IMG/VR virus record: IMGVR_UViG_2897842695_000001 | Location: 1-64,000 of that record | Source: a virus | Taxonomy: Duplodnaviria > Caudoviricetes | Strand: one strand, 5' to 3' | Length of the DNA stretch: 64,000 bases | Shown: one piece after another, positions 1 to 64,000 of the stretch | Position numbering within the stretch: position 1 is the stretch's first letter | Layout: each line of letters begins with the position of its first letter | Translations under genes and position numbers: made by a program | Notes under the pieces: model-generated | The model's database searches: none | The model's input: the letters and a program-made list of their open reading frames with translations, nothing else | Told to the model about the DNA's origin: nothing

Positions 1-380
1 CCAACTTTGGCGTGATGGTGTGTAGATTGGAACATGAGTTTGTGCTTACCGTTAACGTGGTGGATCTGTTTAATCAGATCGGCCAGTTCTTCGTTAATGG
101 TAATAGTTAGTTGGCTCGCCTGTTTGGCGGCCTTTTCTGACATTGGATTTTTCACGCGGTTAGTGCGCATGCGGTAGCCTTTCGACTGGACCACAGTAAA
201 TGACGACTTCACAACGCCATTAATCATGACTTGCGGGAACGTGATTGCGCCAACGTCACAGTTACGCAAACCGGTACGGACTTCGAACTCTAACATCATA
301 GAGATTAGCGGGTTCTTTTGATCCATCATGCTCAAGATGGTCTGTAGTTCCTGCATATTGCGAACAGGTAATGATGCCAT
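1..380 (-). CDS. Tyrosine recombinase (integrase family), 3' end truncated by window edge
   Basis: Hand translation from ATG at 380 (TAATG overlap with upstream stop): MASLPVRNMQELQTILSMMDQKNPLISMMLEFEVRTGLRNCDV..., with box-I motif TGLRxxD; not in ORF track; at the P1 cre position. Confidence 0.75.
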   Translation of the reverse strand, partial: MASLPVRNMQELQTILSMMDQKNPLISMMLEFEVRTGLRNCDVGAITFPQVMINGVVKSSFTVVQSKGYRMRTNRVKNPMSEKAAKQASQLTITINEELADLIKQIHHVNGKHKLMFQSTHHHAKV

Positions 381-832
381 TAGATAAACTCCACTTTGTC
401 TAATGTAGTGCTAATAAGTTTCTGGTTCTGGATAGCTTCAACTCTCACCTTTCCAGCCACCATGTTTACGCCAACGTAAAACGCGTATTCGCCATCGACC
501 AGCATTATGTCGTGATAGACAGGTAGCACGCCCAATTCATTAATCAATGCTCTTAAAGCGCTGGTGGATTGGTCCATGCACGTTAACTGATGAATGGCAA
601 AGCGCAGCTGGTCGCGAATCTTTACCGGTTTACCTTGAAGTGCTTTACTCACCGTCCCTTGGACAGTCGAACGGCCATAGAACAGGGAGATTAATTGTGC
701 CGCTTGGCTCTGGCCGCCACATTCAATAATCAACTCATGGAGCGATTCTGTAGCCAGCCTGAGATAATCATCCCCTATCCTCTGCCTTGCTAGAGCACGA
801 CGGTTAGCCGCCTCCAGTAAGTCTATAGTCAT
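380..832 (-). CDS. Hypothetical protein, 150 aa (possible HTH), coupled to recombinase
   Basis: ORF track; stop overlaps recombinase ATG; promoter and operator-like motif upstream. Confidence 0.65.
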   Translation of the reverse strand: MTIDLLEAANRRALARQRIGDDYLRLATESLHELIIECGGQSQAAQLISLFYGRSTVQGTVSKALQGKPVKIRDQLRFAIHQLTCMDQSTSALRALINELGVLPVYHDIMLVDGEYAFYVGVNMVAGKVRVEAIQNQKLISTTLDKVEFI

Positions 833-865
833 ATTGCTGATTCCATTTCCGATTGTTTTGTTTGT

Positions 866-908
866 TTGTTCGGAATGAATAATATGCTATCAGTGTGTGA
901 ACTGGCAA
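866..908 (-). promoter_or_regulatory. Sigma70-like promoter (TTGCCA-N18-TATTAT) followed by operator motif CATTCCGAACAA (866-877)
   Basis: Read directly on the minus strand upstream of 380..832. Confidence 0.5.
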
Positions 909-1261
909 GAGTTTCGGAACTAAAACCGTCAATCACTTCAAGGGCCGTTCAACAAATTACAGCCAAAAGGTAAACCTGCTTTTTATTTCATTTGTACCAA
1001 GATCACAAAAATGACACGAAATAAGAAAAAGTGCTTTTGTATTAATATGTTTACAAAATGCGTAAATATATTGTTACGCGATGCTGTAGCACGGGCCTAT
1101 ATGTGGTCGATCCACCGACCAGACAAAATTGACCCATATTCCAACGGAATACCTCATTTTTGACCCGTTAACAGCACTAATAGGCTTGAAAATACCTTTT
1201 CCTTATTTTTCAATCACTTAACCGGAAACTGAACAGGAATTTACTATGATTTGACAGTATA

Positions 1262-1295
1262 TTTAGTTTCCGTTCTAGGTAGAACGGAAACTAAA
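1262..1295. other. 34-bp palindrome, candidate lox-like recombination site
   Basis: TTTAGTTTCCGTT-CTAGGTAG-AACGGAAACTAAA (13+8+13); lies between recombinase and c1 region, as loxP does in P1. Confidence 0.55.
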
Positions 1296-1560
1296 ACACA
1301 CTTTTCTTGATTTTCCAAGTAGAACAGCCCTAGAATGCCGCCTTAGCGTTACTTGTTACATCGTCACGTTTAGAAAGCGATACGTGAAAGATATAATTGC
1401 ACAGCAAACGAGTGCGCTAACCAATTTTATCAATTTGAGGGGATTTACAAATTTCAGTGACTCTATTGCAAACGGTTACTGAGACAAATAATAATAACCG
1501 CGCTTTCAATGGTGGTTCTAGTCACATTATGGATACCACCCAAATAAATAGGCTGGATAA

Positions 1561-1749
1561 ATGACTAAAAACATAAGGCTTAATGAGTTGCTACCAGCTG
1601 ATGTGTTAGATCGCATCTTGGAGCAGCACGATTACCAAACAAATGGATTGACACAGGCTTGCTGGCTTTATCTATGGAACGAACACAAGGAGCATGCCCT
1701 ACACTTTTCGCTGGACGCAATCACTGAGCATATCCAGCTTTCTCTTTAG
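1561..1749 (+). CDS. Small acidic protein, 62 aa, in the position of P1 coi (C1 inactivator)
   Basis: ORF with GGA SD, just upstream of c1, followed by terminator; assignment is positional only. Confidence 0.45.
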   Translation: MTKNIRLNELLPADVLDRILEQHDYQTNGLTQACWLYLWNEHKEHALHFSLDAITEHIQLSL

Positions 1750-1766
1750 TAAAACCTTTGCACATT

Positions 1767-1790
1767 TGCCGCTTTCATAGCGGCATTTTT
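1767..1790 (+). terminator. Rho-independent terminator
   Basis: TGCCGCT-TTCAT-AGCGGCA followed by TTTTT. Confidence 0.65.
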
Positions 1791-1867
1791 ATATCCCTTA
1801 TTTCATTTTTGAGATCCCCCACGACATAACCGAAACAAATACTCAAGTATTAGTTAAAGATTATTCT

Positions 1868-1891
1868 TTCGGAATATTCAATTCCGAACAA
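1868..1891. promoter_or_regulatory. Inverted pair of operator cores upstream of c1 (bivalent-type operator candidate)
   Basis: TTCGGAAT-ATTCA-ATTCCGAACAA. Confidence 0.55.
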
Positions 1892-1998
1892 AAAGCAAGT
1901 ATCCTTATAGAACAAAGGTAATTAAGACTTTAAACGTTACTTTTCTGTCATGAAAACTAACCTTTAAAAATACCTTTGACCATGACTGGAGTTTATAA

Positions 1999-2877
1999 AT
2001 GCAAAATGAAAAGACGACACCTCCAGCGATCGATATAGACACGCTTAATGGCCTGTTGGCGGCAAAGCAAATTGCTGACGATAGGTTGAAAAAAGCCTTG
2101 CTACATCGCGCTACTTTTACGGAGGATCTACAGCAAAAAGATGAAAATGGCGAAACACTGCAACGAATAGTATGTATAGCCAAACGCGGGAATACGACAA
2201 CCCGCCTAATCAACTACATAGATGATGTTAAGAAAGCCAATAAGGAACTCTTAGAGAGAGCGCCGCAATACTTCGATTCTAGCTCACTAATCTTTAGAGA
2301 ACCGACCATCATTTATGACGCGAGAAAGATAACACTGACGATAAACAAAACAGCAAGCACACGCACCGTTACAGGAAAGCAGATCGCTAAAATGGTAAGG
2401 GCGAGGATGAGGAACATTGAATCTCAACTCCGATACGACCTACCAGAAGAAGAAAGAAGCCGACTTGAAGATCTAATCGTTAATGGTCAAGTTGAGCTGG
2501 ACTACTACGACAACAACCCTGATAAGAAGTTTAAGCGCCGTTCATTTGAGCATCGTGATGTGATCGCGATATGCCGTCACCGCGACCCAGCGAACCCGTC
2601 AAGAACACTACCAGCGGCCAAGACGCATGTTAACTCCGGCGGTTTGATTATCATTAGACACCGTTCATGTTTAGATTCGGATATTAATATCATTGATAAC
2701 ACTGGCGCTGATTCTCGCTCTATCTACGATGAGGTTGTACCGCTACAAACCATCCTAGATATAAAGGCCCAAATCTATGACGATGCAGAACTAGAACTCG
2801 TTAGAGAAGCCCGTAAGAAGTTAAAGAGCGATAACATTAACAAACCCCGTTCGCAGTTCGACGGTTTAGTTAACTAA
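1999..2877 (+). CDS. c1: P1-type primary repressor C1
   Basis: 292 aa, convergent with pacB as in P1; blocks LKKALLHRA, PTIIYDARKIT, DKKFKRR, SIYDEVVP and AQIYDDAELE resemble recalled P1 C1 segments LKKAVARA, PNILRGVRKVT, DEKFRMR, SLYDSIEP and AKIYRLADIE. Confidence 0.8.
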   Translation: MQNEKTTPPAIDIDTLNGLLAAKQIADDRLKKALLHRATFTEDLQQKDENGETLQRIVCIAKRGNTTTRLINYIDDVKKANKELLERAPQYFDSSSLIFREPTIIYDARKITLTINKTASTRTVTGKQIAKMVRARMRNIESQLRYDLPEEERSRLEDLIVNGQVELDYYDNNPDKKFKRRSFEHRDVIAICRHRDPANPSRTLPAAKTHVNSGGLIIIRHRSCLDSDINIIDNTGADSRSIYDEVVPLQTILDIKAQIYDDAELELVREARKKLKSDNINKPRSQFDGLVN

Positions 2878-3045
2878 ATAATAAATATAAAACACTAACA
2901 AAGTGTTTAAGAGTGATACGAAACGCGTGGCATTTTTAGTATGCGCTAATGCCAGAAAGAATGTGATTAAGGTGCAATACGGCGGCATCGTATTGCGTTG
3001 CTCACACCTTAGCAGGGCGTTATATCACCATGTAATAACTTGAAA

Positions 3046-3083
3046 AAATAAATGCCCGTTCCTGTTGGTTCGGGCATTTATTT
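3046..3083. terminator. Bidirectional terminator between convergent c1 and pacB
   Basis: AAATAAATGCCCG-N12-CGGGCATTTATTT. Confidence 0.65.
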
Positions 3084-3158
3084 GCCTGTTGGTTTTTTAA
3101 TTATTATTCATCATAAAAACCATTCTTTACCTTTTCTCTTAAAAGTTGTCACCAACGA

Positions 3159-4655
3159 TTAAGCATCATCACTATCTAGCGCCTCTTTCACCCATTGTTC
3201 CATTGCACTATGTTGCTCAAGCATATCGGTTGTGATTTCCATTTCATGCGGTATGTAGTCCACCAGCTGAGAGAAACAGAACGTATCCCAGCGGTCCGGT
3301 GATGCGATGTTCAGTTTCTCTTTCATCATCGGCTTAGGCATCATCACCCACTGGCCCACTTCGTTGATAGCACAAGGTATCTTACTGCCCTGTTCGGCGG
3401 TTTTGATGTTCCTGTCTATCTGCATACGGCCTTGGTTGATAGCATCACGACTCATTACGTTTGCATAGGCGCGTTGGTTAAAGAATCTTTGCTTATCGCT
3501 GGTGGAGTGCATTTTCTTACCCCACCTGATGCGCTGGACACGATGGCCGTAACGCTCAAGACAAGTGGCCGTGTCATAACCCACGCCGTCACTATCGACC
3601 GCGATTGTTATGTTTGGGTACAGCTCATTGCGACACTCTGCATGGATAATGTCAGCGAACCGGACCGGATCAACCGTGCTTGGCTGCTCCAGCAACTTAA
3701 CGCACTTAACGACCCGCTCCATTCGTTGACCCCATACCTTACAGATATTGAGTATGGATCTGTCTCGACCATTACCAACGTCCACAAGGGCCACCCAGCC
3801 CCAACCATCGGGCATTTCAAGATCGAGCTTGGCTGCACGGTCCAACGCATCACGGCCAAGTAACATACCGGCCACGGTTGCGGGGAACTCACCACGTACT
3901 TTAATGAGGTATTCGGGCGACTCACGGCCACCATATTGCAAGCGCTTGGATAGAATGAATTTGACCGTTACCCACGGTGATTCTTCCGAGTTAAGCTTAA
4001 TGGCTCGCCATTCACCGCGAGGCTCACATAATGAGTGGTGCGTATCATAGAAGAAACCAGCCGGTCTAGTTGGCTGCGATAGCAATAGAATGCGGTTATC
4101 TGTCTCTGTCAGTGCACCAGTAAGGACACCAAACGCTTTATCACTAACACCTGATGCCTCATCCACAATGATAAACAAGTGGCGAGCGTGCTCCCCCGCA
4201 AGTGCTTCCTCGTTACCAATACGGCACGACTTCGCGCTGGTTTGCCATATACCTTTCTTGGAGTTTTCAAAAAAGGCCGTCTCTGTCAGTGTGAAATACT
4301 TATCAAGCCACGGCTTGCGTTTAATGATCTCGGTCCAGTTATCCTTTAAGTATTTCCAGACACCAATCTGGACCTGTCTTGCGTTGTTCGCCACCAACAC
4401 AACACGGGCCTTTGGAAAGGTCAGCATGTAACAAAGGATCATGATACTGGTCATATCTGACTTACCAGTACCGTGACCACTACTAACAGAAGTGTGCGAG
4501 CCTATACGCTGCGCACTATCAATGATTTGTCTCTGTTGCCAGCTTGGCTTTTTCCCTACCAACTCAACGGCCAGCTTGGCCCAATTGAATCGATAGCGTT
4601 TTACAAAGGCTTTATATCGAGCATCTTGTGTGATGCTCTTAATCTTTCTCGCCAC
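3159..4655 (-). CDS. pacB: Terminase large subunit (P1 PacB type)
   Basis: Walker A SGHGTGKS, Walker B IIVDEA, C-terminal nuclease region (LVDVG, SPDRWD); 498 aa, P1 PacB-like N-terminus. Confidence 0.93.
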   Translation of the reverse strand: MARKIKSITQDARYKAFVKRYRFNWAKLAVELVGKKPSWQQRQIIDSAQRIGSHTSVSSGHGTGKSDMTSIMILCYMLTFPKARVVLVANNARQVQIGVWKYLKDNWTEIIKRKPWLDKYFTLTETAFFENSKKGIWQTSAKSCRIGNEEALAGEHARHLFIIVDEASGVSDKAFGVLTGALTETDNRILLLSQPTRPAGFFYDTHHSLCEPRGEWRAIKLNSEESPWVTVKFILSKRLQYGGRESPEYLIKVRGEFPATVAGMLLGRDALDRAAKLDLEMPDGWGWVALVDVGNGRDRSILNICKVWGQRMERVVKCVKLLEQPSTVDPVRFADIIHAECRNELYPNITIAVDSDGVGYDTATCLERYGHRVQRIRWGKKMHSTSDKQRFFNQRAYANVMSRDAINQGRMQIDRNIKTAEQGSKIPCAINEVGQWVMMPKPMMKEKLNIASPDRWDTFCFSQLVDYIPHEMEITTDMLEQHSAMEQWVKEALDSDDA

Positions 4656-6042
4656 CTAAGACCTCGAAGCTATCTATATCGTCAAAGCCAGCGACCGTCT
4701 CATCGAGATCGTCGTAGGCTTGTTGCTTCGTGGCTTCTTTTTGGATTTCTACGGGGGATAGGTTTTGTTCTTGGTTGACACCGTTCTCGGCATCTTCCGC
4801 TAGTTGAATGGCCGTTGCGACTTCCTCGCGACGATCATCAATCCAGCTTTGTTGCTGCTCTGGCTCTACTTCGTAATCATCAAATAGGGCATCCAGTTCG
4901 CTATCGTCTACGCCATCATCATCAATCTCTGGCTCAATATTGGCGATCTCAACTTTCATTTCATGCAATAGAGCTGGTGGCGGTACTGCACCCAACGCCT
5001 CGATGTTTTGACACGTCTCTAAAGCGGTCCAGTTATTGCGCGTTCTTAGCTCAGTCATTTGCATGATGATGCGTTGCTGCTCTGCCGGTAATACATGAGG
5101 CATCAATAGTTCAGCTTGTTCTTGCTTACGTAGGTCGATATAGCGCTTGTTCTCGGCCTTGGTAAATTGGGTAATGCTCATTTCCAGTTCGCGTAAGCGT
5201 GGCGCATAGCCATACATCAATCGATCTATGGCCTTGTCTATGTCCAGTTCTTCGTCACCATCCATAAGCGGCTCACCGGTTACTTTCATTTCATGTAAAC
5301 GGTTGATGCGGTCATGAATGTTGCCTTGCATGGTGATGTAGTTTGCACGGGCCAAAAGCAATTCATTGTTGATAGAGAGAGGATCTATCTCAGAAAGAAT
5401 GTTGAGCAATTCATTAGTGAGTCCAGCTGCACCCATATAGCCGCCATGAATCACCGGTCGGCCTACCTTGGAACTATGCTGCGGTTCGGTTAGGTCCGTT
5501 TGCTCACTACTGCGATTTTTCGCACCAGAATTTTCCCTTTTTTTCGCGATCTCATTTAATCGCACCTCTGCTCGCGCTTTCCTCCCCGCCGCGCTCGGTA
5601 TTGTTTCACCTGTCTTTTTTGATTTTTTGTCGTTCGCAACTAGCGAATATTTCGCTTTTTGTTCGTCATAAAGATCAAACAACTGATCAAATTCGGGTAA
5701 TTCGCGCATGCCCTTAAACTGGCGGCGCAATGTCGCATTGTTCACGCCTTTTTCGTCGGCATACTCAACCATTGAAAGAGTCGGATTCTGCGTAGCACGC
5801 ACCAAAAACTCTTTTAAAAGCGCATGCCAATCATGGCGCGTTCCTTTGCTTTTTCTTGCGCTCGATGCTGAATCAATCTTTGAACTAACCTTGGCCTTTG
5901 CTGCTTTCTTGCTGATGTAACGCTTGGCCGTGCCGTAGTTCAAACCGACCTCATCACAATACTCTGCCACCTTGAGCTTTGGGTTTTCCTCTAACCGCTT
6001 CGCATACTCTCGTTGGTGGTGTTCGTAGTCGATTTTAGCCAC
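4639..6042 (-). CDS. pacA: Terminase small subunit (P1 PacA type)
   Basis: Overlaps pacB start; N-terminal HTH (AEYCDEVGLNYGTAKRY), HGGY motif, acidic C-terminus; start moved to GTG at 6042 with GGAG SD. Confidence 0.8.
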   Translation of the reverse strand: MAKIDYEHHQREYAKRLEENPKLKVAEYCDEVGLNYGTAKRYISKKAAKAKVSSKIDSASSARKSKGTRHDWHALLKEFLVRATQNPTLSMVEYADEKGVNNATLRRQFKGMRELPEFDQLFDLYDEQKAKYSLVANDKKSKKTGETIPSAAGRKARAEVRLNEIAKKRENSGAKNRSSEQTDLTEPQHSSKVGRPVIHGGYMGAAGLTNELLNILSEIDPLSINNELLLARANYITMQGNIHDRINRLHEMKVTGEPLMDGDEELDIDKAIDRLMYGYAPRLRELEMSITQFTKAENKRYIDLRKQEQAELLMPHVLPAEQQRIIMQMTELRTRNNWTALETCQNIEALGAVPPPALLHEMKVEIANIEPEIDDDGVDDSELDALFDDYEVEPEQQQSWIDDRREEVATAIQLAEDAENGVNQEQNLSPVEIQKEATKQQAYDDLDETVAGFDDIDSFEVLGGEKD

Positions 6043-6187
6043 TAACCACACTCCACATTTTAAAACTCGTTCGGAATGATAGCGGCTAACCAATGACCCA
6101 AACAAGCCACCAATACGCACTATTTAACGGCGATATTCGCACTATAGAGCGCAAAGTAATCATTTCACTAATGCGACATTAAACATA

Positions 6188-6299
6188 TTTACAGCTCAAA
6201 AAATCGGTGTATGATTTCCATCGTCGCCAGCGAGTAACGCTGTGGATTTCTTTTAACATTGATTTGACACGATATGTTACCCACACCCCCGCTGGCGAC
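6188..6299 (+). promoter_or_regulatory. Promoter (TTTACA-N16-TATGAT) and ~77-nt leader hairpin
   Basis: GTCGCCAGCG (6223) pairs with CGCTGGCGAC (6290); inner pairs TGTGG/CCACA and TAACAT/ATGTTA. Confidence 0.5.
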
Positions 6300-6328
6300 T
6301 TCCTACCCCGTACCCAAACAAACGCTGA

Positions 6329-6745
6329 ATGATAAGGAAGATCACCTTGAATCCAGCGAACCTAAATAAATTTCGACAACTAACCAAAGGCAAAAGACGA
6401 CAAGCGAGTTACCGCCAAAGACAAAAGGAAAAGGGAATGTTACCGCTACAAGTGCGCATCTCTCTTTATGCGCATGACAAGGCTTACAAGATGGCTTTGG
6501 AGTCTGGAGTTACACTGACCAAGTTCTACGAACTGGCAATCAACCACACGGACCTAAACTGCTTACCGGTGATGCACCGAGAAGTATGCGAGGGCGACCT
6601 AATAGGTACGCGACCTATCAGCCCTTGGCTAGAGCCTGACACCATTACGCAGTTCAATGAGATTAGTAAGAAGTACCGCAACCAAACGGTCGCAATGAGC
6701 GCTATCGTTAACGCGTACTGTGATTTTTTAGATACAAGTGAATAA
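6329..6745 (+). CDS. Putative ribbon-helix-helix DNA-binding protein
   Basis: RQASYRQRQKEKGMLPLQVRI resembles RHH/antitoxin-like N-termini; a second RHH-like half follows. Confidence 0.55.
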   Translation: MIRKITLNPANLNKFRQLTKGKRRQASYRQRQKEKGMLPLQVRISLYAHDKAYKMALESGVTLTKFYELAINHTDLNCLPVMHREVCEGDLIGTRPISPWLEPDTITQFNEISKKYRNQTVAMSAIVNAYCDFLDTSE

Positions 6746-7235
6746 GGTCGGCCATACCTACGGTGCTATCCTGTTCGCACCGCTACCAGCTATCCAGCTG
6801 CTCGATGTTAGCCCGATACACTCGGCCATTGCGGCCTTGGCTTGTATAAGTTGTGGCAACTTACCGGATAGGCTGGAGTTTGGCACAATCCCGCATAGGA
6901 CCATCACACATACCCTTTCTATTTGGCTCGCTATCGCGATATACGGCTACTTGCTCGCCGCATCTAAAGCCATCATACCTATTGGACCATTAACGGCCAC
7001 CAGCTCGATTATAGGAGCGATTCTGTGCGGCTGTGGTGCTGGTGGAGTGTCACACTGGTTAGGTGATGTATTCAACAAACAAGCCGTACCGGTATTTACT
7101 CCGTTCGACACGTTCGCGCTATACCTGTTCAAGAGTGGAAGCCACCAGCGCTTTACCTGTGGTTTTATTTCTCTGGTAGCATGGTTTTTTGTGCTTCTCT
7201 TACGGGAGTTGTCATTCCGAACAATCCTCAATTAA
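6738..7235 (+). CDS. Membrane-bound metal-dependent hydrolase (YdjM-like)
   Basis: Motifs GHT, LPD, HRTITH and SHWLGD with hydrophobic segments. Confidence 0.8.
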   Translation: MNKVGHTYGAILFAPLPAIQLLDVSPIHSAIAALACISCGNLPDRLEFGTIPHRTITHTLSIWLAIAIYGYLLAASKAIIPIGPLTATSSIIGAILCGCGAGGVSHWLGDVFNKQAVPVFTPFDTFALYLFKSGSHQRFTCGFISLVAWFFVLLLRELSFRTILN

Positions 7236-7248
7236 ACCAAACCAAAAA

Positions 7249-7278
7249 AAAGAGCCAACCGGTTAAGGTTAGCTCTTT
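7249..7278. terminator. Terminator hairpin
   Basis: AAAGAGCCAACC-GGTTAA-GGTTAGCTCTTT with A-run on the left. Confidence 0.5.
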
Positions 7279-7450
7279 GATATTAGGAATCTAAATATTG
7301 GGATTATCAGCGTTCGGAATCTCGACCAGCGCTACAACTGGTGCGTCTAGAGAGAATTGGCGGTGGAGCATGGGTATCTCAACCGCCTTTCCTGACCAGA
7401 TTAACAGGTTGTCTACATCCGACAAGCCGTATAATACCTAATTTTGAGAC

Positions 7451-7486
7451 AAAAAAAACCCCTAGCCCGAAAAAGTAAGCTAGGGG
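7451..7486 (-). terminator. Rho-independent terminator of the long leftward early operon
   Basis: CCCCTAGC...GCTAGGGG followed by a T-run on the minus strand. Confidence 0.65.
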
Positions 7487-7544
7487 AAATGAAATTGAAG
7501 TTCTAAAGAATCTACCCTTTGATTATACATACTAAGAAACGACA

Positions 7545-7730
7545 CTAAAGCTTTCTTTTGCTGGTGGACGCTTTCGACTGTAAACGTATTTCACAAATCA
7601 TCTTATCAAGCGCCCTACTCACTGCACTGTAGCGTTTCTCAAACTCTTTCTTAGTCATATTGGGACTTAGACTATCGAAGATACGATCATACTTTCTGGC
7701 CCAAAAGCCTCGCCCTATACCCTTAGCCAT
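7545..7730 (-). CDS. Hypothetical protein (MAKGIGRG...)
   Basis: ORF track; ATG at 7730 overlaps upstream gene end. Confidence 0.5.
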   Translation of the reverse strand: MAKGIGRGFWARKYDRIFDSLSPNMTKKEFEKRYSAVSRALDKMICEIRLQSKASTSKRKL

Positions 7731-8229
7731 CGATGGCCTCGAATCGAGCTTGCAAGGCAATGATCTCACTCTCTGAATCTTTAATCCCTAAGCGCAGATC
7801 CTTAATGTGTTGCTTGGTTGCCTTAATGAACTGTCGTTTGCGCCCTATGGTGAACGCTAACAGCTCTTTTAGACTTAACGGCCATTCGTACCCACTTGAT
7901 AGAAAAATCTCTCTAGCATCGCGTATAGCTGCATTGCTGTAGCTGTATTCGCATTCTTCCCAACGGGTAGGACAATCTAAGCTCGCCTTGTCTTTGGACA
8001 GTATAAGCTTGCATGCCTCTTGACGGCATCGAGGGCAATACCAGTCCAGCGTTAAGTCTATCTCTTTGAACGGGCCATCATAGGGTTCTAGGCTACACAC
8101 TGGAATCCAACACTCTGCACCTCTAGCTAAGTTCTTCTCGTACTCTGCTTGAGAGAATGCGTCTCTAACTACTTTCGCCACCAGCTGCCCTAACCTTGTT
8201 AAGTAGCTCTGACACGTTCCCACGTTCAA
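7723..8229 (-). CDS. Hypothetical protein with CxxC motif and C-terminal coiled coil
   Basis: ORF track; true start probably near 8181. Confidence 0.55.
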   Translation of the reverse strand: MNVGTCQSYLTRLGQLVAKVVRDAFSQAEYEKNLARGAECWIPVCSLEPYDGPFKEIDLTLDWYCPRCRQEACKLILSKDKASLDCPTRWEECEYSYSNAAIRDAREIFLSSGYEWPLSLKELLAFTIGRKRQFIKATKQHIKDLRLGIKDSESEIIALQARFEAIDG

Positions 8230-8365
8230 AAGTGAGGGCCATTAGTATCATGACTAAATCGCTAGCATTGACGATACATGTTTCATCGTCCCTTACATCG
8301 ATGAGCGCTGCATGGCTTAATCTGCTAAAGGCCGCCTTACATTGATCGCTATCTGTGATGATCAT
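8165..8365 (-). CDS. Hypothetical protein
   Basis: ATGA overlap with upstream gene. Confidence 0.55.
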   Translation of the reverse strand: MIITDSDQCKAAFSRLSHAALIDVRDDETCIVNASDLVMILMALTFERGNVSELLNKVRAAGGESS

Positions 8366-8583
8366 GCTTCCGTCTCCACTACCTTGAATTGCCCCGCCGC
8401 TCTAAACATGCCTACCACGATTACACCGGTCTTTGTTTTATCATTGTATCTAAAGCCAATATCCTCGCTCATTAGTGCACCGCGTGATTTGACGGCCTTG
8501 TATAGCGAGTCGTGGTCCAGTTCTTCAAGTTCAGAAGTCCAGCTCATGTTATTGCCACCGACTTCGATAAATTCTACTTTCAT
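8362..8583 (-). CDS. Hypothetical phage protein
   Basis: AGGGA SD; operon context. Confidence 0.6.
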   Translation of the reverse strand: MKVEFIEVGGNNMSWTSELEELDHDSLYKAVKSRGALMSEDIGFRYNDKTKTGVIVVGMFRAAGQFKVVETEA

Positions 8584-8593
8584 GTTTGTTCCC

Positions 8594-8914
8594 TTATGAC
8601 TTGATGATGCGAGTCATTTTGTTGCAATGCTCGCACTTACAACGGTTCATGTTCACGGCCTTGGTTGTTTTCCGGTAGACCTCTGAATAATTCCCGTATA
8701 GACGATTGTGTTTTTCTGCGATCCGGTTGAGTACCCACATAGGACTAAGTTTCTGGTTACAGTCTTTGCACCAAACGGTATCTGTTGCTTGGTCTATGGA
8801 TAGCCTTACATGCTGGCATTCGTCATGCCGTGGCGTTTGCCGGTTCTCGATGAATACTTGCTTAGGTGGAGTCTCTAGGTCCGTTCTAAGCTCAATGACG
8901 TTTGATTCATCCAT
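8594..8914 (-). CDS. Zinc-ribbon-like protein
   Basis: CxH, CKDC and CKCEHC motifs; ATG at 8914 in TAATG coupling. Confidence 0.6.
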   Translation of the reverse strand: MDESNVIELRTDLETPPKQVFIENRQTPRHDECQHVRLSIDQATDTVWCKDCNQKLSPMWVLNRIAEKHNRLYGNYSEVYRKTTKAVNMNRCKCEHCNKMTRIIKS

Positions 8915-9102
8915 TACCGCTTGCCATTGTATGAACGGATAAGCGAGATAAAGGCCAGCGCGTAAAGGCAATAAAAGCCGGTTAGTACCGTGGCCCTAGC
9001 TGTTGCTTGGTTCATGAATCCGCAAATCTCGGCTATTGGTGGCACGATGAATAACAAACAGGCCACCAGCACGAACACGGCAAAGATTCGTTTAAATAAC
9101 AT
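8914..9102 (-). CDS. Small membrane protein
   Basis: Two hydrophobic segments. Confidence 0.55.
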   Translation of the reverse strand: MLFKRIFAVFVLVACLLFIVPPIAEICGFMNQATARATVLTGFYCLYALAFISLIRSYNGKR

Positions 9103-9110
9103 CGCTATCC

Positions 9111-9455
9111 CTACCGTTTAATTGAGCCGCTAACCGTGTTTACTGAGCCGCCTATCTGACGACTTCTCACATCACCTGATATTGTCTTTACGTTGCCAGT
9201 AATACTCTGGCATTCCACATCACCGGAGGTTGTTGTAACGCTGCCTATGTCGTTCGCTACCACATCACCGCTAATCGTCTGGAGCGATTCAACGTTACCG
9301 TCTACTTTGACTTGAATATCGCCTACCAGCTCACCGGCTTGCTCTACGCCATCAACAATCACCTTGTCACCAATGATGCAAATGCTACGGCCAGTGAAAG
9401 AACGGCCATCAATCGAGACTGACCCATTTTGCATAGTTACATTCATTCGTTTCAT
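9111..9455 (-). CDS. Beta-strand repeat protein (DUF4097-like)
   Basis: Repeated T(I/T/V)SG(D/S)(V/I) motifs. Confidence 0.7.
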   Translation of the reverse strand: MKRMNVTMQNGSVSIDGRSFTGRSICIIGDKVIVDGVEQAGELVGDIQVKVDGNVESLQTISGDVVANDIGSVTTTSGDVECQSITGNVKTISGDVRSRQIGGSVNTVSGSIKR

Positions 9456-9901
9456 TACGCTTCGACTCCATCAATGATCTTTAACGCGATTCTGGCTGCG
9501 GCCAATTGTGCGGCTTGTCTGTCTTGAATGCGGCCAAGCTCTAATTGACGGTGATAGTTATCTAAGCTCACTAATACGGCCTGATAGTACCCACCGACTG
9601 ACTGCCAAACCTTTAATGCTCGGCCCTTAATGGTTGCCTCAAACACCAGCCAGTTAATGTCGTCTTTCATTAGGCGTTCGGTCCAAGTGAGAGAGGTTGC
9701 AATAGCTAGGTGCTCGTCTCTTATGACCAGTTCGGAGGCTTTCATTTCGCCCAGCTGGCAAAGCAAGCGAATGCGCTCAACGTCTATTTCTGGATGAGAG
9801 GCAAGGATCGTCAAAGCGTTGCTCATATCGCTATCAGCAAGTTGTTCGAGCTGTTGTGTGTTCAGTTCTTCGATCGTCATTTTGCTTGTGAATAACGTCA
9901 T
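9455..9901 (-). CDS. Hypothetical protein
   Basis: ORF track; TAATG coupling. Confidence 0.6.
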   Translation of the reverse strand: MTLFTSKMTIEELNTQQLEQLADSDMSNALTILASHPEIDVERIRLLCQLGEMKASELVIRDEHLAIATSLTWTERLMKDDINWLVFEATIKGRALKVWQSVGGYYQAVLVSLDNYHRQLELGRIQDRQAAQLAAARIALKIIDGVEA

Positions 9902-9911
9902 GGTGATGGCC

Positions 9912-10541
9912 CTAATTGAATAGTTTGACGATACGCTGGCGCATGCGTTGGCCTAGCGTCTTATGGTCTACTGGTGATTCGCCATTGCTTCCCACCAAAG
10001 AACGGGATTGAGGCTCTTGCTTGCCAGCATGGCCGGTAATCTTTGGTGCGTTATCGATAGGTAGGTGATGGAACTCTAAGCGCTTGCGTAGCTTAGTGTT
10101 GATGTTCTTGGCAATGGTTAGCTCTAATGTCAGGTCTTTGATTTCGCGCTCGGTGTATAGGCGCTCTTGTGGTCTGACTTTCATGTGCGCGGCCAAGTCC
10201 TCGGTCGCCAGCGTATCGCTAACCCACATATTATCTTTGCGGAATAGCAACACGCGTTCGCCTATCTTGTCAGTGGCACAAAACCACCACTCGCCGTTTA
10301 GCGGGAACTTGCGAGGCTTAGGCGGCTTCACTTTTGGTAAGCGCACGTACTTAATCACGCGGATATCATTGATTAGAGAAACATCCTCGATTTCAGCGGC
10401 GCTGGCGCATAGTGGCGGTAGCTGCGGCTTGAGTGGTAGTTTCTCGTTGATTTGGGAGTGAACATCCGTAATTCGATGCTGTACGCCGCGACAAGTGAAC
10501 GTGACTATAAGGACGTGTCGAGGTGCATAGTTGAATAGCAT
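9912..10541 (-). CDS. Hypothetical protein
   Basis: ORF track; AGGA SD. Confidence 0.6.
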   Translation of the reverse strand: MLFNYAPRHVLIVTFTCRGVQHRITDVHSQINEKLPLKPQLPPLCASAAEIEDVSLINDIRVIKYVRLPKVKPPKPRKFPLNGEWWFCATDKIGERVLLFRKDNMWVSDTLATEDLAAHMKVRPQERLYTEREIKDLTLELTIAKNINTKLRKRLEFHHLPIDNAPKITGHAGKQEPQSRSLVGSNGESPVDHKTLGQRMRQRIVKLFN

Positions 10542-10824
10542 ATTCCTGTTCTCTTTGTTCTTGTAAACAAAAAGGCCACCCCCTTTCGAGAATGGCCTTT
10601 GGTCTTAAAATTGGGAGCTAGTGTCTCAATGTGTTTGTAACTTGATAGGTTGTACCCCGCGTCCTTGCGAGTAACCGATAGAACACCTGCTCTTTGCTCT
10701 ATCAGTATGGCCGTGATTCTAGGCTCATTCCGAACAACTATCAAGTAAATTAAGTTTTAATTAACTCCACATCGTTACTTTGTGACGACAATAACACGTA
10801 AACGATTATTGACATTTCAACGCC

Positions 10825-11502
10825 TTATGCGGCTAATTGCTCTGTGATTATTTGCGCTATTTCTGCGTCTTTGTACTTATGACGAATAATGCGCTGTCGT
10901 GGTAACACGATGCACTTGCGGGTAAAGACTACCAGTACACTGCCAAAGTTAACGCCGTGCTTCTTGGTTTCCCCGTCAGCCTCATAGAACGGGTATCGAC
11001 CGTTAGGCTCTAGAACAAGCTTGGCGTATGGCTCGACGTAATCTATCCACCAGCCAGACAAAGGCTCATAAGGTAAGAGCATGATGCCATCATAGCCCTT
11101 AAACATTTCTTCGACGGCCTTTTGAATAAACTCTTGCTTGAGGTCGAACGGTGGATTGCACCACCAGCCATCTTCCCACTCACACTGCAAGCCATCGAAC
11201 CCAACGCATTTAGGGTTTAGCAATCGGGCCATTTCGTGCTTTGGCTTCAATAGGTCATAGCTGCCGCTTGGATGGTCATTGATCCACTCTGGCGGTAACA
11301 GGTATCGGTTTACTTTGGCCGTTTGCGGTTCGGCGGCCACATCAATCACTATCTTTTTGTTGGTAAGCAATTCGAAGTGCATACGGGCATCGAGAAAGCA
11401 CGGCCATTGAGTCGCCCACTTGTTCTTGACCCCCTCAACGGTCTTACTTTGAACTAATATCGCCACTGCGAATGCCTCTTGGTAGGTACAGGCCATCATC
11501 AA
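10825..11502 (-). CDS. Phage DNA N6-adenine methyltransferase (T1 Dam-like family)
   Basis: KWAT motif, IDVAA, catalytic WCNPPF, MLLP. Confidence 0.85.
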   Translation of the reverse strand: MMMACTYQEAFAVAILVQSKTVEGVKNKWATQWPCFLDARMHFELLTNKKIVIDVAAEPQTAKVNRYLLPPEWINDHPSGSYDLLKPKHEMARLLNPKCVGFDGLQCEWEDGWWCNPPFDLKQEFIQKAVEEMFKGYDGIMLLPYEPLSGWWIDYVEPYAKLVLEPNGRYPFYEADGETKKHGVNFGSVLVVFTRKCIVLPRQRIIRHKYKDAEIAQIITEQLAA

Positions 11503-11701
11503 CGGCCTTTAGGTAAGCTGCTCGCTCAATCTCAACGGCTACAGACTGTTGTTGTATCTTAGGAAGTACCACCACCCCATAGAAGTAATACACGCCAAAG
11601 CTCAACATGATCGCTGCTTGGATAGCAACGGCGGCGGCCAATAGTCTGAGGCTGCCGATTAGGACCGATAAGGTCCAGTCATTCTTAATCTTAATGCTCA
11701 T
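11444..11701 (-). CDS. Small membrane protein
   Basis: Hydrophobic N-terminal half. Confidence 0.5.
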   Translation of the reverse strand: MSIKIKNDWTLSVLIGSLRLLAAAVAIQAAIMLSFGVYYFYGVVVLPKIQQQSVAVEIERAAYLKAVDDGLYLPRGIRSGDISSK

Positions 11702-11984
11702 GGATTTTCACCATTTCTTTGAACGGTGAAAACACTATGTAGTGCTCGATGTTTGAGCCAAGTTCTTCGCCGGTTTGAGGATTGCGACTGATACGGGAAC
11801 GCGTAGAACGACGGAAACGGCCAAAGTTGTTAATGGTCAGCTCGTTACCCTTTGCCAGTTCGTCTAAAAGGATAGAAAACAATGAATCTGTCGTAAGTCG
11901 TATCGTGTCGGGATGTTCATCAGTTAGCAACTCACCTACACGTTTTGCGATCAGTTCTTCTAGTTCTGGTCGATTAATTCTCAC
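11691..11984 (-). CDS. HU/IHF-family DNA-binding protein
   Basis: INNFGRF...RNPQTGE signature; GTG at 11984 with GGAGG SD. Confidence 0.8.
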   Translation of the reverse strand: MRINRPELEELIAKRVGELLTDEHPDTIRLTTDSLFSILLDELAKGNELTINNFGRFRRSTRSRISRNPQTGEELGSNIEHYIVFSPFKEMVKIHEH

Positions 11985-12321
11985 GGTTTGCCGCCTCCAA
12001 TTTGTCGAAATGACGGACACGGGCCGCTAACGCATAACGGAACGGTCTTGCAGCTGAAAACGCTAGTAGTTCTCTTGGCTTCACCAATGCTGGCTCATTG
12101 GTCTTTGGATTCTGAGCCATGCGGCTATTCTTCAACTTGCAAGAAAACACACCAATACGCGTGATACCTACGGTGTTTCCTTTAACCATTACTTGCTCTC
12201 TGATTTCATCAAAGAACGCGTCAACAACTGCCTTGCAGACTTGCTTTGTCCCTCGTTTTCTATCAAATAGGCGTTCATGAATCATATCTACGACTTTTGT
12301 TCTGGTAATATCTTCAGACAC
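11974..12321 (-). CDS. HU/IHF-family DNA-binding protein
   Basis: ITRIGVF...QNPKTNE signature. Confidence 0.8.
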   Translation of the reverse strand: MSEDITRTKVVDMIHERLFDRKRGTKQVCKAVVDAFFDEIREQVMVKGNTVGITRIGVFSCKLKNSRMAQNPKTNEPALVKPRELLAFSAARPFRYALAARVRHFDKLEAANREN

Positions 12322-12569
12322 TCCAAATCCTCTTTCATCTGCTTGAGTGTTAGGCCGTGCTGGTGGCCGTATGCTACTAGCGCATCCAATATCAATTCTT
12401 CCCTACTGGAACACTTCGTAATGATTTGTAATTGCTTGACTAGCTCACGTTGCGTTTCACTTGCTCGGAAATAGATCCGCTTAATGCCAAACTTAGCGAG
12501 CTTTTTAGCGTGCCGTTTGCCCCGTTCGGTACTGCTCAACGGTGGCACTTTTCGTTTTCTATCAGTCAT
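12288..12569 (-). CDS. Putative RHH-type DNA-binding protein
   Basis: STERGKRHAKKLAKFGIKRIYF; operator-containing promoter upstream. Confidence 0.55.
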   Translation of the reverse strand: MTDRKRKVPPLSSTERGKRHAKKLAKFGIKRIYFRASETQRELVKQLQIITKCSSREELILDALVAYGHQHGLTLKQMKEDLECLKILPEQKS

Positions 12570-12575
12570 TACAGC

Positions 12576-12606
12576 ATTATAAACTCATTCCGAACAACTT
12601 TTGCAA
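12576..12606 (-). promoter_or_regulatory. Promoter TTGCAA-N19-TATAAT with operator CATTCCGAACAA (12586-12597) in the spacer
   Basis: Read directly; spacer is longer than consensus. Confidence 0.5.
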
Positions 12607-12617
12607 TTAACACATAA

Positions 12618-12646
12618 AAAAATACCGCCGTAAAAGGCGGTATTTT
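12618..12646. terminator. Rho-independent terminator
   Basis: AAATACCGCC-GTAAAA-GGCGGTATTT with A/T tails. Confidence 0.65.
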
Positions 12647-12670
12647 ATGAAGATATGAAGTGACGATGTA

Positions 12671-13378
12671 TTAGGCCCGTTTCAGCCCTGACAAATGGCC
12701 TTGCTGATTGGCCGGAACACTTAACGGCTTCTTGAGTGACTTCGCTCTGGTTGCAATCTCGAAAAGATAATCTTCCCAACCAAGCAAATTGAGGTCACGC
12801 CAACGGCTTACTGGCTGGCCGTCTCTGGTCATAAATATGTAAGTCGTCTTAGCTTTACCAGCTGGGATAGCTTCACCTCGACCACTGCCCTTTAACACTT
12901 CAAAAATGCTACGGGCCTCAATCAAACGAACTTGCAAACCGTATTGCGAAGCGATGGCCTTAACCATGCTCGAATTGACGCGCATCTGATCTGTAAAAAT
13001 CTTAGTGGTAAGGATCTCTCTACGGCTTGTTTTTACATGCTCTGTCCACTCAAAGATTACACAACGAACGTGAGGTGTTCGGATATTTCGTTTCACTTTA
13101 AGCAAGCCACTATCCCAAAGCATGCGAATGATTCGGAAGTTAACTTTTTCTCTTGGTGCAATGGTGTTACCCACGCCCTCGTATTCGCAAACATAGCCGC
13201 CAGTCAACCACTTATAGGCTTGACCGCTACCAAATTCATGCGCCGGTGCGTAACTTAAAATCAGATCATCCTTGTACAGATAATCACATAGAAAGTTACG
13301 TACCGTTTTTGTCGGATTGAGCAAACTAAGATCCAGCGGCGGTTGCTCCGCTGTCATAAATTCCTCTGCCACCATCAT
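12671..13378 (-). CDS. Hypothetical protein, 235 aa
   Basis: ORF track. Confidence 0.65.
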   Translation of the reverse strand: MMVAEEFMTAEQPPLDLSLLNPTKTVRNFLCDYLYKDDLILSYAPAHEFGSGQAYKWLTGGYVCEYEGVGNTIAPREKVNFRIIRMLWDSGLLKVKRNIRTPHVRCVIFEWTEHVKTSRREILTTKIFTDQMRVNSSMVKAIASQYGLQVRLIEARSIFEVLKGSGRGEAIPAGKAKTTYIFMTRDGQPVSRWRDLNLLGWEDYLFEIATRAKSLKKPLSVPANQQGHLSGLKRA

Positions 13379-13401
13379 AATTTTTTCTACCCTGCGAGCC
13401 T

Positions 13402-14142
13402 CTATGCTGCCAGTGTAGTTTTGTTATCGAATGATGGCAATGCAAAGTATTGCGTAAGTTGAGCCATGCACGCATCATAACCCTTTGCTATCACTACGTA
13501 GTAGCCCATCTGCCGGTATAGTTCGGCCTTGCTTTTCTGGTCCTTGCTGGCCGTCCCTTTTTCCGTTTTCACCTCTAAGAACATGCCGTGATATATGCCT
13601 TTGGGAATAGGTATAAACACGTCTGGCGTGCCTTTTTTCTGGCCCTCATAGCTTATGAGACTAGCCGAACGCTTGGACCGGTGGCCGCCATTAGGTACAG
13701 CAAAAGCAAACTCGTACTCATCCGGATAATCAACCTCTAACGTGTAGAAGATTCGAACTTGCAACCAGTGTTCGGCTAACTTGGTATCGTTTAGCTCGCT
13801 TGGTTTCTTAATGCCTTGGGCAATGCGTGTTTTATGTGGTGATACCAGCTCGACACGCTTCTTGCTGGTGGCCGAACGGGCCACCTCTGAATCACGCTCA
13901 AGAATCCGGATCGCCCATGCTGGGATCTCGTTGGTATCCACCAGCGCAACGTTTATTGTCGCTGGTGCTGGTGGCTGTATCTCACGACTCACACTGCGGT
14001 TAATTTCGGCTAGTGGATCGCAAATATTGAAGTCACCACCATGACCGGCCTTAACGCCCCGCTTTTTCCAGTTCTTGCGCTTCTCCATCTGGTTTCCGAG
14101 AAACGCCAAATCAAATCTTGGTCCTTTAGCCATTGCATCCAC
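13402..14142 (-). CDS. VRR-NUC domain nuclease
   Basis: AVPNGGHR...GQKKGTPD...FLEVK...Q motif set. Confidence 0.85.
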   Translation of the reverse strand: MDAMAKGPRFDLAFLGNQMEKRKNWKKRGVKAGHGGDFNICDPLAEINRSVSREIQPPAPATINVALVDTNEIPAWAIRILERDSEVARSATSKKRVELVSPHKTRIAQGIKKPSELNDTKLAEHWLQVRIFYTLEVDYPDEYEFAFAVPNGGHRSKRSASLISYEGQKKGTPDVFIPIPKGIYHGMFLEVKTEKGTASKDQKSKAELYRQMGYYVVIAKGYDACMAQLTQYFALPSFDNKTTLAA

Positions 14143-14710
14143 CTATACCAAGTGCAAGGGCCATTGTGGCCGAAAGGTTAGGCCGGACCATTTCGCCGGT
14201 TTTAATTGGCTTTGGTTTTGGTTCAACCACTTTCAACTTGTTAGGCTTTGACTCGCTTCTGGCTTGCAGCTGGCGTGAACGCTTCATGCTGTCCAGTGCA
14301 TCTTCTATCGAGCCGTCACAGCGTCTTATGTGGTTGTACAACGTGCTCAATGATACGTTGAGCGATTTAGCTATGGCCGGTGCGCCTTTAATGCCATTCC
14401 ATACGTACTTATGCTCACCATTCTTTGAACGATAGTCCTTGTTCTGCACGGCTTCTTCTATCGAGTAACCAGCGGCCAAACGACACTTAACCGTCTCCAT
14501 ACTCACGCCGTTTTTCTTAGCCTTGATTGAGACTTCTTTTGGTAACTTGTTCTTACATGACATAGAGAGGCCAAGCTTGTAGCCTCGGTTAGAAACTTGT
14601 CGGTAAGTGCGGCCAAGGCGCTTTGCAATTTCCTTAGCCGTAATTTTTCCGGCCAGCTGTTTTATTACTTCATCTTCACTTGGAGTAAACGGAACTGAAC
14701 CCTTACACAC
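14126..14710 (-). CDS. Multi-HTH DNA-binding protein
   Basis: FTPSED...EIAKRLGRT and AIAKSLNVSLSTLY HTH-like motifs. Confidence 0.65.
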   Translation of the reverse strand: MCKGSVPFTPSEDEVIKQLAGKITAKEIAKRLGRTYRQVSNRGYKLGLSMSCKNKLPKEVSIKAKKNGVSMETVKCRLAAGYSIEEAVQNKDYRSKNGEHKYVWNGIKGAPAIAKSLNVSLSTLYNHIRRCDGSIEDALDSMKRSRQLQARSESKPNKLKVVEPKPKPIKTGEMVRPNLSATMALALGIGGCNG

Positions 14711-14721
14711 GATGCTATCCC

Positions 14722-16092
14722 CTATTTACGTTTCTTACGGTCACGCTTAGGCTTGCCAACTTTAGGCTTGGCGCTGGTATTGCTTGTTCTTAGCTTGTAG
14801 GCGGTATCAAAGCGCTTGTTAATGCGCTCGATAAGTGACTGGCTCTTAGGTGCTAACGCTTTTGCTCGCTCAATATTGGTTAGCGCACGCATTAGCTCAT
14901 GTTCTGGTACATAGTCATTCAGACGACGACAAATCTCAGCTAGGCTAGCGGTCGTGTTCCACTGGATATCAAGCACGTTTGCGTAGGCCACCAGCTTTCT
15001 AGCGCGTTCTGTAGCGTTTAGTACAGATTGTTCCATTTCCTTAATTGGAAGCTGTTTAGCGCCAGCTTTAAAGCTTTCCCAAAGGTGCTCTGGTAGCCTT
15101 ACTGATTCGTGAACGTCAGCCGAGAAACAAACATCGCCTTGCTTGTCAAAGTAAGCGGTATGGCCGCATCCGGTTTCTGTATTCACCAAGAATAAAATGC
15201 CAAAGTTGGTATCCGGTGCTGGCATCCCCTCGGCTAAATCGAGCATACCGGAACGGGCCAAGAAGAACGCTTGCCAGCCAGCCTCACCCCAAACTTGTTT
15301 CATGTTATGTAGTTCGCGGATCTGTTCTAGGTATAGAGCGTCATTGCGTAACGTTACGTTTTCACCGCTCACGATAGCGGAATACCCGATCAGCTCATCC
15401 AAGTGGTGCATAACTGAATGGTAATTGCGGTCAGCGTTACGCACGCCCTCTTCCATTGACTCGATTTGATTGGTTTGAGTAGCAACAAGCTCACTTAGCA
15501 GCTCTATATGAGCCTCGCTTTCATTAGCCTTTTTGGTTAGCTTGCCAACGGTATCAGACAGTTCCCTATTCTTACCGGACGACTCTTTGAGCTTGGCTTC
15601 TAAATCATTTTTGCTTTGCTCCAGCTGGTCCAGTTCGACCGTGGACACGGTATGATTACTAAGGGCCGCTTTCACTTTGTTCTCGATGAGTCTTGGCACT
15701 CCAGCCAGCTCGTCTTGAGCGTGTTTAAGATCCGTCTTGGTCTTATTGTTCTCTGCCGTCAATGCGGTCAGCTTGTCTTGTAACGCTACCTTTTCTTGCT
15801 CTGCTGAATTAGCGCGTTCGTCTGATTTATTGCGCATACTGCGCATTGTTTCTACTGCTGCAAACTGTCTATCTCTATCGGCTTGCAATGCTAGGAACTT
15901 GCTCTCAAGTTCCTGATACTTTTGTTGTAATTCCTCAGTGGCCGCACCATTTAAACGCTCTAACTTGCGCTGTAAATCTTCAATCATAAACTGTTGAAAC
16001 TTTACTAGCTCAATCTCAAATTCTTGTATTTTGAATGGTCCTTGGTTCGGAATGCACCACGGAAGATCTACGACGAAAACATCAGTGCTCAT
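14722..16092 (-). CDS. Long coiled-coil protein, 456 aa
   Basis: Heptad-rich N-terminal ~260 aa and basic C-terminal tail. Confidence 0.7.
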   Translation of the reverse strand: MSTDVFVVDLPWCIPNQGPFKIQEFEIELVKFQQFMIEDLQRKLERLNGAATEELQQKYQELESKFLALQADRDRQFAAVETMRSMRNKSDERANSAEQEKVALQDKLTALTAENNKTKTDLKHAQDELAGVPRLIENKVKAALSNHTVSTVELDQLEQSKNDLEAKLKESSGKNRELSDTVGKLTKKANESEAHIELLSELVATQTNQIESMEEGVRNADRNYHSVMHHLDELIGYSAIVSGENVTLRNDALYLEQIRELHNMKQVWGEAGWQAFFLARSGMLDLAEGMPAPDTNFGILFLVNTETGCGHTAYFDKQGDVCFSADVHESVRLPEHLWESFKAGAKQLPIKEMEQSVLNATERARKLVAYANVLDIQWNTTASLAEICRRLNDYVPEHELMRALTNIERAKALAPKSQSLIERINKRFDTAYKLRTSNTSAKPKVGKPKRDRKKRK

Positions 16093-16131
16093 GTTCTAAA
16101 TAATCTCAATTGGGGAAATAGGAAAAGTGGA

Positions 16132-16437
16132 TTAGGCTACGTTTGCGTAATGCTCTAAGCGCTCGTCTAAATCATCTAGCCAGACTAGGATCTCGCCGTT
16201 CTTGTGAACGTAATCTAGACCGCTTTCTAAGATAACCTCGGCTACATCCTTTGACTTAATGCCAACCTCTGCGGCAATAGTACGGTTGCTAAAGTAAAAC
16301 GCACTGGCTGAATCGGTGAAGTCTCTCTCACCGCCTAAATCATTGCTCATTTCACGTAGCGTTCGATTGGTCATGCGGCGCAAAACAATCACTAGATCAT
16401 CATGGCCGTTTAACACTTGTTGATTTGGTTTCGCCAT
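16132..16437 (-). CDS. Hypothetical protein
   Basis: ORF track, directly after ssb. Confidence 0.6.
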   Translation of the reverse strand: MAKPNQQVLNGHDDLVIVLRRMTNRTLREMSNDLGGERDFTDSASAFYFSNRTIAAEVGIKSKDVAEVILESGLDYVHKNGEILVWLDDLDERLEHYANVA

Positions 16438-16440
16438 ACC

Positions 16441-16962
16441 TTACCCCATGCAATGTACTAAAGCTGGGTGCTGTAAGCCGATTGGAGCGAACGGTATATC
16501 GTCGTCAAAGTCCATTGGCGGCTCATTGTATTGCTGTTGTGGCGGTTGATGGCGGCCACCAGATTGCTGCTGTTGCTGTTGTGGTGCTTGGTTGTTTGTA
16601 CCACCTTGAGCACGGCCACCAAGCATCTGCATAACACCATTGAAGCCTTGAACAACAACTCCAGTTGAATATTGGTCTTTGCCTGATTGGTCTTGCCATT
16701 TACGCGTTTGCAATTGGCCCTCAACATAGACTTGTGAGCCTTTGCGTAGGTACTCACCGGCTACCTCTGCCAGCTTGCCGAACAGGGAAACTCGATGCCA
16801 TTCCGTTTTTTCACGCATTTGACCCGATGCTTTATCGCGCCATGTTTCCGAGGTGGCGATCGTGATAGTCGCGACCGCACCGCCGTTTGGTAGGTATCGA
16901 ATTTCCGGATCTGCTCCGAGATTACCTACCAAGATAACTTTGTTAATGCCTCTGCTTGCCAT
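16441..16962 (-). CDS. ssb: Single-stranded DNA-binding protein
   Basis: [18 protein letters not shown]-fold, [16 protein letters not shown]. Confidence 0.97.
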
Positions 16963-17588
16963 TAATTGTTGCCTTGTAAAAGTTCACGTTGTCTAGCTTG
17001 CAAGGCCACCAGTACCGAAGTATCAAAGGCGGCATCATGCAATGAATTGTGGGGAATAAAGTTGGTTGGTTGTGCTTCATCTTCGAGGTAGCCGTTAATT
17101 TGTAGCGCTAGCTCATCGATGGCCGTGCGAATGCAGCGGAAACGGTTATAACGTTTGATTGGTGACTTAACACCAGTCACTTTGAATAGGTTCTTGATAA
17201 TGTCGCCATCAAAGTCGTAACCACGGCAATAGATCGCTGCACCGTTCTTGTCGATTGGCTCTAACCAGTTAAGCAAGTGGTCAGCAATGCGCTTCATCGC
17301 ATCTTCCACGGACACATCATGCTCGCTTGGCTCAAGTACCCAACGTGCTTCTGGTCCTTGTTGCTCCCACCATTCCCAAGTTCCTTGATCTTCAACTAGG
17401 CCAAGTTCTTCCTGACCAGCTAAACGAAATTTGATGTACAAGCTAGACTCACGTTTGCGAAGCTCATCAAACGTTGCGAGTTCGCCACGGTTGAACGGCA
17501 CTAAACCAAAACTCAATACCTTACAGTCGGTGTCTGTTGATAACGACTCAAAATCAATTGTTGCTGCGTTGTATTTTTTAACGATCAT
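16962..17588 (-). CDS. DEDDh 3'-5' exonuclease (Rv2179c/exonuclease VIII-like)
   Basis: IDFESL, GYDFD and HNSLHDA motifs. Confidence 0.85.
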
Positions 17589-17883
17589 TTGCTACTGCCC
17601 TATCTCGGATTTTGATTGCATCCCCAAAGAATAACCATCCCTCTGATTCACCGCTATAAAGTGCGACAAGTTCTAGCGTTTTAACTTTGGGTTCTGCTTC
17701 GCCTTTTTCCAATTTAGTTAGCGTCTGCGGCGATACTCCAATCAAAGCGGCGAATACTTCAATGGCGCTACCAGTAAGCTTTCTAGCTTGCTTAATGCGG
17801 ATACCGCGAGCTTTTCGATACTCAGCGGATTGAATTTCCGCTGCTAACTTAGTCTTTTCGGTTTGAGTCTTTGTAAAAGTCAT
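17578..17883 (-). CDS. XRE-family HTH regulator
   Basis: RIKQARK...FAALIGVSPQTLTKLEKGEAEP...WLFFG. Confidence 0.88.
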   Translation of the reverse strand: MTFTKTQTEKTKLAAEIQSAEYRKARGIRIKQARKLTGSAIEVFAALIGVSPQTLTKLEKGEAEPKVKTLELVALYSGESEGWLFFGDAIKIRDRAVANDR

Positions 17884-18277
17884 CTATTGTCGCCGCTTGG
17901 CGCTCTTGTTCGGTTGTGGTGGCGTAGAGTAGAGCTTTCCGGTTCTCAAGTACGTCATTCTTAGCCCACTCCATACACAACCGCTGCCATTTGATGATCG
18001 CGATTGGATTTGATAGGTCGTAAGTAGTACCGAAACAAGCATCACACTCATATTTAACAAACAGCGGCTTTACCCAACCTCGCCCCTTGCAATGCTCACA
18101 AGGCTTTGGCTTGTCGTTTAAAGTTACTTCCGCGTCTGCACATCGAGCGATCACGTCCTTGGATTCATCATCCAGTTCTACATCAAAGTGATCGAGTATC
18201 GAGCTGTTCGCTGCGTCCCTTTCGCGCTGTCTAGCCGCTAGGTGCTGCCTTTTGCTCTCTGTTACCTCGTCACACAT
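17849..18277 (-). CDS. Protein with DnaJ-type CxxCxGxG zinc finger
   Basis: CEHCKGRG and CDACFG; probable ATG at 18277 beside operator 18287-18298. Confidence 0.6.
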   Translation of the reverse strand: MCDEVTESKRQHLAARQRERDAANSSILDHFDVELDDESKDVIARCADAEVTLNDKPKPCEHCKGRGWVKPLFVKYECDACFGTTYDLSNPIAIIKWQRLCMEWAKNDVLENRKALLYATTTEQERQAATIDDFYKDSNRKD

Positions 18278-18420
18278 TATAACATCCATTCCGAACAAAT
18301 AATTTATATGCAGTATTACCCAACATCGTAAAAATTGCAAAAACTATTGTAGTGTTTGATTGTTTTGGTGTAGATTACCGCTTGAGCAAACAAACAAACC
18401 CACAATTTGAGGACAGCATA

Positions 18421-18657
18421 ATGTCGGATTGCAAAACTAAAACCGTACACGATAAATTTCAGAATGATGTAAAGGCGTTTCAAGAAACACAAACCAACTC
18501 AGTTGTAGACGTGATGGTTTACCGCTATGTACAAAGCGGAAATACCAGCCTAGAAAGTATCAGTAAGCGCTTTAAAATGACAAGTTCACGACTTTTAGCC
18601 GCAATTAGTGACAAGTTATTTAAGGTGGACGGCGACAATATCAGCCTGTCGAATTAA
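18421..18657 (+). CDS. Hypothetical (possible winged-helix) protein
   Basis: GAGGA SD before ATG 18421; terminator follows. Confidence 0.55.
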   Translation: MSDCKTKTVHDKFQNDVKAFQETQTNSVVDVMVYRYVQSGNTSLESISKRFKMTSSRLLAAISDKLFKVDGDNISLSN

Positions 18658-18673
18658 GAACATTTCAAACTAG

Positions 18674-18701
18674 AAAGCCTCCAAGATTGGAGGCTTTTTT
18701 T
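18674..18701 (+). terminator. Rho-independent terminator
   Basis: AAAGCCTCCAA-GA-TTGGAGGCTTTTTTT. Confidence 0.7.
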
Positions 18702-18777
18702 ATACTCTTGGAACAGCAAAAAACCAGCAATTAACCGTTGTTATATCTCGCGAAGTATCAACGAACCAAACACAATA

Positions 18778-19023
18778 TTACACATTCGGAATGGAATGCT
18801 CACTTTCCGAAACTGCAACTTTCACTTTTGAGGCATCAATCAAAACCGAATCTGTCGCGTTTAGCATTTTGCCAGAAATGATTATTTCGTCAGTTGGCCG
18901 TAGCTCCGCAAGCAATGAAAAAGCAGCCTCGCCACCAGCTTGCGCGATCACTGTCCCTTGATACTCAAACAGGCCAAATTCATCATGACCCTTGATGCTC
19001 ACCAGTTCGCCGCGCTTCATCAT
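18778..19023 (-). CDS. Hypothetical protein
   Basis: ORF track; ATGA overlap. Confidence 0.5.
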   Translation of the reverse strand: MMKRGELVSIKGHDEFGLFEYQGTVIAQAGGEAAFSLLAELRPTDEIIISGKMLNATDSVLIDASKVKVAVSESEHSIPNV

Positions 19024-19172
19024 GCCATCCCCCAGCTGACCATGAGCTTTTCAACAACCAGATACCATGACCAGAACGGTATTACGCACGCAATGGTACT
19101 TACAACGCCCTTAGCGAGCACAAACCCCGCTAACCAAGCAACTACAGCCAAGAGTCTTACTACCTCTCTCAT
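19020..19172 (-). CDS. Small membrane protein (MREVVRLL...)
   Basis: Hydrophobic; GAGG SD before ATG 19172. Confidence 0.5.
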   Translation of the reverse strand: MREVVRLLAVVAWLAGFVLAKGVVSTIACVIPFWSWYLVVEKLMVSWGMA

Positions 19173-19239
19173 TGGCCCTCTCCTTTCGCTCAAGTGATAC
19201 CGGCACAAAGGCCGTCAATCTATCCATACCTTGAACCTA

Positions 19240-19533
19240 TCAAGTACATTTTTCACATCGGCATAGCTCCCAATGGTTCGGGAACAAAGGATCTAGTTGA
19301 GTGAACCACTCATCATGTTCTTGGCACTTAAACAGCTCCCAACTCACCAAGTCATAATCTCTCATCCACTGGCGAACATGATCGGGGATTGTCGGTCCAT
19401 TCAAGATAATCTCTTTCATGTACTCAAGATCCTCTTTGAGACTCGCGATCTTGGTATGGGCCTTATCCAGTTCGCCTTTCAAGCGCTGGCGTTCCATCAG
19501 ATAGGCCATAGCTCTTTTGGGCGTAATGTCCAT
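19240..19533 (-). CDS. Hypothetical protein with C-terminal Cys cluster
   Basis: TAATG coupling to the rep-like gene. Confidence 0.55.
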   Translation of the reverse strand: MDITPKRAMAYLMERQRLKGELDKAHTKIASLKEDLEYMKEIILNGPTIPDHVRQWMRDYDLVSWELFKCQEHDEWFTQLDPLFPNHWELCRCEKCT

Positions 19534-20678
19534 TACTCACCCCACGTATTGCTAATGCGCTCGAATACGTTGCGGCCACTGGCGATCTCTCTTGTTTGCT
19601 TACGGCCAGAGCCAAACACCTCGCTGAATGCGTCACGGAATGGCGCTGGCTCGTTGAGAATGGCTTGTTCTCGCTCGATGCGGATCGCTGCTGCCCGTTT
19701 TACCTCACTGTCCGTTAGGTTACGCACGCGAGCAATACCGGTGGCTTTGTCTATCACGATCTCACTGTAACCACGCTCAACAAAGGTAGTCTCCCAATAG
19801 CGCAACTCATTGTTGGCCGCTTCGATTGCTTCTTGGTCCGTCATATCACCGACCTTGTAAGTAGCGATCGTCACATCACGTAACCACTTATTGCGGTGAT
19901 GCTCTTTAGCAATGATGTGGTTTAGGAACTTGGTAAAGCTTGGTGCTAGTGGGTAGCCGTGTTGGTTATGCAGTTCGATAAGTCTTTTAGCGCCTGATGC
20001 TGTAATAGGCTTGTCTGAATGCTTGCTGTTGCGAGCTGCTTCTTGCAGAGACTTAACCTCGTCTGCGTCAGCTCCAAATGACTTAATCAAAAAATCATCA
20101 TAAGAAAGACGGCGTGAGCCATTATTTTTATTTTTTCTCTCTTTAGAGAGATCATTTGATCTTTTTACGCCGTTTTGATGATCCGCATTGCCAGCAAAAC
20201 CCTTGTCATTACAAGGCTCATCGATGTTATCCACTCCAGACCGCCCGATCGGCTTATTTTGGCGATTAAGAAACTTATTAGCTGCTTGGCGAGCGTAATT
20301 GACCACTCCAGCGAACATGCTCTTTAGGCCGTTGATGTTTAGCTCTATGTAGCGTTGGCGTTGGCCGGTCTGTTGGTTGTAGAAGTATTGGCGATTGATC
20401 ACACCAGCTTCCTCGGCGTTGCCAAGTAGTGTGCTTAGTGTTCTTTCTGCAATAGGACGGCAACCGTAGCGAGTACAGGTTTCGTTGTAGACATTGATTA
20501 GGCGTGTTGATGAGGCATAGCAGAACGCGCCATGTTTTAAAATGTGGACCGATACAGTCTCAGCAAGGCAAGCGATTTTGCGAAGTCTAAGCGGTAACGA
20601 TTGTCTGATATTTCTAGATTGTGATCTAAATCCCGATTTTAAATAGCGGGGATTCAGCAAAATAGGTGCATCTTGCAT
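19533..20678 (-). CDS. Putative replication initiator (N-terminal winged helix)
   Basis: IAERTLSTLLGNAEEAGVINR wHTH; internal A-rich tract near 20120-20145; heads the operon containing ssb and exonuclease. Confidence 0.5.
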   Translation of the reverse strand: MQDAPILLNPRYLKSGFRSQSRNIRQSLPLRLRKIACLAETVSVHILKHGAFCYASSTRLINVYNETCTRYGCRPIAERTLSTLLGNAEEAGVINRQYFYNQQTGQRQRYIELNINGLKSMFAGVVNYARQAANKFLNRQNKPIGRSGVDNIDEPCNDKGFAGNADHQNGVKRSNDLSKERKNKNNGSRRLSYDDFLIKSFGADADEVKSLQEAARNSKHSDKPITASGAKRLIELHNQHGYPLAPSFTKFLNHIIAKEHHRNKWLRDVTIATYKVGDMTDQEAIEAANNELRYWETTFVERGYSEIVIDKATGIARVRNLTDSEVKRAAAIRIEREQAILNEPAPFRDAFSEVFGSGRKQTREIASGRNVFERISNTWGE

Positions 20679-20708
20679 ATTTTTTGTCCAAAAAAAGGGC
20701 GCAAGTGT

Positions 20709-20737
20709 TTGCCACCGATCTCTTTGAACGTTATAAT
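20709..20737 (+). promoter_or_regulatory. Near-consensus sigma70 promoter, directed away from the rep-like ORF
   Basis: TTGCCA-N17-TATAAT. Confidence 0.75.
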
Positions 20738-20743
20738 TAAACC

Positions 20744-20987
20744 GTTGTCACCAAACAACCTACGGTTTTACGTATTTACGTTCGCAAAGAAGTGGTTCTT
20801 GCAAAACAAATTGTAGTGAGACTAACTAGCTGTAACTGGTTACTCTCTTGAGATTTATAAGGCTCTCAACCTTTTAATTCTCTATGACATAACGGCTTGT
20901 CCCTTGTGTCTCGCGCTTAAAGTTTCTCAGGCTTTAAGCTCATTTTCCGAGGAAAAGCTCATCGCGCCAACGATGGGCTTTTTCTTT
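20744..20987 (+). ncRNA. Candidate ~240-nt countertranscript/regulatory RNA
   Basis: Bounded by consensus promoter and terminator (20953-20987); three internal hairpins; no plus-strand ORF of 60 aa or more. Confidence 0.5.
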
Positions 20988-21219
20988 ATCTGTCTGTCGG
21001 AAAAGACACGCTGTCTGGTTCGAAAACAAAAGTGACAGATAAACATGATCCATTATTGATCGTATCTTGCTGACCAACAAGATCTTTTGATCAAGCACTT
21101 CAATCCCCTCACTTAGAAAGTGAGGCGGCAATATTACCAAATCTAGAGCTTTTTTGTAGTGGTTTTCTTATAATTCCATTCCGAACCAATTTTGATTCTG
21201 TTGATAAGTGTGTGTATAT

Positions 21220-21570
21220 ATGATTCCGAACAACTCGATTCAAGCTCAGATTGAAAACAATGTAAGCCTTATAAAACAAGAGCTTAAACGCAAACAGTAT
21301 CCAAGTAAAAACGCTCCTGTACTAAATACAGAACTGTTAATAACAATTTGCGGCTGTACCTTTAAAGTATTGCGCCAAGAAAAGCGTTCACTGGTATTAG
21401 TTGCAGATGAAAAGGTCAATTTTGAACGTGGCATTAACATTTTACGATCAATTTCGTACATTGCTGGTGCGCGTTCGAGCGTGAGCATTATGGACTATGA
21501 CTGGCGCCCAACTCGCTACAAAGGTAATAAACTGTACTTGCGTCCTGTCGCGCCTACTATCATGAAATAG
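21220..21570 (+). CDS. Hypothetical protein with operator-overlapped promoter
   Basis: ORF track; TATAAT at 21169 followed by operator motifs at 21177 and 21223. Confidence 0.55.
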   Translation: MIPNNSIQAQIENNVSLIKQELKRKQYPSKNAPVLNTELLITICGCTFKVLRQEKRSLVLVADEKVNFERGINILRSISYIAGARSSVSIMDYDWRPTRYKGNKLYLRPVAPTIMK

Positions 21571-21644
21571 GCCGAACACAAGATCATAAAGAACGGGCGC
21601 GATTATGCGCCCGTCTCTATTTTCTCGCTTAACTAATTAAGGAT

Positions 21645-22613
21645 CTATTTTGGGAATTTTAGTGACGGAGATCCGAAATTTACGGCGTGTTGCATTAGGC
21701 CGCGATCTGGTCTAGCGGCTTGCTTGCTAATCTTGGCCGCTTCAAACATCGCGGTAGGTAGCGTTTGGCCTTGCTTGTTACCAATGGATTCAAAGAATGC
21801 CTTAACTGTTTGAAGCGCTTCGGGCGTGTTGAGATTAGTGAACGCGTGGCGTTGTGCGTCAGTCATATACACTGGTAAAGCTTCTACGGCCTCAAGCAAC
21901 ATATCAGTAGATTGCGTTTGGCTATCTACTTGTTGGCGTAGCTCGTCGTTGATGCTTTCTAGGTACATGATCTGGTTTTCTAGGTCCACCGTGTTATCGA
22001 CATACATAGCGTGATTCATTGAATCAAGAATGCTCTGTGCTTCGTTCGCATCAAAACCGTTACCTTGTAGCGACTCTAGGAACATGGCATCACTACCCGC
22101 GTTTTCCATCATCATGGCCGGATGGTCCAGTGATAGGAAGTTCGGATGCTTCACGTAGTCCATACCATGATAGCTGTTGGTGATACTCGCGTTTGGCGTG
22201 TCTCGGCCACCAGTCGCCCAGCTCCAGCCACCAGCACCCGATTCCCACAATGAAAGCGCGATACGGCCCGTCTCAGTATCAAAAAATTCTTCCTCATGCT
22301 CGACAATGCCATCGTCGCTACATGAGATAGAAATAGTGCGGTTTGATGGCACGTTCTCGACAACAACCGGTCGGCCATTAATCATGATCACTTCGGTTTC
22401 ACCAAGCTCAAGCTTTTTAGCTCGTTGGCGTGGCTGGTGGCCGTAATAGCCGTATGCCTCACCTACTCGTAGTAGCTCTTGAGTTTGGGCGCTCTGGATC
22501 ATCTTTTGCACCGCTTGGACAATGTATTTACGTTTGTTAGCGCCAATCTTACGACCGTCATTAAACAGGCTAAAACGGTCTTTTACGCGCTTCAAAGTTT
22601 TCAATTTACGCAT
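21645..22613 (-). CDS. pro: Head-processing protease (P1 Pro type)
   Basis: GEAYGYYGH, GGWSWA and GMDYV motifs; follows the portal gene as in P1. Confidence 0.8.
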   Translation of the reverse strand: MRKLKTLKRVKDRFSLFNDGRKIGANKRKYIVQAVQKMIQSAQTQELLRVGEAYGYYGHQPRQRAKKLELGETEVIMINGRPVVVENVPSNRTISISCSDDGIVEHEEEFFDTETGRIALSLWESGAGGWSWATGGRDTPNASITNSYHGMDYVKHPNFLSLDHPAMMMENAGSDAMFLESLQGNGFDANEAQSILDSMNHAMYVDNTVDLENQIMYLESINDELRQQVDSQTQSTDMLLEAVEALPVYMTDAQRHAFTNLNTPEALQTVKAFFESIGNKQGQTLPTAMFEAAKISKQAARPDRGLMQHAVNFGSPSLKFPK

Positions 22614-22615
22614 TA

Positions 22616-24295
22616 TTACTCCCCTTGAAAGTCTTGGAGCTGGCCCATTAGGTCCAGCATGGTGTCACGCACAAAAGCTTCTGCTTCGTGTCGGTCGGTC
22701 ATACCGAGTGATTCCATCATTTGATCGTTGCTCGCTGCCTTGGCGGCTAGCTCAGAAATGATTGTTTTGGCTAGTTCTGGCTCAATATCCAGAATGGATG
22801 TGTATATGTAGTTCTTGAGCTTGCCGCTCTTACCGATAGGTGATTGCTCGATGAGGTCGAGGACGGTAGCGATCATGGTCGCGTAGTTGGCCTGTTCGGT
22901 CTTGGCTGCGGATTCTTCTTGCTCAATGGCCGTGTTAAGTGAGTTGAATCGGATCTCAAAAGGTTCTTCACCCTCCGGCCAATACTTGTTGTCACGGTAT
23001 ATGGTGTGAATATCGATAGCTCTGCGGAAGTAACCGGCTACAGCTGCGCGTAATTGGTTAGCTCTTAGAGCTGATTGAATGGAAGTACGGAAAAAGCCAC
23101 CCTCACCCAAGCCACCAGCGAGCAAGTCGCCAAAGCCAAGCATTGCGGGATCTACGCCTAACGTGCCAGCCATACGCTTGAGGTGGAACATAATATCTTC
23201 GATATGAGAGATATTCGGATCAGTGGTAAACGTGTCGATTTGCACGCCACCTTTTGCGCCACCCATTAGCGGTAACAGCGTATTGATAACTGTTGGAATG
23301 AAGCCTTGCTTACGACTGTTTTCAACAATGGTTTGGCGGTCCGATTGCATTTGGTCAGCCACCATATTGATATACTCAGCTGCACCGGCTGAATCTAGGC
23401 CGTCAGTGTTTACCGCCACCATGCGATCGATAAGAGAGGCATTAACACGGCTAGCACCAAGCGCTGCAATTGATTGGCGTAACATGGTCCATGATTCAAA
23501 GCTGGTATGCAGAATCGATGTGCCGTAGTTTTGCGTCTCGATAGGCTGGCGTGAATAAGCATCGTCATACAATGAGTAGCGCTGGCCGCCGTAGTTGATA
23601 GGCTCAACGTCCATATTTGGCCGCCAGATTGGCATTTTCATTGGGATCAAAACCCAAGGCTCGGCCAAACGGACTTGCTCGCCGTTGTTACGTACTTTCA
23701 AGTTTTCAGACGTGAAGCCGCACAACACACCGGAACGCTCATACTCGCGAATTTGGTTTGGTAGCGTGTAGTAATTGAACTCAAAGTGCGTGATGCCTTT
23801 TCCGTACTCCACGTATGGCCGAACATAGCTCACACCAAAAACGGCGGTGATATAGGCCCAGTTCATCAACTGTTCGTTAATAGGACCGGCAAGCTCTTTG
23901 TTTAGCTGTGCAACGTACTCGGCGTGTTCTTCCGATTTCGGATGCAGATATACGGCGTACCCGTCTTTATCAGATACAGACAAGGCATGACCTAGATGTA
24001 AATTGATCGCTGCGTCGATGGTCGAATCGTCAGCCATTTCTTTGTAGATTTCGTAAAGCATGAACCGGTCAAGCGGTAGCTTTTTGAGATAGAAACGGTC
24101 ACGGTTCTTGCGGCCATCTTTTGTAAGTGCGCCGCCTTTATCGTCCACCAGCTGATCGCGGTTGTGGAACGGCGAACCAGTGTAGCCAGCACCAGACTCG
24201 AACGCGTAGGCCGCGTCTTTGTCGTCTTTCTCATTGAAAAATGGAAAGGCTGCTTTAAGCGCTGCGGCTAACCCTACGGTTTCCTTTTGCGACAT
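22616..24295 (-). CDS. prt: Portal protein (P1 Prt type)
   Basis: GLGEGGFFRTS and ETQNYGTS motifs; divergent from darB as in P1; ATG at 24295 with GAGG SD. Confidence 0.82.
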   Translation of the reverse strand: MSQKETVGLAAALKAAFPFFNEKDDKDAAYAFESGAGYTGSPFHNRDQLVDDKGGALTKDGRKNRDRFYLKKLPLDRFMLYEIYKEMADDSTIDAAINLHLGHALSVSDKDGYAVYLHPKSEEHAEYVAQLNKELAGPINEQLMNWAYITAVFGVSYVRPYVEYGKGITHFEFNYYTLPNQIREYERSGVLCGFTSENLKVRNNGEQVRLAEPWVLIPMKMPIWRPNMDVEPINYGGQRYSLYDDAYSRQPIETQNYGTSILHTSFESWTMLRQSIAALGASRVNASLIDRMVAVNTDGLDSAGAAEYINMVADQMQSDRQTIVENSRKQGFIPTVINTLLPLMGGAKGGVQIDTFTTDPNISHIEDIMFHLKRMAGTLGVDPAMLGFGDLLAGGLGEGGFFRTSIQSALRANQLRAAVAGYFRRAIDIHTIYRDNKYWPEGEEPFEIRFNSLNTAIEQEESAAKTEQANYATMIATVLDLIEQSPIGKSGKLKNYIYTSILDIEPELAKTIISELAAKAASNDQMMESLGMTDRHEAEAFVRDTMLDLMGQLQDFQGE

Positions 24296-24703
24296 TAGTA
24301 AACCTCGAATGGTCGAGGCGCTTAGTAATGGACGGGGGGATAATTGATAATAAACTATTGGCGCTATAGTCACCAACATGCGAAAAAAGCCTTTTATGGC
24401 AAGGCTTAAAAATAATAATTAGACCAAACAGGGACGACGCGTAGATAAAGCGTTACATACTGAAAACGGTAATTTTTAGCATGGATTAAAGTATGCTGGT
24501 TCGGAACAATAGACACGTCCAAACGAATATACATTTTTTTATAAGTGGCGTTTTTTTGGACGGGGAAATAGGAAGAAAAAGCCGAGTTAATAGCTCGGCT
24601 TTTTTTTCGTCTGGACAAAAGTTTTAGCATGCTATTGGGCCGTCTTACTGTAACATTGGGGAGCTTTCCCCGTGCAAATTAGCGCCTCCAACTCGGAGGC
24701 ACA

Positions 24704-27700
24704 ATGGATAAAGATATTATCCTCGCAATCCAGCAAACCGAGACAATTGACGAGCTAGTTCGTCAGTTTGAGGAATTGCTGTCTATCGACATTAGCGATA
24801 CGCCAAAGGGCAAACAACGCTTAAAGGCAAACCAACTCGCTAAGGACATTCTAGCCAAGTACAACGGCGACTATTCAAACGTTTCACCAGAAGATAAAGC
24901 AGCATTACGCGACTATACCGGCTTTGGTGGTATCGGTGGTTCAACAAACGAATACTACACACCTAAATGGATCGCGGAGGCGGCTTGGGATGCTTTACGT
25001 TCCTACGGCTTTACTGGTGGTTCTGTTCTTGAGCCTAGCGCTGGCGTTGGCGTATTCAGTGAAACAAAACCGAAAGGCACGCTTTCTACCTCTGTAGAAA
25101 TGGACCAAACCTCTGCGGCCATTAACCAAATACTCCATCCAGAAGATCACGTAATCAATTCGGCCTTTGAGGCTATCGCTAGTGATCCGAGTATTGGCGG
25201 CTTTGATGCGATTATCGGCAACCCGCCTTATGGCGTGCGTGACGCTAGCGCAATGAATGACGGCGAATACAAAGATATTCAGTATGCTGATCAATATTTC
25301 GTTACCCGCTCAATTGATAAAGCTAAGGCCGGTGGTCTTATCGCGTTGGTCCTACCTACCAGAATTTGTGATGGTAAGTCATTGGAAAAATGGCGTGTAA
25401 GTCTGGCCCTTAAAGCTGAATTTCTTGGCGCACATCGACTTCCTACTGGCACATTCGCTGATACTGGCGTAGTTACCGACCTTGTTATCTGGCGCAAGCA
25501 TAGCGAACACGGCAAAGAGCTAATTGATAGCGTAGGCCGTGACACGTTAATCAGTGCTGGCGTGCTTTGGGATACATGGCTTAAAGGCAAGTGGTTCGAG
25601 CGTGACGGCAAAAAGTTCATCAACGGTGAACAAACCACTAAAGGCGTTGGCAAGTTCGCACGCAAGGTAGTGGATCGCGGTAATCGTTCTAACAACGATA
25701 TCAAAGCGGCCCTTACTCGACGCTTTGACAGTCGTATTGACTGGTCACTGTTGGGCGAGAACGTAGAGCTACCAGAAAGCATCAAGTATGCAGACGGTGA
25801 CACTATGTACCGCAACGGCATTCAATACGAAATGATTGATGGCGAGTGGGAAGTTTCCGAAAACAACGCGAAGCAAGGTAACGTTGATAAATCGGTTTAT
25901 GGTGTAACTGACACGGCCAACATTGGTCCAGTGACCTACTCTACTGAATCAATGCTGTCACTGTCGGCCAGCCAAGCGCTCAAGATTTACGAGGACTATC
26001 AGTACCTTTGTCATGATGAGTTCAAAGCGCTTATGCGTGAAGTGTCCAAGCTGCCAACCGGTCAGCAAGAGCACGCTTACAAAGGTATTTTGCTAGGTAA
26101 GAAAGTAAAAACGCTTTCTACTATGGTTGCTGGTAGCCGTAGTCGCTCAGTTAAAGAGCTGGCATTCTCCAAGGCCGGTCATGAAGATCTGCAAGTGGAA
26201 GAATACCGCACCAAGCTTGGCGGCCAAATCTTAGAGCTTAACGCTTTACTTGGTGGCTCGCATGTATCGGGCAAGGCGTTAAACGTACTCGATGAATCTC
26301 TAATCTCTGACTGGCGTTCCTACCAATCAGCTGTCACTAAAAACGGTAAGCTTTCGGACCTACTTAAAGGCGAATTACGCGTTGAGTTCACCAATCAATA
26401 CAACTCATCCAAGATTGGTGATGTGTTCCACTTCTGCGAGCGCGAACTAGGCCATTCGACGCTAACGCTCGACCAAATCCGTGTTTATTACACGGCCCAC
26501 ATCACTGACTCAATGACTGATGATCAGCTGCTTGATTACTTAGCGGGTATGGATGAGGTAGCCGTTAATCCAGATGGTACGGTCCAAGCTATGCACCGTG
26601 CTTGTACTGGTCACGTAGGCCGCCGTGTTGCTCTGTTGACTGAACAGCTAGTGAATGCCACCAGCGAACCAATCAAAGCTAACGTGATGCGCCAGCTTGC
26701 CACGATTGACGAGAAACGAAACAAGATCGCTATCTCTGACGTGCGCATGAAGTTGACGGATAAATGGATTCCGAAACACATCATGCTTGAGTTCTTGCAT
26801 GACCAAGGCTACACGGAATTTGTACGCGGCACTTACAAGAAAACCAAGATCCCTAAGCTAAACGCGACTACCGGCGAGGTTGAGCTTACGGCCAAGGGCG
26901 ATATTCGCTACGTCACACAAGTTGAGTTCACCGAAGATCCGAACGGTAAAGACTTCTCAGGCTACCGCTACCGCGATGGTCGCGAAATGAAGTCTCCAGA
27001 TGAGGCATTCGAGCGACAAATTGAGTCATACGTGAATGACGGCCAAGTGCGCGGTGGTAACAGCAATGCTGATAAGTCACTAATGCGTAGCCGTATCAGC
27101 CAATTGGATGATGAGTTTAGTAACTGGCTTGCAGCTAGCGATTATTCAGATGAATTGGAGCTGCGTTACAACGATACGTTTAACAGCTGGATTAAACCGG
27201 AATTTGACGACTCACCACTTGGCTTAAATGGCGTATCAGGCGCTATTGAGTTTCTTCCTTACCAAAACTCAACGATTCGTCGTCATAGTGCTGATGGCAA
27301 CGGGATCATTGCATTCGGTACAGGCTTAGGTAAGACGTTAACCGGCTTGGGCCTAATCCAACACAACCTAGACACCAAACGCGCAAGTCGTGTTGCTGTT
27401 GTTGTTCCTAAGTCTGTACTTGAGAACTGGTTCTATGAATCGGATCTGTTCTTTGGCGAGGGCAATCTAGGCGACAAGGTGTTTATTGGTCTGGAGGTTG
27501 CCAAGGACGACAAGGGCCGCATTATCCGCGAACCGGAAATCGATGAGGACGGCGAGCCTAAGCTAGATAAGAAAAATGAGCCAATTCTCCGCGCCAAGCT
27601 AAAAGTTGACACCAACGGTAAGCGTATCGCTCAACAACTGCATGACCTTACTCAGTCAAAAGCTCGCATCGTCGTAATGACAAAGGATGTGTACAACCGC

Positions 27701-30700
27701 ATTCCAATGAAACCAGAAACCATTGCCGACAACGTTCTTGAAATGAAAGAGGCGGGATTGGTGGCCGGTTCGCACAAACTGGTTAAAGAGGCTGAATCGC
27801 ATCGAGACAAAGAGAAAAACGCTCGATTCGAGAACAAGTACAGCGATGATGGCACAGCGAAAAACAATGAGCTTCCTTACTTCGAGGATTTGCTTTTCGA
27901 TTCGGTAATGGTCGATGAGGCTCATGACTTCCGCAACTCATACAAAGGCGGTTCATACCGTAACAACCTTGCATTCTTGCCAAGCCAAGCACAAGCCGAC
28001 CGTGCGATCGATATGCAAGTTAAGAATAACGTCATTAAGGCCCGTAACGGTGGTAACGGCGTTTATTTCTTAACGGCCACGCCAACGGTTAACAGCCCTG
28101 TTGATATGTTCAACATGCTGTCTCACATCGTCCCAGCTGACACGTTCGCGCAAATGGGTATCTTCGACTCCGACGACTTTATCCGTATGTTTGGTAAAAC
28201 TGGCGAAGCGTTGGTAACTAAGCTGTCTGGCGAAGTGGAAAACCGCGAGGCGCTACTAGGCTTCCAAAACCTAGATGCTCTGCGAAACATCGTTAACCGC
28301 TACATGACGATGGAGGATGCTAAGTCTGTTGGTGCAGATGTACATATCCCTGACCTAGTGGCCGCTCAAACCGTAGTTCAAATGAACAGCGAGCAAGAGG
28401 CGCTATACGAGGAATTACGCCAGCGTGCAGATGCTATCTCGAACCCTGACAAGGAAGAAAACCAAGAGATCATCGAGCAATTCCCTGACGATACCGTGTT
28501 CGGCCTTATTCGTAAGATGGACAAGATTAGTACGGACCTTGATTTGTACTATGACCAAGTGACCTATCGCTTTGCTAAAGGCAAGGTGAAAGAGGTTCAA
28601 GCCGCGCTCGATACCTTACCAGCGACCGTGACTATTCAAGTTGAGCAAGTGTCAGATGATGGCACGGTGAAAATGGTCAACCAAAAGGTAAAACTTGAAA
28701 AAGAGATCGTTATTGAGGGCAATCACGCGGTAGTACGCCTACGCCAAGAGTTCGATGATGAGTTCAGCGCAGCGTGTGAAAAAGCCAAACTGAAATACTC
28801 TCACCCTGTCTCGCCTAAGTACGCCAAGTTCTTGGAAAAGGCCAAAGAGATCTATTTGGCTGGTGGTAAGCAACTGGTGTTTACCGAAGAAAAGAGCCAG
28901 CACAAAAAGTTAGCTCGTATCATTGCGGATCACACTGGTTGTAAGCTGTCAGAGATCGGTATCTTGAACAGTGACACCGTAGCCGGAAAGAAAAACGCGT
29001 CTGTCAGTGAGGACAAAGAAGAAGCTGGACTTGAAGCGTTGGCAAAAGCCTACAATACCGGCAAGTACAAGTTCATGATCCTCAATAAGAAAGGTGAAGT
29101 CGGTATTAACCTACATCGAGGTACTACGGACATTCATCACCTAACCTTACCGTGGACTCCGATGAGCATTACGCAGAGAAATGGCCGTGGTGCGCGTGTA
29201 GGTTCGAAGCAGAAGAAAGTAAACGTGCACTACTACACGTCGAAAGGCTCTTTTGACGACTTCCGACTAGCGACGATCCAGCGTAAAGCGTCATGGGTAG
29301 AAACCATGTTTAAAGGTAATGATAAGTTCCTAGCTAACGCTGACGCGGATTCCGCAGATGAAACAGCAATCATGCTAGCGGCCAATCCAGAACAGGCCAA
29401 AGCTCGCATCGAGGCGGCCAAGCGTGAAGCTGAACGCAAGCGCAAGCAAGAGGAACTACGCCAAGCGTCTATCAGTGTAAGCAAGTACGTTAACGCCACC
29501 AGCACACTAAGCTTTGATGTGGAGGAAGCACAATCAGAACTAGAACAGCTGAACAATGGCATTGATGAACTTCGCCAAGAGGTCGAGGACGCACGCGAGA
29601 AGTCAGAAGATAAGGATCGCAGCTCTTATGAGTATCGCGAGTTCGTGCGCATCAAAAACCGCTTGTTTGAACGTGAAAGCAAGATCCGAGCTATCGAACG
29701 CGTTTTAGCTAACCGCAAGAAAGCGAGTGATACGCTCAAGAAATTGCGCCCAACGATTGAAAAGGCTATCTCTGGCGGCATTCTAAAAGATTACCCTGAC
29801 TTCCTATCGAACCCTGAATTGTTCATGGTTAAGAATGGCATCATTGTTCGCCAAGGTTACACATACAAGGTGGCTATCAAGTCGCGTTCGTGGGCCGAGG
29901 AATACGACATCAAAGCCGTTATGACCATTACTCGCCTAAACCGCCAAGACGCGACTGTTGACGGTTATTTACGTGAGCGTGATGGCGAGAGTTACAACGG
30001 TGGTTACAGCGACTTACCAGTATCTAAAATCATTGAGCTTGCGCCGGTTAACCAAGAGCGCACAGAAATTGAAACGCTGGCACTTCGAGGCGTACCGCTT
30101 AACCAAGTAGCAAGCACGTTTGACCGTGAAACTTACTTTGAGCTGGTGGCCGACAAGAAGATCCGTGCTTACGGTACTGAAAGCGCTCGATTGGTCCTAA
30201 CCGCTGACGGCCAATACAAAACGCCTTATGGTTTTGACCTCAAACCTGATGAGCAACTGATCTACCCTGACCCAACGGATAAAGCAGTATTCAACGGCCT
30301 AATGGCTCAAGTGGTTAACGACTTCGAGCAATACGGCAAAGCAACGATGAATACCAATATCCTGTCGTTCTTCCTTGGCCGTAACTGGCAAGAACAAGCA
30401 AAAGAGCAAGGCAACAAAGCGACCGAGCAAGACGTAGCCGAGCGTATCGCTCTGGAAATCAAAGAGTTTGAATCCAAGAACCCAGCTGGCTATACGGATG
30501 CACTGTTGCGCCTAAGCTCTCATTGGCAAAACTCGATCCCATTCTGTCAAGAAGTGGAAACGCACATCAAAGAGTTGAGCTGGCGAGGTTACGTTAACCG
30601 CATCATCATCGACACTTGGACGCGTACTCAACTATCGCGTTATTTCTCGGCCCTTAAAGAGAAATCCGAGGACTACAACGCGGAACAAGAGGATCTTGTT

Positions 30701-31438
30701 TTTGCTCAGTTCGTTAAGGTTGCGGAAAACGATCCGGATCGCCCTGCTCGCCTACGTGCGATCGCTGAATTGATGAAAAAGTACGTAGCTCAACATAAGT
30801 TCAGTGAGAAGTTGGAGGAACTATATTCCGGCGATAAACAGCAAGCGATGATTCATGCAATGGCTGACCAACAAGCCGCTGGCCTACGCAATGTAGAGTC
30901 TGGTGATGGCATGCTATACAAAACATCACGCTCTCTAGATGATGTGCTTTACACGTTTATTCGCGTGTTCAATAGCCGCGATAAACAAGAGTTTATTGAT
31001 AAGCACATTAACGCGGCCAAGCCAGAACCGGTCAAAGTCACTCTGACTGAAAAGCAGCAAGATAAGCTTTCTAACATCGATGCGATTAACGTTGAGAATG
31101 TAGATCAGCTGATCGAGTCGCTTTCTGGCCTTGGCATTGAGGCTAAAATGGTCACGGAAAACATGAGCTGGAAATCTAAAGCTGGTCGCCGTTGGTACAC
31201 TGGCTCGATTGCGGCGTATTCCATGATCGGTTTGATGGACCTTAACGGCAAAGATGGCGCATTGGCTGTCATGTTCAAAGGCGACAAAGAAACCAAGGCG
31301 CAATACGGTGCTAAGTTCGCTAATGATGCGAGCGAGGCATTCACTGGTAGCTGGTGGTTTATCTCTGCTACCTCTGATTTGTCGCTATTGGCTAAGTCAT
31401 TGGCAACAATTCATAACACCCTAACCAAAGCGGCATAA
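24704..31438 (+). CDS. darB: Antirestriction protein DarB (N6-MTase plus SNF2-like helicase)
   Basis: 2244 aa; EPSAGVG and GNPPY MTase motifs; GTGLGKT, VDEAH, TATP and QRNGRGAR helicase motifs. Confidence 0.9.
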   Translation: MDKDIILAIQQTETIDELVRQFEELLSIDISDTPKGKQRLKANQLAKDILAKYNGDYSNVSPEDKAALRDYTGFGGIGGSTNEYYTPKWIAEAAWDALRSYGFTGGSVLEPSAGVGVFSETKPKGTLSTSVEMDQTSAAINQILHPEDHVINSAFEAIASDPSIGGFDAIIGNPPYGVRDASAMNDGEYKDIQYADQYFVTRSIDKAKAGGLIALVLPTRICDGKSLEKWRVSLALKAEFLGAHRLPTGTFADTGVVTDLVIWRKHSEHGKELIDSVGRDTLISAGVLWDTWLKGKWFERDGKKFINGEQTTKGVGKFARKVVDRGNRSNNDIKAALTRRFDSRIDWSLLGENVELPESIKYADGDTMYRNGIQYEMIDGEWEVSENNAKQGNVDKSVYGVTDTANIGPVTYSTESMLSLSASQALKIYEDYQYLCHDEFKALMREVSKLPTGQQEHAYKGILLGKKVKTLSTMVAGSRSRSVKELAFSKAGHEDLQVEEYRTKLGGQILELNALLGGSHVSGKALNVLDESLISDWRSYQSAVTKNGKLSDLLKGELRVEFTNQYNSSKIGDVFHFCERELGHSTLTLDQIRVYYTAHITDSMTDDQLLDYLAGMDEVAVNPDGTVQAMHRACTGHVGRRVALLTEQLVNATSEPIKANVMRQLATIDEKRNKIAISDVRMKLTDKWIPKHIMLEFLHDQGYTEFVRGTYKKTKIPKLNATTGEVELTAKGDIRYVTQVEFTEDPNGKDFSGYRYRDGREMKSPDEAFERQIESYVNDGQVRGGNSNADKSLMRSRISQLDDEFSNWLAASDYSDELELRYNDTFNSWIKPEFDDSPLGLNGVSGAIEFLPYQNSTIRRHSADGNGIIAFGTGLGKTLTGLGLIQHNLDTKRASRVAVVVPKSVLENWFYESDLFFGEGNLGDKVFIGLEVAKDDKGRIIREPEIDEDGEPKLDKKNEPILRAKLKVDTNGKRIAQQLHDLTQSKARIVVMTKDVYNRIPMKPETIADNVLEMKEAGLVAGSHKLVKEAESHRDKEKNARFENKYSDDGTAKNNELPYFEDLLFDSVMVDEAHDFRNSYKGGSYRNNLAFLPSQAQADRAIDMQVKNNVIKARNGGNGVYFLTATPTVNSPVDMFNMLSHIVPADTFAQMGIFDSDDFIRMFGKTGEALVTKLSGEVENREALLGFQNLDALRNIVNRYMTMEDAKSVGADVHIPDLVAAQTVVQMNSEQEALYEELRQRADAISNPDKEENQEIIEQFPDDTVFGLIRKMDKISTDLDLYYDQVTYRFAKGKVKEVQAALDTLPATVTIQVEQVSDDGTVKMVNQKVKLEKEIVIEGNHAVVRLRQEFDDEFSAACEKAKLKYSHPVSPKYAKFLEKAKEIYLAGGKQLVFTEEKSQHKKLARIIADHTGCKLSEIGILNSDTVAGKKNASVSEDKEEAGLEALAKAYNTGKYKFMILNKKGEVGINLHRGTTDIHHLTLPWTPMSITQRNGRGARVGSKQKKVNVHYYTSKGSFDDFRLATIQRKASWVETMFKGNDKFLANADADSADETAIMLAANPEQAKARIEAAKREAERKRKQEELRQASISVSKYVNATSTLSFDVEEAQSELEQLNNGIDELRQEVEDAREKSEDKDRSSYEYREFVRIKNRLFERESKIRAIERVLANRKKASDTLKKLRPTIEKAISGGILKDYPDFLSNPELFMVKNGIIVRQGYTYKVAIKSRSWAEEYDIKAVMTITRLNRQDATVDGYLRERDGESYNGGYSDLPVSKIIELAPVNQERTEIETLALRGVPLNQVASTFDRETYFELVADKKIRAYGTESARLVLTADGQYKTPYGFDLKPDEQLIYPDPTDKAVFNGLMAQVVNDFEQYGKATMNTNILSFFLGRNWQEQAKEQGNKATEQDVAERIALEIKEFESKNPAGYTDALLRLSSHWQNSIPFCQEVETHIKELSWRGYVNRIIIDTWTRTQLSRYFSALKEKSEDYNAEQEDLVFAQFVKVAENDPDRPARLRAIAELMKKYVAQHKFSEKLEELYSGDKQQAMIHAMADQQAAGLRNVESGDGMLYKTSRSLDDVLYTFIRVFNSRDKQEFIDKHINAAKPEPVKVTLTEKQQDKLSNIDAINVENVDQLIESLSGLGIEAKMVTENMSWKSKAGRRWYTGSIAAYSMIGLMDLNGKDGALAVMFKGDKETKAQYGAKFANDASEAFTGSWWFISATSDLSLLAKSLATIHNTLTKAA

Positions 31439-31498
31439 TGCCCTAGCATGCTGGAGCTGGAATTGTCCGGCTCTGGCATTGTTTAACTGGAGATAAAA

Positions 31499-31933
31499 AT
31501 GATTACACAAGTAGTAAAGCCTACCGAGGACCAACTAGAGCCATTGCTAGAACAAGCTATCGAGGAAAGCGGCACGGTCCAAGCGTTCATTGAGAATAAC
31601 CTTGCTGGTGTATATGCAGTGCTAGAGAAACAGCCGCTTATGTACCGCAACTATGGTCCGTATTGGTGGCCGCTCAAGGTTGCGTTGACCGCCGCTGGCT
31701 TTGATCTTGGTATCGATAGCGAAGAACTGACCCGCAAGCATTTTGCCTATGACAAGGTTGAATATCTGTTGTGTGCAGCGTGGGCCTATCAGAACCACCA
31801 GATTGAACAAGGTTACATGCTGGCTAATCTGCATACCTTTTACACCGATGATGAGCCATTCGAATACTCTATCGAGGATCATGATCTTGAAGCGTATGCG
31901 GTCAACAAGAGTGTAAAGCCGTACAAAAATTAA
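31499..31933 (+). CDS. ulx: Ulx (DarB incorporation enhancer)
   Basis: LEKQPLMYRNYGPYWW resembles recalled P1 Ulx LLKNPRLYRSYGPYW; directly after darB. Confidence 0.8.
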   Translation: MITQVVKPTEDQLEPLLEQAIEESGTVQAFIENNLAGVYAVLEKQPLMYRNYGPYWWPLKVALTAAGFDLGIDSEELTRKHFAYDKVEYLLCAAWAYQNHQIEQGYMLANLHTFYTDDEPFEYSIEDHDLEAYAVNKSVKPYKN

Positions 31934-32048
31934 CCATTCGGAATAGATTCTGTTTCTTTCTCAATAAATCTAGTTGCACACTCAAATAGTTTTATATATA
32001 TTCCATTCCGAACAAGACATTTTAAAACTTTGAAAAAAGGACAATACA

Positions 32049-32276
32049 ATGAAAAATGTAGCAACTGCTCTTATCCTATGCGTAGTATCTTTTGGCTCTG
32101 TAGCTGGTGGTACATACGGCGGCAACATCCAACCTACTGCTGCTGATTACGCTCAAAGCTGGAACGGAAAGGCTGGTAAACAGGTACTTAACCGAGGCGT
32201 GCGCATTGAATGGTTCGCTGACGCATGCGGCACAAAAGACGGCCACCAGTTCGACGCTAGCAAGTGTTCAAAGTAA
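32049..32276 (+). CDS. Small secreted/periplasmic protein
   Basis: Sec-type signal peptide, two Cys in the mature part; own promoter TTGCAC-N17-TATATT, operator (32004-32015) and terminator. Confidence 0.7.
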   Translation: MKNVATALILCVVSFGSVAGGTYGGNIQPTAADYAQSWNGKAGKQVLNRGVRIEWFADACGTKDGHQFDASKCSK

Positions 32277-32295
32277 GTAAGAAAGATTCGACAAG

Positions 32296-32320
32296 AACCC
32301 GCCAATTTGGCGGGTTTTTT
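32296..32320 (+). terminator. Rho-independent terminator
   Basis: AACCCGCCAA-T-TTGGCGGGTTTTTT. Confidence 0.75.
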
Positions 32321-32443
32321 ATTGCTGTCGTAATTCCTATTTCGTGACATAAGAACAATAATTGTATTTTTTATTTGTTTTCGTTCTCGGAGTGACTTAT
32401 TATTCTCGAAACATCAAAATTTAGGCAACCGGAGTCCCCGTCC

Positions 32444-33697
32444 ATGAATGAAGTAGATCGCTTGATTGCTGTCGGCCAGCGCATGCAAAAAGAACAACTA
32501 AGCAAGAAAGAGTTGTTAGTAACGGAAAGAAAAGTAAAAGTAACTGATGATATCGTCGGTGAATTGCCTCGCCTGATTTACAACCACTGTCTGAACAAAA
32601 CAGCGGTACGTAAGCAAACGCCATTTGGTACAAATACATTCCAAGATCGCATCCAAGAGGCGATTGATAGCGGCGTTATTACTGAGCCTGTATTCCACAA
32701 CAAGCAACACCTATTTACTCGTCATGATATTGCGGCTCTTTGGGAGCATTGGGGTTTTGAGAAGTATCGCGATCACCATGTACCGCGTGCTATTGCGGTA
32801 GAAAACCAGAAAGGTGGCACGGGTAAGTCCACAAGCACAACGACACTTGCTACTGCTACAGCTTTGGACCTAAACACTAATGCTCGCGTTCTGGTTATGG
32901 AGCTTGACCCGCAAGGTACTAACGGCCAAGGCATGATTAACCAAACTATCGTTTCAGACGATGCCGTGTTCCTTACTCCAGTCGATCTAATTCTTGGCGA
33001 GTTCGAGAATGATAGCGAGTTCCAAGGCTTAATTAATGCTGGTTACACTGAGCATGAAATTATCCAAAACTCACCGTTTAATACTCACTTACCAAACCTT
33101 GATGTTATGCCAGCTTTCTCTACAGATGAGCGTTTCCTATCAATGTTCTGGCAAGCTGACCACGAAACGCAAATCAAGCTACTTACTCGACTAAGCAAGG
33201 TAATCATTCCGGCGCTTAAAGAGAAGTACGACCTGATTTTTATCGACACACCACCACAAGAATCACCGCTTGTTTGGGTTGTGAATGAGGCTCTTGATTG
33301 CTTGCTTATTCCGGTAACACCTCGCGAGTACGATTACGCTTCAACGGTTAACTATGCGATCACCACTGGCGCACGTTTCAAAAGCCTACCATCTAAGGGC
33401 GAAAACCTGATCTGGAGTCGCTTTATTGTTGTTAACCACGACGATAAAAGTAAGGCCGAACTGGATACCATTGGCAAGCTTACGCGCACTGCTCAAGACC
33501 GCTTGCTGTCGGCGCAAATCTTACACTCTGAGCTAGTTTCCTATGCTAGTAACTTGAACCGTACAGCGCTTGACGTTGCTAAGACTGAGCGAGCTTGTTC
33601 TAACGCTCGATACGATGAGGCAATTCTAGGTATCAACCAAACGTACAAGCAGATCATTCGTGAGATTAAAGCGATTTCAGTTAAGGGAGAGGAATAA
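32444..33697 (+). CDS. parA: Type Ia plasmid partition ATPase
   Basis: N-terminal extension, KGGTGKS, ELDPQG, FIDTPP. Confidence 0.92.
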   Translation: MNEVDRLIAVGQRMQKEQLSKKELLVTERKVKVTDDIVGELPRLIYNHCLNKTAVRKQTPFGTNTFQDRIQEAIDSGVITEPVFHNKQHLFTRHDIAALWEHWGFEKYRDHHVPRAIAVENQKGGTGKSTSTTTLATATALDLNTNARVLVMELDPQGTNGQGMINQTIVSDDAVFLTPVDLILGEFENDSEFQGLINAGYTEHEIIQNSPFNTHLPNLDVMPAFSTDERFLSMFWQADHETQIKLLTRLSKVIIPALKEKYDLIFIDTPPQESPLVWVVNEALDCLLIPVTPREYDYASTVNYAITTGARFKSLPSKGENLIWSRFIVVNHDDKSKAELDTIGKLTRTAQDRLLSAQILHSELVSYASNLNRTALDVAKTERACSNARYDEAILGINQTYKQIIREIKAISVKGEE

Positions 33698-33699
33698 TT

Positions 33700-34710
33700 A
33701 TGGGAAGTGGTTTCGGTAGCGTTGTTTCTAAGCATGACTTGTTAGGGAAACAAAACAAAGGACAGCAAACACAAGGTAATGGCCTTTCTCTTGGCGTTAA
33801 GCGTGAAAGTAAAGAATTTAAGCTTGAATCCGGAGTCGTTAATGCGATTCGTATGGTTATCAGTGCTGACGAGGTTGATACTAAAACTAAGTCTCACCCG
33901 CTAAACCCACGTAACCAAGAGGCGCTTAACGCCGTGTCTGTTGGTTCTACGCTTAATTCCGTTCGCGAGAATGGTATTGATACAGATTGTTTGGGTATTT
34001 GGTCTGACGATAAGAAAACAATTCTGGTTATCGAGGGAAGCGTGCGCCGATTCTGTGCGATAACAGCAAGCAAAGACTATCCTATTTGGGTTCTACCCGC
34101 GAATAGCGCATCTAACAAAGATATTCGTCGCTTGGTGGCCGATGCTGGCGACAAGAAGCCTCACTCATGGCGCGAACGCGGTAAGGCGTATTGGAGTGAA
34201 GCCGAGGAACTAGGCAAAGATCCATCAACACTGAAAGTTGATGAATTGGCGGCTTTACTTGGCGTTGGCCGTGAAACGATGCGTAAGTGCATTCAAGCAT
34301 TCAAGATTGATATTCGCTTGTTATCTCTCATTCCCGATTATGAGGGCGTGCCTACCTCGTTCTATGGAAAGCTGGCAAAAGTTGAAAAAGAGCTGGCCCG
34401 TAACTTCATGAACTTAGGTGAATTTTGCAAAAAAATAAGCAAGCAATTAGATAGCGCCTCATCAATGGATGTGGTGGCCGCTCAAGAGTATGTAATGGAA
34501 AAAATCTTAGCGGAGCTTACCAAAGAAATAGGCGGTTCTAATGGCGCGGGTTGGGAGACTATTGATGTAGTTAAGTTTGACTCCAAAGACAAGCACGTAA
34601 GAAAGAGCGTTAGCCCTAATGGCCGCACCGTTAAGTTTGAGTTGTCCCGCATCGATACTTCAATCATTGATGATATTGAGCAACTTCTAAAGGACCGCTT
34701 AGGGAAATAA
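33700..34710 (+). CDS. parB: Plasmid partition protein ParB (P1/SopB type)
   Basis: NPRNQ, IEGSVRR and HTH (ELAALLGVGRETMRK). Confidence 0.9.
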   Translation: MGSGFGSVVSKHDLLGKQNKGQQTQGNGLSLGVKRESKEFKLESGVVNAIRMVISADEVDTKTKSHPLNPRNQEALNAVSVGSTLNSVRENGIDTDCLGIWSDDKKTILVIEGSVRRFCAITASKDYPIWVLPANSASNKDIRRLVADAGDKKPHSWRERGKAYWSEAEELGKDPSTLKVDELAALLGVGRETMRKCIQAFKIDIRLLSLIPDYEGVPTSFYGKLAKVEKELARNFMNLGEFCKKISKQLDSASSMDVVAAQEYVMEKILAELTKEIGGSNGAGWETIDVVKFDSKDKHVRKSVSPNGRTVKFELSRIDTSIIDDIEQLLKDRLGK

Positions 34711-34733
34711 ACTGGATAGAACACCATATTACA

Positions 34734-34768
34734 AAAGCTCACAAGTGCATGTTCTTGTGAGCTTTTTT
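34734..34768 (+). terminator. Terminator after parB
   Basis: AAAGCTCACAAG-N8-CTTGTGAGCTTTTTT. Confidence 0.7.
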
Positions 34769-34779
34769 ATGGCTGGTGG

Positions 34780-35004
34780 AAAAACAAGGGGGTTGTTCGC
34801 CAGAGTAAAACCAAAAAACAAGGGGGTTGTTCGCCAGAGCAAAACCAAAAACAAGGGGGTTGTTCGCCAGAGCAAAACCAAAAAACAAGGGGGTTGTTCG
34901 CCAGAGCAAAACCAAAAACAAGGGGGTTGTTCGCCAGAGCAAAACCAAAAACAAGGGGGTTGTTCGCCAGAGCAAAACCGAAAAACAAGGGGGTTGTTCG
35001 CCAG
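34780..35004. repeat. Seven tandem 33-34 bp direct repeats, candidate parS centromere (or iterons)
   Basis: Unit (A)AAAAACAAGGGGGTTGTTCGCCAGAGCAAAACC with palindromic core AACAA-GGGGG-TTGTT; directly downstream of parB. Confidence 0.85.
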
Positions 35005-35016
35005 AAACAACGCCTG

Positions 35017-35373
35017 TCAAAGTGGATGGATTATTGGTTCTCTGTCTTTGGTCAGAATGTAGTAACCGCCGTTTCGATATACACCAACTAGATAGTGATC
35101 TACTGGTATCAGCTGCCAATCGACCAAACCATCTTTATCGTGCGTATAGCCGTTCAAGTTAACCAGCTTTACCCGTTTAACGTTGAGCAAGTACACGTTA
35201 TCCAACGTTCCTAAGTATGGCTTATAGGCCAATTCACCATCTTTTAGTAAAGCGGGGATATTGTTGCCAATTACGGAATAACCAAACAATAGCCCGTCCT
35301 CATTCAACGGTAGCGAGCCAGCATTCCAACGGTGACGGATTGTAAGCATGGGGAATATAAGATCTGATAACAA
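35017..35373 (-). CDS. Hypothetical protein
   Basis: ORF track; start may be ATG at 35349. Confidence 0.5.
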   Translation of the reverse strand: MLSDLIFPMLTIRHRWNAGSLPLNEDGLLFGYSVIGNNIPALLKDGELAYKPYLGTLDNVYLLNVKRVKLVNLNGYTHDKDGLVDWQLIPVDHYLVGVYRNGGYYILTKDREPIIHPL

Positions 35374-35411
35374 AACGCCAGATTACCATAGGCAAGCTGG
35401 CGTTTTGAATA

Positions 35412-37292
35412 CTAACGCTCTTGAGCTGGTTTGGTCATATCGCCAGTTCTTAGCCACCATTCAAAATCAAAGATACTCATAGCGACGATCGAGCCAAGGC
35501 CGTTCCAATCAGGCTCATAGTTTGCCATGTATGCCGCTTCGGCCTCGCCCTCGTTATCAAAACCAAGCATCACCTTATGTTCATCGAATGCGCCATCTTG
35601 ATCCGTTTGGTTAACAATGAATACTTTCTTGCACTGCTCATTAGGACCGAGGAACACATCAACCGGATCACCGTCAGCGCCGGTCGTGCCGCGAATATCG
35701 CCGTAATGGTTTTTAAGCTCAATGGACCATTTATTGCCGTCAGCATCCGTGCCGGTTCGCTGGCTTCCTTTTGGGTTCTCGATAGCGATTGCAAAGCCGT
35801 TGAATGTCACTCGGCCTTTAAGGTAATTTCCAGCTTTCTTTTGGGCCGCTGTTGGTTCTGGTAAGTCGTTAAGTGGTGATGTGGCCGCTTGGTTTGCTGC
35901 CTTGTCTATATTGGCTGACTCGAACATAAAGCCAGTTTGTACACCCTCATTTTCTAGTTCTTGGTTTACACGGCCAAGAATATCAATGAGCGTTGCGTTA
36001 CCACCACCGAACATATCGCCCATTGCTTGCCCTTGGTGAAGTAACTCACTATTGATTGCTTCGGCCATCGCTTTAAAGGCCATTGCCATGCGCTTAGAGC
36101 TTCGGTTGTTGGCCGCAATGAATCTTGCCAATGCTTCGGCTTCCGGATCGTTGTCACCGAACAGGCCGGATTGAGCAAGTAGCTCATCGATGTTTTGACC
36201 GGTATCTTTCGCTTGTCTCACTAATTCGGTTGCACGCACCAAAGCATCAAGCGCGTTCTGTGCCAAGCTAGGTTGAGATTTATTGATTTCTACCGCTTGA
36301 GCCAGCATATCAGACGTTTGTTTATGGATTTCGCCATCTAGATACTGCATTTCAACAAAAGCGCTAGCAGCGCCATTGAGCGCGTTTAAGATATTGCGGA
36401 TTTCCGGATCAGGTTCTTCGGCCACCAGCTTAACCAGCTTTTCGTTTTTGTATGCCTTGGCAAAAACAGCATTTTGCATGCGCTCGATTAACTGGCGCGT
36501 TGGGCGGCCATCTTCGGTTAGTAGGCCAGCTGTAGAGTTATCCCCAATTTCAGTTAAAAAGCTGTTCAAAAAGCTTTGGTTACTTTGGGCCAGTAGGTTT
36601 CCGCTTTCGCTTGGATTAAACAGCGCGATCATCTTATCGTCTATGCGTTCAGCATCGACCCAAGCGGTTTCTGCGGCACTCATTTGCTGCAAGTCCGATA
36701 GGTTAGAGTCACGGGCAAACTTGGCGCGGTCCACTTCGGTAACGCGTTCGCGAACCAGTACCGGTGCTTTCATTCGTTTAATCTGGTCGGCATCGAGATC
36801 ATAGCGCTTGGCATTGTCTGTCAGGAATTGACGGTAGTTGTCAGCCTTACCCTCTGCGTATGCTTTGATGATTGCCATTGAACGGCCATTGCCAGACTCG
36901 ACAACGTTATCAGGACCGACAATAGGCGCACCATGACTTGATAGGCCGCTATCAGTTAGCTGTTGTGGGCGTAGCTCTTTTGCCATCTTGGAGATCTGCA
37001 TTTGAGAGGCTACCCGCGTGCGATCGCGTGGCTGTAGGATTTGCGGGAACGCTGGATTGATTCGACCATCTTGTGTGTTTGACGGTATCAGATCGCTAGC
37101 TTCCACCAGCTTAAAGCCGGTTTCCACTTCGTCACCTTTTGCTGTTACTACGTAGCTAGTTCGCCCTAGTCGTTTTAACGTTGGTTCAGCTGGGGAATGG
37201 ATCGGCGTGCTTCCACTGGCGAGCAATTCGAATATGGCACAAAGCTCGTTAATATCGCGTGCGCCGGTAATTTCAGTTTGAACGTTCAGCAT
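35412..37292 (-). CDS. ddrB: DdrB-like protein: ddrB-ParB domain plus C-terminal inorganic-pyrophosphatase-like domain
   Basis: LQPRDR and VESGNGR (ddrB-ParB); IENPKGS, HYG, GADGDPVDVF and DEHKVMLGF (InPase domain of polyvalent proteins). Confidence 0.75.
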   Translation of the reverse strand: MLNVQTEITGARDINELCAIFELLASGSTPIHSPAEPTLKRLGRTSYVVTAKGDEVETGFKLVEASDLIPSNTQDGRINPAFPQILQPRDRTRVASQMQISKMAKELRPQQLTDSGLSSHGAPIVGPDNVVESGNGRSMAIIKAYAEGKADNYRQFLTDNAKRYDLDADQIKRMKAPVLVRERVTEVDRAKFARDSNLSDLQQMSAAETAWVDAERIDDKMIALFNPSESGNLLAQSNQSFLNSFLTEIGDNSTAGLLTEDGRPTRQLIERMQNAVFAKAYKNEKLVKLVAEEPDPEIRNILNALNGAASAFVEMQYLDGEIHKQTSDMLAQAVEINKSQPSLAQNALDALVRATELVRQAKDTGQNIDELLAQSGLFGDNDPEAEALARFIAANNRSSKRMAMAFKAMAEAINSELLHQGQAMGDMFGGGNATLIDILGRVNQELENEGVQTGFMFESANIDKAANQAATSPLNDLPEPTAAQKKAGNYLKGRVTFNGFAIAIENPKGSQRTGTDADGNKWSIELKNHYGDIRGTTGADGDPVDVFLGPNEQCKKVFIVNQTDQDGAFDEHKVMLGFDNEGEAEAAYMANYEPDWNGLGSIVAMSIFDFEWWLRTGDMTKPAQER

Positions 37293-37522
37293 TACTCAAT
37301 CACCTTTGCATTGAAGCCAAACAAATAGGCTTTGTAGATAAAATCACTTGGCGACTCTCTCTCATCAAAAGAAGAATGGCCGGACGAATTAGGCACATCC
37401 ATATAGGGAAATTTCATAGACACTTTGGAAAAGAAAACACTACTTCTCTCGTAAATATCGGTGCTTTCTTCAAAGTAAACTTTGCCTTGTTCCTTACCAT
37501 CCGTTAGCTCGATAACTATCAC
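37292..37522 (-). CDS. Hypothetical protein
   Basis: Coupled on both sides (ATGA and TAATG). Confidence 0.55.
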   Translation of the reverse strand: MIVIELTDGKEQGKVYFEESTDIYERSSVFFSKVSMKFPYMDVPNSSGHSSFDERESPSDFIYKAYLFGFNAKVIE

Positions 37523-38661
37523 TCTTTGTTCCCCATCACTTTGTTGTATTTGCGGCGGTTACTCTCAAGCTCATGCAGTTTTTCAATAACGGTAAGAATG
37601 AACTTGAAGTGCTCCGGATCGTTGACCACCATTCGACCGAGGCCATACACACTGTTTAAGCTCTCGATACCCATAGAAATAACCTCTGTTGCAACGGCAC
37701 TATCAATATCAAGTTTGTTCTGGCCGTGATTCACATAGAACTTGGTTACATACGGTGAAAATGCACCATCATCGATCGCCAGTTCGTCGTCGCTGTAACC
37801 GTTCTTGCGCTTCGGTAGCGGCCTGTCGTGAATGTCCTGATAAATGTCTGGTAGGCTTCGGATACCTTTTGATTCTTCCAAACGCTTTTTGAGAAACGCC
37901 TTAGTCATTTCTAAGATTTCGGGATAGTCGTACTCAATAGAGTGGGCCAGCTCATGCCAAAGCGTTGTTTGTGTCAGCTGCGCACCTACGTTGATAGTGC
38001 GGTAAGTATTGCTGTAGTTGGCTCTTGGTGATGTGTAATCGAGTTTCATGCTTTCGCCTTGATACGCGATCAGCTGGTAGAAACGGGCAAGGTCAAACTG
38101 GAGTCGGTCATAGCCGTCTTTTCGCTTGTAGTCACCGTCCTTTTGTCGAGATAGTCGGGCCTTGATGTTTGGCGAGGTTTCCAGCTGTGCGGCCATTGCT
38201 TTGGATTCTTCCTCGCTTACCGGCGAGCGATTACGCATAGCCCAAACGGCACGGATCACCTTAGCGCCAGCGGCTTTGTATTCTTCGTCAACGATATTCT
38301 TAAATTCGTCGTACACGTCCCAAGTGTGAGTATTGCGGTCTTGTTCTGAATCCCCGCGAACCAGACGATAAACATCATAGGGAGCGATCATAGTCGGTAG
38401 CTTTTCAAGTACCTCGCGCTTTTTCTTCTCACTCCATTTTTGGGCGTTGATGATGCGGTTAATCTTTTCATTACTGTTGATGCGGTCGGCAATCTTCTGT
38501 CTGCCGTCAGTTGGGATTGAGTAACCGAGATCGTCTAATATGTTCTGGCCGTGCTCGACCAATGAGCCATAGTCAAAGGTCGTAACGCGTTCGTATGCAG
38601 CGATCAGCTCATCAATACTTTGCGTTGGCCGTATTTCTTTTAGTGCAGATGTGAAACTCAA
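37519..38661 (-). CDS. Zincin-like metallopeptidase-domain protein
   Basis: HELAH motif plus downstream TEVISMGIE. Confidence 0.65.
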   Translation of the reverse strand: MSFTSALKEIRPTQSIDELIAAYERVTTFDYGSLVEHGQNILDDLGYSIPTDGRQKIADRINSNEKINRIINAQKWSEKKKREVLEKLPTMIAPYDVYRLVRGDSEQDRNTHTWDVYDEFKNIVDEEYKAAGAKVIRAVWAMRNRSPVSEEESKAMAAQLETSPNIKARLSRQKDGDYKRKDGYDRLQFDLARFYQLIAYQGESMKLDYTSPRANYSNTYRTINVGAQLTQTTLWHELAHSIEYDYPEILEMTKAFLKKRLEESKGIRSLPDIYQDIHDRPLPKRKNGYSDDELAIDDGAFSPYVTKFYVNHGQNKLDIDSAVATEVISMGIESLNSVYGLGRMVVNDPEHFKFILTVIEKLHELESNRRKYNKVMGNKE

Positions 38662-38917
38662 AAGTCGCTCCTTTGGACCAAAGAGCGGCGAGTTTTAGCA
38701 TGCCAGCAACTAGGCACTGACACGCTAAAAATAGGACGGGGATTATAGGGAGTTTAACAGTTTGGTTAGAGCTTGCGTGTACGTTCGACGCTCAGACTTA
38801 GGTATGTTTGAGTTAGTCGCTTGCTTGTAATAATAATCAGCTTTTTGTTTGTTCCAGCTGTCCATTGTTAATGCTCCATAGAGATAGCATGCCATCGAGA
38901 CATGCTACAGGTGAAAA

Positions 38918-39787
38918 TTAGGCGGCTATCAGATGAGGATTTCGTTTTAGCCACTCGATAGTTTGCGCCTTAATTTCGTCTAACTCTAGTCCCTCAGAAT
39001 GCACATCGCGCATTACATCGACGAACACATTAGGTTTAACCGTTGCGAACTCACCGGCAAGAAAACGCTTAACAAGGTCGCTTTGTTCTACTGGCTGATC
39101 TTCAATGTAATTCGTGTCTAGCTCATCATCGAAATACTCTTTACCGTCTTTTGGTAGCTCGGAAAGGTCCAACTTAAAACCTTTCTCTTTTGCCATACGA
39201 TTAATTTCGTATGTGCTCATTTCAATGTAATCGCCTTTGATGTGGGCCGATTTGTCGTAAGCTATTGCCACATTCAAAAGGTCCGATAACGCAACGCCGC
39301 TACCTGTTTTTGGACGGACCGCGTATAGGTAAACATCCAAACCAGAATCACGGCCTTTGTACTCGACAACTTCGAGGACAGTACCCACCGGAATCTCTTT
39401 GTTAATCTCGATGTAGTAACCTTGAGAGTCGTCACCTTTGACGATAGCTAGGCCAGTAAGGCCAGCTTCACGTAACGCGTTCTCTGCGCGGTGTGCTTTG
39501 CCCCAACGCTCCATTTTAGCGTTATAGATAATATCGCCTTGGTTAACCTTAGCGGCTATTTGTGATGAGTAACGGTGCGTTTTAGGTCCACTCTGTTGCT
39601 CTGGTTCTGGTTGCGGCTCTGGTTGCGGTTCTGGCTTGATGGATTGACCGGTTAGCTTCTTAGTGATCTCGTTCCGTTGACGGCCTTTCTTGAGTCGTTC
39701 CACCATCGGTAGATCGCCGCTTTTCAAATCTTTCAACAAACCATTAGATTCACGGCCTAGTGAAAGCTTTTCTTTCATGCTTAACAT
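38918..39787 (-). CDS. ddrA: DdrA-like protein with central insertion
   Basis: C-terminus LVKRFLAGEF...LDEIKAQTIEW resembles recalled P1 DdrA; follows darA; PEPQ linker. Confidence 0.55.
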   Translation of the reverse strand: MLSMKEKLSLGRESNGLLKDLKSGDLPMVERLKKGRQRNEITKKLTGQSIKPEPQPEPQPEPEQQSGPKTHRYSSQIAAKVNQGDIIYNAKMERWGKAHRAENALREAGLTGLAIVKGDDSQGYYIEINKEIPVGTVLEVVEYKGRDSGLDVYLYAVRPKTGSGVALSDLLNVAIAYDKSAHIKGDYIEMSTYEINRMAKEKGFKLDLSELPKDGKEYFDDELDTNYIEDQPVEQSDLVKRFLAGEFATVKPNVFVDVMRDVHSEGLELDEIKAQTIEWLKRNPHLIAA

Positions 39788-39835
39788 TTGTTGTCTCCGT
39801 AAATAAGGCCGCTAGCGAACTAGCGGCGTAGGTTG

Positions 39836-42800
39836 TTAGATCTTTGATTGAAGTTCAGCGTAATTAGCAAACGCGGCTTCCATTAACGGCTCATTTTCTG
39901 GATATGTGCCGTTAGCTTCGAAGTGTTCGTATGCTTTCTCTAGGTCGTCTTGGTATTGCTCCAATAGCTCTAGAGTCACCTCGCCTTTGTAGTCGCGAAT
40001 AGTTTTAAGCTTCTCTACGTGTTCCATTTCTTCTGTGTTTTCCGGTGCTGGTAGCTCTTGAGTTAGGTCAAGTGCGTGGATACATAGCATTTCAAGCTCG
40101 TTGGCACTTTCGAATGTACCAACTTGCTCGCCGCCAAAGTAAGCCGCTAGGCTGTATTGACCGTTCTCAATCACTGGATATACATAAACAGCCTTGCTGC
40201 CATGACGTGCGATTAGATACTTATCGCCGTAAGCATTCGCCACATCATTCGAATGATTGGTTTTAATGCTGCCGCTGGTGATGAACGTTAGCTTATTAAC
40301 TTCTGGTGAAGCGTAAGCGTGTAGTGATTGCCAGTTCTCAAGAGGTTTGATCTCTAGAGCTGACTTTTCATTTAGCTGGCTAGTTAATGTTTCGTAGAGA
40401 GACTCTAGCTTGTCTAAAGCGTCGTCCTCGTCGGTGATATTCACCTGTTTAACCTTACCAGCTGGGAATGTCACCTCCTGCTTACCAAGGGCCATCTTAA
40501 AGCCGGTGAAGCGTTCTAGTTCTTCAAGCTGCGCTCGCTCGCCATCGTTCATTGTGTTGTTGATGTAGTCCATATCCAGCGATTTGCTTTCAACCTGATC
40601 GCCTTGCTGGTGCGTTTCAGTTAGAGACTCCAGCTCAATTACTTTGCGTTCACGTTTAAAGTCAAAGTCCACTTCTAAGCGGCCACCGTAAAAGTTCACA
40701 TCAAAGTAATCCGTCATTGAATCACTGTTGTTGTAGTTGTACTGGTCCACATACGCATTAACAAACTCAATCAGCTTGTTCACTTCTTCCGTATAGAACG
40801 AAATGCCTCGGCTGTTGGTTGAGTTAGGGTTATCGATTTCGAACTGTAGGTACTCTGGATTCCAAAGCATCACGTTCTCTGGCAAGCCAACCAAGCGAAG
40901 TGCTAGGCTGTTGTAGCTGTCTTTCTTAACCGAGATAACAACGTCTTTAGGTAGGCGACCCGCTTTTTTCATTTGCGTTAGGAAAGAGCGAACACGGCTA
41001 GCGATAGTTTTAACGTCACCGATATTCTCGGCATCATAGATAGAGCCAGAATTAAACTCGCTGCTGTCTAGTGCTAGTAGCTGCTTTTCTTCTTCCGTCT
41101 TATCTTTTGTCGCTTCGTCTACATCGTCGGCTTTGGCCGCGCTGATAGTACCTAGTAGTTTCGCCAGTTCTTCGCCACCAGCTTTAGTTAGTAGCACGCG
41201 TGAATTTTTGATGCTGACTGCCGTTAACTTTTCACCTTTAGGCGTAATGACCGTTTGAGTAGTAATACCTAGCTCATCAAGCTTGGCGTTTTGGTCCTCA
41301 GTCATTGAGTCAAAGTCAAACTCACCACCAGCCTTAACGATCGCGATATGCTCAAGCGCATTGTCTTTTAGTTGCAAGCCACCATGAATAGTGCCTTTCT
41401 CTGCGGCCAATGAGTTATAGATACACTCCAGACCATTAACCGTTGTGAACATGGATTGATTCACCGGCGGGTAACTGCGCGATACTTTGCGGTCTGCTAG
41501 TTCCTCAAGCGTTTCGCCATCTTTCAGCATCTTGAACAAGTCAGTCACAATAGCTTTTTGATGTTCGCTGTTTAGCTCGTTCGCTTTGGTTACGGCTTCT
41601 TTGCCGTCTAAGTTACGCTCGACAATTCGGCCAGTGAACAAGTCGATCACAACACCATCTTGCTTGCCAATTGATACCGCGTAGTCGTAACGCTTCTCGC
41701 TGGCGCGTGCTAGTTCGCCTTTGTGGCTGTAATTCGTCAGGTTATGCAGATCCGGCAAGCCGCGCATTTGCGCTTCGGCTTCTACAGCGGCCACATACCA
41801 AGTAGGCATTGAGCCGTTTTGGATTGCGGTTGCTTCTTGCTCTGTAAGGTTTGGATCGTTGCGTAGGTAGCGGCTGCCCTCTGTTGAGAGGATATCCGTC
41901 ATAGTGACACCGGCGTAACGGAAATACTGCGCAAACAAATCTTCGTCAGAAACGTCTTTGAAGTTCGGGTATTCGCCATCAGCAATGTCGTTGATGTATC
42001 GCTCAACCGTGCGGTAGTCCTCGCCTTGCTCATCCATCGCTGGCACAACGGCTTCGCCTTTGATTTTCGCTAGCTGGTAGTCACCAAGGCGATATACGCT
42101 TGTACCACCAAAGCCTTTTTCAACGTCCTCAATTGAGATCGCTTCGCCGTTCTCGAACTTGTCGTAAACGTCCTTACGTGTATGCGCCATTTCAAACATA
42201 TTGTTTAGTGACGCAAAGAAGTTATCACGGTAAGCCAAGATTGATTTAAGCAAGCTTTCGCGAGTTGCATTCAATTTTCGGTAAGGAATGTTCTTCGCTT
42301 TAAGGAACGCGACGATCTGCTGACGATTCTTGAATTGAGCATCCAATGATGCGTAAGTTTCGCCTTGCAGTTCTTCAACGATTCGCATTTGTGATGCGAT
42401 ACGGGCCGCTTGTCCTGCTACACCCTCACCACGTTTCGGTGATTTAGTGATACCGCCAAGTGAGCGAGACGCGAGCATAACAGCACGTTTGCGCTCTTTA
42501 GGTGGAAGCGTTTCAATGTTCTTCAAGCGATCGGTGGCCGAATCAATGAACTTCATTCGAGCTTGTGTCTTTTGTTGCTGCTCGTTTGCGTCTGGTCCTT
42601 GTTCTTCGGCTAGGTGATATTCGTCCTCGGCAACTTTCTGGATCAGCTCTGGAGTAACCAGATCAATTGATGCGTTCCAGTTCTTGTAGGCCGTAGGGTT
42701 AATCTTGCGTTCTTGATATTCGACTTGTTCGCGTAGTACGTTGCCAAAAACAGATTTGAAGTTACCCATTTTCAACGTATTCAGTTGGTCTTGAGTTAGT

Positions 42801-45253
42801 TCGTCCAAGTCCTTGCTATCTAGCCAATCAGATAGGGCCGTATCAACGATCTTGTACGCTAGTTTTTCATCGCCAGCGCCAGTGCCGAAAAGCGGCGCTA
42901 ACTCGAATGCGCTTACTTGGTCAGCTGGTAGCTGTTTATCGTAACCAATCGCACCATGACGAATAGAGTTACCCGCATCAGGGAATTTCTCTTTAGCCTG
43001 TTCCGTATCCAAGAATTGAACTACTTGGTGATCTGCTGGAGTCGTGCCGATGCCATAAGGGCGAGCGCGTAGGCCGTACCAAAATAGGTTAGCCGTGCCA
43101 TCGTCGTTAGTGTCTGGTTGCTCGCCTTGGTCCTGTTCTTCGGTGGCCGCGTCTCTCTCTGCTTTCTCTTTTTCGTAGTCAGCAAGGATTACCGCTTTCA
43201 CCTCATCCCAAGTTGTTAGGCCATCGCCGCCGTCAACCGGTGAACCCTCACTGTATGCAACATTCAACGTTGCATCTTCTTTCGCGTAGACCATGTATTC
43301 ACCGAACACGGTATCTGCATCGCGGTCTGGCGCGTAGAAGTAAACACGCGGCTCGTTATCTTCGCCTTTATCAATGGTCCAGTTCGCTGCAATATTCTTG
43401 CGACCGATAACGTCTAGTAAGATCTGTTTCAGTTGACGGTTTACGTCGTCCTCACTTAGCTCTGGATAGTCGTTTTCGATATTGCTTGCTAGCGTTGATT
43501 TTGTGTCGTCTACACTAAGTTCGCTTAGTTCCATTTGCTCCGCGTCTAGTGTGGCGATTGCATCATTGATGTAATCATTCGCGTAGCCAGTAACTAGCTT
43601 TTTAACATCGCTTACACCAGCGGCTCTGATCGCTGCGCCGTGCTGTTCAACTAGGTCATTAACAACGCCGTCGAAGTCTCCACCAAACGCGTTTAGCTCA
43701 ACCATAGTGCGTTTAGCATTGGCGTTCATTGAAGCCCAAGACTTAGGCACTGGTTCGTTGGCCGTGCCAAGTTTCCAAACGCCATTACGTGACGTTACCG
43801 CTGGTTTGTTGGCTACGTTGTTGTATGCCTTAATCAGCGCTAGAGCATCGTTAACGGCTTGTTGGTTGCCTTGCTTCGCTAGTGTCTCGATACGGCCCGT
43901 TAAGCTCTTAACGAATAGTGAGCGGTCGTAACCTCCCGAACCATTAATATCAATGTCAGCGATAGTGCTAAGGCTTGAGAAAATGCTACGGCCCACTGAA
44001 CCAATAGCTAGAACCTTGTTACCAGCTGCTTTTACTTCTGGATCGCTGAATAGACGGCCTAGCTCATCGTTGCCTTGCGTCTCATCAACACCGGCTTGCT
44101 CTGCTTCTTTAGCGGCCTTTTCTTCCGCATCCTGATTATATTCATTGATGCGTTGGTCCATCGCGTAGTAGATGGCACTCAAAGTCATAGGCTTTGGATT
44201 GGTAGGCTTTTTACGCGGTTGCATGATGGCGCGGTTAACCATGAACAACATCACTTTGTTGTCGTGCTTAACTTCGACGCTGTATTCGTTCTCTAGATCG
44301 TGGTTGTAGTTATCACCGTTAACAGTCAGTGTGTAACCATTGCCTAGATCGAGTTTGTCGCCACGTTTTAACTCGTAATTAGGATCGAGCGTTCTGGTCA
44401 TTGGCGGGTATGTTTCACCCGTTGCTTGTTCTGTTCCAGATTCCGCGCCACCAGCTTCACCAGTGCCGGTTTGCTTAACGCCGAGCTGCTTGCGTAGTTC
44501 TTCTTGAATATCGTTATGGTTATCGATCTGACTTTGAATGCGGCTTTGCTTTTTCTTGGTCGTTTCGATTTGTTCCTCTAGCGAGTCAACCTGATCATTT
44601 AACTGCGCTGTTTCTTCTTCAAGCTGTTGGGCCTTGTCTTGAGTTTCAGCAAGTTCTTTAGCGTCTGCGTCTTTCTTGGATTGAGCCGCTTGGAACTTCT
44701 CACTGTTGTTCTCTAAAAGAGTACCTAGCTTTGTGGTCACTTCTTTTAAAGAAAGGTCCATATTGCCTTTAGGCGCAACAACGTGAGTAACATCGCGAGA
44801 GTTCATCATGAAACGGAAAGCGATCAGCGTATCGTCAGCATTGATTTTTAGCGGATCGTTGTCTGGAGCATGAAAAGCGATAGAAACACTCTGGCCGTCA
44901 GATAGTGGAATTTTCGCGACTTGCACGGCTACCGCGCCAGACTTGCGAGGTTTGCCGATTTCAATTTCACCACAAGTTAGGTTTGGTGTTTGGCGTTCTA
45001 GTTGGTTGCCGAACTTTTTAACACGTTGAGCCAGCATTGACGCTTTCGATTTGAACGCCTCCAGCATCATCTGAGCTACTGGCTCGCACTGAAAAAGCAA
45101 TGTGTTTTCCAAGTCCTCAAGCGTTACCGACTCAAGCAAAAGCTCGCCGTTTTCCGCTTGGTATAGAGCCTCAATTTGCTCTGGTGTTAGAGTTTTCGCC
45201 AAGTGGTCGATTCGGTCCACCACTTTGATTTGTTCTGTGCTGGTAAACATCAT
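39836..45253 (-). CDS. darA: Giant DarA-like polyvalent antirestriction/internal head protein, 1805 aa
   Basis: DarA-type N-domain (LSDGQSVSI...SRDVTHVVAP), coiled coil, DarA_C-like YGLRARPYGIG...RHGAIGY, LPD29-like YNYNNSDSMTDYFDVNFY; follows hdf. Confidence 0.78.
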   Translation of the reverse strand: MMFTSTEQIKVVDRIDHLAKTLTPEQIEALYQAENGELLLESVTLEDLENTLLFQCEPVAQMMLEAFKSKASMLAQRVKKFGNQLERQTPNLTCGEIEIGKPRKSGAVAVQVAKIPLSDGQSVSIAFHAPDNDPLKINADDTLIAFRFMMNSRDVTHVVAPKGNMDLSLKEVTTKLGTLLENNSEKFQAAQSKKDADAKELAETQDKAQQLEEETAQLNDQVDSLEEQIETTKKKQSRIQSQIDNHNDIQEELRKQLGVKQTGTGEAGGAESGTEQATGETYPPMTRTLDPNYELKRGDKLDLGNGYTLTVNGDNYNHDLENEYSVEVKHDNKVMLFMVNRAIMQPRKKPTNPKPMTLSAIYYAMDQRINEYNQDAEEKAAKEAEQAGVDETQGNDELGRLFSDPEVKAAGNKVLAIGSVGRSIFSSLSTIADIDINGSGGYDRSLFVKSLTGRIETLAKQGNQQAVNDALALIKAYNNVANKPAVTSRNGVWKLGTANEPVPKSWASMNANAKRTMVELNAFGGDFDGVVNDLVEQHGAAIRAAGVSDVKKLVTGYANDYINDAIATLDAEQMELSELSVDDTKSTLASNIENDYPELSEDDVNRQLKQILLDVIGRKNIAANWTIDKGEDNEPRVYFYAPDRDADTVFGEYMVYAKEDATLNVAYSEGSPVDGGDGLTTWDEVKAVILADYEKEKAERDAATEEQDQGEQPDTNDDGTANLFWYGLRARPYGIGTTPADHQVVQFLDTEQAKEKFPDAGNSIRHGAIGYDKQLPADQVSAFELAPLFGTGAGDEKLAYKIVDTALSDWLDSKDLDELTQDQLNTLKMGNFKSVFGNVLREQVEYQERKINPTAYKNWNASIDLVTPELIQKVAEDEYHLAEEQGPDANEQQQKTQARMKFIDSATDRLKNIETLPPKERKRAVMLASRSLGGITKSPKRGEGVAGQAARIASQMRIVEELQGETYASLDAQFKNRQQIVAFLKAKNIPYRKLNATRESLLKSILAYRDNFFASLNNMFEMAHTRKDVYDKFENGEAISIEDVEKGFGGTSVYRLGDYQLAKIKGEAVVPAMDEQGEDYRTVERYINDIADGEYPNFKDVSDEDLFAQYFRYAGVTMTDILSTEGSRYLRNDPNLTEQEATAIQNGSMPTWYVAAVEAEAQMRGLPDLHNLTNYSHKGELARASEKRYDYAVSIGKQDGVVIDLFTGRIVERNLDGKEAVTKANELNSEHQKAIVTDLFKMLKDGETLEELADRKVSRSYPPVNQSMFTTVNGLECIYNSLAAEKGTIHGGLQLKDNALEHIAIVKAGGEFDFDSMTEDQNAKLDELGITTQTVITPKGEKLTAVSIKNSRVLLTKAGGEELAKLLGTISAAKADDVDEATKDKTEEEKQLLALDSSEFNSGSIYDAENIGDVKTIASRVRSFLTQMKKAGRLPKDVVISVKKDSYNSLALRLVGLPENVMLWNPEYLQFEIDNPNSTNSRGISFYTEEVNKLIEFVNAYVDQYNYNNSDSMTDYFDVNFYGGRLEVDFDFKRERKVIELESLTETHQQGDQVESKSLDMDYINNTMNDGERAQLEELERFTGFKMALGKQEVTFPAGKVKQVNITDEDDALDKLESLYETLTSQLNEKSALEIKPLENWQSLHAYASPEVNKLTFITSGSIKTNHSNDVANAYGDKYLIARHGSKAVYVYPVIENGQYSLAAYFGGEQVGTFESANELEMLCIHALDLTQELPAPENTEEMEHVEKLKTIRDYKGEVTLELLEQYQDDLEKAYEHFEANGTYPENEPLMEAAFANYAELQSKI

Positions 45254-45873
45254 TTCGCCGCCTCCACTTGTTCTTCCAGTTCTTTCGTTTCTTGTTTTTC
45301 ACGCTCAAGCTCTGCCTCAAGTTCGCTTAGTTTTGTGGATTCAGCATCAAGTTGACTTTGCGCTTTATCGCGAGCTGATTGAGCATTAGTGTGGTTTGAT
45401 TCCGCTGTAGAAAGTGCGGTTTTCGCTTCGTCTAAGCGCTGGGAAATGGATCGAGACGCTGGCTTAGTGCTAGACGTGTCTTTGACGGCTTTAGCAGCTT
45501 TGCGAGCTGCGGCCTTTTCGAATTTGGTTTGGTTGCGGTCCATAAGCTGAGTCATAGCTTTAGCTAGTTCTCGCTCATTGCTGACGCTAGGAATAGGTTG
45601 CTTAGTGTTGTTGAGCGTCATTTGATAAATGTCGCCCTCATCACCGATAAACAAAGTCATGGCTTGGCCGTTTTCAAAGAATAGCTTCGCTTTTTTCACA
45701 ACTTCGCCATCACGGCGCATTTTCTTGTTTGGCGCTTCAATATCAATGACGTTAGAACCGGCATTTTTTAAAGCGGTGATGAGCTTTTTAAGCCCTTTTT
45801 CGGTTACGTTGTCAAAGTCCACCACAACGTAGTTATGGCTTTGGTCTTTGGCAAAACGGCTGGTATTACGCAA
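45250..45873 (-). CDS. hdf: Hdf (DarA homologue)
   Basis: VDFDNVTEKGLKKL resembles recalled P1 Hdf VDFDQVNEKGLKSL; C-terminal coiled coil. Confidence 0.85.
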   Translation of the reverse strand: MRNTSRFAKDQSHNYVVVDFDNVTEKGLKKLITALKNAGSNVIDIEAPNKKMRRDGEVVKKAKLFFENGQAMTLFIGDEGDIYQMTLNNTKQPIPSVSNERELAKAMTQLMDRNQTKFEKAAARKAAKAVKDTSSTKPASRSISQRLDEAKTALSTAESNHTNAQSARDKAQSQLDAESTKLSELEAELEREKQETKELEEQVEAAK

Positions 45874-45939
45874 GTTGCCACTCCTTGAGAGAGTGACGTT
45901 TAAGAGGACGGGGAATCCAAACGGAATTTTAAGCTGAAT

Positions 45940-46353
45940 TTAGCTAATTTCAAATTCCTCCGTGTGTCGAGTGGTTGTCGGAAAGATTTTGTATAGCGGA
46001 TTCAAGAAAGAACACGATCGCTCAATCTTAACGTCGAGAATCCAATCCCCAAGTAACTTTTCGCCAGCTTCTTTCTCCAGTGCGGCCTTATCGAAAATAA
46101 GGTACTCACTGTTGTTACCGGCTGTTGAAAAGTCTAGTTTGCGCGTTCTGGTGATAACTGCTGACGGTCGTTTTTTGCTACGTAGCGAATACGTGAGCAT
46201 ACCGGTACGGATCGCTCGCTTTGAACTAAAACTAAGTACAAATCGAATCGCCAAAGGATCATCTATCTGACGTGTATAGTCGATAGTGACCTTGTTTCGT
46301 TTCAGCAAAAAGCGATCAGCAATAGCTAGACCGACAATTGCTAATTCCATCAT
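45940..46353 (-). CDS. lydB: LydB-like protein
   Basis: Between lydA and hdf as in P1; similar size; LNPLYKIFP motif. Confidence 0.65.
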   Translation of the reverse strand: MMELAIVGLAIADRFLLKRNKVTIDYTRQIDDPLAIRFVLSFSSKRAIRTGMLTYSLRSKKRPSAVITRTRKLDFSTAGNNSEYLIFDKAALEKEAGEKLLGDWILDVKIERSCSFLNPLYKIFPTTTRHTEEFEIS

Positions 46354-46673
46354 TTGCTAGTTCCTCCACTATTAAAAAATTTCGCTAAACCTTTGATTGC
46401 CAGCTGCCGTATAGCGGCGAGTGAGTCAGCCCCGTTGTTGGAAGCCACTAGAACTAGAGCGCATGTGTAACCGCGTTCCATTCCGTGACTTTCAAGCACA
46501 TAGGCGACAATTAAGCCAACGACAAGCGCTAGCGTAATTTCAGTGATAAGGTCCATGAAACCACCTTTCAAACGCGCCTCGCGGCGGCCTTGTAGGTAAG
46601 AACCAATACCACTGAGCGCGGATAGAGCTAGTACACTGAATGTAAAGCTCTCACCGAACAAGATAATCGGCAT
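46350..46673 (-). CDS. lydA: LydA-family holin
   Basis: 107 aa, 2-3 TM segments, LSALSGIGSYL; P1 synteny. Confidence 0.78.
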   Translation of the reverse strand: MPIILFGESFTFSVLALSALSGIGSYLQGRREARLKGGFMDLITEITLALVVGLIVAYVLESHGMERGYTCALVLVASNNGADSLAAIRQLAIKGLAKFFNSGGTSK

Positions 46674-46786
46674 GCACTCCCCCTTTTTTGCTTGTCTTGC
46701 AAAGTGTATTCGGAATGGCTTATGCCGCTCAATAGATGGGCGTTACTTGATTTATAAAGGCATATAAATAGGACTAAAAGAGGCGG

Positions 46787-46817
46787 TTAGTATGCTGGAT
46801 TTACACCAGCATACTAA
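46787..46817 (-). terminator. Hairpin closing the modification cassette
   Basis: TTAGTATGCTGG-N7-CCAGCATACTAA, 11 nt past the radical-SAM stop; weak U-tail. Confidence 0.45.
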
Positions 46818-46828
46818 GGTTTGGACGA

Positions 46829-47863
46829 CTAAACGTTGTCTAAGAGGATTTTGTAACAGGCCAGTTTTGGATAGTGCGGTGCAGCTGGTGGATAGATACC
46901 AAATTTGTCACCGGTATAACCACCGCCACGCGTCATGAGGCTAACTTGCTCTAACTCACCGATCGCGTGAATGGCCGTCACGTAGTCACGTAGTACCTGT
47001 TTCATGGTATCAGTGAATAGCAGCTCGTTAATGTGCTTGTAATCGCTCAAGTTACCGTAGACCGCGTAATCACCTTTACGGGCGTTAAGTGCGTTGCGAA
47101 TCGTACCGTCATAGTCGATCACATAATCATTCACCAGCTGGTTATTAAGGAAGTCACCAGAATTGAGACTACCCATTTTGCCTTTTTTCAGCGCTTTAGC
47201 ATCGTTATACACAAAGTAGCTGGTTTTCACTTTATCCAAGCTCTCGATGTACTTGAAAAGCTCAACGGTAGAATGGCCGAATTGCTTCATCATTTCCGTG
47301 TTCGCGTAAATGTCGAACTGCGTTGAGAATCGTTTGATCCCTGCCGCTTCCAACTCTTTGTAAACGTCCACCAGCGTATGATGATTTGATTCACTCACCA
47401 CCATTTGAACAACATGAATATGCTTTGCGTAGCGCTTCATAAGTTCATGGCCCTTTAGCGAACCTTTCTTACCATTACCAAGGCCATCGTAGCTTAGTAT
47501 CAGCTTGCAATTGTATTCCTCCAATAGCTCGATCCACTCATCATCAAGTAGCAAGCCATTGGTAGTAATGCGCCAAGTATAAGGAATGTAGTATTTCTCT
47601 GAGCGAGCTTTGATGATCTCAAATACTTCGCGGAAATACTCTTTACCGTTCATCAATGGCTCACCACCAAGGAATGAGAAGAACCACTTATTGAACCCTA
47701 GCGACTTGTCACACATTTCAGCGTAGCGCTCTGGAGGCATCATAGTTGCGATTGGTAGATCGCCTTTTTTCATACGCTCCATTTCGCTATCTGTCATGCA
47801 GTAATCACAATCAAGAAAGCACGCGTTATTAACCTTTGGAAGAAACGATATGCGATCGAACAT
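46829..47863 (-). CDS. Radical SAM enzyme (anSME/SPASM-clan core, auxiliary-cluster Cys absent)
   Basis: CFLDCDYC (CxxxCxxC), LGGEPLM, ITTNGLLL, LSYDG. Confidence 0.9.
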   Translation of the reverse strand: MFDRISFLPKVNNACFLDCDYCMTDSEMERMKKGDLPIATMMPPERYAEMCDKSLGFNKWFFSFLGGEPLMNGKEYFREVFEIIKARSEKYYIPYTWRITTNGLLLDDEWIELLEEYNCKLILSYDGLGNGKKGSLKGHELMKRYAKHIHVVQMVVSESNHHTLVDVYKELEAAGIKRFSTQFDIYANTEMMKQFGHSTVELFKYIESLDKVKTSYFVYNDAKALKKGKMGSLNSGDFLNNQLVNDYVIDYDGTIRNALNARKGDYAVYGNLSDYKHINELLFTDTMKQVLRDYVTAIHAIGELEQVSLMTRGGGYTGDKFGIYPPAAPHYPKLACYKILLDNV

Positions 47864-47866
47864 AAC

Positions 47867-48619
47867 TTAGTATCCCTTAATGCCGTAAGTTTCCATCATG
47901 GCTACCATATCGGACGAACGGTCCACTTTAGCCGATGGGCGAGGTAATCCCTTTGCAACGCCAGTCTTGCCTAACCAGTCCAGCGAACAGAAGAAACGCA
48001 CGTTGTTGTCTAGGTCGAAGCCGTAGTGCGTATAAGCGCGATAAACGGCGTTGTAACGCTCTCCAAAGTGCTTGAACGCTTGAGGCTGACTAAAGCCTAA
48101 CTCGATACGGCGTTTTTCCATCACTTGTTGGAGCGTGGCCGTTTGGACCTCGCTTGAGTCAATATTCACCTTACCTAGTGAAAAATCACCGTTAGCGATA
48201 AACAGCATATTGATGAGGTCATAGCGATCATAAAGCTGGTCGTAAAACTCACGCTGGGCCTTACCAAAGCGATAAGGCGTGCAGTTATCAAAGCGGTAGG
48301 TACGAATACCGGTAGCACGTAACACATTGCCGTTATAGACAGACTCTAAGAACGTTAGGTAGCCGCCAACATTGCCGTCAGCATCGAGACAAATGTAATC
48401 AATCGGGCGTACCTCTGGCTCGTATTCCGGATAGTAGAAAGGCTGGCCGATTAGTTCGGAAATATTGTCAGCACGACTAGGCGCAAACAGTAAATTTGGG
48501 AAGTCGTCAGCCAGTGATAGCAATTGCCGGTTCGCCGGTTTTTTACGCCATTCATCGATCTTCGCGCATACCTCATCGAGATAAGGCGAATCACTTGTTA
48601 AGCGAATCAAGTAGCTCAC
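47867..48619 (-). CDS. Hypothetical enzyme-like protein (weak GNAT-like resemblance)
   Basis: 250 aa; YICLDADGNVGGYLTF strand pattern; fold not established. Confidence 0.55.
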   Translation of the reverse strand: MSYLIRLTSDSPYLDEVCAKIDEWRKKPANRQLLSLADDFPNLLFAPSRADNISELIGQPFYYPEYEPEVRPIDYICLDADGNVGGYLTFLESVYNGNVLRATGIRTYRFDNCTPYRFGKAQREFYDQLYDRYDLINMLFIANGDFSLGKVNIDSSEVQTATLQQVMEKRRIELGFSQPQAFKHFGERYNAVYRAYTHYGFDLDNNVRFFCSLDWLGKTGVAKGLPRPSAKVDRSSDMVAMMETYGIKGY

Positions 48620-49247
48620 ATAAACCCCCTACATTTTTGTGATAGCGAGACATAAAGCAGTGACGTTTTGCGTTTGCTTCAATGGCGGCCACGAACTCAT
48701 CATCTAAGTAATCGCGTGCATCACCGATCGCTTCTAGATATTGTTCCCAACCAAAGGCCAGCATGCGGCCAGACTCGCGTTGTTGTTCCCACGGCTTGTA
48801 TAAGCGGGTATTGATCACGGTCGCTTCACTCATTCGGCCAAACGTCTGAGTAATACCGCCTAGATCGTTAAAGTCAGGAATCGAGAAGTTAAAGCGCAAA
48901 TCTTCACCTTGCACTTCGGTTCGGTCCGACTTCGTGTAAATCACAAGATCTTGTTTCGTGCCTTTCTGTTGGCTCATGAAACATGAACCTTTGAATGACT
49001 CGGTTTTATCAAACACCGGCTGAATTGAACCACGGAAAAACAGCGTAGGAGCAAGGCTGCACAAACGCTCTGAGTCTGCTTCAATATCGGCGTAATACTC
49101 ATGCTTCACTAGGCGCGGGATCTCTTTGATTTCAAGATCTGTTAATACGTGAAGCTCATTTTCTGGATGATGCTTTAGAAAGCTCACCGCCATAATGTAG
49201 AACTGGTTAAGCCAGTCCTTATTCAACAATCTTACGTAGACTTTCAC
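48591..49247 (-). CDS. Putative glycosyltransferase (GT-A/GT8-like N-terminus)
   Basis: NKDWLNQFYIMAVSFLKHHPENELHVLTD resembles GT8 N-termini; no clear DxD motif. Confidence 0.45.
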   Translation of the reverse strand: MKVYVRLLNKDWLNQFYIMAVSFLKHHPENELHVLTDLEIKEIPRLVKHEYYADIEADSERLCSLAPTLFFRGSIQPVFDKTESFKGSCFMSQQKGTKQDLVIYTKSDRTEVQGEDLRFNFSIPDFNDLGGITQTFGRMSEATVINTRLYKPWEQQRESGRMLAFGWEQYLEAIGDARDYLDDEFVAAIEANAKRHCFMSRYHKNVGGLCELLDSLNK

Positions 49248-50082
49248 CGGTCACATTCTCCACTGCTTCAACGTATTTCATGATGTTTTTGTCAATGTCC
49301 TCTTTAGAGAAGAACAGGCCGGACAGGTCCGAGCTAAACATGCGGTTAAGCGCTTGCTGTGGTGGCAATACGCCGCCATCAAGCAACAAATCAACGTAGC
49401 TTGCATAACATGATTGGTAGTCGCTCCAGTCTTTGTGATTGGTAATGTCTACCACTGACACACCATTAGCGATCGCAATAAAGTTCAGCTCGCTGGTGTT
49501 CGGGATGTAAGCCTTTTTCAGTGATGGAATTAGCGAGCCACCAGCGACACGGGCCGCAAATACATGGTTTGGATATTCCGCTTCAAGTTCGGCCATGTGG
49601 CGCTCATGTGTGACTGGATGAGGCTTGACCATGCCGCCCTCTTGAAATACGCATTCATTCACTTTCAAGAAGTCGATAGCAATACGCATACAGTTAGAAC
49701 CGGCCAAGAACGCTACTACTTCCGGATGTTTCATTGAGCGGCGTAGCTTGTATTTGTCTGGAGTGACAGATGAGCGGATCTGTTCGCAGTAATCAATCAG
49801 GTTTGCTGGCTTGTGCTGCATTGCTGCGCGTAGAACGGTCATGTGAGTGTCGTAGTGCATGTAGCGAATCGACACGCCACCAAGCGCACCACAAAACTCA
49901 TGGATCGCGAATGAACCCTCGCCGTTGTTGTGGCAAATATCGAAGTCAACGTTATAGCCCATACCACGTAACTTGATTAAGGCATACTCGGCCAGCTGTC
50001 GGCTGGTGTTACCTTGGCTAGTTGGTAGGACCGTACCAGTACGTGCAAACGCTGAACGGTTATCAACAATCTCTGATTTCAT
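49219..50082 (-). CDS. Putative GT-B glycosyltransferase (KpsC/KpsS or sialyltransferase-like C-domain)
   Basis: VKPHP motif and NTSELNFIAIANGVSV, like the KxHP...nS..g.eA...G..V pattern. Confidence 0.5.
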   Translation of the reverse strand: MKSEIVDNRSAFARTGTVLPTSQGNTSRQLAEYALIKLRGMGYNVDFDICHNNGEGSFAIHEFCGALGGVSIRYMHYDTHMTVLRAAMQHKPANLIDYCEQIRSSVTPDKYKLRRSMKHPEVVAFLAGSNCMRIAIDFLKVNECVFQEGGMVKPHPVTHERHMAELEAEYPNHVFAARVAGGSLIPSLKKAYIPNTSELNFIAIANGVSVVDITNHKDWSDYQSCYASYVDLLLDGGVLPPQQALNRMFSSDLSGLFFSKEDIDKNIMKYVEAVENVTGESLRKIVE

Positions 50083-50084
50083 GA

Positions 50085-50411
50085 TTACGCCTCGACTGGA
50101 GCAACACGGTTTAGATGGCCGTCAACACGCATCTTGATAGAGTCGATAATTGATGTTTTGACTTGCTCTAGCGCCTGTTCGTATTCAGCGACGATGGCAT
50201 CTTTATCGTTATCTAACTGAGCGATGTGCTCAACGATTACTTCTGCGTTTTGTTTTGCGTGCTCAATGGTCGCCTCAACGATCGTTTTTAGCTCTGCATT
50301 AGAAGCAAGAACGGATTTCACCGCCTCATTGGCGTTATTCGCGATGGTCGTTACTTCTTTAAGTTTTTCTTCAAGCTCGCGAACGCGTAAGTCTAATTGT
50401 GTTTCACTCAT
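50085..50411 (-). CDS. Acidic coiled-coil protein, 108 aa
   Basis: Heptad pattern; AGGA SD. Confidence 0.7.
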   Translation of the reverse strand: MSETQLDLRVRELEEKLKEVTTIANNANEAVKSVLASNAELKTIVEATIEHAKQNAEVIVEHIAQLDNDKDAIVAEYEQALEQVKTSIIDSIKMRVDGHLNRVAPVEA

Positions 50412-50432
50412 CTTTAATTTTCCTAGTGCATT

Positions 50433-50460
50433 AAAAAAGGCCGTTCGGAATGAACAGCCT
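50433..50460 (-). terminator. Internal terminator/attenuator between repeat-protein genes and enzyme genes
   Basis: AGGCTGTTC-ATTCC-GAACGGCCT-TTTTT on the minus strand; contains operator core CATTCCGAAC. Confidence 0.6.
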
Positions 50461-50496
50461 ATAATTTACATCATTTTTGAACGATTGGCATTATGC

Positions 50497-50652
50497 CTAC
50501 GAGCGAGCTGATTGAGTAACCCACGATGTAGTTTTCGCCGTCATGTAGCTAGTCGTTTTCGCCGTTACATGGCCGTCAGAACCAAAACCCATTGTTGTAC
50601 GCGAGGTCATTGTTACTGTAGTTCGGCTTGTAGTGTGTACTTGGTTTTGCAT
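50497..50652 (-). CDS. Unannotated 51-aa Thr-rich repeat peptide
   Basis: Hand translation MQNQVHTTSRTTVTMTSRTTMGFGSDGHVTAKTTSYMTAKTTSWVTQSARS; TAAGGA SD; same tetrapeptide grammar as the upstream gene. Confidence 0.75.
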   Translation of the reverse strand: MQNQVHTTSRTTVTMTSRTTMGFGSDGHVTAKTTSYMTAKTTSWVTQSARS

Positions 50653-50669
50653 GATTTTTCCTTAGTTGG

Positions 50670-51809
50670 TTATACGACAACAAGTGTCGTTTTACTGGTT
50701 GTGTAAGTTGTCGTGAAGCTGGTACTAATCGTTGTCGATTTGCTGAAATTCTTCTTAGTCGTTTTCGAAGTTGTGACCGTAGTATTTCGTGAACCAACCC
50801 AAGACGTTGTTTTATCTGTTGCCTTAGACGTTGCAGCTGAATAGCTCCAAGTTGTTGTCCAAGTCGTTGTCTTGCCAGCTGTGGTCCAGCTAGTTGATAC
50901 GCCGCCAGTGCTCCAGCTAGTCGTCTTAGTGGTGCTTTGTGAAGCTTTCCAAGAAGTTGTGTAGCTAGTGCCAACCGCTGTACCAAACGAGGTTGATTTC
51001 GTTGTGGCCTTGCTGGTTGATTTACTGTTTGGCACGTTCGTAGACCAAGTTGTTGTCTTAGCCGTAGTTTTGGAAGTACCAAAGCTGGTGTTAACCGCTG
51101 CCGTCCAAGCCGTTGTATAGCTTGTAGTACGAGAAGTGGTGTAACCCTTACTCGCGTATGGACCGGTCGCCCAAGTCGTCGTCTTGGTGGTCGTTTTGGA
51201 GTACGAATAAGTTGTGCTTCGTGTGGTGTTCCAAGAAGTTGTCTTGTTCGTGCTCTTAGACGTGTTACGAGGCGAGGTCCAACTTGTAGTCCAAGTCGTT
51301 GTGCCAGCTGTAGAACGGCTGGTTGATTTCGTCGTAGATTTCGTCGTGGTCTTGCTGGCCGTCCAAGTCGTAGTAACCGCTGTACCTTTTGACGTTGTAC
51401 GCGTGGTTGTTTTCGACGTAGTACCGCTGGTTAATTGGCTGGTGCTCTTTGACGCGGTTTTAGTGGTGTTCCAGCTTGTCGTTCCCGCCGTTGTCTTACT
51501 GCATGTTACAGACGTTGCAAAAGTCGATACCCAAGACGTACTAGCATCACCGACCCAAGAGGTAGTGATACTGGTTGTTTTTGAGGTTGTTTTGCTGGTG
51601 GACCAATACGTTGTTTTCAGACTCAAACGACACGCGCCGTAGAAGTCCGACAACTTGATTGCACCCGTTGTAGGTACTTTGGCATTCTCCGGAATATCCG
51701 GAATGATACCGCCACCACGATAGAGCTGAGACAAAGCAAGTGCGCCCGTCTGGCCGTAGTAGTCGCGGATCTGCAATAGCGACAATGCGCCGCTACTTGG
51801 TAATGGCAT
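50670..51809 (-). CDS. Thr/Ser/Lys/Trp tetrapeptide-repeat protein with phage fibre-tip-type N-terminal domain
   Basis: MPLPSSGALSL...LSQLYRGG...PTTGAIKLSDFYGA leader (~60 aa), then ~320 aa of T-[S/T]-X-[T/S] repeats. Confidence 0.85.
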   Translation of the reverse strand: MPLPSSGALSLLQIRDYYGQTGALALSQLYRGGGIIPDIPENAKVPTTGAIKLSDFYGACRLSLKTTYWSTSKTTSKTTSITTSWVGDASTSWVSTFATSVTCSKTTAGTTSWNTTKTASKSTSQLTSGTTSKTTTRTTSKGTAVTTTWTASKTTTKSTTKSTSRSTAGTTTWTTSWTSPRNTSKSTNKTTSWNTTRSTTYSYSKTTTKTTTWATGPYASKGYTTSRTTSYTTAWTAAVNTSFGTSKTTAKTTTWSTNVPNSKSTSKATTKSTSFGTAVGTSYTTSWKASQSTTKTTSWSTGGVSTSWTTAGKTTTWTTTWSYSAATSKATDKTTSWVGSRNTTVTTSKTTKKNFSKSTTISTSFTTTYTTSKTTLVVV

Positions 51810-51811
51810 TA

Positions 51812-52381
51812 CTACCCCCTAAGCGTGCTGATAGCCGCTTGAACCATATCGAAAACCGCATAAGGCCGATGAACAATAGCGCTCTCGCCTATACGGTTAG
51901 CCACAAATAGGATCGCTCCAGCCTCAAAGCCTAGTTCTTGGCCTAGCCGCAATAGCTGGGAGGTTTCCATATCTTCTACAGGGAAGCCGTCAACCGGCTT
52001 GCTCTTGGTGTAAAGCAAATCTGTTGTGACACACCCTGTTAACGGTAAGTTGGGAAATAGAAAGGACGGGTAAGTGTGTGAATCTTCACGGCTGCATGCA
52101 CGGGACACGGCCACCAGCGAACCAAGCAATGATTCATCTTGTGTTCCTGCCGTACCGATGCGAATAGCTCGCTCAACTGGATAAATCCCTTTGAGTTGTC
52201 GCACGGCATAGTCAATTGATGGTCGGCCCATTCCACAAGCACAAACGCCAATGTCGGAAGCAAACCAGACGCTAAAAAACGGCTGGTAAATATCCGGCTC
52301 ACTTGGCGCGTTCGCATCAATGATTTTAGCGATCGCTTGCGCCCTATTAGGGCAACCAGTGAAGATCCACAACTTAACCAT
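51812..52381 (-). CDS. Nucleoside phosphorylase-I fold enzyme (DeoD/Udp-like)
   Basis: TGCPNRA, GMGRPS, IRIGTAG, TDLLY and EDMET correspond to PGDPxRA, GMGxPS, IRxG, DxFY and EME motifs. Confidence 0.8.
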   Translation of the reverse strand: MVKLWIFTGCPNRAQAIAKIIDANAPSEPDIYQPFFSVWFASDIGVCACGMGRPSIDYAVRQLKGIYPVERAIRIGTAGTQDESLLGSLVAVSRACSREDSHTYPSFLFPNLPLTGCVTTDLLYTKSKPVDGFPVEDMETSQLLRLGQELGFEAGAILFVANRIGESAIVHRPYAVFDMVQAAISTLRG

Positions 52382-54159
52382 TAAGCACGGGCCTGTAGCA
52401 GTTCTTTTACGGCTGCCTCAACAAAGCTCAATCGGTCCTCAAGACGGCTAATTGTGTTCTGTTGCTGCTTAATACCCTCGATGAGTAGAGCAACCATATT
52501 GCCGTATGCGACTGATAGCTTGCCGTCTGGTCCTGCTTTCACCACATTAGGTAGCACTGCCGCGACTTCCTGCGCGATTACGCCCGTATGCCAACTATCA
52601 TCTTGCTTTAGCTGGTAGTCGTAACCGTTCAGCTGCATGATCTTGTTGATTGCGTCCGTTAGTGGCTGGAAGTTCTTTTTGATTCGCTTATCAGATAGAC
52701 CTTGCAAGTCACCAGACAGCGTTAAGTTGCCGGTTTCAAAGTCAAAGACAAAGCGATCCGCTGAACCCTTGCGCATGTTTAGCTTGAAGCCAGACAAAGC
52801 ATCGAGAAAAGCAGACGTACCATTGAAGTACAAACCTAGATCGTTGTCGTTACCAAGCAACAATTTCACGTTGTCGTTTAGTGCCGTGCTGCCAGTGAAT
52901 CGACCACCAGCTTTAGGCATCTTGGTATCAGCTACGGCTACAGCATCTTTGACCGCTTTAGGCGTGGCCGCTTTTTCTTCGCTGGTCGAGTCAATCGCAC
53001 TTGATAGCTGAACAACACCGGCGCGTTGAAGCGTAGCCGCCAAAACAGAAAGCGTTAGTGCGCTGCCAAGCTGGCCGCCACCAGTCAATGCGCCGCTGGT
53101 ATTGATGAGCGCGGTTTTCTCCAGTTTCTTAGCCAGTTCGCCGGTGATTGAATCTAGAATGCTTTCATTGGCCTCAAGCTCTTTGATTAGAGCCTCTAGG
53201 TTTTTCAGCATTTCCGGATCAGTACCGCCTAAAAGCGTCTGAATGGAGTTATCCGTGTACTTGGCCGCGTCCACACCTACTTGTAGGGCAAATGCTTTCA
53301 ACGCTTTTAGCGCTGCTGCTGCTGCCGCCAATTCGGTACTGTCAGAGTCCAATTCACTTGTTAGGCGAACACCACCTAGCTTAGTGGTCGTTGCTTGGGC
53401 CAAACCAAGCATCAAACCGTCAGCCAATGCACCGCCACCAGTCAAACCCTCGGACACGCCGACTTGAATTTTACCTAGTGATTCGCGAGCGCCTAGCTCA
53501 ATACCACGCCATAACTGAGGCAATAGAACCGGCTTAGGGGATTTACTTTTGTTATCAATATCTGCGTCTGTAGCTGCCGAATCGACACGCATATATTGTT
53601 TATGTGGATCATGAGCCGCAATGTGTCGCGCTAGGTCCAAACCACCATCCATGCGCTGATTAAAGCTCATGTATGATTCATCTAGGACTAGCGTTCCAGC
53701 TGGCACGTCAAAGGAAGCAAGAATTACATGGTGCGCTTGCAGCTTGCCCTCTTGAACGATCTTCAATGAAGCCGCATCGTAAGCTGATCGAATATCAATT
53801 TGCTTCGTGATAAGGCCGTGTTGGTAGATCGCCTCGATAACTGCATAGCTACGGCCAATTGGCACGGTCAACACAACATCATGCTGTTGGCGAACTGTCA
53901 GCAAGTAGCCGTCACGTTCAACCATTGCAACGCCGTATTGTTGGCCGGACGTAACGTTAACGGTCATGGTGTTACCAATCACCGCCACATTAAAGCCACG
54001 GTACACACCAGCTTCTACAATGCCGCAAAGCTTACGGTTCAAACTTTCCGAGCTGTTTGGCTCTAGGTATTGCGTATCTGCAATAAGAGGCAAACTCTCG
54101 ATCTCGTTAATGGTAGGCGGTATTAAAACCGCCTCCTCATGTCGTCGTTGCCCACTCAT
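52381..54159 (-). CDS. Tail fibre protein (P1 S-type N-terminus, fibre repeats, C-terminal S74 intramolecular chaperone)
   Basis: QYLEP..SESLNRKL N-domain, GVVQLSS...AATPKAVK repeat, SDKRIK...GVIAQEV...VAYG. Confidence 0.88.
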   Translation of the reverse strand: MSGQRRHEEAVLIPPTINEIESLPLIADTQYLEPNSSESLNRKLCGIVEAGVYRGFNVAVIGNTMTVNVTSGQQYGVAMVERDGYLLTVRQQHDVVLTVPIGRSYAVIEAIYQHGLITKQIDIRSAYDAASLKIVQEGKLQAHHVILASFDVPAGTLVLDESYMSFNQRMDGGLDLARHIAAHDPHKQYMRVDSAATDADIDNKSKSPKPVLLPQLWRGIELGARESLGKIQVGVSEGLTGGGALADGLMLGLAQATTTKLGGVRLTSELDSDSTELAAAAAALKALKAFALQVGVDAAKYTDNSIQTLLGGTDPEMLKNLEALIKELEANESILDSITGELAKKLEKTALINTSGALTGGGQLGSALTLSVLAATLQRAGVVQLSSAIDSTSEEKAATPKAVKDAVAVADTKMPKAGGRFTGSTALNDNVKLLLGNDNDLGLYFNGTSAFLDALSGFKLNMRKGSADRFVFDFETGNLTLSGDLQGLSDKRIKKNFQPLTDAINKIMQLNGYDYQLKQDDSWHTGVIAQEVAAVLPNVVKAGPDGKLSVAYGNMVALLIEGIKQQQNTISRLEDRLSFVEAAVKELLQARA

Positions 54160-54160
54160 A

Positions 54161-54652
54161 CTATCGACCGCTCACCATCATGTTTGCAGCTTCACCAAGG
54201 TTTGTGTTGATTACGATTTCACAAGAGATACCGCGATCTGAGTAAACCCAAATTGGCTGAGTAACAGCGATAATTACGTACTTGTTATCTTTGTCTTTAA
54301 CGCCGATACAGCTGAATTGCTCGCTTTGATCTGCTGGAATGCTACCCGCTGGCAAGTTACACGTAATAACGATCTGGCCGTTGATGAAGTTGTAAACTGG
54401 ACGGTTAGTTGCAAATACGCGTTCTAGAGACTCAACCTCTGACGGGATAGGCGCAACACTTGGCTTGCCGCCAACGTCCTCAATGAAACCATATCCCCAA
54501 TCAATATCAGCAAGCTGGAAATACGGCTCGCTACCGATTGGAAGCATGGACAAAGCACGTTGCTCATAGTAGCGATCCAGTAGTAATGAATCTTCTAAGA
54601 CAACTTTCGGTTGAGGTGCTACGCCCTCACTTGCTTGAATTTCTTCTGCCAC
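54161..54652 (-). CDS. Tail/baseplate protein (P1 gpR position)
   Basis: LLDRYYEQRALS; between gene 16 and S as in P1. Confidence 0.6.
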   Translation of the reverse strand: MAEEIQASEGVAPQPKVVLEDSLLLDRYYEQRALSMLPIGSEPYFQLADIDWGYGFIEDVGGKPSVAPIPSEVESLERVFATNRPVYNFINGQIVITCNLPAGSIPADQSEQFSCIGVKDKDNKYVIIAVTQPIWVYSDRGISCEIVINTNLGEAANMMVSGR

Positions 54653-54700
54653 AAATACGCCCCTTTAGGATGTTTGTTCGGAACTAATTAGATAAATTGC

Positions 54701-55996
54701 TTAGACGTAACGATCTAAACGTACTGAATCGACGGGCGATTCATCCAAACGAACACTTGTGACACCAGCTGGTTTGCGTAGGCCGACCTCTTTAGGCTCA
54801 AAACGGGCCTGTATTTCGATCGAGTTATCTGCGCTTTCAATTGCGTCAGATACACGCATTTTAGTGGCTACTTGTGCGTAACTATTTTCTATTTGTGGGC
54901 GTTTTTCAGATAGGACAACACGCCAAAGCTTCTCGTAGATAAAGAAGTTTTTATCGAGCCTCACCGTGTCGGAAGAAACACAATCGAGGCGCGTTCTGGC
55001 TTGTTTTTGGGGAATAGGTTGAGGTTCATCTACAGTAGTAAATTTACCAGCTTCTACCGCCAGCGTATATTTACTTTGTTCCTCTTTTTCGGCCAAATTG
55101 ACCGTTTGACGGGTTTTATTAAACCCATTTTCTGAGGATTCTAGCGCATTTGTTAGGAATGTGCGCCATACCTTTTCATAGACAAAGAAATTTTTATCGA
55201 CGCGGAATGTGTCGCTCGCGTAAGCATCTAGACGTGTTCGGGCCTGTCGCGTTGGGATTGCTCTTGGCTTGTCCTCATCAAACCAATCTAGCGTGATTTT
55301 CTGGATGAACTTAGGCACATCATCGAGATCTTCAATACGGATCGTAGTGTCAACTTGTGAGATACCCTGCACTACCCATTCAATCACATCCCAAAGCTCG
55401 AATTTCAGATAGTAGCTAGTACCCTGCATAACGATACGCAAAGGCACTAGCGGGTAAACAACGCGGCGGAGCTTTTCTTCAAACTCACGCAAAGATTCTT
55501 CGTCGTTAACGCGAACCTCGTTGAGTGGCACTTGGATCACGCCTCGGCTGGTCATGAACCAGTCTTTGTTTTCCTGCATATCCAAATCGTCAGCTGTCAC
55601 CAGTACAGTGCCATAAGGATATTTAACTAGGTCCGTAGGCGCGTATAACGGCTGCCAAGTCACCTCCATACCCGCAAACTCACGGCGTAACGTTGCCTCT
55701 AGTGGGTAAACGGTTTTCTTTAGGTGGATCTGGTCTTGGCGCTGCATAACTGTCATTGGTAGGTCAGTTTCAGCCACATCACCGAACGCGAAAAAGTCGC
55801 CTAGTTCCCTAACCTCAACTTGCAGATCTTGAGGCTGCATATCAAAGAGAGAGTTACGGGTTTTAATCCGCTCTAGGTAGTTCTCGACGTGTGATTCCAA
55901 AAGCGAGCCAAGGGCATGAGCAAAGTCAGTCCATGCCTCGGTATTTTGCTTGGTTCGGGTAAGCTGGCTTTTCAGCCAGCTTTGCAAGTTACTCAT
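54701..55996 (-). CDS. Baseplate protein (P1 gp16-like) with triplicated C-terminal motif
   Basis: SWLKSQLT, WQPLYAP and FMTSRG motifs; three RLD..S/VD..R.D units. Confidence 0.7.
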   Translation of the reverse strand: MSNLQSWLKSQLTRTKQNTEAWTDFAHALGSLLESHVENYLERIKTRNSLFDMQPQDLQVEVRELGDFFAFGDVAETDLPMTVMQRQDQIHLKKTVYPLEATLRREFAGMEVTWQPLYAPTDLVKYPYGTVLVTADDLDMQENKDWFMTSRGVIQVPLNEVRVNDEESLREFEEKLRRVVYPLVPLRIVMQGTSYYLKFELWDVIEWVVQGISQVDTTIRIEDLDDVPKFIQKITLDWFDEDKPRAIPTRQARTRLDAYASDTFRVDKNFFVYEKVWRTFLTNALESSENGFNKTRQTVNLAEKEEQSKYTLAVEAGKFTTVDEPQPIPQKQARTRLDCVSSDTVRLDKNFFIYEKLWRVVLSEKRPQIENSYAQVATKMRVSDAIESADNSIEIQARFEPKEVGLRKPAGVTSVRLDESPVDSVRLDRYV

Positions 55997-58900
55997 AGGC
56001 GGTCCTCTAATTTGCTTAGGCGTTCAGCCAACTGCTCGATAAGTTGAGCCTGTTGGTCAATGATCACTTGCTGTTCTTGAATCGCTTTGATTGAGCATGC
56101 GTTCAAACCAAAGTGAGAAACAGATAAGTAACCGTCCTCGCCCTCGCTAACCAGTGTTGGGATCTGCTCTTGTAGCTCTTGAGCAATAACGCCGATTTCC
56201 TCAACGCCATGTTTCACATAGCTGTAAATGCCAAGCTTCAATAGCTTGTCTAATACGCCCTCTGGTAGCTGCTCGATGTTCGATTTTAAGCGGCGGTCCG
56301 AAGTACCTTTAAAGTCACCAGCGATAAATACACCGGTAGACGTACCCGCATCAATTTGCGAGAAGTTGTGACGGTGGCTCGCCGGTGCGTATGGGTGCGA
56401 GTGGTTCGCTTTGTCATAAGCGGTTTTCACTGCTTTTGCAGACGCGGCCAGTGTTTCACTGGTTGAGTTAACCGCGTTGGTTAGCTGGACAGTACCGGTC
56501 TGTGTTGTGCTCGCTGCTCGATGTACCCATTTACTTGCTGCCAAGTCATAAGCGATCTTTACTGCTTTTGGCGTGGCCGCTAGTGCTTCACTTGTCGAGT
56601 TCGTTGCGCTTGATAGCTGGACCGCACCGGCGGCGGTTAGGTCTGCCACTCGATAGGTCCACTTGCCGTTTGCTACGCCTAGTGCTGAAACAGCTTTGTC
56701 GTAAGCGGTTTTTGCTGCCTTGGAACTTGCATAAACCGTAGAGCTTGCCGAGTTAACCACGTCCGAAATATTGCGGTTGTTTGGACTAAATACTCGCTGG
56801 CCCTTTTCGCGCAATTCAATCAGGAAGTCGAAAACACCAGTCGTCGCGACCGCGATCTGTTTAAGGCTAACTTCTGTTCCCGCTTTCACGTTATCTGCAA
56901 GTGCGATCGTCAGTGTGGCCGTTACTGAGTCAGTGCTACCGTCAATACGGTAAGACGAACCAGCAACTTGAGGAATGCCGCCTTTATGGTTCATTACAAC
57001 GCTTGCTTGGCCGTGGCCGTCATTGTCGGTTAGCGTTGCTTTTGCGCTGCGCATTAGGTATCGACCGTCACCAGTGGCTTGAGTCATTTTGCTTGCTGCT
57101 AAGTCGTATGCAGACTTAACCGCTTTAGGCGTAGCCGCGTATGCTTCGCTAGTAGAGTTGATCGCACTGGACAACTGAACCGCACCAGTTTGGGCCGTTG
57201 TTGCTACTCGATACGTCCACTTACCCGCCGCCAAGTCATAAGCGAGTTTCACTGCTTTAGGCGTGGCCGCTTGTGCTTCGCTGGTGGAGTTAATCGCGCT
57301 TGATAATTGGACCGCACCGGCTTTCGCTGTTGTCGCTACCGTATAGGCCCACTTGCTTGCTGCTAGGTCATAGGCGGTTTTTACTGCTTTAGGCGTGGCC
57401 GCTAGAACTTCACTGGTTGAGTTAACCGCACTGGATAGTTGGACCGCACCTTTTTGAGCTGTTGATGCGTCATTGATACCTAGTTGAACATTACCGGTAA
57501 GATCGCCGCCGCCAGTTAGTGCACCGCTGACAACAATCTGGATCGCCTTGTTTGCTTTCTTGGCGAGTTCTGCGTTAATGGCCGCAATGTCGCTGTCATT
57601 ATCCACCAGCGCATCACCAAGCTCTTTAAGCGTGTTTAGGTGTTCAGCTGGAGCGTCACCAAGTAACTGAGAAATGAGCTGGTCAGTGTAGGCTTTGGCT
57701 GCTTGTTCTGCCGAAACTGCACGATCATGCGCTGTCTTAGTTGCTTTGGCCGTTGAGCCTAGCGTTTCGCTTGTTGAGGTAACGGAACTAGAAAGCTGTA
57801 CCGCACCTTTTTGAGCTGTCGTCGCGTCCTTGATACCGATCGTTAGTTCATCACCAATCTGACCGCCACCGGTGATCGCTCCGGTAGTATTTAGCAAGGT
57901 TGCATTGTTGGCTTTTGTCGGTAGCGTTTTGTTGATTTGCGCGATATCACCGTCATTGCTGACTACCGCATCACTAACTTCTTTGAGGCTAGCATGCGCA
58001 CCGGCTTCGCCTTTTAGCTTGGCTATTTCTTGGTTTGTGTAATTGGTCGCGTTGGTGTTAGCGGTACTAATGGCCTGTTCTTTGGCTGTCTTGACACCTT
58101 TAGGCGTTGCGGCTTGAGTTTCGCTGGTGGATGTAGTCGAGCTAGATAGTTGCGATACACCTTTGCTTGATGTGGAAGCATCAGGCACGGACGCTTCAAG
58201 CACATAAGGCGATTGCTCCGAGCCGTCACCAGCTGCGGCCCACTTCAATGAAATGTTTGGGTTTGAAGCAAAGCGAACGAACTTACCTTGTTCCACTTCG
58301 TGACGGGCGTTGTCCTCATCCATTAGCGTAAAGCTGCGGATATAACGATCGTCGTGTAGGTGCGTTGTTGGTGATTTGCTATCGAGCGCGTCTTGTAGGC
58401 CGTCGATGTAACCGATCGTGTGACGGTGTGAGTCTTTCTTGACCGTTACGTTTAAGGTCACGTCTTGCGAGCCATCGAGACTAACCGAACCGGTCACGTT
58501 ACCCGCTAGTGCAAGGTTAAAAGCCGTTTCAATCTTCTTGGCCGCAACTGCTGTAGCGCCTTTATCTAGACACGTATCAATGACGTGGTTTACCGCTCTT
58601 TGAACCGCTGCGGTAGTCGCTGCTAGTTCGTCTGAGGCGGTCGCATAATTACCGGATAGAGTAACAACACCTTGGCGCTCAAGAGTCGCTAACTGAATGC
58701 CTAAAGTAATACCATTTAGTGCGTTACCGGTGGCCTGTAATGGTGCAGACGTGGTGATTGTTACGGCCTTTAGTGCGTTGTCTAACGCGGTCCATAACTT
58801 AGGTAACTCTAGGTACTTCTCTAGGTTTGATTTGTTGTTGATTTCTTCTGTTGTGGCCGCTTCTTCGCGTAACAGATATTGTTTGTGTGGATCTGGAGTG

Positions 58901-59415
58901 TTGACGTGCTGCGCAATATCGGCGCCGCCATAGTCACGCTCGATGTAGCTAATATCAGCTGGCGTAACATCCGGTGCACCATCAACCAATGTCACTCGAC
59001 AAAGGATCGTATGATGGCTTTGCGTTTGGCCTACAGCTACGAACTTGATGCTGGCCGCGTCAATGGATGAGGTGTTATCTACTTGCTTGGTAGGTACGCC
59101 AAATTGATAGAACGCCTCTAGGACCACATAGCCATCGCGGATCTCTGCCATATCCACAAGAACATCATCTTGCTGGCGAACCGTTAGCACGTAGTCGTCG
59201 CGTTCTACCAGTGCAACACCGGTAATGTCTTTAGAAGTAACTAAGATATGTTTTCCGGCTACAGCTTCACATTCAAAGCCACGAAAAACACCTTTATGAA
59301 CCATGCCGCTAAACTTGCGGTTAAGGCTTTTTGATGTGAATGCCTCTAGGTACTGAATGTCAGTAACTAGCGGTAATTCGTCAATGACGACAACGTTATT
59401 CGATACCTTTTCCAT
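55993..59415 (-). CDS. Second, long tail fibre (S-type N-terminus, many fibre repeats, S74 chaperone)
   Basis: 1140 aa; repeated GAVQLSSA..STSE..AATPKAVK; SDRRLK...GVIAQEL. Confidence 0.9.
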   Translation of the reverse strand: MEKVSNNVVVIDELPLVTDIQYLEAFTSKSLNRKFSGMVHKGVFRGFECEAVAGKHILVTSKDITGVALVERDDYVLTVRQQDDVLVDMAEIRDGYVVLEAFYQFGVPTKQVDNTSSIDAASIKFVAVGQTQSHHTILCRVTLVDGAPDVTPADISYIERDYGGADIAQHVNTPDPHKQYLLREEAATTEEINNKSNLEKYLELPKLWTALDNALKAVTITTSAPLQATGNALNGITLGIQLATLERQGVVTLSGNYATASDELAATTAAVQRAVNHVIDTCLDKGATAVAAKKIETAFNLALAGNVTGSVSLDGSQDVTLNVTVKKDSHRHTIGYIDGLQDALDSKSPTTHLHDDRYIRSFTLMDEDNARHEVEQGKFVRFASNPNISLKWAAAGDGSEQSPYVLEASVPDASTSSKGVSQLSSSTTSTSETQAATPKGVKTAKEQAISTANTNATNYTNQEIAKLKGEAGAHASLKEVSDAVVSNDGDIAQINKTLPTKANNATLLNTTGAITGGGQIGDELTIGIKDATTAQKGAVQLSSSVTSTSETLGSTAKATKTAHDRAVSAEQAAKAYTDQLISQLLGDAPAEHLNTLKELGDALVDNDSDIAAINAELAKKANKAIQIVVSGALTGGGDLTGNVQLGINDASTAQKGAVQLSSAVNSTSEVLAATPKAVKTAYDLAASKWAYTVATTAKAGAVQLSSAINSTSEAQAATPKAVKLAYDLAAGKWTYRVATTAQTGAVQLSSAINSTSEAYAATPKAVKSAYDLAASKMTQATGDGRYLMRSAKATLTDNDGHGQASVVMNHKGGIPQVAGSSYRIDGSTDSVTATLTIALADNVKAGTEVSLKQIAVATTGVFDFLIELREKGQRVFSPNNRNISDVVNSASSTVYASSKAAKTAYDKAVSALGVANGKWTYRVADLTAAGAVQLSSATNSTSEALAATPKAVKIAYDLAASKWVHRAASTTQTGTVQLTNAVNSTSETLAASAKAVKTAYDKANHSHPYAPASHRHNFSQIDAGTSTGVFIAGDFKGTSDRRLKSNIEQLPEGVLDKLLKLGIYSYVKHGVEEIGVIAQELQEQIPTLVSEGEDGYLSVSHFGLNACSIKAIQEQQVIIDQQAQLIEQLAERLSKLEDRL

Positions 59416-59475
59416 GCTCTATCTCAAGTGTGGAAAAGTAGCGTTTTCGTCTGAACGGGGATTTAGGAAGGGGAA

Positions 59476-60873
59476 TTAAACTGGACGATGAGTAAACTTA
59501 AATGATGAGCTTACAACGTCCAAAAACAAGTAAGTGTCGATCGGCACTTCTTCGAGAAGATTAACACAGTCTACCTCGTATTCATCAATACCAAGTGAAA
59601 CGGCCATCGCCTCGATTGCTCGCCATACGTCCTTAACGTAGATTGAGCCTTTGTCTTTCGTGTTCTTGCCAAACAAATATTCCAATTGTGCTTTGACGGC
59701 TTCCTCTGCGTCTTTAGGACTAGAGTTAGCGACAACGTAACCAGTCACGTTAACCGTAAATGGTGCGTCTTTACGCGGCACATATTCGTAAACTTCATTG
59801 TATCCGTTTTTACCGGAAAATAGGGTAACAATCTCACCCTCAATCACGTTCTCGTCTTTGATGTTAGAGAAAGCGGAAATAAAAATACGGTTAATGTTTT
59901 TTACGTCCTGCTTACCGATAAGCTTTTCTTGCTCTTGTTCGCCCCAAACTGACAGCCAAACGATGCCGGAAATATTGTTTCGAATGAATGCCTGATAGTC
60001 ACCGTCCCACGCTAGCTGGTGGTCATAGACGGTTGAATACAACGCGCCATTACGAATTGATTCAATATCCTCGCCCTCTGCGCCACCTGTTACCGTTGTC
60101 TTAGTCACCAGTTCGACGGGGATCGTTGTGCCGGTAAAATCGGTACTATCAATAAGCTCTAGTTTCTGGCCGTCGAGTAGTGTTGTATCACCCTCGGTTA
60201 GCCAAACTTCCAACTGAATCAAGTCACCAGAGATCGGCGCACGGCCACAAATATCATTACCAAATCGAATACCTAGCTGGTCCGTCGATTTGTAATACTC
60301 CATGTAGGCTTTGGAGTAGCTGTTTGTATTGCGGAACTTAAACGCATGCTCCCAAAGCTCACCGTTGACGCGTACTAACACCTTATGGATACGCTTTGTC
60401 AGCTCTTTAGGAAAGGCAATAGCTAGCCAGTTCTGACGGTCCGAAACAATGTGCTCCATTACGGCCACTTCGAACTGTTGGATCTGGTAGTCCTTAGACT
60501 CACCGGCCTGTAGGTCCACGCTTTCCATGATCGTATAGCGTAATTGGTTCGCGGCCACACATTGCGTTAGTGCTGGTAGCGTCACCCGTTTATCGCCCTT
60601 ATTGGTAATGGTTACGATACCAATGGACGGCGAGATTTTGAGGCCCACATAACCTACGCTTTCCGCACCGGCTAAAATGGATGTGCGATTCGTTGCCAGT
60701 GATAGAAACGACTCTTGTAAGGCGCGGTCTGCTACGCGTTGAACACGCTCAACGGTTTGAGCAATGAATAACGAAATGTAGGCGACGAATTGCGAGCCGA
60801 TAGAACGACTCCACCACTTTGATTGTTTGAGAAGATTTTCAAAGTCTTTTCGGATCTGATCGACATAGTTCAC
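59476..60873 (-). CDS. bplA: Baseplate protein BplA (gp6/J-like)
   Basis: SKWWSR..GSQFV, ESFLSLAT, GIRFGN and WLSVWGEQEQE motifs; P1 synteny. Confidence 0.8.
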   Translation of the reverse strand: MNYVDQIRKDFENLLKQSKWWSRSIGSQFVAYISLFIAQTVERVQRVADRALQESFLSLATNRTSILAGAESVGYVGLKISPSIGIVTITNKGDKRVTLPALTQCVAANQLRYTIMESVDLQAGESKDYQIQQFEVAVMEHIVSDRQNWLAIAFPKELTKRIHKVLVRVNGELWEHAFKFRNTNSYSKAYMEYYKSTDQLGIRFGNDICGRAPISGDLIQLEVWLTEGDTTLLDGQKLELIDSTDFTGTTIPVELVTKTTVTGGAEGEDIESIRNGALYSTVYDHQLAWDGDYQAFIRNNISGIVWLSVWGEQEQEKLIGKQDVKNINRIFISAFSNIKDENVIEGEIVTLFSGKNGYNEVYEYVPRKDAPFTVNVTGYVVANSSPKDAEEAVKAQLEYLFGKNTKDKGSIYVKDVWRAIEAMAVSLGIDEYEVDCVNLLEEVPIDTYLFLDVVSSSFKFTHRPV

Positions 60874-61217
60874 AGCTTAACTTCCTTTTGAATGTAGTTT
60901 TGAGCGCCCAAAAGACCGATCACGATGTGGTACATATCGAAGTCTTTAGGCTCAATGAGGATTTCAGTAATAACCGCGCCTTTAACGTCCACCGGTAGAC
61001 TCATCACGATCGAGTTCTCCATAGCGGCGGCGGTATCGCTGTTGATTGGTTCGTGCTTGTAAGGCATTAGGCGATTACCCCAATGCGGAGCGCCCCAAAT
61101 TTGACCTTGTGGCGTATCTAGCCACTCGGCCACTCGCATAGGGATAGACTCGGACTCATCCGAGACTTTCACGCCGTTAATATCGACCCCTAAGAGGTAA
61201 TCAATTTCTTGGCTCAT
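60870..61217 (-). CDS. pmgA: PmgA / gp25-like baseplate wedge protein
   Basis: EWLDTPQGQIWGAPHWGN..YKHEP; P1 synteny. Confidence 0.75.
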   Translation of the reverse strand: MSQEIDYLLGVDINGVKVSDESESIPMRVAEWLDTPQGQIWGAPHWGNRLMPYKHEPINSDTAAAMENSIVMSLPVDVKGAVITEILIEPKDFDMYHIVIGLLGAQNYIQKEVKL

Positions 61218-61221
61218 TCAC

Positions 61222-64000
61222 TTACTCCAGATCTGCACTTTGACGTTGCAGCGAACGGTCATTGAAGTTATTCGGGATGCTGCCGCTAGACTTGGCCGCT
61301 GCTGCTGGTGTGCTTTGGCTAGCTGGGCGTGAAGCTCTTTGAATAACGGTTGTTGTTGAACGGCTATCACTGCCGGATTGCTTGATAGCTTCGATGGACT
61401 CTTTATCGAGTTTCACGGTTTGAGGTGTGTCGCTGGCGCGTAGCTCTGCTGCGGTTTTCTGCGAGGCAATATCACTAACGCGTTCATTGGATGTAACCTT
61501 GGTTGCGTTCTTGGCTACGCTGGTGTGCTTCTCGTTTTGTTTGATCTGTTCGGAGGCGATCTGAGAGGCAAGATCCTTATGGTTCGAGTTAGTTTCTTGC
61601 TTAGTGGTTTTTTCGCTGGTGGTAGCAGTAGAACGGGCCAAATCAGCGGAATGCGTATCTACAAATCGAGCGTTTGTAACAGTCACTTGCTCTGCGGCTT
61701 TGCGGCTGGCGATCTCTTTATCGATAGCAGCGATCTGGTCGGCTTTTTTGTCTGGCGAGTACACCTGACCTAGTTCTGGATGCTGAATCATGCCTGACGT
61801 ATCCATACCTAGCTCATTCGCTACACGCTCACGCTCTGCATTGGTTCGCTCGTTCTTGCGATCCACGCGTGCGTAGGCGCTAGCAAAGCTGGTGTTTTTC
61901 TCGCTAGCTAACTTCTCGACCTCATCCATGTTCACGCGATCTGAGTTCTTAGAATCCAGTTCACGCATGGTTTGAGTGTCGTTAGTCTCTTTGGCCGTGT
62001 GGTATGCCTCGGCGTTTTTCTCGTACTTCGAGTCGTTCTGGCTTTCGGTTTCCTTAGTCGATTTAGTGTCACCACCAAATAGGCCATAGATACCCTTAGC
62101 CATATCACCCGAATCAAAGCTCAATGCTTCTTTTGCACCATCAAAACCAAATGCACCCAAGGCCGAACCAAGCAGACCCGCACCACCACTTACCAAGCCA
62201 CCAAGATCAAGAACATTGGCAAGGGCCATCGAGCTTTTTTGTCCAGTCGTCGCCTCTTGGCCGTCTTTGAGGTTGAATACCTCTTTCTGCTTTTCGGTAT
62301 CCGTAAAGCCACTGATTGCGTCATAGGCCATTAGTGCCGGTGCAAGGAATGGAACTGCTTTACCAGCAATTGAGCCAACCTTTGATAGCCCACGGAATGC
62401 GCCACCAGCCATTGATAAGCCTTTTGAGCCAACACCTTTGATGGCATCACCCGCACCAGACAAAACCGACTTAAAGCGACCACGGCCAGCTTTACGCATG
62501 CGGCCACCTCTGCGGCCCTTACGTCCTTTGCGGTCGAACAAGTCACCAGCAAGATCCATTAAGCCGCCACCCGCACCCTCTGGCGCGTTCGCCTTGGTTG
62601 CGGTTAAGAGTTCATCGAGCTTGTCTAGTAGTGCATCGTTGTTCTTGTCTTGAGCAACGCTGTTTTCTTTTAGGACTTCGAGCGTATTAGCTTGGTAGCT
62701 CTGCTGCTTAGTCTTGGAAATTAACCCGCTGCCGTGAGTATTGCTTGATGTAGAAACATGATTAGCGGTTTGACGAACGGTGTTATTAACGCGCTCAACA
62801 CGATCGCGAGATACAGTGCTATTAGCGGTAGTGAAAAGGCTAGAAACGCTAGCTCTTTGCGATTGTTTTTCACGGTTAGTTTCCTTAGCTACTGGAGCAT
62901 TATTGCCACCAGCGATACCAGCGCGATCGTCGCGACGATTAGAACCGTTGCGCTCACTAGCTGTTGGTAAAGTTCGGTCCTCAACTTCCGCTGCTGAATC
63001 CTTTGTCGCTGAAATTGATTCATGCGTTACCCCTTGAGTTGCCGTTACAGATTGTTGGTCCTGCGAATCATTGGCCGGTTCGCCGGTATCAGTTTCGCTA
63101 GGCTTAAAGCCAAATAGCTTGCCTAGCTTTGAACCCTTGAATGATTCAAAGCGCTCTTTGCTTTGCTCAAAGTTGGCGGCTGTTTCCTCGGTTAAGTGAT
63201 ACAGCTCTTTTGCTGAATAGAAGAATGAGCCACCAGCTGCCGCCCCTGCTGCATCGGTCGCGTCGTTCTCGTCTTTCAGTGCTGCCGTGGCCTTATCAAC
63301 CACCAGCTGTTTTAAGCTAGAACCAAGCTTTGCAAACACACTGGTTTGCTCGCTGGTTTCGTCAGCAAGGCGCTCGGTTTCACGTTCCTTGTTGGTTTGC
63401 TCTGCGGTTTTGTATGCGGCCTGTTCTTTCTTGCTGGCGTAACGGCCATCACTTCTGCGTAGCTTTCCGTTCGCATCTTTCCAGTAGCCATCAAAATCGC
63501 TTAAACCGTCTCTAACGGCCTTTTCGACTTTATCCGGCATATCATCAAGTGATGAGGTATCAACGGCCTCTGCGGTCGTTTCTGATTGCTCAACGTTGAC
63601 GATTACTGGCTGGCTTTTCTGTTTCTGAGTCTGGCGAACAACCCCCTTGTTTTTTGGTTTTGGTTCGCTCGCTAGTGGCTCTTGCTCTTGTTCCAGCTTG
63701 TCAGCAATAGACGTGATACCGGCTTGAATTGGCTTTTGCTCGGTAGCGGTAGACTCTGCCGCTGGCTGCTCCCCTTTTTCTTTAGGTGCGCCAAATGACA
63801 GCTCAATTTCGCCGCTTCGATTAGTCTTGCTAGCGGTAGCGCTGCGTTTCTTTGGCGCTGGCTTGCTAACTGTTAACTGAGCATTCTCGATGCCACTTGT
63901 AACCGCCTTTTCAATTGGCTTGGTATCCACTGCCACAACAACCGGTTTTGGCTTTGCTCGGCCCTGCTGGTTTCCGTCCAATTTCTTGCTGATTTCGGCT
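61222..64000 (-). CDS. Sit-like tape measure / injection protein, 5' end truncated
   Basis: Frame stays open to the window edge; low-complexity with Gly/Ala-rich hydrophobic region; at the P1 sit position. Confidence 0.6.
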   Translation of the reverse strand, partial: AEISKKLDGNQQGRAKPKPVVVAVDTKPIEKAVTSGIENAQLTVSKPAPKKRSATASKTNRSGEIELSFGAPKEKGEQPAAESTATEQKPIQAGITSIADKLEQEQEPLASEPKPKNKGVVRQTQKQKSQPVIVNVEQSETTAEAVDTSSLDDMPDKVEKAVRDGLSDFDGYWKDANGKLRRSDGRYASKKEQAAYKTAEQTNKERETERLADETSEQTSVFAKLGSSLKQLVVDKATAALKDENDATDAAGAAAGGSFFYSAKELYHLTEETAANFEQSKERFESFKGSKLGKLFGFKPSETDTGEPANDSQDQQSVTATQGVTHESISATKDSAAEVEDRTLPTASERNGSNRRDDRAGIAGGNNAPVAKETNREKQSQRASVSSLFTTANSTVSRDRVERVNNTVRQTANHVSTSSNTHGSGLISKTKQQSYQANTLEVLKENSVAQDKNNDALLDKLDELLTATKANAPEGAGGGLMDLAGDLFDRKGRKGRRGGRMRKAGRGRFKSVLSGAGDAIKGVGSKGLSMAGGAFRGLSKVGSIAGKAVPFLAPALMAYDAISGFTDTEKQKEVFNLKDGQEATTGQKSSMALANVLDLGGLVSGGAGLLGSALGAFGFDGAKEALSFDSGDMAKGIYGLFGGDTKSTKETESQNDSKYEKNAEAYHTAKETNDTQTMRELDSKNSDRVNMDEVEKLASEKNTSFASAYARVDRKNERTNAERERVANELGMDTSGMIQHPELGQVYSPDKKADQIAAIDKEIASRKAAEQVTVTNARFVDTHSADLARSTATTSEKTTKQETNSNHKDLASQIASEQIKQNEKHTSVAKNATKVTSNERVSDIASQKTAAELRASDTPQTVKLDKESIEAIKQSGSDSRSTTTVIQRASRPASQSTPAAAAKSSGSIPNNFNDRSLQRQSADLE
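63631..63661 (-). repeat. Solitary exact copy of the par-array repeat inside the tape-measure gene
   Basis: Reverse complement reads AAAACCAAAAAACAAGGGGGTTGTTCGCCAG, 31/31 identical to array units. Confidence 0.9.

Follow-up and report, generated by a model that had tools for sequence, protein, structure and literature searches.

A Thr/Ser-rich repeat protein and one family of transferase-like proteins always occur together in many phages, and this pairing suggests, on sequence evidence, that virion appendages are chemically decorated in a way that has not been described. We lean towards regarding the gene cassette studied here as one local form of a module widespread among phages, in which an accessory Thr/Ser-rich protein is made alongside tail fibres and is modified post-translationally. 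The window, that is, the whole stretch of 64,000 nucleotides analyzed, comes from a P1-like phage, probably one of Vibrio. Directly after its tail-fibre gene, at 46829–52381, are eight co-oriented minus-strand genes. Together with the boundaries and a hairpin, they are as follows.

52381–54159, minus strand: S-like tail fibre, 592 aa (Pfam Phage_fiber_2, 1.1e-19, and Peptidase_S74, 2.7e-18; many tail-fibre PHROGs), the upstream boundary.
51812–52381, minus strand: nucleoside-phosphorylase-fold protein (NP-I / PNP_UDP_1), 189 aa.
50670–51809, minus strand: Thr/Ser-rich repeat protein, 379 aa, recognized by composition and a period of 4 (phrog_30374, 9.8e-33).
50497–50652, minus strand: 51-aa ORF with X-T-T-S grammar, lacking the N-domain, with TAAGGA-N6-ATG upstream; status uncertain.
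50438–50460, minus strand: terminator-like hairpin.
50085–50411, minus strand: acidic coiled-coil protein, 108 aa, motif (I/V)xEHIAQLDxDKD.
49219–50082, minus strand: beta-Kdo-transferase-like (modified GT-B) protein, 287 aa, by predicted fold.
48591–49247, minus strand: GT8-like (GT-A fold) protein, 218 aa, by predicted fold.
47867–48619, minus strand: 250-aa protein, function unassigned, with a weak GNAT-like hint.
46829–47863, minus strand: radical-SAM enzyme, 344 aa (PF04055, 3.2e-12; phrog_27668, 4.7e-81).
46350–46673, minus strand: LydA-type holin (phrog_1527, 2.4e-24; PF16083), the downstream boundary.

The sequence-only reading had described eight tightly packed genes beginning in a TAATG overlap, and all of the ORFs and the overlap are present. 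The fibre, which ends in a C-terminal intramolecular chaperone domain, has a TAA stop that overlaps the ATG of the 189-aa gene (TAATG, GCTTAATGG), and translation of the first cassette gene is coupled to that of the fibre. The gene order in P1 is 16-R-S-U-(U′, Sv′)-cin-lydC-lydA-lydB-hdf-darA; the order in the window is R-like, fibre, cassette, LydA, LydB, DarA_N, DarA, with LydB and DarA coming after LydA, as in P1. By this comparison, the cassette occupies the slot of the P1 U/U′/Sv′/cin genes, in keeping with its earlier placement at the cin/C-segment. No resolvase or invertase, and no Caudo_TAP match or U-type chaperone, was found in the whole 95,651-base record. The proposal that a chemistry module stands in place of DNA inversion thus holds to the extent that the P1 inversion system has been replaced by the cassette.

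The 379-aa repeat protein consists of an N-domain (about residues 1–62; window 51624–51809), about 80 X-T-T-S units in which X is K, W, R, Y or another residue, and a terminal LVVV. Thr and Ser make up 50% of the protein, which also has 33 Lys and 17 Trp residues; a weak NCBIfam match is to a “serine-rich protein”. The four-residue period is strict, with an autocorrelation of about 0.4 at lags 4, 8, 12 and so on, and is confined to the protein level: Tandem Repeats Finder picks up next to nothing, and usage of the four Thr codons is even. The N-domain is 61% identical to that of KVP40.0254 and relatives and is present in 40 phage records; an HMM of it matches eight related loci plus phage RTH11. 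The 51-aa ORF, which begins 17 nt past the repeat gene, resembles the larger gene only as protein and is thus not a recent DNA copy of it. It is missing in the relative L003, and in the relative L130 its slot holds a full 244-aa second repeat protein, so that the ORF is lineage-specific and its suggested role as a substrate is not supported. After the 51-aa ORF, a hairpin at 50460–50438 (a 9-bp stem with five GC pairs, then TTTTTT) separates the repeat genes from the enzyme genes, as had been noted, and the corresponding intergenic region of L003 also has a hairpin.

The 287-aa family, with 346 clusters (representatives) at 50% identity, is, judged from gene neighbourhoods, the core enzyme-like partner of the Thr/Ser-rich proteins. 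Wherever the flank of a phage locus is long enough, a member of the family adjoins a Thr/Ser-rich gene; this holds for all 48 new loci and for about 15 others. In a further 62 viral contigs collected by motif pattern, a Thr/Ser-rich ORF is within 1.5 kb of the 287-aa homologue in 46 and at 1.66 kb in two more; upstream sequence is missing from the remaining 14. The Thr/Ser-rich ORF (33–65% T+S) lies directly upstream in L003, KVP40, D479, L007–L016, L020, L021, and L126–L129; the repeat core is 320 aa here and extends up to 1,400 aa in relatives. No homologue of the 287-aa family without a Thr/Ser-rich gene was found among loci with enough flank, which supports the earlier view that the enzyme-like genes form one functional unit with the repeat protein. 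The arrangement is not special to P1-like phages, as the module core is also carried by KVP40-like T4-type vibriophages and many uncultured phages. Tail or fibre gene blocks are its usual setting: the module follows an S74 fibre in the window, L003, L022, and L130, comes after a tape-measure block in L007, precedes tail assembly chaperones in L008, L126, L127, and L129, and in L021 is beside T4 gp13/14/15 along with GT2, GT9-like, and GT29-like genes. Some loci of the family add methyltransferase genes or a methyltransferase fusion.

The 108-aa coiled-coil protein has homologues in KVP40 (0255), D479 (0266), L003, L020, L022, and L130. Its gene is found in all seven loci where the N-domain and a 287-aa homologue occur together and in none of the 13 loci lacking the N-domain. 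In L005 the 287-aa homologue carries the coiled coil as an N-terminal fusion, for a total of 376 aa, and P0008 is 377 aa long. We propose that the 108-aa coiled coil is an adaptor of the 287-aa protein.

The predicted structure of the 287-aa protein (AF2 pLDDT 86) has as its best Foldseek matches KpsC, WbbB, and KrkA (E 2.7e-5, prob 1.0), and VIA gives Z scores of 9.7–8.0 over 205–224 residues, with all 15 best rows being beta-Kdo GTs. Residues D48, D109-K-Y, G128, N130, K153-x-H155-P156, and E198 do not vary among 153 representatives whose identity is about 20%. The invariant, CMP-binding HP motif, which comes after strand two in the C-terminal half, is found both in beta-Kdo GTs and in GTs that use CMP-sialic acid (PMC10148158). 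Retaining beta-Kdo GTs are defined by an invariant aspartate in QXXXD (PMC10148158); this residue is absent from the 287-aa family, in which the position of this nucleophile motif reads G-S/T-N. No Pfam match, including Capsule_synth, and no NCBIfam match was found for the 287-aa protein, whose family has no Pfam model. For the 218-aa protein the model is only moderately confident (AF2 pLDDT 67); its best Foldseek matches are LgtC, glycogenin, and 3tzt (E 2e-3 to 1e-2), the VIA matches (Z 10.0–8, about 165 residues aligned) are all retaining GT-A enzymes, GlyE among them, and its ESM Atlas feature matches include GT8 clusters. The DxD motif is absent from the 218-aa family, its position reading APT, SPT, VDN, or CRN. 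The slot of this gene is filled in L022 by a 329-aa protein that matches PF01501 weakly. The GT-B-like and GT8-like assignments stand as folds, and any transferase activity of the two proteins is putative.

Since both proteins lack the catalytic motif of their relatives, they may be non-catalytic or may carry out other chemistry. They might be degenerate folds dedicated to chaperoning or assembling a Thr/Ser-rich fibre that is hard to fold, with the repeat protein un- or lightly modified. GtfB acts in this manner for GtfA in serine-rich-repeat systems, as do tail-fibre assembly proteins for fibres. The missing QXXXD and DxD motifs fit this explanation, as does the frequent location of the 287-aa gene with a fibre-like gene on one side and a gene for a tail assembly chaperone on the other, and the coiled-coil fusion suggests protein–protein scaffolding. 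However, the invariant residues of the 287-aa family, among them the nucleotide-binding HP motif, are polar ones of the kind seen in active sites, and the bona fide GT2/GT9/GT29-like or methyltransferase genes added at some loci fit an enzymatic pathway. We consider a purely chaperone role unlikely.

The nearest structural relatives of the 287-aa protein make capsule and O-antigen glycans, and it is tempting to propose that the enzymes act on Kdo-type glycans of the host LPS or capsule, for lysogenic conversion or superinfection exclusion, with the repeat protein as an unrelated fibre accessory. O-antigen-modifying transferases are common in temperate phages, and a temperate lifestyle is to be expected of a P1-like phage. 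Such a role is nevertheless improbable: the pairing with a Thr/Ser-rich protein is universal and extends to lytic phages of the T4-like type, KVP40 among them; the presence of the coiled-coil adaptor follows that of the repeat-protein N-domain; the cassette is transcribed together with the late tail-fibre genes; and no membrane or export component was found within the cassette.

The radical-SAM assignment of the 344-aa protein is sustained by the PF04055 match and the CX3CX2C motif (C15-x3-C19-x2-C22), together with GGEP. By sequence, the enzyme is related most nearly to the SPASM/twitch maturases, which modify proteins or peptides. Its best NCBIfam matches are anSME, PapB, DynA, and YhhB (1e-15 to 1e-13), all far under the cut-offs, and its best PDB match is anSME, in the N-terminal half only. 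No auxiliary-cluster cysteines are present in the 344-aa enzyme, three of its six Cys residues being in the SAM cluster. Orthologues in L003 (74%), D479 (D479_0271, 34%), and L019 (25%) all have 4–7 Cys and adjoin an N-domain/TTSW protein and a 287-aa homologue. These contexts, in P1-like phages, T4-like D479, and the MAG contig L019, are mutually unrelated. The best matches to RiPP maturases, the conserved N-domain followed by a variable repetitive core, and the terminator between “substrate” and enzyme genes would all suit a true RiPP-like pathway. The repeat protein, and perhaps the 51-aa ORF too, would then be a precursor with the N-domain as leader, its core cross-linked or epimerized by the radical-SAM enzyme, and the product would be released instead of built into the virion. 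Against this, no protease, exporter, or RRE-like domain was detected in the cassette, and none of 62 further loci of the 287-aa family has the radical-SAM gene. The supposed leader heads small, folded Ig-like proteins, with no enzymes nearby, in the Xanthomonas phage RTH11, and is internal in the L019 protein. The core lengths given above and the poor conservation of the 51-aa ORF also argue against it. The RiPP analogy drawn earlier is therefore weak, and we judge a released peptide product very improbable.

The 189-aa protein has the nucleoside phosphorylase fold recognized previously (PF01048, 39.7 bits against a cut-off of 25.1). In the PDB it is matched best by uridine and purine nucleoside phosphorylases (1.7e-8), and the alignment keeps the GxPxR, GMGxPS, RxGTAG, and EDMETS motifs, with the phosphate and ribose motifs retained and about 30 residues of the base-binding middle missing. 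The gene is optional, being in the same slot in L130 (58% identity) and missing in L003, and no homologue was found among GenBank phages. The 250-aa protein has no Pfam, PHROG, NCBIfam, or PDB match; its Atlas model (pLDDT 0.40) has a TM of about 0.4 to GNAT and LPG-synthase-C clusters. Its sole clear homologue is in L003 (41% identity), and its profile matches the same-slot proteins of L020 and D479 weakly (prob 16%).

Among known systems, KpsC (GT107), WbbB (GT99), and KrkA have the same unusual modified GT-B fold as the 287-aa protein (about 215 residues at the Z scores above) and the HP motif. In contrast, the 287-aa protein is shorter, lacks QXXXD and a Capsule_synth match, and has a Thr/Ser-rich protein as its genomic partner in place of a glycolipid pathway. 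The 344-aa enzyme likewise differs from anSME, PapB, DynA, and the YhhB-type cyclophane synthases in its sub-threshold scores, its cysteines, and its want of RiPP accessory genes, although it does adjoin a repetitive candidate substrate. Glycosylation of SRR adhesins in Gram-positive bacteria uses GtfA/GtfB with the GT8-type GlyE/GlyD and the O-acetyltransferase Asp2 (PMC7661464, PMC7948813). There, as in the cassette, a long hydroxy-amino-acid repeat protein lies beside several dedicated transferases; the 218-aa protein has GlyE as one of its best structural matches, and the 250-aa protein, by its weak model, is a possible acyltransferase-like partner. The window, in its phage setting, lacks both GtfA/GtfB (GT4) and an accessory Sec system, its repeats are Thr-dominated with a period of four and regular Lys/Trp, and it adds beta-Kdo-GT-like and radical-SAM enzymes.

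True homologues of the repeat, coiled-coil, 287-aa, and 218-aa proteins are KVP40.0254–0257 of the Schizotequatrovirus vibriophages, which keep the order and are annotated as “hypothetical” or “cell wall mannoprotein”; no functional study of this block was found in the literature. Unlike the window, KVP40 and D479 have the block away from fibre genes and joined to QueC-like, NAPRT-like, HAD-like, and other radical-SAM genes. In mycobacteriophages, phage GTs reportedly glycosylate the virion by acting on the phage’s own structural proteins (Freeman et al. 2023, Cell Host Microbe 31:1216, cited in PMC12801897). The substrates there are reportedly C-terminal extensions of capsid and tail-tube proteins, with ordinary GT families as the enzymes and actinobacteria as the hosts. 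The present cassette instead has a dedicated repeat protein as candidate substrate, another enzyme family, and Gram-negative hosts.

We somewhat favour a scheme in which an accessory virion protein is O-glycosylated and undergoes a further, radical modification. The earlier, more specific placement of that protein on the fibre tip is not supported. The repeat protein would use its N-domain for virion attachment or oligomerization, and the coiled coil would deliver the beta-Kdo-transferase-like enzyme to it. The 287-aa enzyme may bind a CMP-activated ulosonic acid (Kdo or nonulosonic acid) through the HP motif and transfer it to Thr/Ser. No CMP-sugar synthetase gene is encoded by the phage, so the donor would have to come from the host. 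The GT8-like protein might extend or assist the glycosylation, and in the Vibrio-phage branch the cysteine-poor radical-SAM enzyme may further modify the protein or glycan. The phosphorylase-fold protein could clear a nucleoside by-product, e.g., 5′-deoxyadenosine from the radical-SAM reaction, and the terminator past the repeat genes would keep enzyme expression below that of the substrate. The outcome would be an appendage, hydrophilic and chemically decorated, that affects adsorption, host range, or shielding, and it would belong to a phage that has lost the DNA-inversion switch of P1.

The cassette (46829-52381) begins where the tail fibre ends. The fibre stop codon, TAA, overlaps the ATG of the 189-aa gene (GCTTAATGG), and seven more ORFs follow in the same orientation, with gaps that are tiny or overlapping. 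In order, they encode the 379-aa repeat protein, a 51-aa ORF and, beyond a hairpin, a 108-aa acidic coiled coil, proteins of 287, 218 and 250 residues, and a 344-aa radical-SAM enzyme. The fibre and the hairpin are placed as follows.

52381-54159, minus strand: tail fibre, 592 aa, with Phage_fiber_2 and a C-terminal Peptidase_S74 chaperone domain (Pfam)
50460-50438, minus strand: terminator-like hairpin between the 51-aa ORF and the 108-aa coiled-coil gene

Downstream of the cassette are the LydA holin, LydB, a DarA_N protein and DarA. On the P1 map, the genes of the corresponding interval are S, U, U′, Sv′, cin, lydC and lydA. The whole virus record (95,651 bases, rated 97% complete) contains no resolvase or invertase, no match to the U-type tail-fibre assembly protein (Caudo_TAP), and no trace of the C-segment inversion system, that is, of a Cin invertase with alternative Sv and U genes. 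The sequence-only reading had described eight co-oriented, tightly packed genes with a TAATG overlap at the fibre stop and a terminator, lying in the P1 S-lydA interval with no recognisable U, U′, Sv′ or Cin. The ORFs and the sequence confirm the description, and the position is correct as well, since the gene order matches the P1 interval and the record-wide domain search found neither an invertase nor a U-type protein. A second fibre gene (55993-59415, 1140 aa) has seven Phage_fiber_2 repeats, and both fibres of the window end in the Peptidase_S74 intramolecular chaperone domain, which agrees with there being no U-type assembly protein. DarA (39836-45253) has 1805 residues versus 639 in P1 (P1 record coordinates), and it is preceded by the separate 207-aa DarA_N protein (45250-45873), at the hdf position.

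The 287-aa protein has no sequence matches in Pfam, NCBIfam or PDB; PF05159 (Capsule_synth) has zero matches in the whole record, with controls detected, and a single-protein locus search likewise returned nothing. A profile search of 1.84 billion representatives (clusters at 50% identity) gave 346 family members. The AlphaFold2 model, built from an 11-sequence alignment, has a pLDDT of 86, and its best Foldseek matches are the retaining β-Kdo transferases KpsC, WbbB and KrkA (E 2.7e-5, prob 1.0). The same three enzymes fill the top 15 rows of VIA-align (Z 9.7-8.0, 205-224 residues aligned), and matches to generic GT-B C-terminal domains rank below (Z ~7). The model thus appears to have the modified GT-B fold that is confined to the GT99/GT107 group, which bears out and narrows the earlier assignment as a GT-B-like protein.

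Among 153 representatives of the family, the residues D48, D109-K110-Y111, G128, N130, K153-x-H155-P156 and E198 are invariant. G128 and N130 belong to a loop, F-L-x-G-S/T-N, that follows the first strand of the C-terminal half. K153-x-H155-P156 contains the HP motif, through which β-Kdo transferases bind CMP and which they have in common with the CMP-sialic-acid transferases (PMC10148158). The other hallmark of the retaining β-Kdo transferases is QXXXD, with its aspartate nucleophile (PMC10148158); no conserved Gln...Asp is found in the 153 representatives, which have the F-L-x-G-S/T-N loop at that place. Because the fold and the HP motif are present and QXXXD is absent, the 287-aa protein is, on the predicted model, built on the same scaffold as the β-Kdo transferases and outside GT99/GT107, and it probably binds a CMP-type nucleotide.

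Some family members have additions of their own. One is fused to a methyltransferase domain, and the MAG contig L019 (GCA_051652205.1) has two family genes in one locus (1633-3027 and 4228-4989), one of them with a 197-aa N-terminal extension; the first of the two overlaps, at its start, with a radical-SAM orthologue. In two marine phage contigs, small proteins with a GT29 (sialyltransferase) motif match adjoin the 287-aa homologue (L016, 9458-10099, minus strand; L021, 7545-8336), an arrangement that fits ulosonic-acid chemistry. The KVP40 homologue, KVP40.0256, is 284 aa long as an IMG/VR ORF versus 253 aa as annotated.

The 218-aa protein has a less certain model (pLDDT 67), since only four homologues were usable. 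VIA aligns ~165 of its 218 residues with Z values of 10.0-7.3, and the best 50 rows are all GT8, GT24 or related retaining GT-A enzymes, among them GlyE, which glycosylates a pneumococcal serine-rich-repeat adhesin. Foldseek also gives a GT8-type match (E 2e-3, prob 0.98), and the ESM Atlas agrees. A GT-A fold nearest to GT8 members is therefore predicted, at a pLDDT of only 67, in support of the GT8-like label proposed from the sequence. No Pfam match, PF01501 included, was found for this protein; the sole PF01501 match is a weak one, to the analogous 329-aa gene of phage contig L022. DxD is not conserved: in the five members, the position reads APT (window), SPT, SPT, VDN and CRN. Both transferase-like proteins thus lack catalytic hallmarks, and for this reason it is conceivable, though less likely than an enzymatic role, that they act as chaperones only. 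For the 250-aa protein, the sole lead is a weak GNAT-like hint from a low-confidence Atlas model; homology to the proteins in the same slot of L020 (another phage contig) and Vibrio phage D479 was considered and is weak only (hhalign prob 16%). PDB sequence searches with the 287-, 218- and 250-aa proteins, single and profile, gave nothing usable.

What the 287-aa family might act on is suggested by its neighbours. Beyond the vibriophages, every homologue that could be examined adjoins a Thr/Ser-rich gene. The loci covered were 11 IMG/VR loci, contigs L018-L022 and L126-L129, and 62 further viral contigs. The latter were retrieved with a degenerate DNA pattern of fixed spacing (G-[ST]-N, 22 residues, KPHP[LIV]T), and all 62 are true family members. 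A T/S-rich ORF, defined as at least 33% T+S, upstream and on the same strand, lies within 1.5 kb in 46 of these 62 contigs and at 1.66 kb, behind two inserted genes, in two; in the other 14, the upstream sequence is too short to tell (12 with <0.5 kb; L139 and L158 of a lineage needing ~2.5 kb). Of the co-occurrence that the sequence-only reading proposed to check, the pairing of the 287-aa family with a Thr/Ser-rich gene held in 48/48 of the further contigs with enough upstream sequence. The surroundings of the family are tail modules, as follows.

S74 fibres: context of 287-aa family loci
tail assembly chaperone genes: directly downstream of 287-aa homologues in some loci
phage contig L007: tape-measure block, then radical-SAM and methyltransferase genes
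L021: T4-type neck region with GT2, GT9-like and GT29-like genes and a methyltransferase

From gene content, the universal pair would be the Thr/Ser-rich protein and the β-Kdo-transferase-like protein.

The repeat protein of the window consists of a 62-residue N-domain followed by ~80 X-T-T-S units, with K, W, R, Y or F as X and, more rarely, G, V, I or Q. Its residues include 122 Thr, 66 Ser, 33 Lys and 17 Trp, and its autocorrelation is ~0.4 at each multiple of 4. The gene is not a tandem repeat in DNA and uses all four Thr codons evenly, so it is in the protein that the four-residue period is kept. In the vibriophage group, the repeat proteins (window 50670-50700 and homologues) carry a short hydrophobic C-terminal tail: LVVV, LVVV, QVAV, TWAV, YVAV and FVPV. 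The 51-aa ORF has no such tail, and the idea that it is a recent copy of the repeat gene was discarded, as there is no DNA similarity. In D479 (OZ195776.1), the repeat protein, with its N-domain and TTSW repeats, is the product of an unannotated ORF of 181 codons (11887-12429 of locus L001, plus strand); at that place, GenBank has two small opposite-strand ORFs instead (VPHD479_0267, 0268).

The N-domain (consensus MPLPSSGxLSL..IRDYY...LSQLYRGGGI.PDIPEN..VPT.GAI.LSDFYGA) was found in 40 GenBank phage records, most of them KVP40-like vibriophages. Its partners vary. In the Xanthomonas jumbo phage RTH11, it is joined to an Ig-like domain in two small proteins (5998-6471 and 7044-7502 of locus L023), directly after a tail fibre of >2,000 aa and with no enzyme genes nearby; the first of these genes starts ~40 nt upstream of the annotated start. 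In phage contig L005 it begins a Trp-rich protein of 160 aa that has no T/S repeats, and in L019 it is flanked by a discoidin-like domain and a short TTSW tail. Given these varied partners, the N-domain appears to behave like a portable docking or oligomerisation module and not like a RiPP leader. The RiPP-cluster architecture seen earlier in the gene order would make the repeat protein a precursor peptide of a true RiPP pathway. This we regard as less likely, since the supposed leader also occurs on the enzyme-free Ig-like proteins of RTH11 and no protease, transporter or RRE-type domain was detected in the cassette.

The 344-aa protein is a radical-SAM enzyme, as first read, with C15, C19 and C22 forming CX3CX2C and a PF04055 score of 47.4 bits (cut-off 29.5). 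Its nearest NCBIfam families are the anSME, PapB, DynA and YhhB-type peptide maturases, all far under their cut-offs; the best score is to anSME, 56 bits versus 349. The C-terminal auxiliary Fe-S cysteines of SPASM/twitch maturases are absent, the only cysteines outside the SAM cluster being C51, C119 and C336, and the orthologues in D479 (D479_0271) and L019 have four Cys in all. PADLOC recognised no family of defence systems; the similarity to viperins that it gave is of the generic radical-SAM kind. The window-type enzyme accompanies N-domain/TTSW proteins in three unrelated genomic contexts. Six loci with and five without had suggested that a radical-SAM gene can be predicted from Trp in the repeats; this rule was rejected because 0/62 further loci have such a gene, Trp-rich repeats (3-7% W) included. 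An alignment-based search of viral and genome contigs for orthologues recovered generic radical-SAM cores only, for which reason its 101 loci, none with a 287-aa homologue or with a genuine Thr/Ser-rich gene, are uninformative on co-occurrence.

The 189-aa protein scores 39.7 bits against PF01048 (NP-I nucleoside phosphorylases; cut-off 25.1). Its GxPxR, RxGTAG and E-D-M-E-T-S motifs align to uridine and purine phosphorylases, with the phosphate and ribose motifs intact. NP-I enzymes have ~235-250 residues, and the ~30 residues missing here fall between the two aligned blocks. By its motifs, the protein is a shortened NP-I nucleoside phosphorylase with an apparently trimmed base-binding middle, in keeping with the phosphorylase fold recognised earlier.

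When the cassette was compared with GenBank phages by megablast, there were zero matches. The P1-like L003 (Vibrio metschnikovii data) has fibre, repeat protein, coiled coil, proteins of 286, 217 and 250 residues, radical SAM, LydA, LydB and DarA, with neither the phosphorylase gene nor the 51-aa ORF. Another relative, L130, does have the phosphorylase gene (58% identity); where the window has the 51-aa ORF, it encodes a second, complete repeat protein (244 aa) that has an N-domain of its own. KVP40 keeps the order in 0254 (repeat protein), 0255 (coiled coil), 0256 (287-like) and 0257 (218-like), after which come QueC-like and NAPRT-like genes and two further radical-SAM genes; D479 shares this block and also encodes an orthologue (34% identity) of the radical-SAM enzyme of the window. 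The genes joined to this four-gene core (KVP40 0258-0262; D479 0260-0263 and 0270) are QueC-like (PP-loop), NAPRT-like, HAD-like and 2OG-oxygenase-like, with two Cys-rich radical-SAM genes, and they suggest a larger pathway in KVP40-like phages. DNA modification was considered on account of the QueC-like genes in the KVP40 block, and nothing in the window supports it. The coiled coil is found by HMM in 7/7 loci with both an N-domain protein and a 287-aa homologue and in 0/13 loci whose T/S-rich protein lacks the N-domain; in L005, it is fused to the 287-aa domain (376 aa).

The simplest mechanism would be O-glycosylation of the repeat protein, which would be made alongside the fibres; modification of the envelope by the cassette enzymes is less likely. 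The HP motif and the fold of the 287-aa protein point to a CMP-activated ulosonic acid as the donor. No CMP-sugar synthetase gene was found in the phage and, to our knowledge, every Gram-negative host supplies CMP-Kdo; for these two reasons CMP-Kdo is our leading guess, and a guess only. In the vibriophage branch, the coiled coil probably links the 287-aa enzyme to the N-domain, the GT8-like and 250-aa proteins would extend or edit the modification, and the radical-SAM enzyme would add a further step. The phosphorylase-fold protein, an optional member, may serve to remove a nucleoside by-product, for example 5′-deoxyadenosine.

One of the two closest functional analogues is mycobacteriophage virion glycosylation, reportedly treated by Freeman et al. 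in 2023; the other is the serine-rich-repeat glycoprotein systems of Gram-positive bacteria (PMC7661464, PMC7948813). The closest structural relatives are KpsC and WbbB, and the module belongs to none of these groups. No study of it was found in the literature (KVP40, radical SAM, mannoprotein-annotated phage genes, Thr-rich fibre, virion glycosylation). The claim that nothing like it had been described in P1-like phages stands to that extent, with the restriction that the core is also present in KVP40-like vibriophages. From sequences and models, we would rate the module as a putative dedicated glycosylation of a hydroxy-rich repeat protein, with a family of unnamed enzymes and an unexplained step by a radical-SAM enzyme. 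It is tempting to go further and propose a phage-wide virion O-glycosylation, a proposal that we hold tentatively and consider rather unlikely: many phages of Gram-negative and marine hosts would cover dedicated Thr/Ser-rich fibre proteins with ulosonic acids taken from the host, using the 346-cluster family derived from β-Kdo/sialyl-type transferases, and the vibriophage branch would add a new radical modification by a cysteine-poor radical-SAM enzyme.

The pairing rule, a Thr/Ser-rich gene beside a gene of the 287-aa family, provides a concrete, testable annotation handle. If the proposal is true, phages of Gram-negative hosts would routinely glycosylate a dedicated virion appendage with an enzyme family named in no database, conserved "hypothetical" genes of KVP40-like and marine phages would gain a function, and the small, structurally odd β-Kdo-transferase group would be extended to protein substrates. 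It would also be relevant to the ways in which phages adjust their adsorption, their adherence to mucus or capsule and their recognition by antibodies, and P1-like phages would have an alternative to the classic Cin-mediated host-range switch.

Follow-up and report, generated by a model that had tools for sequence, protein, structure and literature searches.

The analysed window, 64,000 nt of a Caudoviricetes genome (IMG/VR record IMGVR_UViG_2897842695_000001, positions 1 to 64,000), belongs to a marine Vibrio-type phage and carries at 50670-51809, on the minus strand, a gene for a 379-aa Thr/Ser-rich protein (open-reading-frame list). The minus strand is taken as the coding strand because hundreds of homologues are known for the N-terminal domain of its product; the plus-strand translation over the same interval is riddled with stops. 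Two modules make up this Thr-rich protein, namely an N-terminal domain of ~62-66 aa, herein called the adaptor domain (residues 1-66, encoded at 51612-51809), and a 313-aa repeat (residues 67-379, at 50670-51611 with the stop codon) composed of T-[S/T]-X-[T/S] units and ending in L-V-V-V. All neighbours described here are likewise encoded on the minus strand. Upstream is the gene (51812-52381) for a 189-aa protein of the PNP/UDP-phosphorylase superfamily, corresponding to the N-terminal half of that fold (Pfam PF01048, E 4.8e-10; NCBIfam DeoD/Udp matches partial; no homologue in related loci). It is preceded by the gene (52381-54159) for a 592-aa tail fibre ending in an S74 intramolecular chaperone (Pfam Peptidase_S74, E 2.7e-18; Phage_fiber_2, E 1.1e-19), for which cleavage is expected at residue 489, ahead of S-D-K-R-I-K, and, in the same operon, by an open reading frame (55993-59415) for a second, 1140-aa S74-chaperoned tail fibre.

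Downstream, 17 nt past the main gene and in another frame, a 51-aa Thr-rich ORF (50497-50652) with TTSR/TTSY/TTSW units and an AAGGA ribosome-binding site constitutes a candidate gene; it has no adaptor domain, no homologues of it were found, and it could represent either an additional acceptor or a remnant. A terminator-like hairpin (50438-50460; 9-bp stem followed by a T-run) then divides the fibre and Thr-rich genes from an enzyme cassette. This hairpin is the best site of a terminator scan that returned 25 sites against 17.8 ± 3.7 expected, and is a consensus match only. Beyond it follow genes for a 108-aa coiled-coil protein (50085-50411), homologous to KVP40.0255 and its D479 counterpart; a 287-aa transferase-like protein (49219-50082), identified through its AlphaFold2 fold, synteny, and an invariant K-x-H-P-x-T motif; a 218-aa conserved partner (48591-49247), homologous to KVP40.0257 and D479_0264 (PHROG 30897, function not annotated); a 250-aa protein (47867-48619) with no detectable relatives or family; and a 344-aa radical SAM enzyme (46829-47863; Pfam Radical_SAM, PF04055, E 3.2e-12) with CX3CX2C at C15/C19/C22. 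For the 218-aa protein, ESM-Atlas offers a weak lead to GT8/Nucleotid_trans, which remains a lead since hhalign comparison of its family with three accessory families of marine loci gave probabilities <3%.

The repeat region contains 118 Thr, 60 Ser, 30 Lys, 17 Trp, 2 Asp, and no Glu, a count that bears out the Trp, Asp, and Glu figures of an earlier note on this DNA; the repeat is thus cationic and Trp-rich, with a pI of 10.4. At 57% Ser+Thr and with a transferase-like gene nearby, it is a candidate for the mucin-like/serine-rich-repeat class, whose members have at least 50% over a long region, an adjacent dedicated transferase gene, and covalent O-glycans on the repeats. Periodicity analysis upheld the near-strict 4-residue pattern T-[S/T]-X-[T/S] proposed previously: autocorrelation of the Ser/Thr indicator is 0.38, 0.34, 0.35, and 0.37 at lags 4, 8, 12, and 16, respectively, and negative at lags 1-3, and its top FFT peak lies at a period of 4.06 with a power of 1471 (shuffles: mean 432, maximum 1161). 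Of the 66 spacings between consecutive K/R/W/Y/F residues, 49 are of 4 or 8, as compared with 9.5 (maximum 21) across 2000 shuffles. In the resulting unit profile, position 1 is Thr in 49 of 67 units, position 2 is mainly Ser (36) or Thr (18), position 3 is Lys (30), Trp (17), Tyr (8), Arg (6), or Phe (5), and position 4 is mainly Thr (29) or Ser (17). A property absent from the earlier note is that the register shifts solely in steps of 2, such that 28/30 Lys, 16/17 Trp, 6/6 Arg, and 5/5 Phe fall at even indices and 56/60 Ser at odd ones, with no parity flips across 145 sliding windows. Both period 4 and the unbroken two-residue parity are far outside the shuffles. Thr codons are diversified (ACG 34, ACA 32, ACT 28, ACC 24), and Tandem Repeats Finder yields three 2-copy micro-repeats only, i.e., there is no DNA tandem array at the repeat; the suggestion that no recent DNA tandem duplication is involved therefore holds as well. 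The repeat pattern is real and under constraint.

These properties bear on two readings of the repeat that need no enzymatic modification. In one, the region is a low-complexity spacer devoid of specific chemistry, an entropic linker kept for its length only. The absence of a confident fold and the variation in repeat length among vibriophage relatives (~110 to 313 aa) would suit such a spacer, but periodicity and parity are kept despite diversified codons, position 3 is limited to K/R/W/Y/F, and dedicated partner genes are conserved, so that we consider this reading extremely unlikely. In the other, the chain would self-assemble unmodified into a beta structure (a two-faced ribbon, a cross-beta stack, or a trimeric beta-helix) to give a thin fibre or spike, one face being purely Ser/Thr and the other Thr alternating with Lys/Trp. 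Strict dipeptide parity with no slip in 313 residues suits strands, where neighbouring residues point to opposite faces, as does the confinement of indels and register shifts to steps of 2; such parity exceeds the needs of a simple disordered brush and could reflect folded beta structure instead. The AlphaFold2 model of the whole protein, from a single sequence, shows some stretches of the repeat as long strands; however, at a pLDDT of 35 and a pTM of 0.21 this low-confidence model is uninformative as to the ribbon, beta-helix, or brush named in the earlier note.

No close relatives of the whole protein were found in the viral contigs scanned, and megablast of 15 kb against phages gave no match. 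Literature searches on Thr-rich phage proteins, phage O-glycosylation, and the KVP40 virion proteome turned up nothing on the Thr-rich protein, and "cell wall mannoprotein", the sole label published for it, was assigned automatically from composition. An NCBIfam "serine-rich protein" match was rejected as compositional (22.6 vs. a 650-bit cut-off), and a 3085-aa match, P0126, was discarded as repetitive, junk-like sequence.

The adaptor domain consists of a pair of P-[ST]-[ST]-G-x-I-x-L...[FY]-G half-repeats flanking a central Y-R-G-G-G-x-x-P motif, and is recognizable in many phages. A phmmer search with the Thr-rich protein against 1.84 billion representatives returned 1545 proteins (themselves cluster representatives) at E ≤ 1e-3, of which 90 reached E ≤ 1e-10, and almost all of the matches were to residues 1-60; the leader remarked upon in the earlier note is hence a real and widespread domain. 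Residues Y30, R31, P37, P46, and G49 are invariant in the family alignment. The domain matched no Pfam family, and a profile search of its family against PDB sequences gave no meaningful match. Judged by sequence, it is a member of a large unnamed phage family, PHROG 30374 (match of the Thr-rich protein at E 9.8e-33), other members of which are fused to Ig/PKD-like display domains. Among 74 loci having upstream sequence, the adaptor-family gene directly follows an S74-chaperone fibre gene in 44 and lies within 2 kb of one in 15 more, in agreement with the gene order claimed for such leaders. Here, the 189-aa PNP-like gene alone separates the S74 fibre (ending at 52381) from the Thr-rich gene (starting at 51809); the 592-aa fibre is the nearest candidate docking partner. 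Two S74 fibres are encoded by this phage and two by KVP40; in KVP40-type phages, the Thr-rich gene is ~30 kb away from them. Compared between loci, the pre-S74 fibre segments are not conserved and show no common docking motif; therefore, no conserved docking site is visible.

An analogy of the Thr-rich protein with the T-even adhesin gp38 had also been drawn; it is carried by gene position and a structural lead. Both are encoded just after a distal fibre gene and combine a small N-terminal module with a variable distal part, and gp38 clusters are among the structural neighbours that the Atlas gives for residues 1-66 (TM by query 0.79-0.80), a low-confidence lead given the Atlas model pLDDT of 0.30. 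A sequence match, however, is absent: the Gp38_N/GP38 profiles (PF05268, PF21721) matched none of 35 adaptor-family members at E ≤ 0.01, nor did gp38 profiles match at the Thr-rich gene at E ≤ 10 when the whole phage record was searched. Moreover, the fibres here mature via the S74 chaperone and not via gp38/gp57A.

A further pattern in gene content connects Thr-rich proteins with homologues of the 287-aa protein. An ORF of at least 60% Ser+Thr, on the same strand and ending <700 nt upstream, accompanies the 287-aa homologue in 51 of the 59 viral loci that have at least 1.5 kb of upstream sequence, against a background of 64 such ORFs in 2582; the remaining eight loci encode proteins of 40-58% Ser/Thr together with a small coiled coil. 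N-termini of at least five kinds occur among the Thr-rich partners, whose lengths span 196 to 1483 aa, indicating that the enzyme tracks the Thr-rich part and not the adaptor. Within the adaptor family itself, the 287-aa enzyme occurs with 7/7 Thr-rich members and 0/72 others (Fisher 3e-10, with lineages that are not independent). KVP40.0254 and other vibriophage homologues share the adaptor plus Thr-rich repeat architecture, and the order Thr-rich protein, coiled coil, 287-aa homologue, and 218-aa homologue recurs in KVP40, V05, VS1, F86, K575, and D479. The trio of Thr-rich gene, E-H-I-x-x-L-D-type coiled-coil gene, and 287-aa-family gene is present on one strand in our phage as well, with the transferase-like gene three ORFs downstream of the Thr-rich gene. 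The coiled-coil gene, with its conserved [VIL]-[ED]-H-[IV]-[AST]-x-[LF]-[DE] motif, always sits between the other two; the same small ORF is also found in VS1, F86, K575, and marine loci, and in P0157 the coiled coil is fused to the transferase-like protein. No close relatives of P0155 were found in the genome contigs scanned. As gene callers have missed or fragmented such genes in several deposited vibriophage genomes, the family is under-counted.

A GT29-like sialyltransferase (Pfam E 1e-6, 50 loci) and a 214-aa family containing DxD are further encoded at marine loci. Neither period 4 nor parity is kept by the marine relatives sharing the 287-aa enzyme, and the common denominator is therefore Ser/Thr richness and not one fold, a point that counts against the unmodified beta structure introduced above. 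In that reading, the transferase-like enzyme would be aimed at something else, e.g., host LPS or capsule, yet its near-obligate pairing with Thr-rich proteins goes unexplained if its target is a host glycan; we accordingly regard an unmodified beta fibre as unlikely. The same association of a beta-Kdo-transferase-like gene family with Thr/Ser-rich proteins in many lineages lends indirect support to the earlier proposal that the periodic hydroxyls serve as O-glycosylation sites.

What the 287-aa protein might do is suggested by its predicted structure. The AlphaFold2 model (pLDDT 84.6) is GT-B-like with two lobes, and the best Foldseek matches are WbbB/KpsC (E 4e-5). Structural alignment (VIA) gave Z 9.2-10.3 over 215-217 aligned residues in both lobes, values of 10.3/9.6 over 216 residues among them, at a moderate TM of 0.44. 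An exhaustive structure search at Z ≥ 8 recovered KpsC and WbbB only, plus a polysialyltransferase (Z 8.0, C-lobe only). The beta-Kdo transferases, comprising KpsC/KpsS (GT107), WbbB (GT99), and KrkA, are thus the best and only whole-protein structural matches, and with moderate support the modelled fold is closest to their modified two-lobed GT-B fold. Retaining beta-Kdo transferases carry a His-Pro motif, the His of which protonates the CMP phosphate, and are defined by a QXXXD motif with an Asp nucleophile (PMC10148158). The former has a counterpart in the 287-aa family: K153-x-H155-P156-x-T158 is invariant in 19 homologues at ~20% identity, with H155-P156 corresponding to the His-Pro pair through which beta-Kdo transferases contact the CMP phosphate. 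Another hallmark of the latter enzymes, an acidic general base in the N-terminal lobe (KpsC Glu66), may be compared with D48, which is invariant and in the N-lobe. As judged from sequence and model strand order, and not from residue-level superposition, the QXXXD motif is absent: after the strand at residues 122-126 there is neither an invariant Gln nor an invariant Asp, and the equivalent site holds an invariant G128-x-N130. Therefore, we do not file the enzyme as GT99/GT107. It further differs from beta-Kdo transferases in being shorter and in having no sequence-level match to them (a profile search of the family against PDB sequences likewise gave no meaningful match), and its presumed acceptor is a protein, as opposed to a glycolipid or O-antigen. 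From its modelled fold and its synteny with Thr-rich ORFs, we presume the 287-aa protein to be the glycosyltransferase for the Thr-rich region.

Where the module lies in different phages raises another alternative, i.e., that the Thr-rich protein is not a virion component at all but an intracellular sink or scaffold which, jointly with the enzyme, draws off CMP-Kdo or some other nucleotide sugar and thereby perturbs superinfection or the synthesis of the host envelope. Metabolic genes (NAD salvage, QueC-like, NAPRT-like, radical SAM) surround the module in KVP40-type phages, where it is far from structural genes, and in the present phage the terminator-like hairpin splits the enzyme cassette from the fibre operon. 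Against such a sink, the Thr-rich gene is within the tail-fibre module, right after fibre genes, in this phage as in the majority of other lineages; elsewhere, the adaptor family is joined to display domains; and KVP40.0254 has, at a distance of 39 nt upstream, an ATAAATA late-promoter-like core, a sequence that occurs just twice in 18 kb. Upstream of the vibriophage genes, the T4 late promoter TATAAATA has no exact copy, and 7-of-8 versions only are found. An intracellular role seems to us quite improbable.

The periodic aromatics had further been suggested to suit radical SAM cyclophane formation, in which case the Thr-rich protein would be a giant RiPP-like substrate, its aromatic residues joined to nearby side chains by the adjacent radical SAM enzyme and the chain stiffened by these cyclophane or related cross-links. 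The radical SAM gene is four genes downstream of the Thr-rich gene, the best NCBIfam matches of its product include cyclophane-forming maturases, and its sole phage homologue, D479_0271 (33.5% identity), is ~2 kb from the D479 Thr-rich module; no close relatives were found in the viral contigs scanned. Other radical SAM genes occur near KVP40-type and marine loci, those in the latter (~15/79 loci) having SPASM domains. Yet the NCBIfam matches cover the generic N-terminal core only, far below family cut-offs, Pfam detects no SPASM in the 344-aa enzyme, and only the three cluster cysteines of CX3CX2C are shared with D479_0271, implying that neither a SPASM nor a twitch auxiliary cluster is present. 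The three radical SAM families are mutually unrelated and each found in a minority of loci, and radical SAM enzymes are frequent in nucleotide-sugar tailoring too. Triceptide-type maturases (XyeB, GrrM/OscB, YhhB) also pair a CX3CX2C core with a nearby repetitive, periodically aromatic precursor; they differ in their SPASM cysteines and in acting on a leader-core peptide, whereas the candidate substrate here is a 379-aa protein. The cyclophane idea is thus weak, sustained by recurrence near the D479 module and undercut by the missing SPASM-type cysteines, and we hold cross-linking of the repeat to be highly improbable.

We instead favour the Thr-rich protein as a fibre-linked acceptor for dense O-glycosylation, an explanation that we would give an even chance of being correct. 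The adaptor domain would, most likely and as judged from gene order only, anchor the protein to a tail fibre or to another part of the virion, and the 313-aa region would present a dense array of acceptor hydroxyls to the GT-B-like 287-aa enzyme, acting jointly with the 108-aa coiled-coil protein. Given the likeness of this enzyme to CMP-ulosonic-acid transferases (beta-Kdo transferases and sialyltransferases), whose His-Pro motif it carries, and given that the phage record contains no CMP-sugar synthetase (PF02348) of its own, the likely donor would be a host CMP-sugar, e.g., CMP-Kdo or a nonulosonic acid. Ser/Thr recurs at every second residue of the repeat and Lys/Arg or an aromatic at every fourth; the periodic Lys/Arg might thus neutralize, and Trp/Tyr/Phe stack on, acidic sugars, affording an extended and stiff glycoprotein filament with a possible role in adhering to host surface glycans or masking from them, or in protecting the fibre. 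Against dense glycosylation of a fibre-linked acceptor count the missing QXXXD motif, the moderate fold match, the distance of the KVP40-type gene from the fibres, and the unconserved pre-S74 fibre regions. A more specific form of this proposal would have parity and register specify a regular glyco-filament, each unit bearing an acidic ulosonic acid that is paired with Lys/Arg, stacked by Trp/Tyr, and added by new HP-motif transferases lacking the Asp nucleophile; in this full form, the proposal is tentative and probably not right.

One near parallel lies in Gram-positive bacteria, where the serine-rich repeat glycoproteins (SRRPs) GspB, Fap1, and SraP are modified by dedicated glycosyltransferases and form a surface fibril. 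SRRPs are built from Ser-x dipeptides, which are mostly acidic or neutral, and they depend on GT-B GtfA/B with UDP-GlcNAc and on an accessory Sec export system. Shared with the phage protein are a long region with Ser/Thr at every second residue, transferase genes alongside, and a separate non-repeat attachment or binding domain; in contrast, the phage repeat is Thr-dominated, cationic, and of period 4, and it occurs in a phage context with no signal peptide and a Kdo-transferase-like partner. Short-period Thr arrays are also known from antifreeze proteins, namely the (Ala-Ala-Thr)n antifreeze glycoproteins, with a glycan on every repeat, and the insect TxT beta-solenoids, with a flat Thr face. 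There, however, the period is 3, or 12-15 per coil, instead of 4, no Lys/Trp column exists, and we found no evidence of an ice connection for the Thr-rich protein. Among phages, mycobacteriophages are reported to glycosylate their virions (Freeman et al. 2023, Cell Host Microbe 31:1216, PMC10527164, as cited in PMC12801897), and there too phage-encoded glycosyltransferases are thought to modify the phage's own structural proteins. The targets reported are C-terminal extensions of capsid and tail-tube proteins and the glycosyltransferases are conventional, whereas the present locus would represent a portable cassette of periodic acceptor protein, coiled-coil partner, and HP-motif enzyme.

Ultimately, if dense glycosylation of the Thr-rich protein is borne out, many marine and Vibrio phages, including the long-studied model phage KVP40, would build a dedicated, heavily glycosylated appendage by means of an enzyme family that bears no database name, and phage tail fibres in general would be marked by protein glycosylation, which would influence host recognition, adhesion to mucus or particles, and resistance to proteases or grazers. 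The enzymes would constitute a new, protein-directed branch of the CMP-sugar transferases, with (T-S-K-T)n as a simple acceptor tag with a matching enzyme. Should the regular glyco-filament form also prove true, it would provide the first case of protein O-glycosylation by a Kdo-transferase-like enzyme, and a new, portable means by which many phage lineages dress their tail fibres in host-like sugars.

The 379-aa Thr-rich protein is encoded on the minus strand at 50670-51809, where the plus-strand frame is broken by many stops. From approximately residue 66 onward, its composition (T 118, S 60, K 30, A 20, W 17, G 14, Asp 2, Glu 0), together with a pI of 10.4, bears out the cationic repeat with 17 Trp, 2 Asp, and no Glu described in the earlier note. 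The periodicity analysis proposed there was run, and the approximately four-residue Ser/Thr pattern following a short leader held up: autocorrelation of the Ser/Thr indicator is 0.34-0.38 at lags 4, 8, 12, and 16 and negative at other lags, the spectral peak at period 4 (1471) lies above all 1000 shuffles (maximum 1161), and successive K/R/W/Y/F residues are spaced by 4 or 8 in 49/66 cases (vs 9.5 by chance). By position, the unit reads T (49/67), S/T (54/67), K/W/Y/R/F, and T/S (46/67). Its register moves in steps of two residues only; even positions therefore hold 28/30 Lys, 16/17 Trp, all Arg, and all Phe, with odd positions holding 56/60 Ser, and no parity flip occurs within the 313-residue repeat. 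Thr codon usage is almost even and TRF detects three two-copy micro-repeats and nothing else in the gene; as the earlier reading of its diversified codons had it, the pattern thus persists at the protein level and does not stem from recent DNA duplication. The repeat is real and unusual. Period 4 is common to the window protein, KVP40, and loci L107 and L133, with periods near 6 and 16 taking its place in large marine Thr-rich proteins. The Thr-rich proteins of vibriophage D479 and of F86 and K575 carry a short Cys-x-Lys-Gly-x-Cys-Gly-like loop mid-repeat; the one Cys of the window protein (in T-C-S-K-T) sits at the corresponding site.

Searching residues 1-69, the adaptor domain, against 1.84 billion representatives returned 1545 proteins (E<=1e-3). 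Matches are nearly always N-terminal, in 150-350-aa proteins whose remaining parts are mutually unrelated (some PKD/Ig-like); approximately 5/144 screened top matches of >=100 aa are Thr/Ser-rich. PHROG 30374 covers the domain, for which no Pfam family was found. In five proteins (P0030, P0048, P0054, P0113, and P0140), an unrelated globular part comes first and the chain stops a few residues past the D-F-Y-G motif; judging from this C-terminal placement, the domain works at either end.

Across 80 viral loci plus reference phages, 44/74 adaptor genes with upstream sequence start <=60 nt from where an S74-chaperone fibre gene stops and a further 15/74 lie within 2 kb of one, in support of the earlier statement that this leader type occurs on proteins encoded just after S74-chaperoned fibres. 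The window gene belongs to the within-2-kb class, its order being the 592-aa S74 fibre (52381-54159, minus), a 189-aa PNP-like gene, and the Thr-rich gene, with overlapping or 2-nt junctions. The 189-aa product (51812-52381, minus) matches only the N-terminal half of a PNP/UDP phosphorylase fold, and no counterpart was found in related loci. No conserved fibre segments preceding the S74 domain were found between loci; gene order, the sole line of evidence, makes docking of the adaptor protein to the fibre a candidate interaction. The suggested analogy to gp38-type adhesins retains a low-confidence structural lead but lacks sequence support. In Xanthomonas phage RTH11 (L003), tandem adaptor genes (9001-9471 and 10020-10502) directly follow a 2203-aa S74 fibre; their C-terminal Ig/PKD-like parts are near-identical, and the annotated start of the first is 36 nt too far downstream.

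The two-part architecture recurs in the 197-aa KVP40.0254, followed by a 72-aa coiled coil and then homologues of the window 287-aa and 218-aa proteins; architecture and gene order alike are also present in V05, VS1, F86, K575, and D479. Since the KVP40 module lies ~30 kb from its two S74 fibres, the Thr-rich part forms with the enzymes a unit that moves independently of the fibre. A search of viral contigs for the 287-aa family gave 79 loci; among those with >=1.5 kb upstream, 51/59 have a Thr/Ser-rich ORF (>=60% Ser+Thr over 50 aa, same strand, ending <700 nt upstream), against a background rate of 64/2582 ORFs, and the other 8/59 have 40-58% Ser/Thr proteins plus a small coiled coil. Within the adaptor family, the enzyme accompanies 7/7 Thr-rich members vs 0/72 others. 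Thr-rich partners vary in length between 196 and 1483 aa, with at least five different N-termini, one type pairing M-A-I-Y-V-N-D-S-G-T-L-R with a conserved C-terminal Y-W-D-G-S-Q-W-S-E. In the metagenomic P0157 (376 aa), the small coiled coil is fused to the N-terminus of a 287-aa-type protein.

Giant marine Thr-rich proteins (L096, L145, L108, L125, and others; e.g., L145:2157-6548) reach 1483 aa, are of this M-A-I-Y-V-N-D-S-G-T-L-R/Y-W-D-G-S-Q-W-S-E type, and have loci that adjoin ribonucleotide reductase genes. The genes that come after them encode a 287-aa-family protein, a 315-aa family, a GT29-like sialyltransferase, a DxD-containing 214-aa family, and sometimes radical SAM/SPASM (~15 loci). 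Deposited annotations omit or fragment the Thr-rich genes of D479 (L168, 11917-12432, plus) and of F86 (L171) and K575 (L172; both from 4001, plus), with small ORFs annotated on the opposite strand in D479; gene callers evidently mishandle such low-complexity genes.

In the window, a strong terminator-like hairpin (50438-50460) and a 51-aa Thr-rich ORF that has a ribosome-binding site of its own lie between the fibre/Thr-rich genes and the enzyme cassette, downstream of which lies a minus-strand 1805-aa ORF (39836-45253) with acidic, coiled-coil-rich segments. In KVP40, V05, and VS1, a sequence agreeing with the T4 late promoter core at 7 of 8 positions precedes the start by 39 nt; 18 kb contain just two copies of ATAAATA.

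The 287-aa protein (49219-50082, minus) was modelled with AlphaFold2 using eight aligned sequences (pLDDT 84.6), and Foldseek placed WbbB and KpsC first (E 4e-5, probability 1.0, TM 0.44). VIA-align gave Z 10.3 (WbbB) and 9.6 (KpsC) over ~216/287 residues, 8.6 for KrkA, and 8.2 for a polysialyltransferase, the last covering a smaller part; exhaustively, among 48,161 chains, only KpsC and WbbB matched the whole protein at Z>=8. Nineteen homologues (~20% identity) share invariant D48, K110, Y111, L126, G128, N130, K153, H155, P156, T158, E198, and G255, including the His-Pro motif common to beta-Kdo and CMP-sialic-acid transferases. Fold and His-Pro resemble those of beta-Kdo transferases; the QXXXD nucleophile motif defining retaining Kdo enzymes (PMC10148158) is absent, and membership in GT99 or GT107 was rejected on that ground. 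With His-Pro present and QXXXD absent, we take the modelled protein to represent a new GT-B-like family with an HP motif, probably using a CMP-activated ulosonic acid. As no CMP-sugar synthetase is encoded in the phage record, the donor would be supplied by the host.

The proposal that periodic aromatics suit radical SAM cyclophane formation is weak. The window enzyme (46829-47863, minus) matches peptide maturases over the generic core only, far under family cut-offs, and shares only the CX3CX2C cysteines with its one phage homologue; that homologue lies in D479, ~2 kb from a Thr-rich gene missing from the annotation and the enzyme genes that accompany it, making some functional link possible. 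Sugar tailoring is as likely a role as protein cross-linking. In schizo-T4 vibriophages, the Thr-rich/enzyme module is immediately followed by a block of QueC-like and NAPRT-like genes plus one or two for radical SAM enzymes (KVP40, L001, 11212-13758; D479, 8995-15695), window-type and KVP40-type radical SAM genes being adjacent in D479.

A literature search found no study on the Thr-rich protein or on its association with the coiled coil and the transferase-like gene; the sole published label, "cell wall mannoprotein" (phage phi-pp2), comes from automatic matching to yeast Tir proteins. Mycobacteriophages provide a known case of virion glycosylation encoded by the phage (Freeman et al. 2023, as cited in PMC12801897). 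Most likely, the repeat would present dense O-glycosylation acceptor sites, of putative chemistry, displayed by a fibre-associated adaptor domain.
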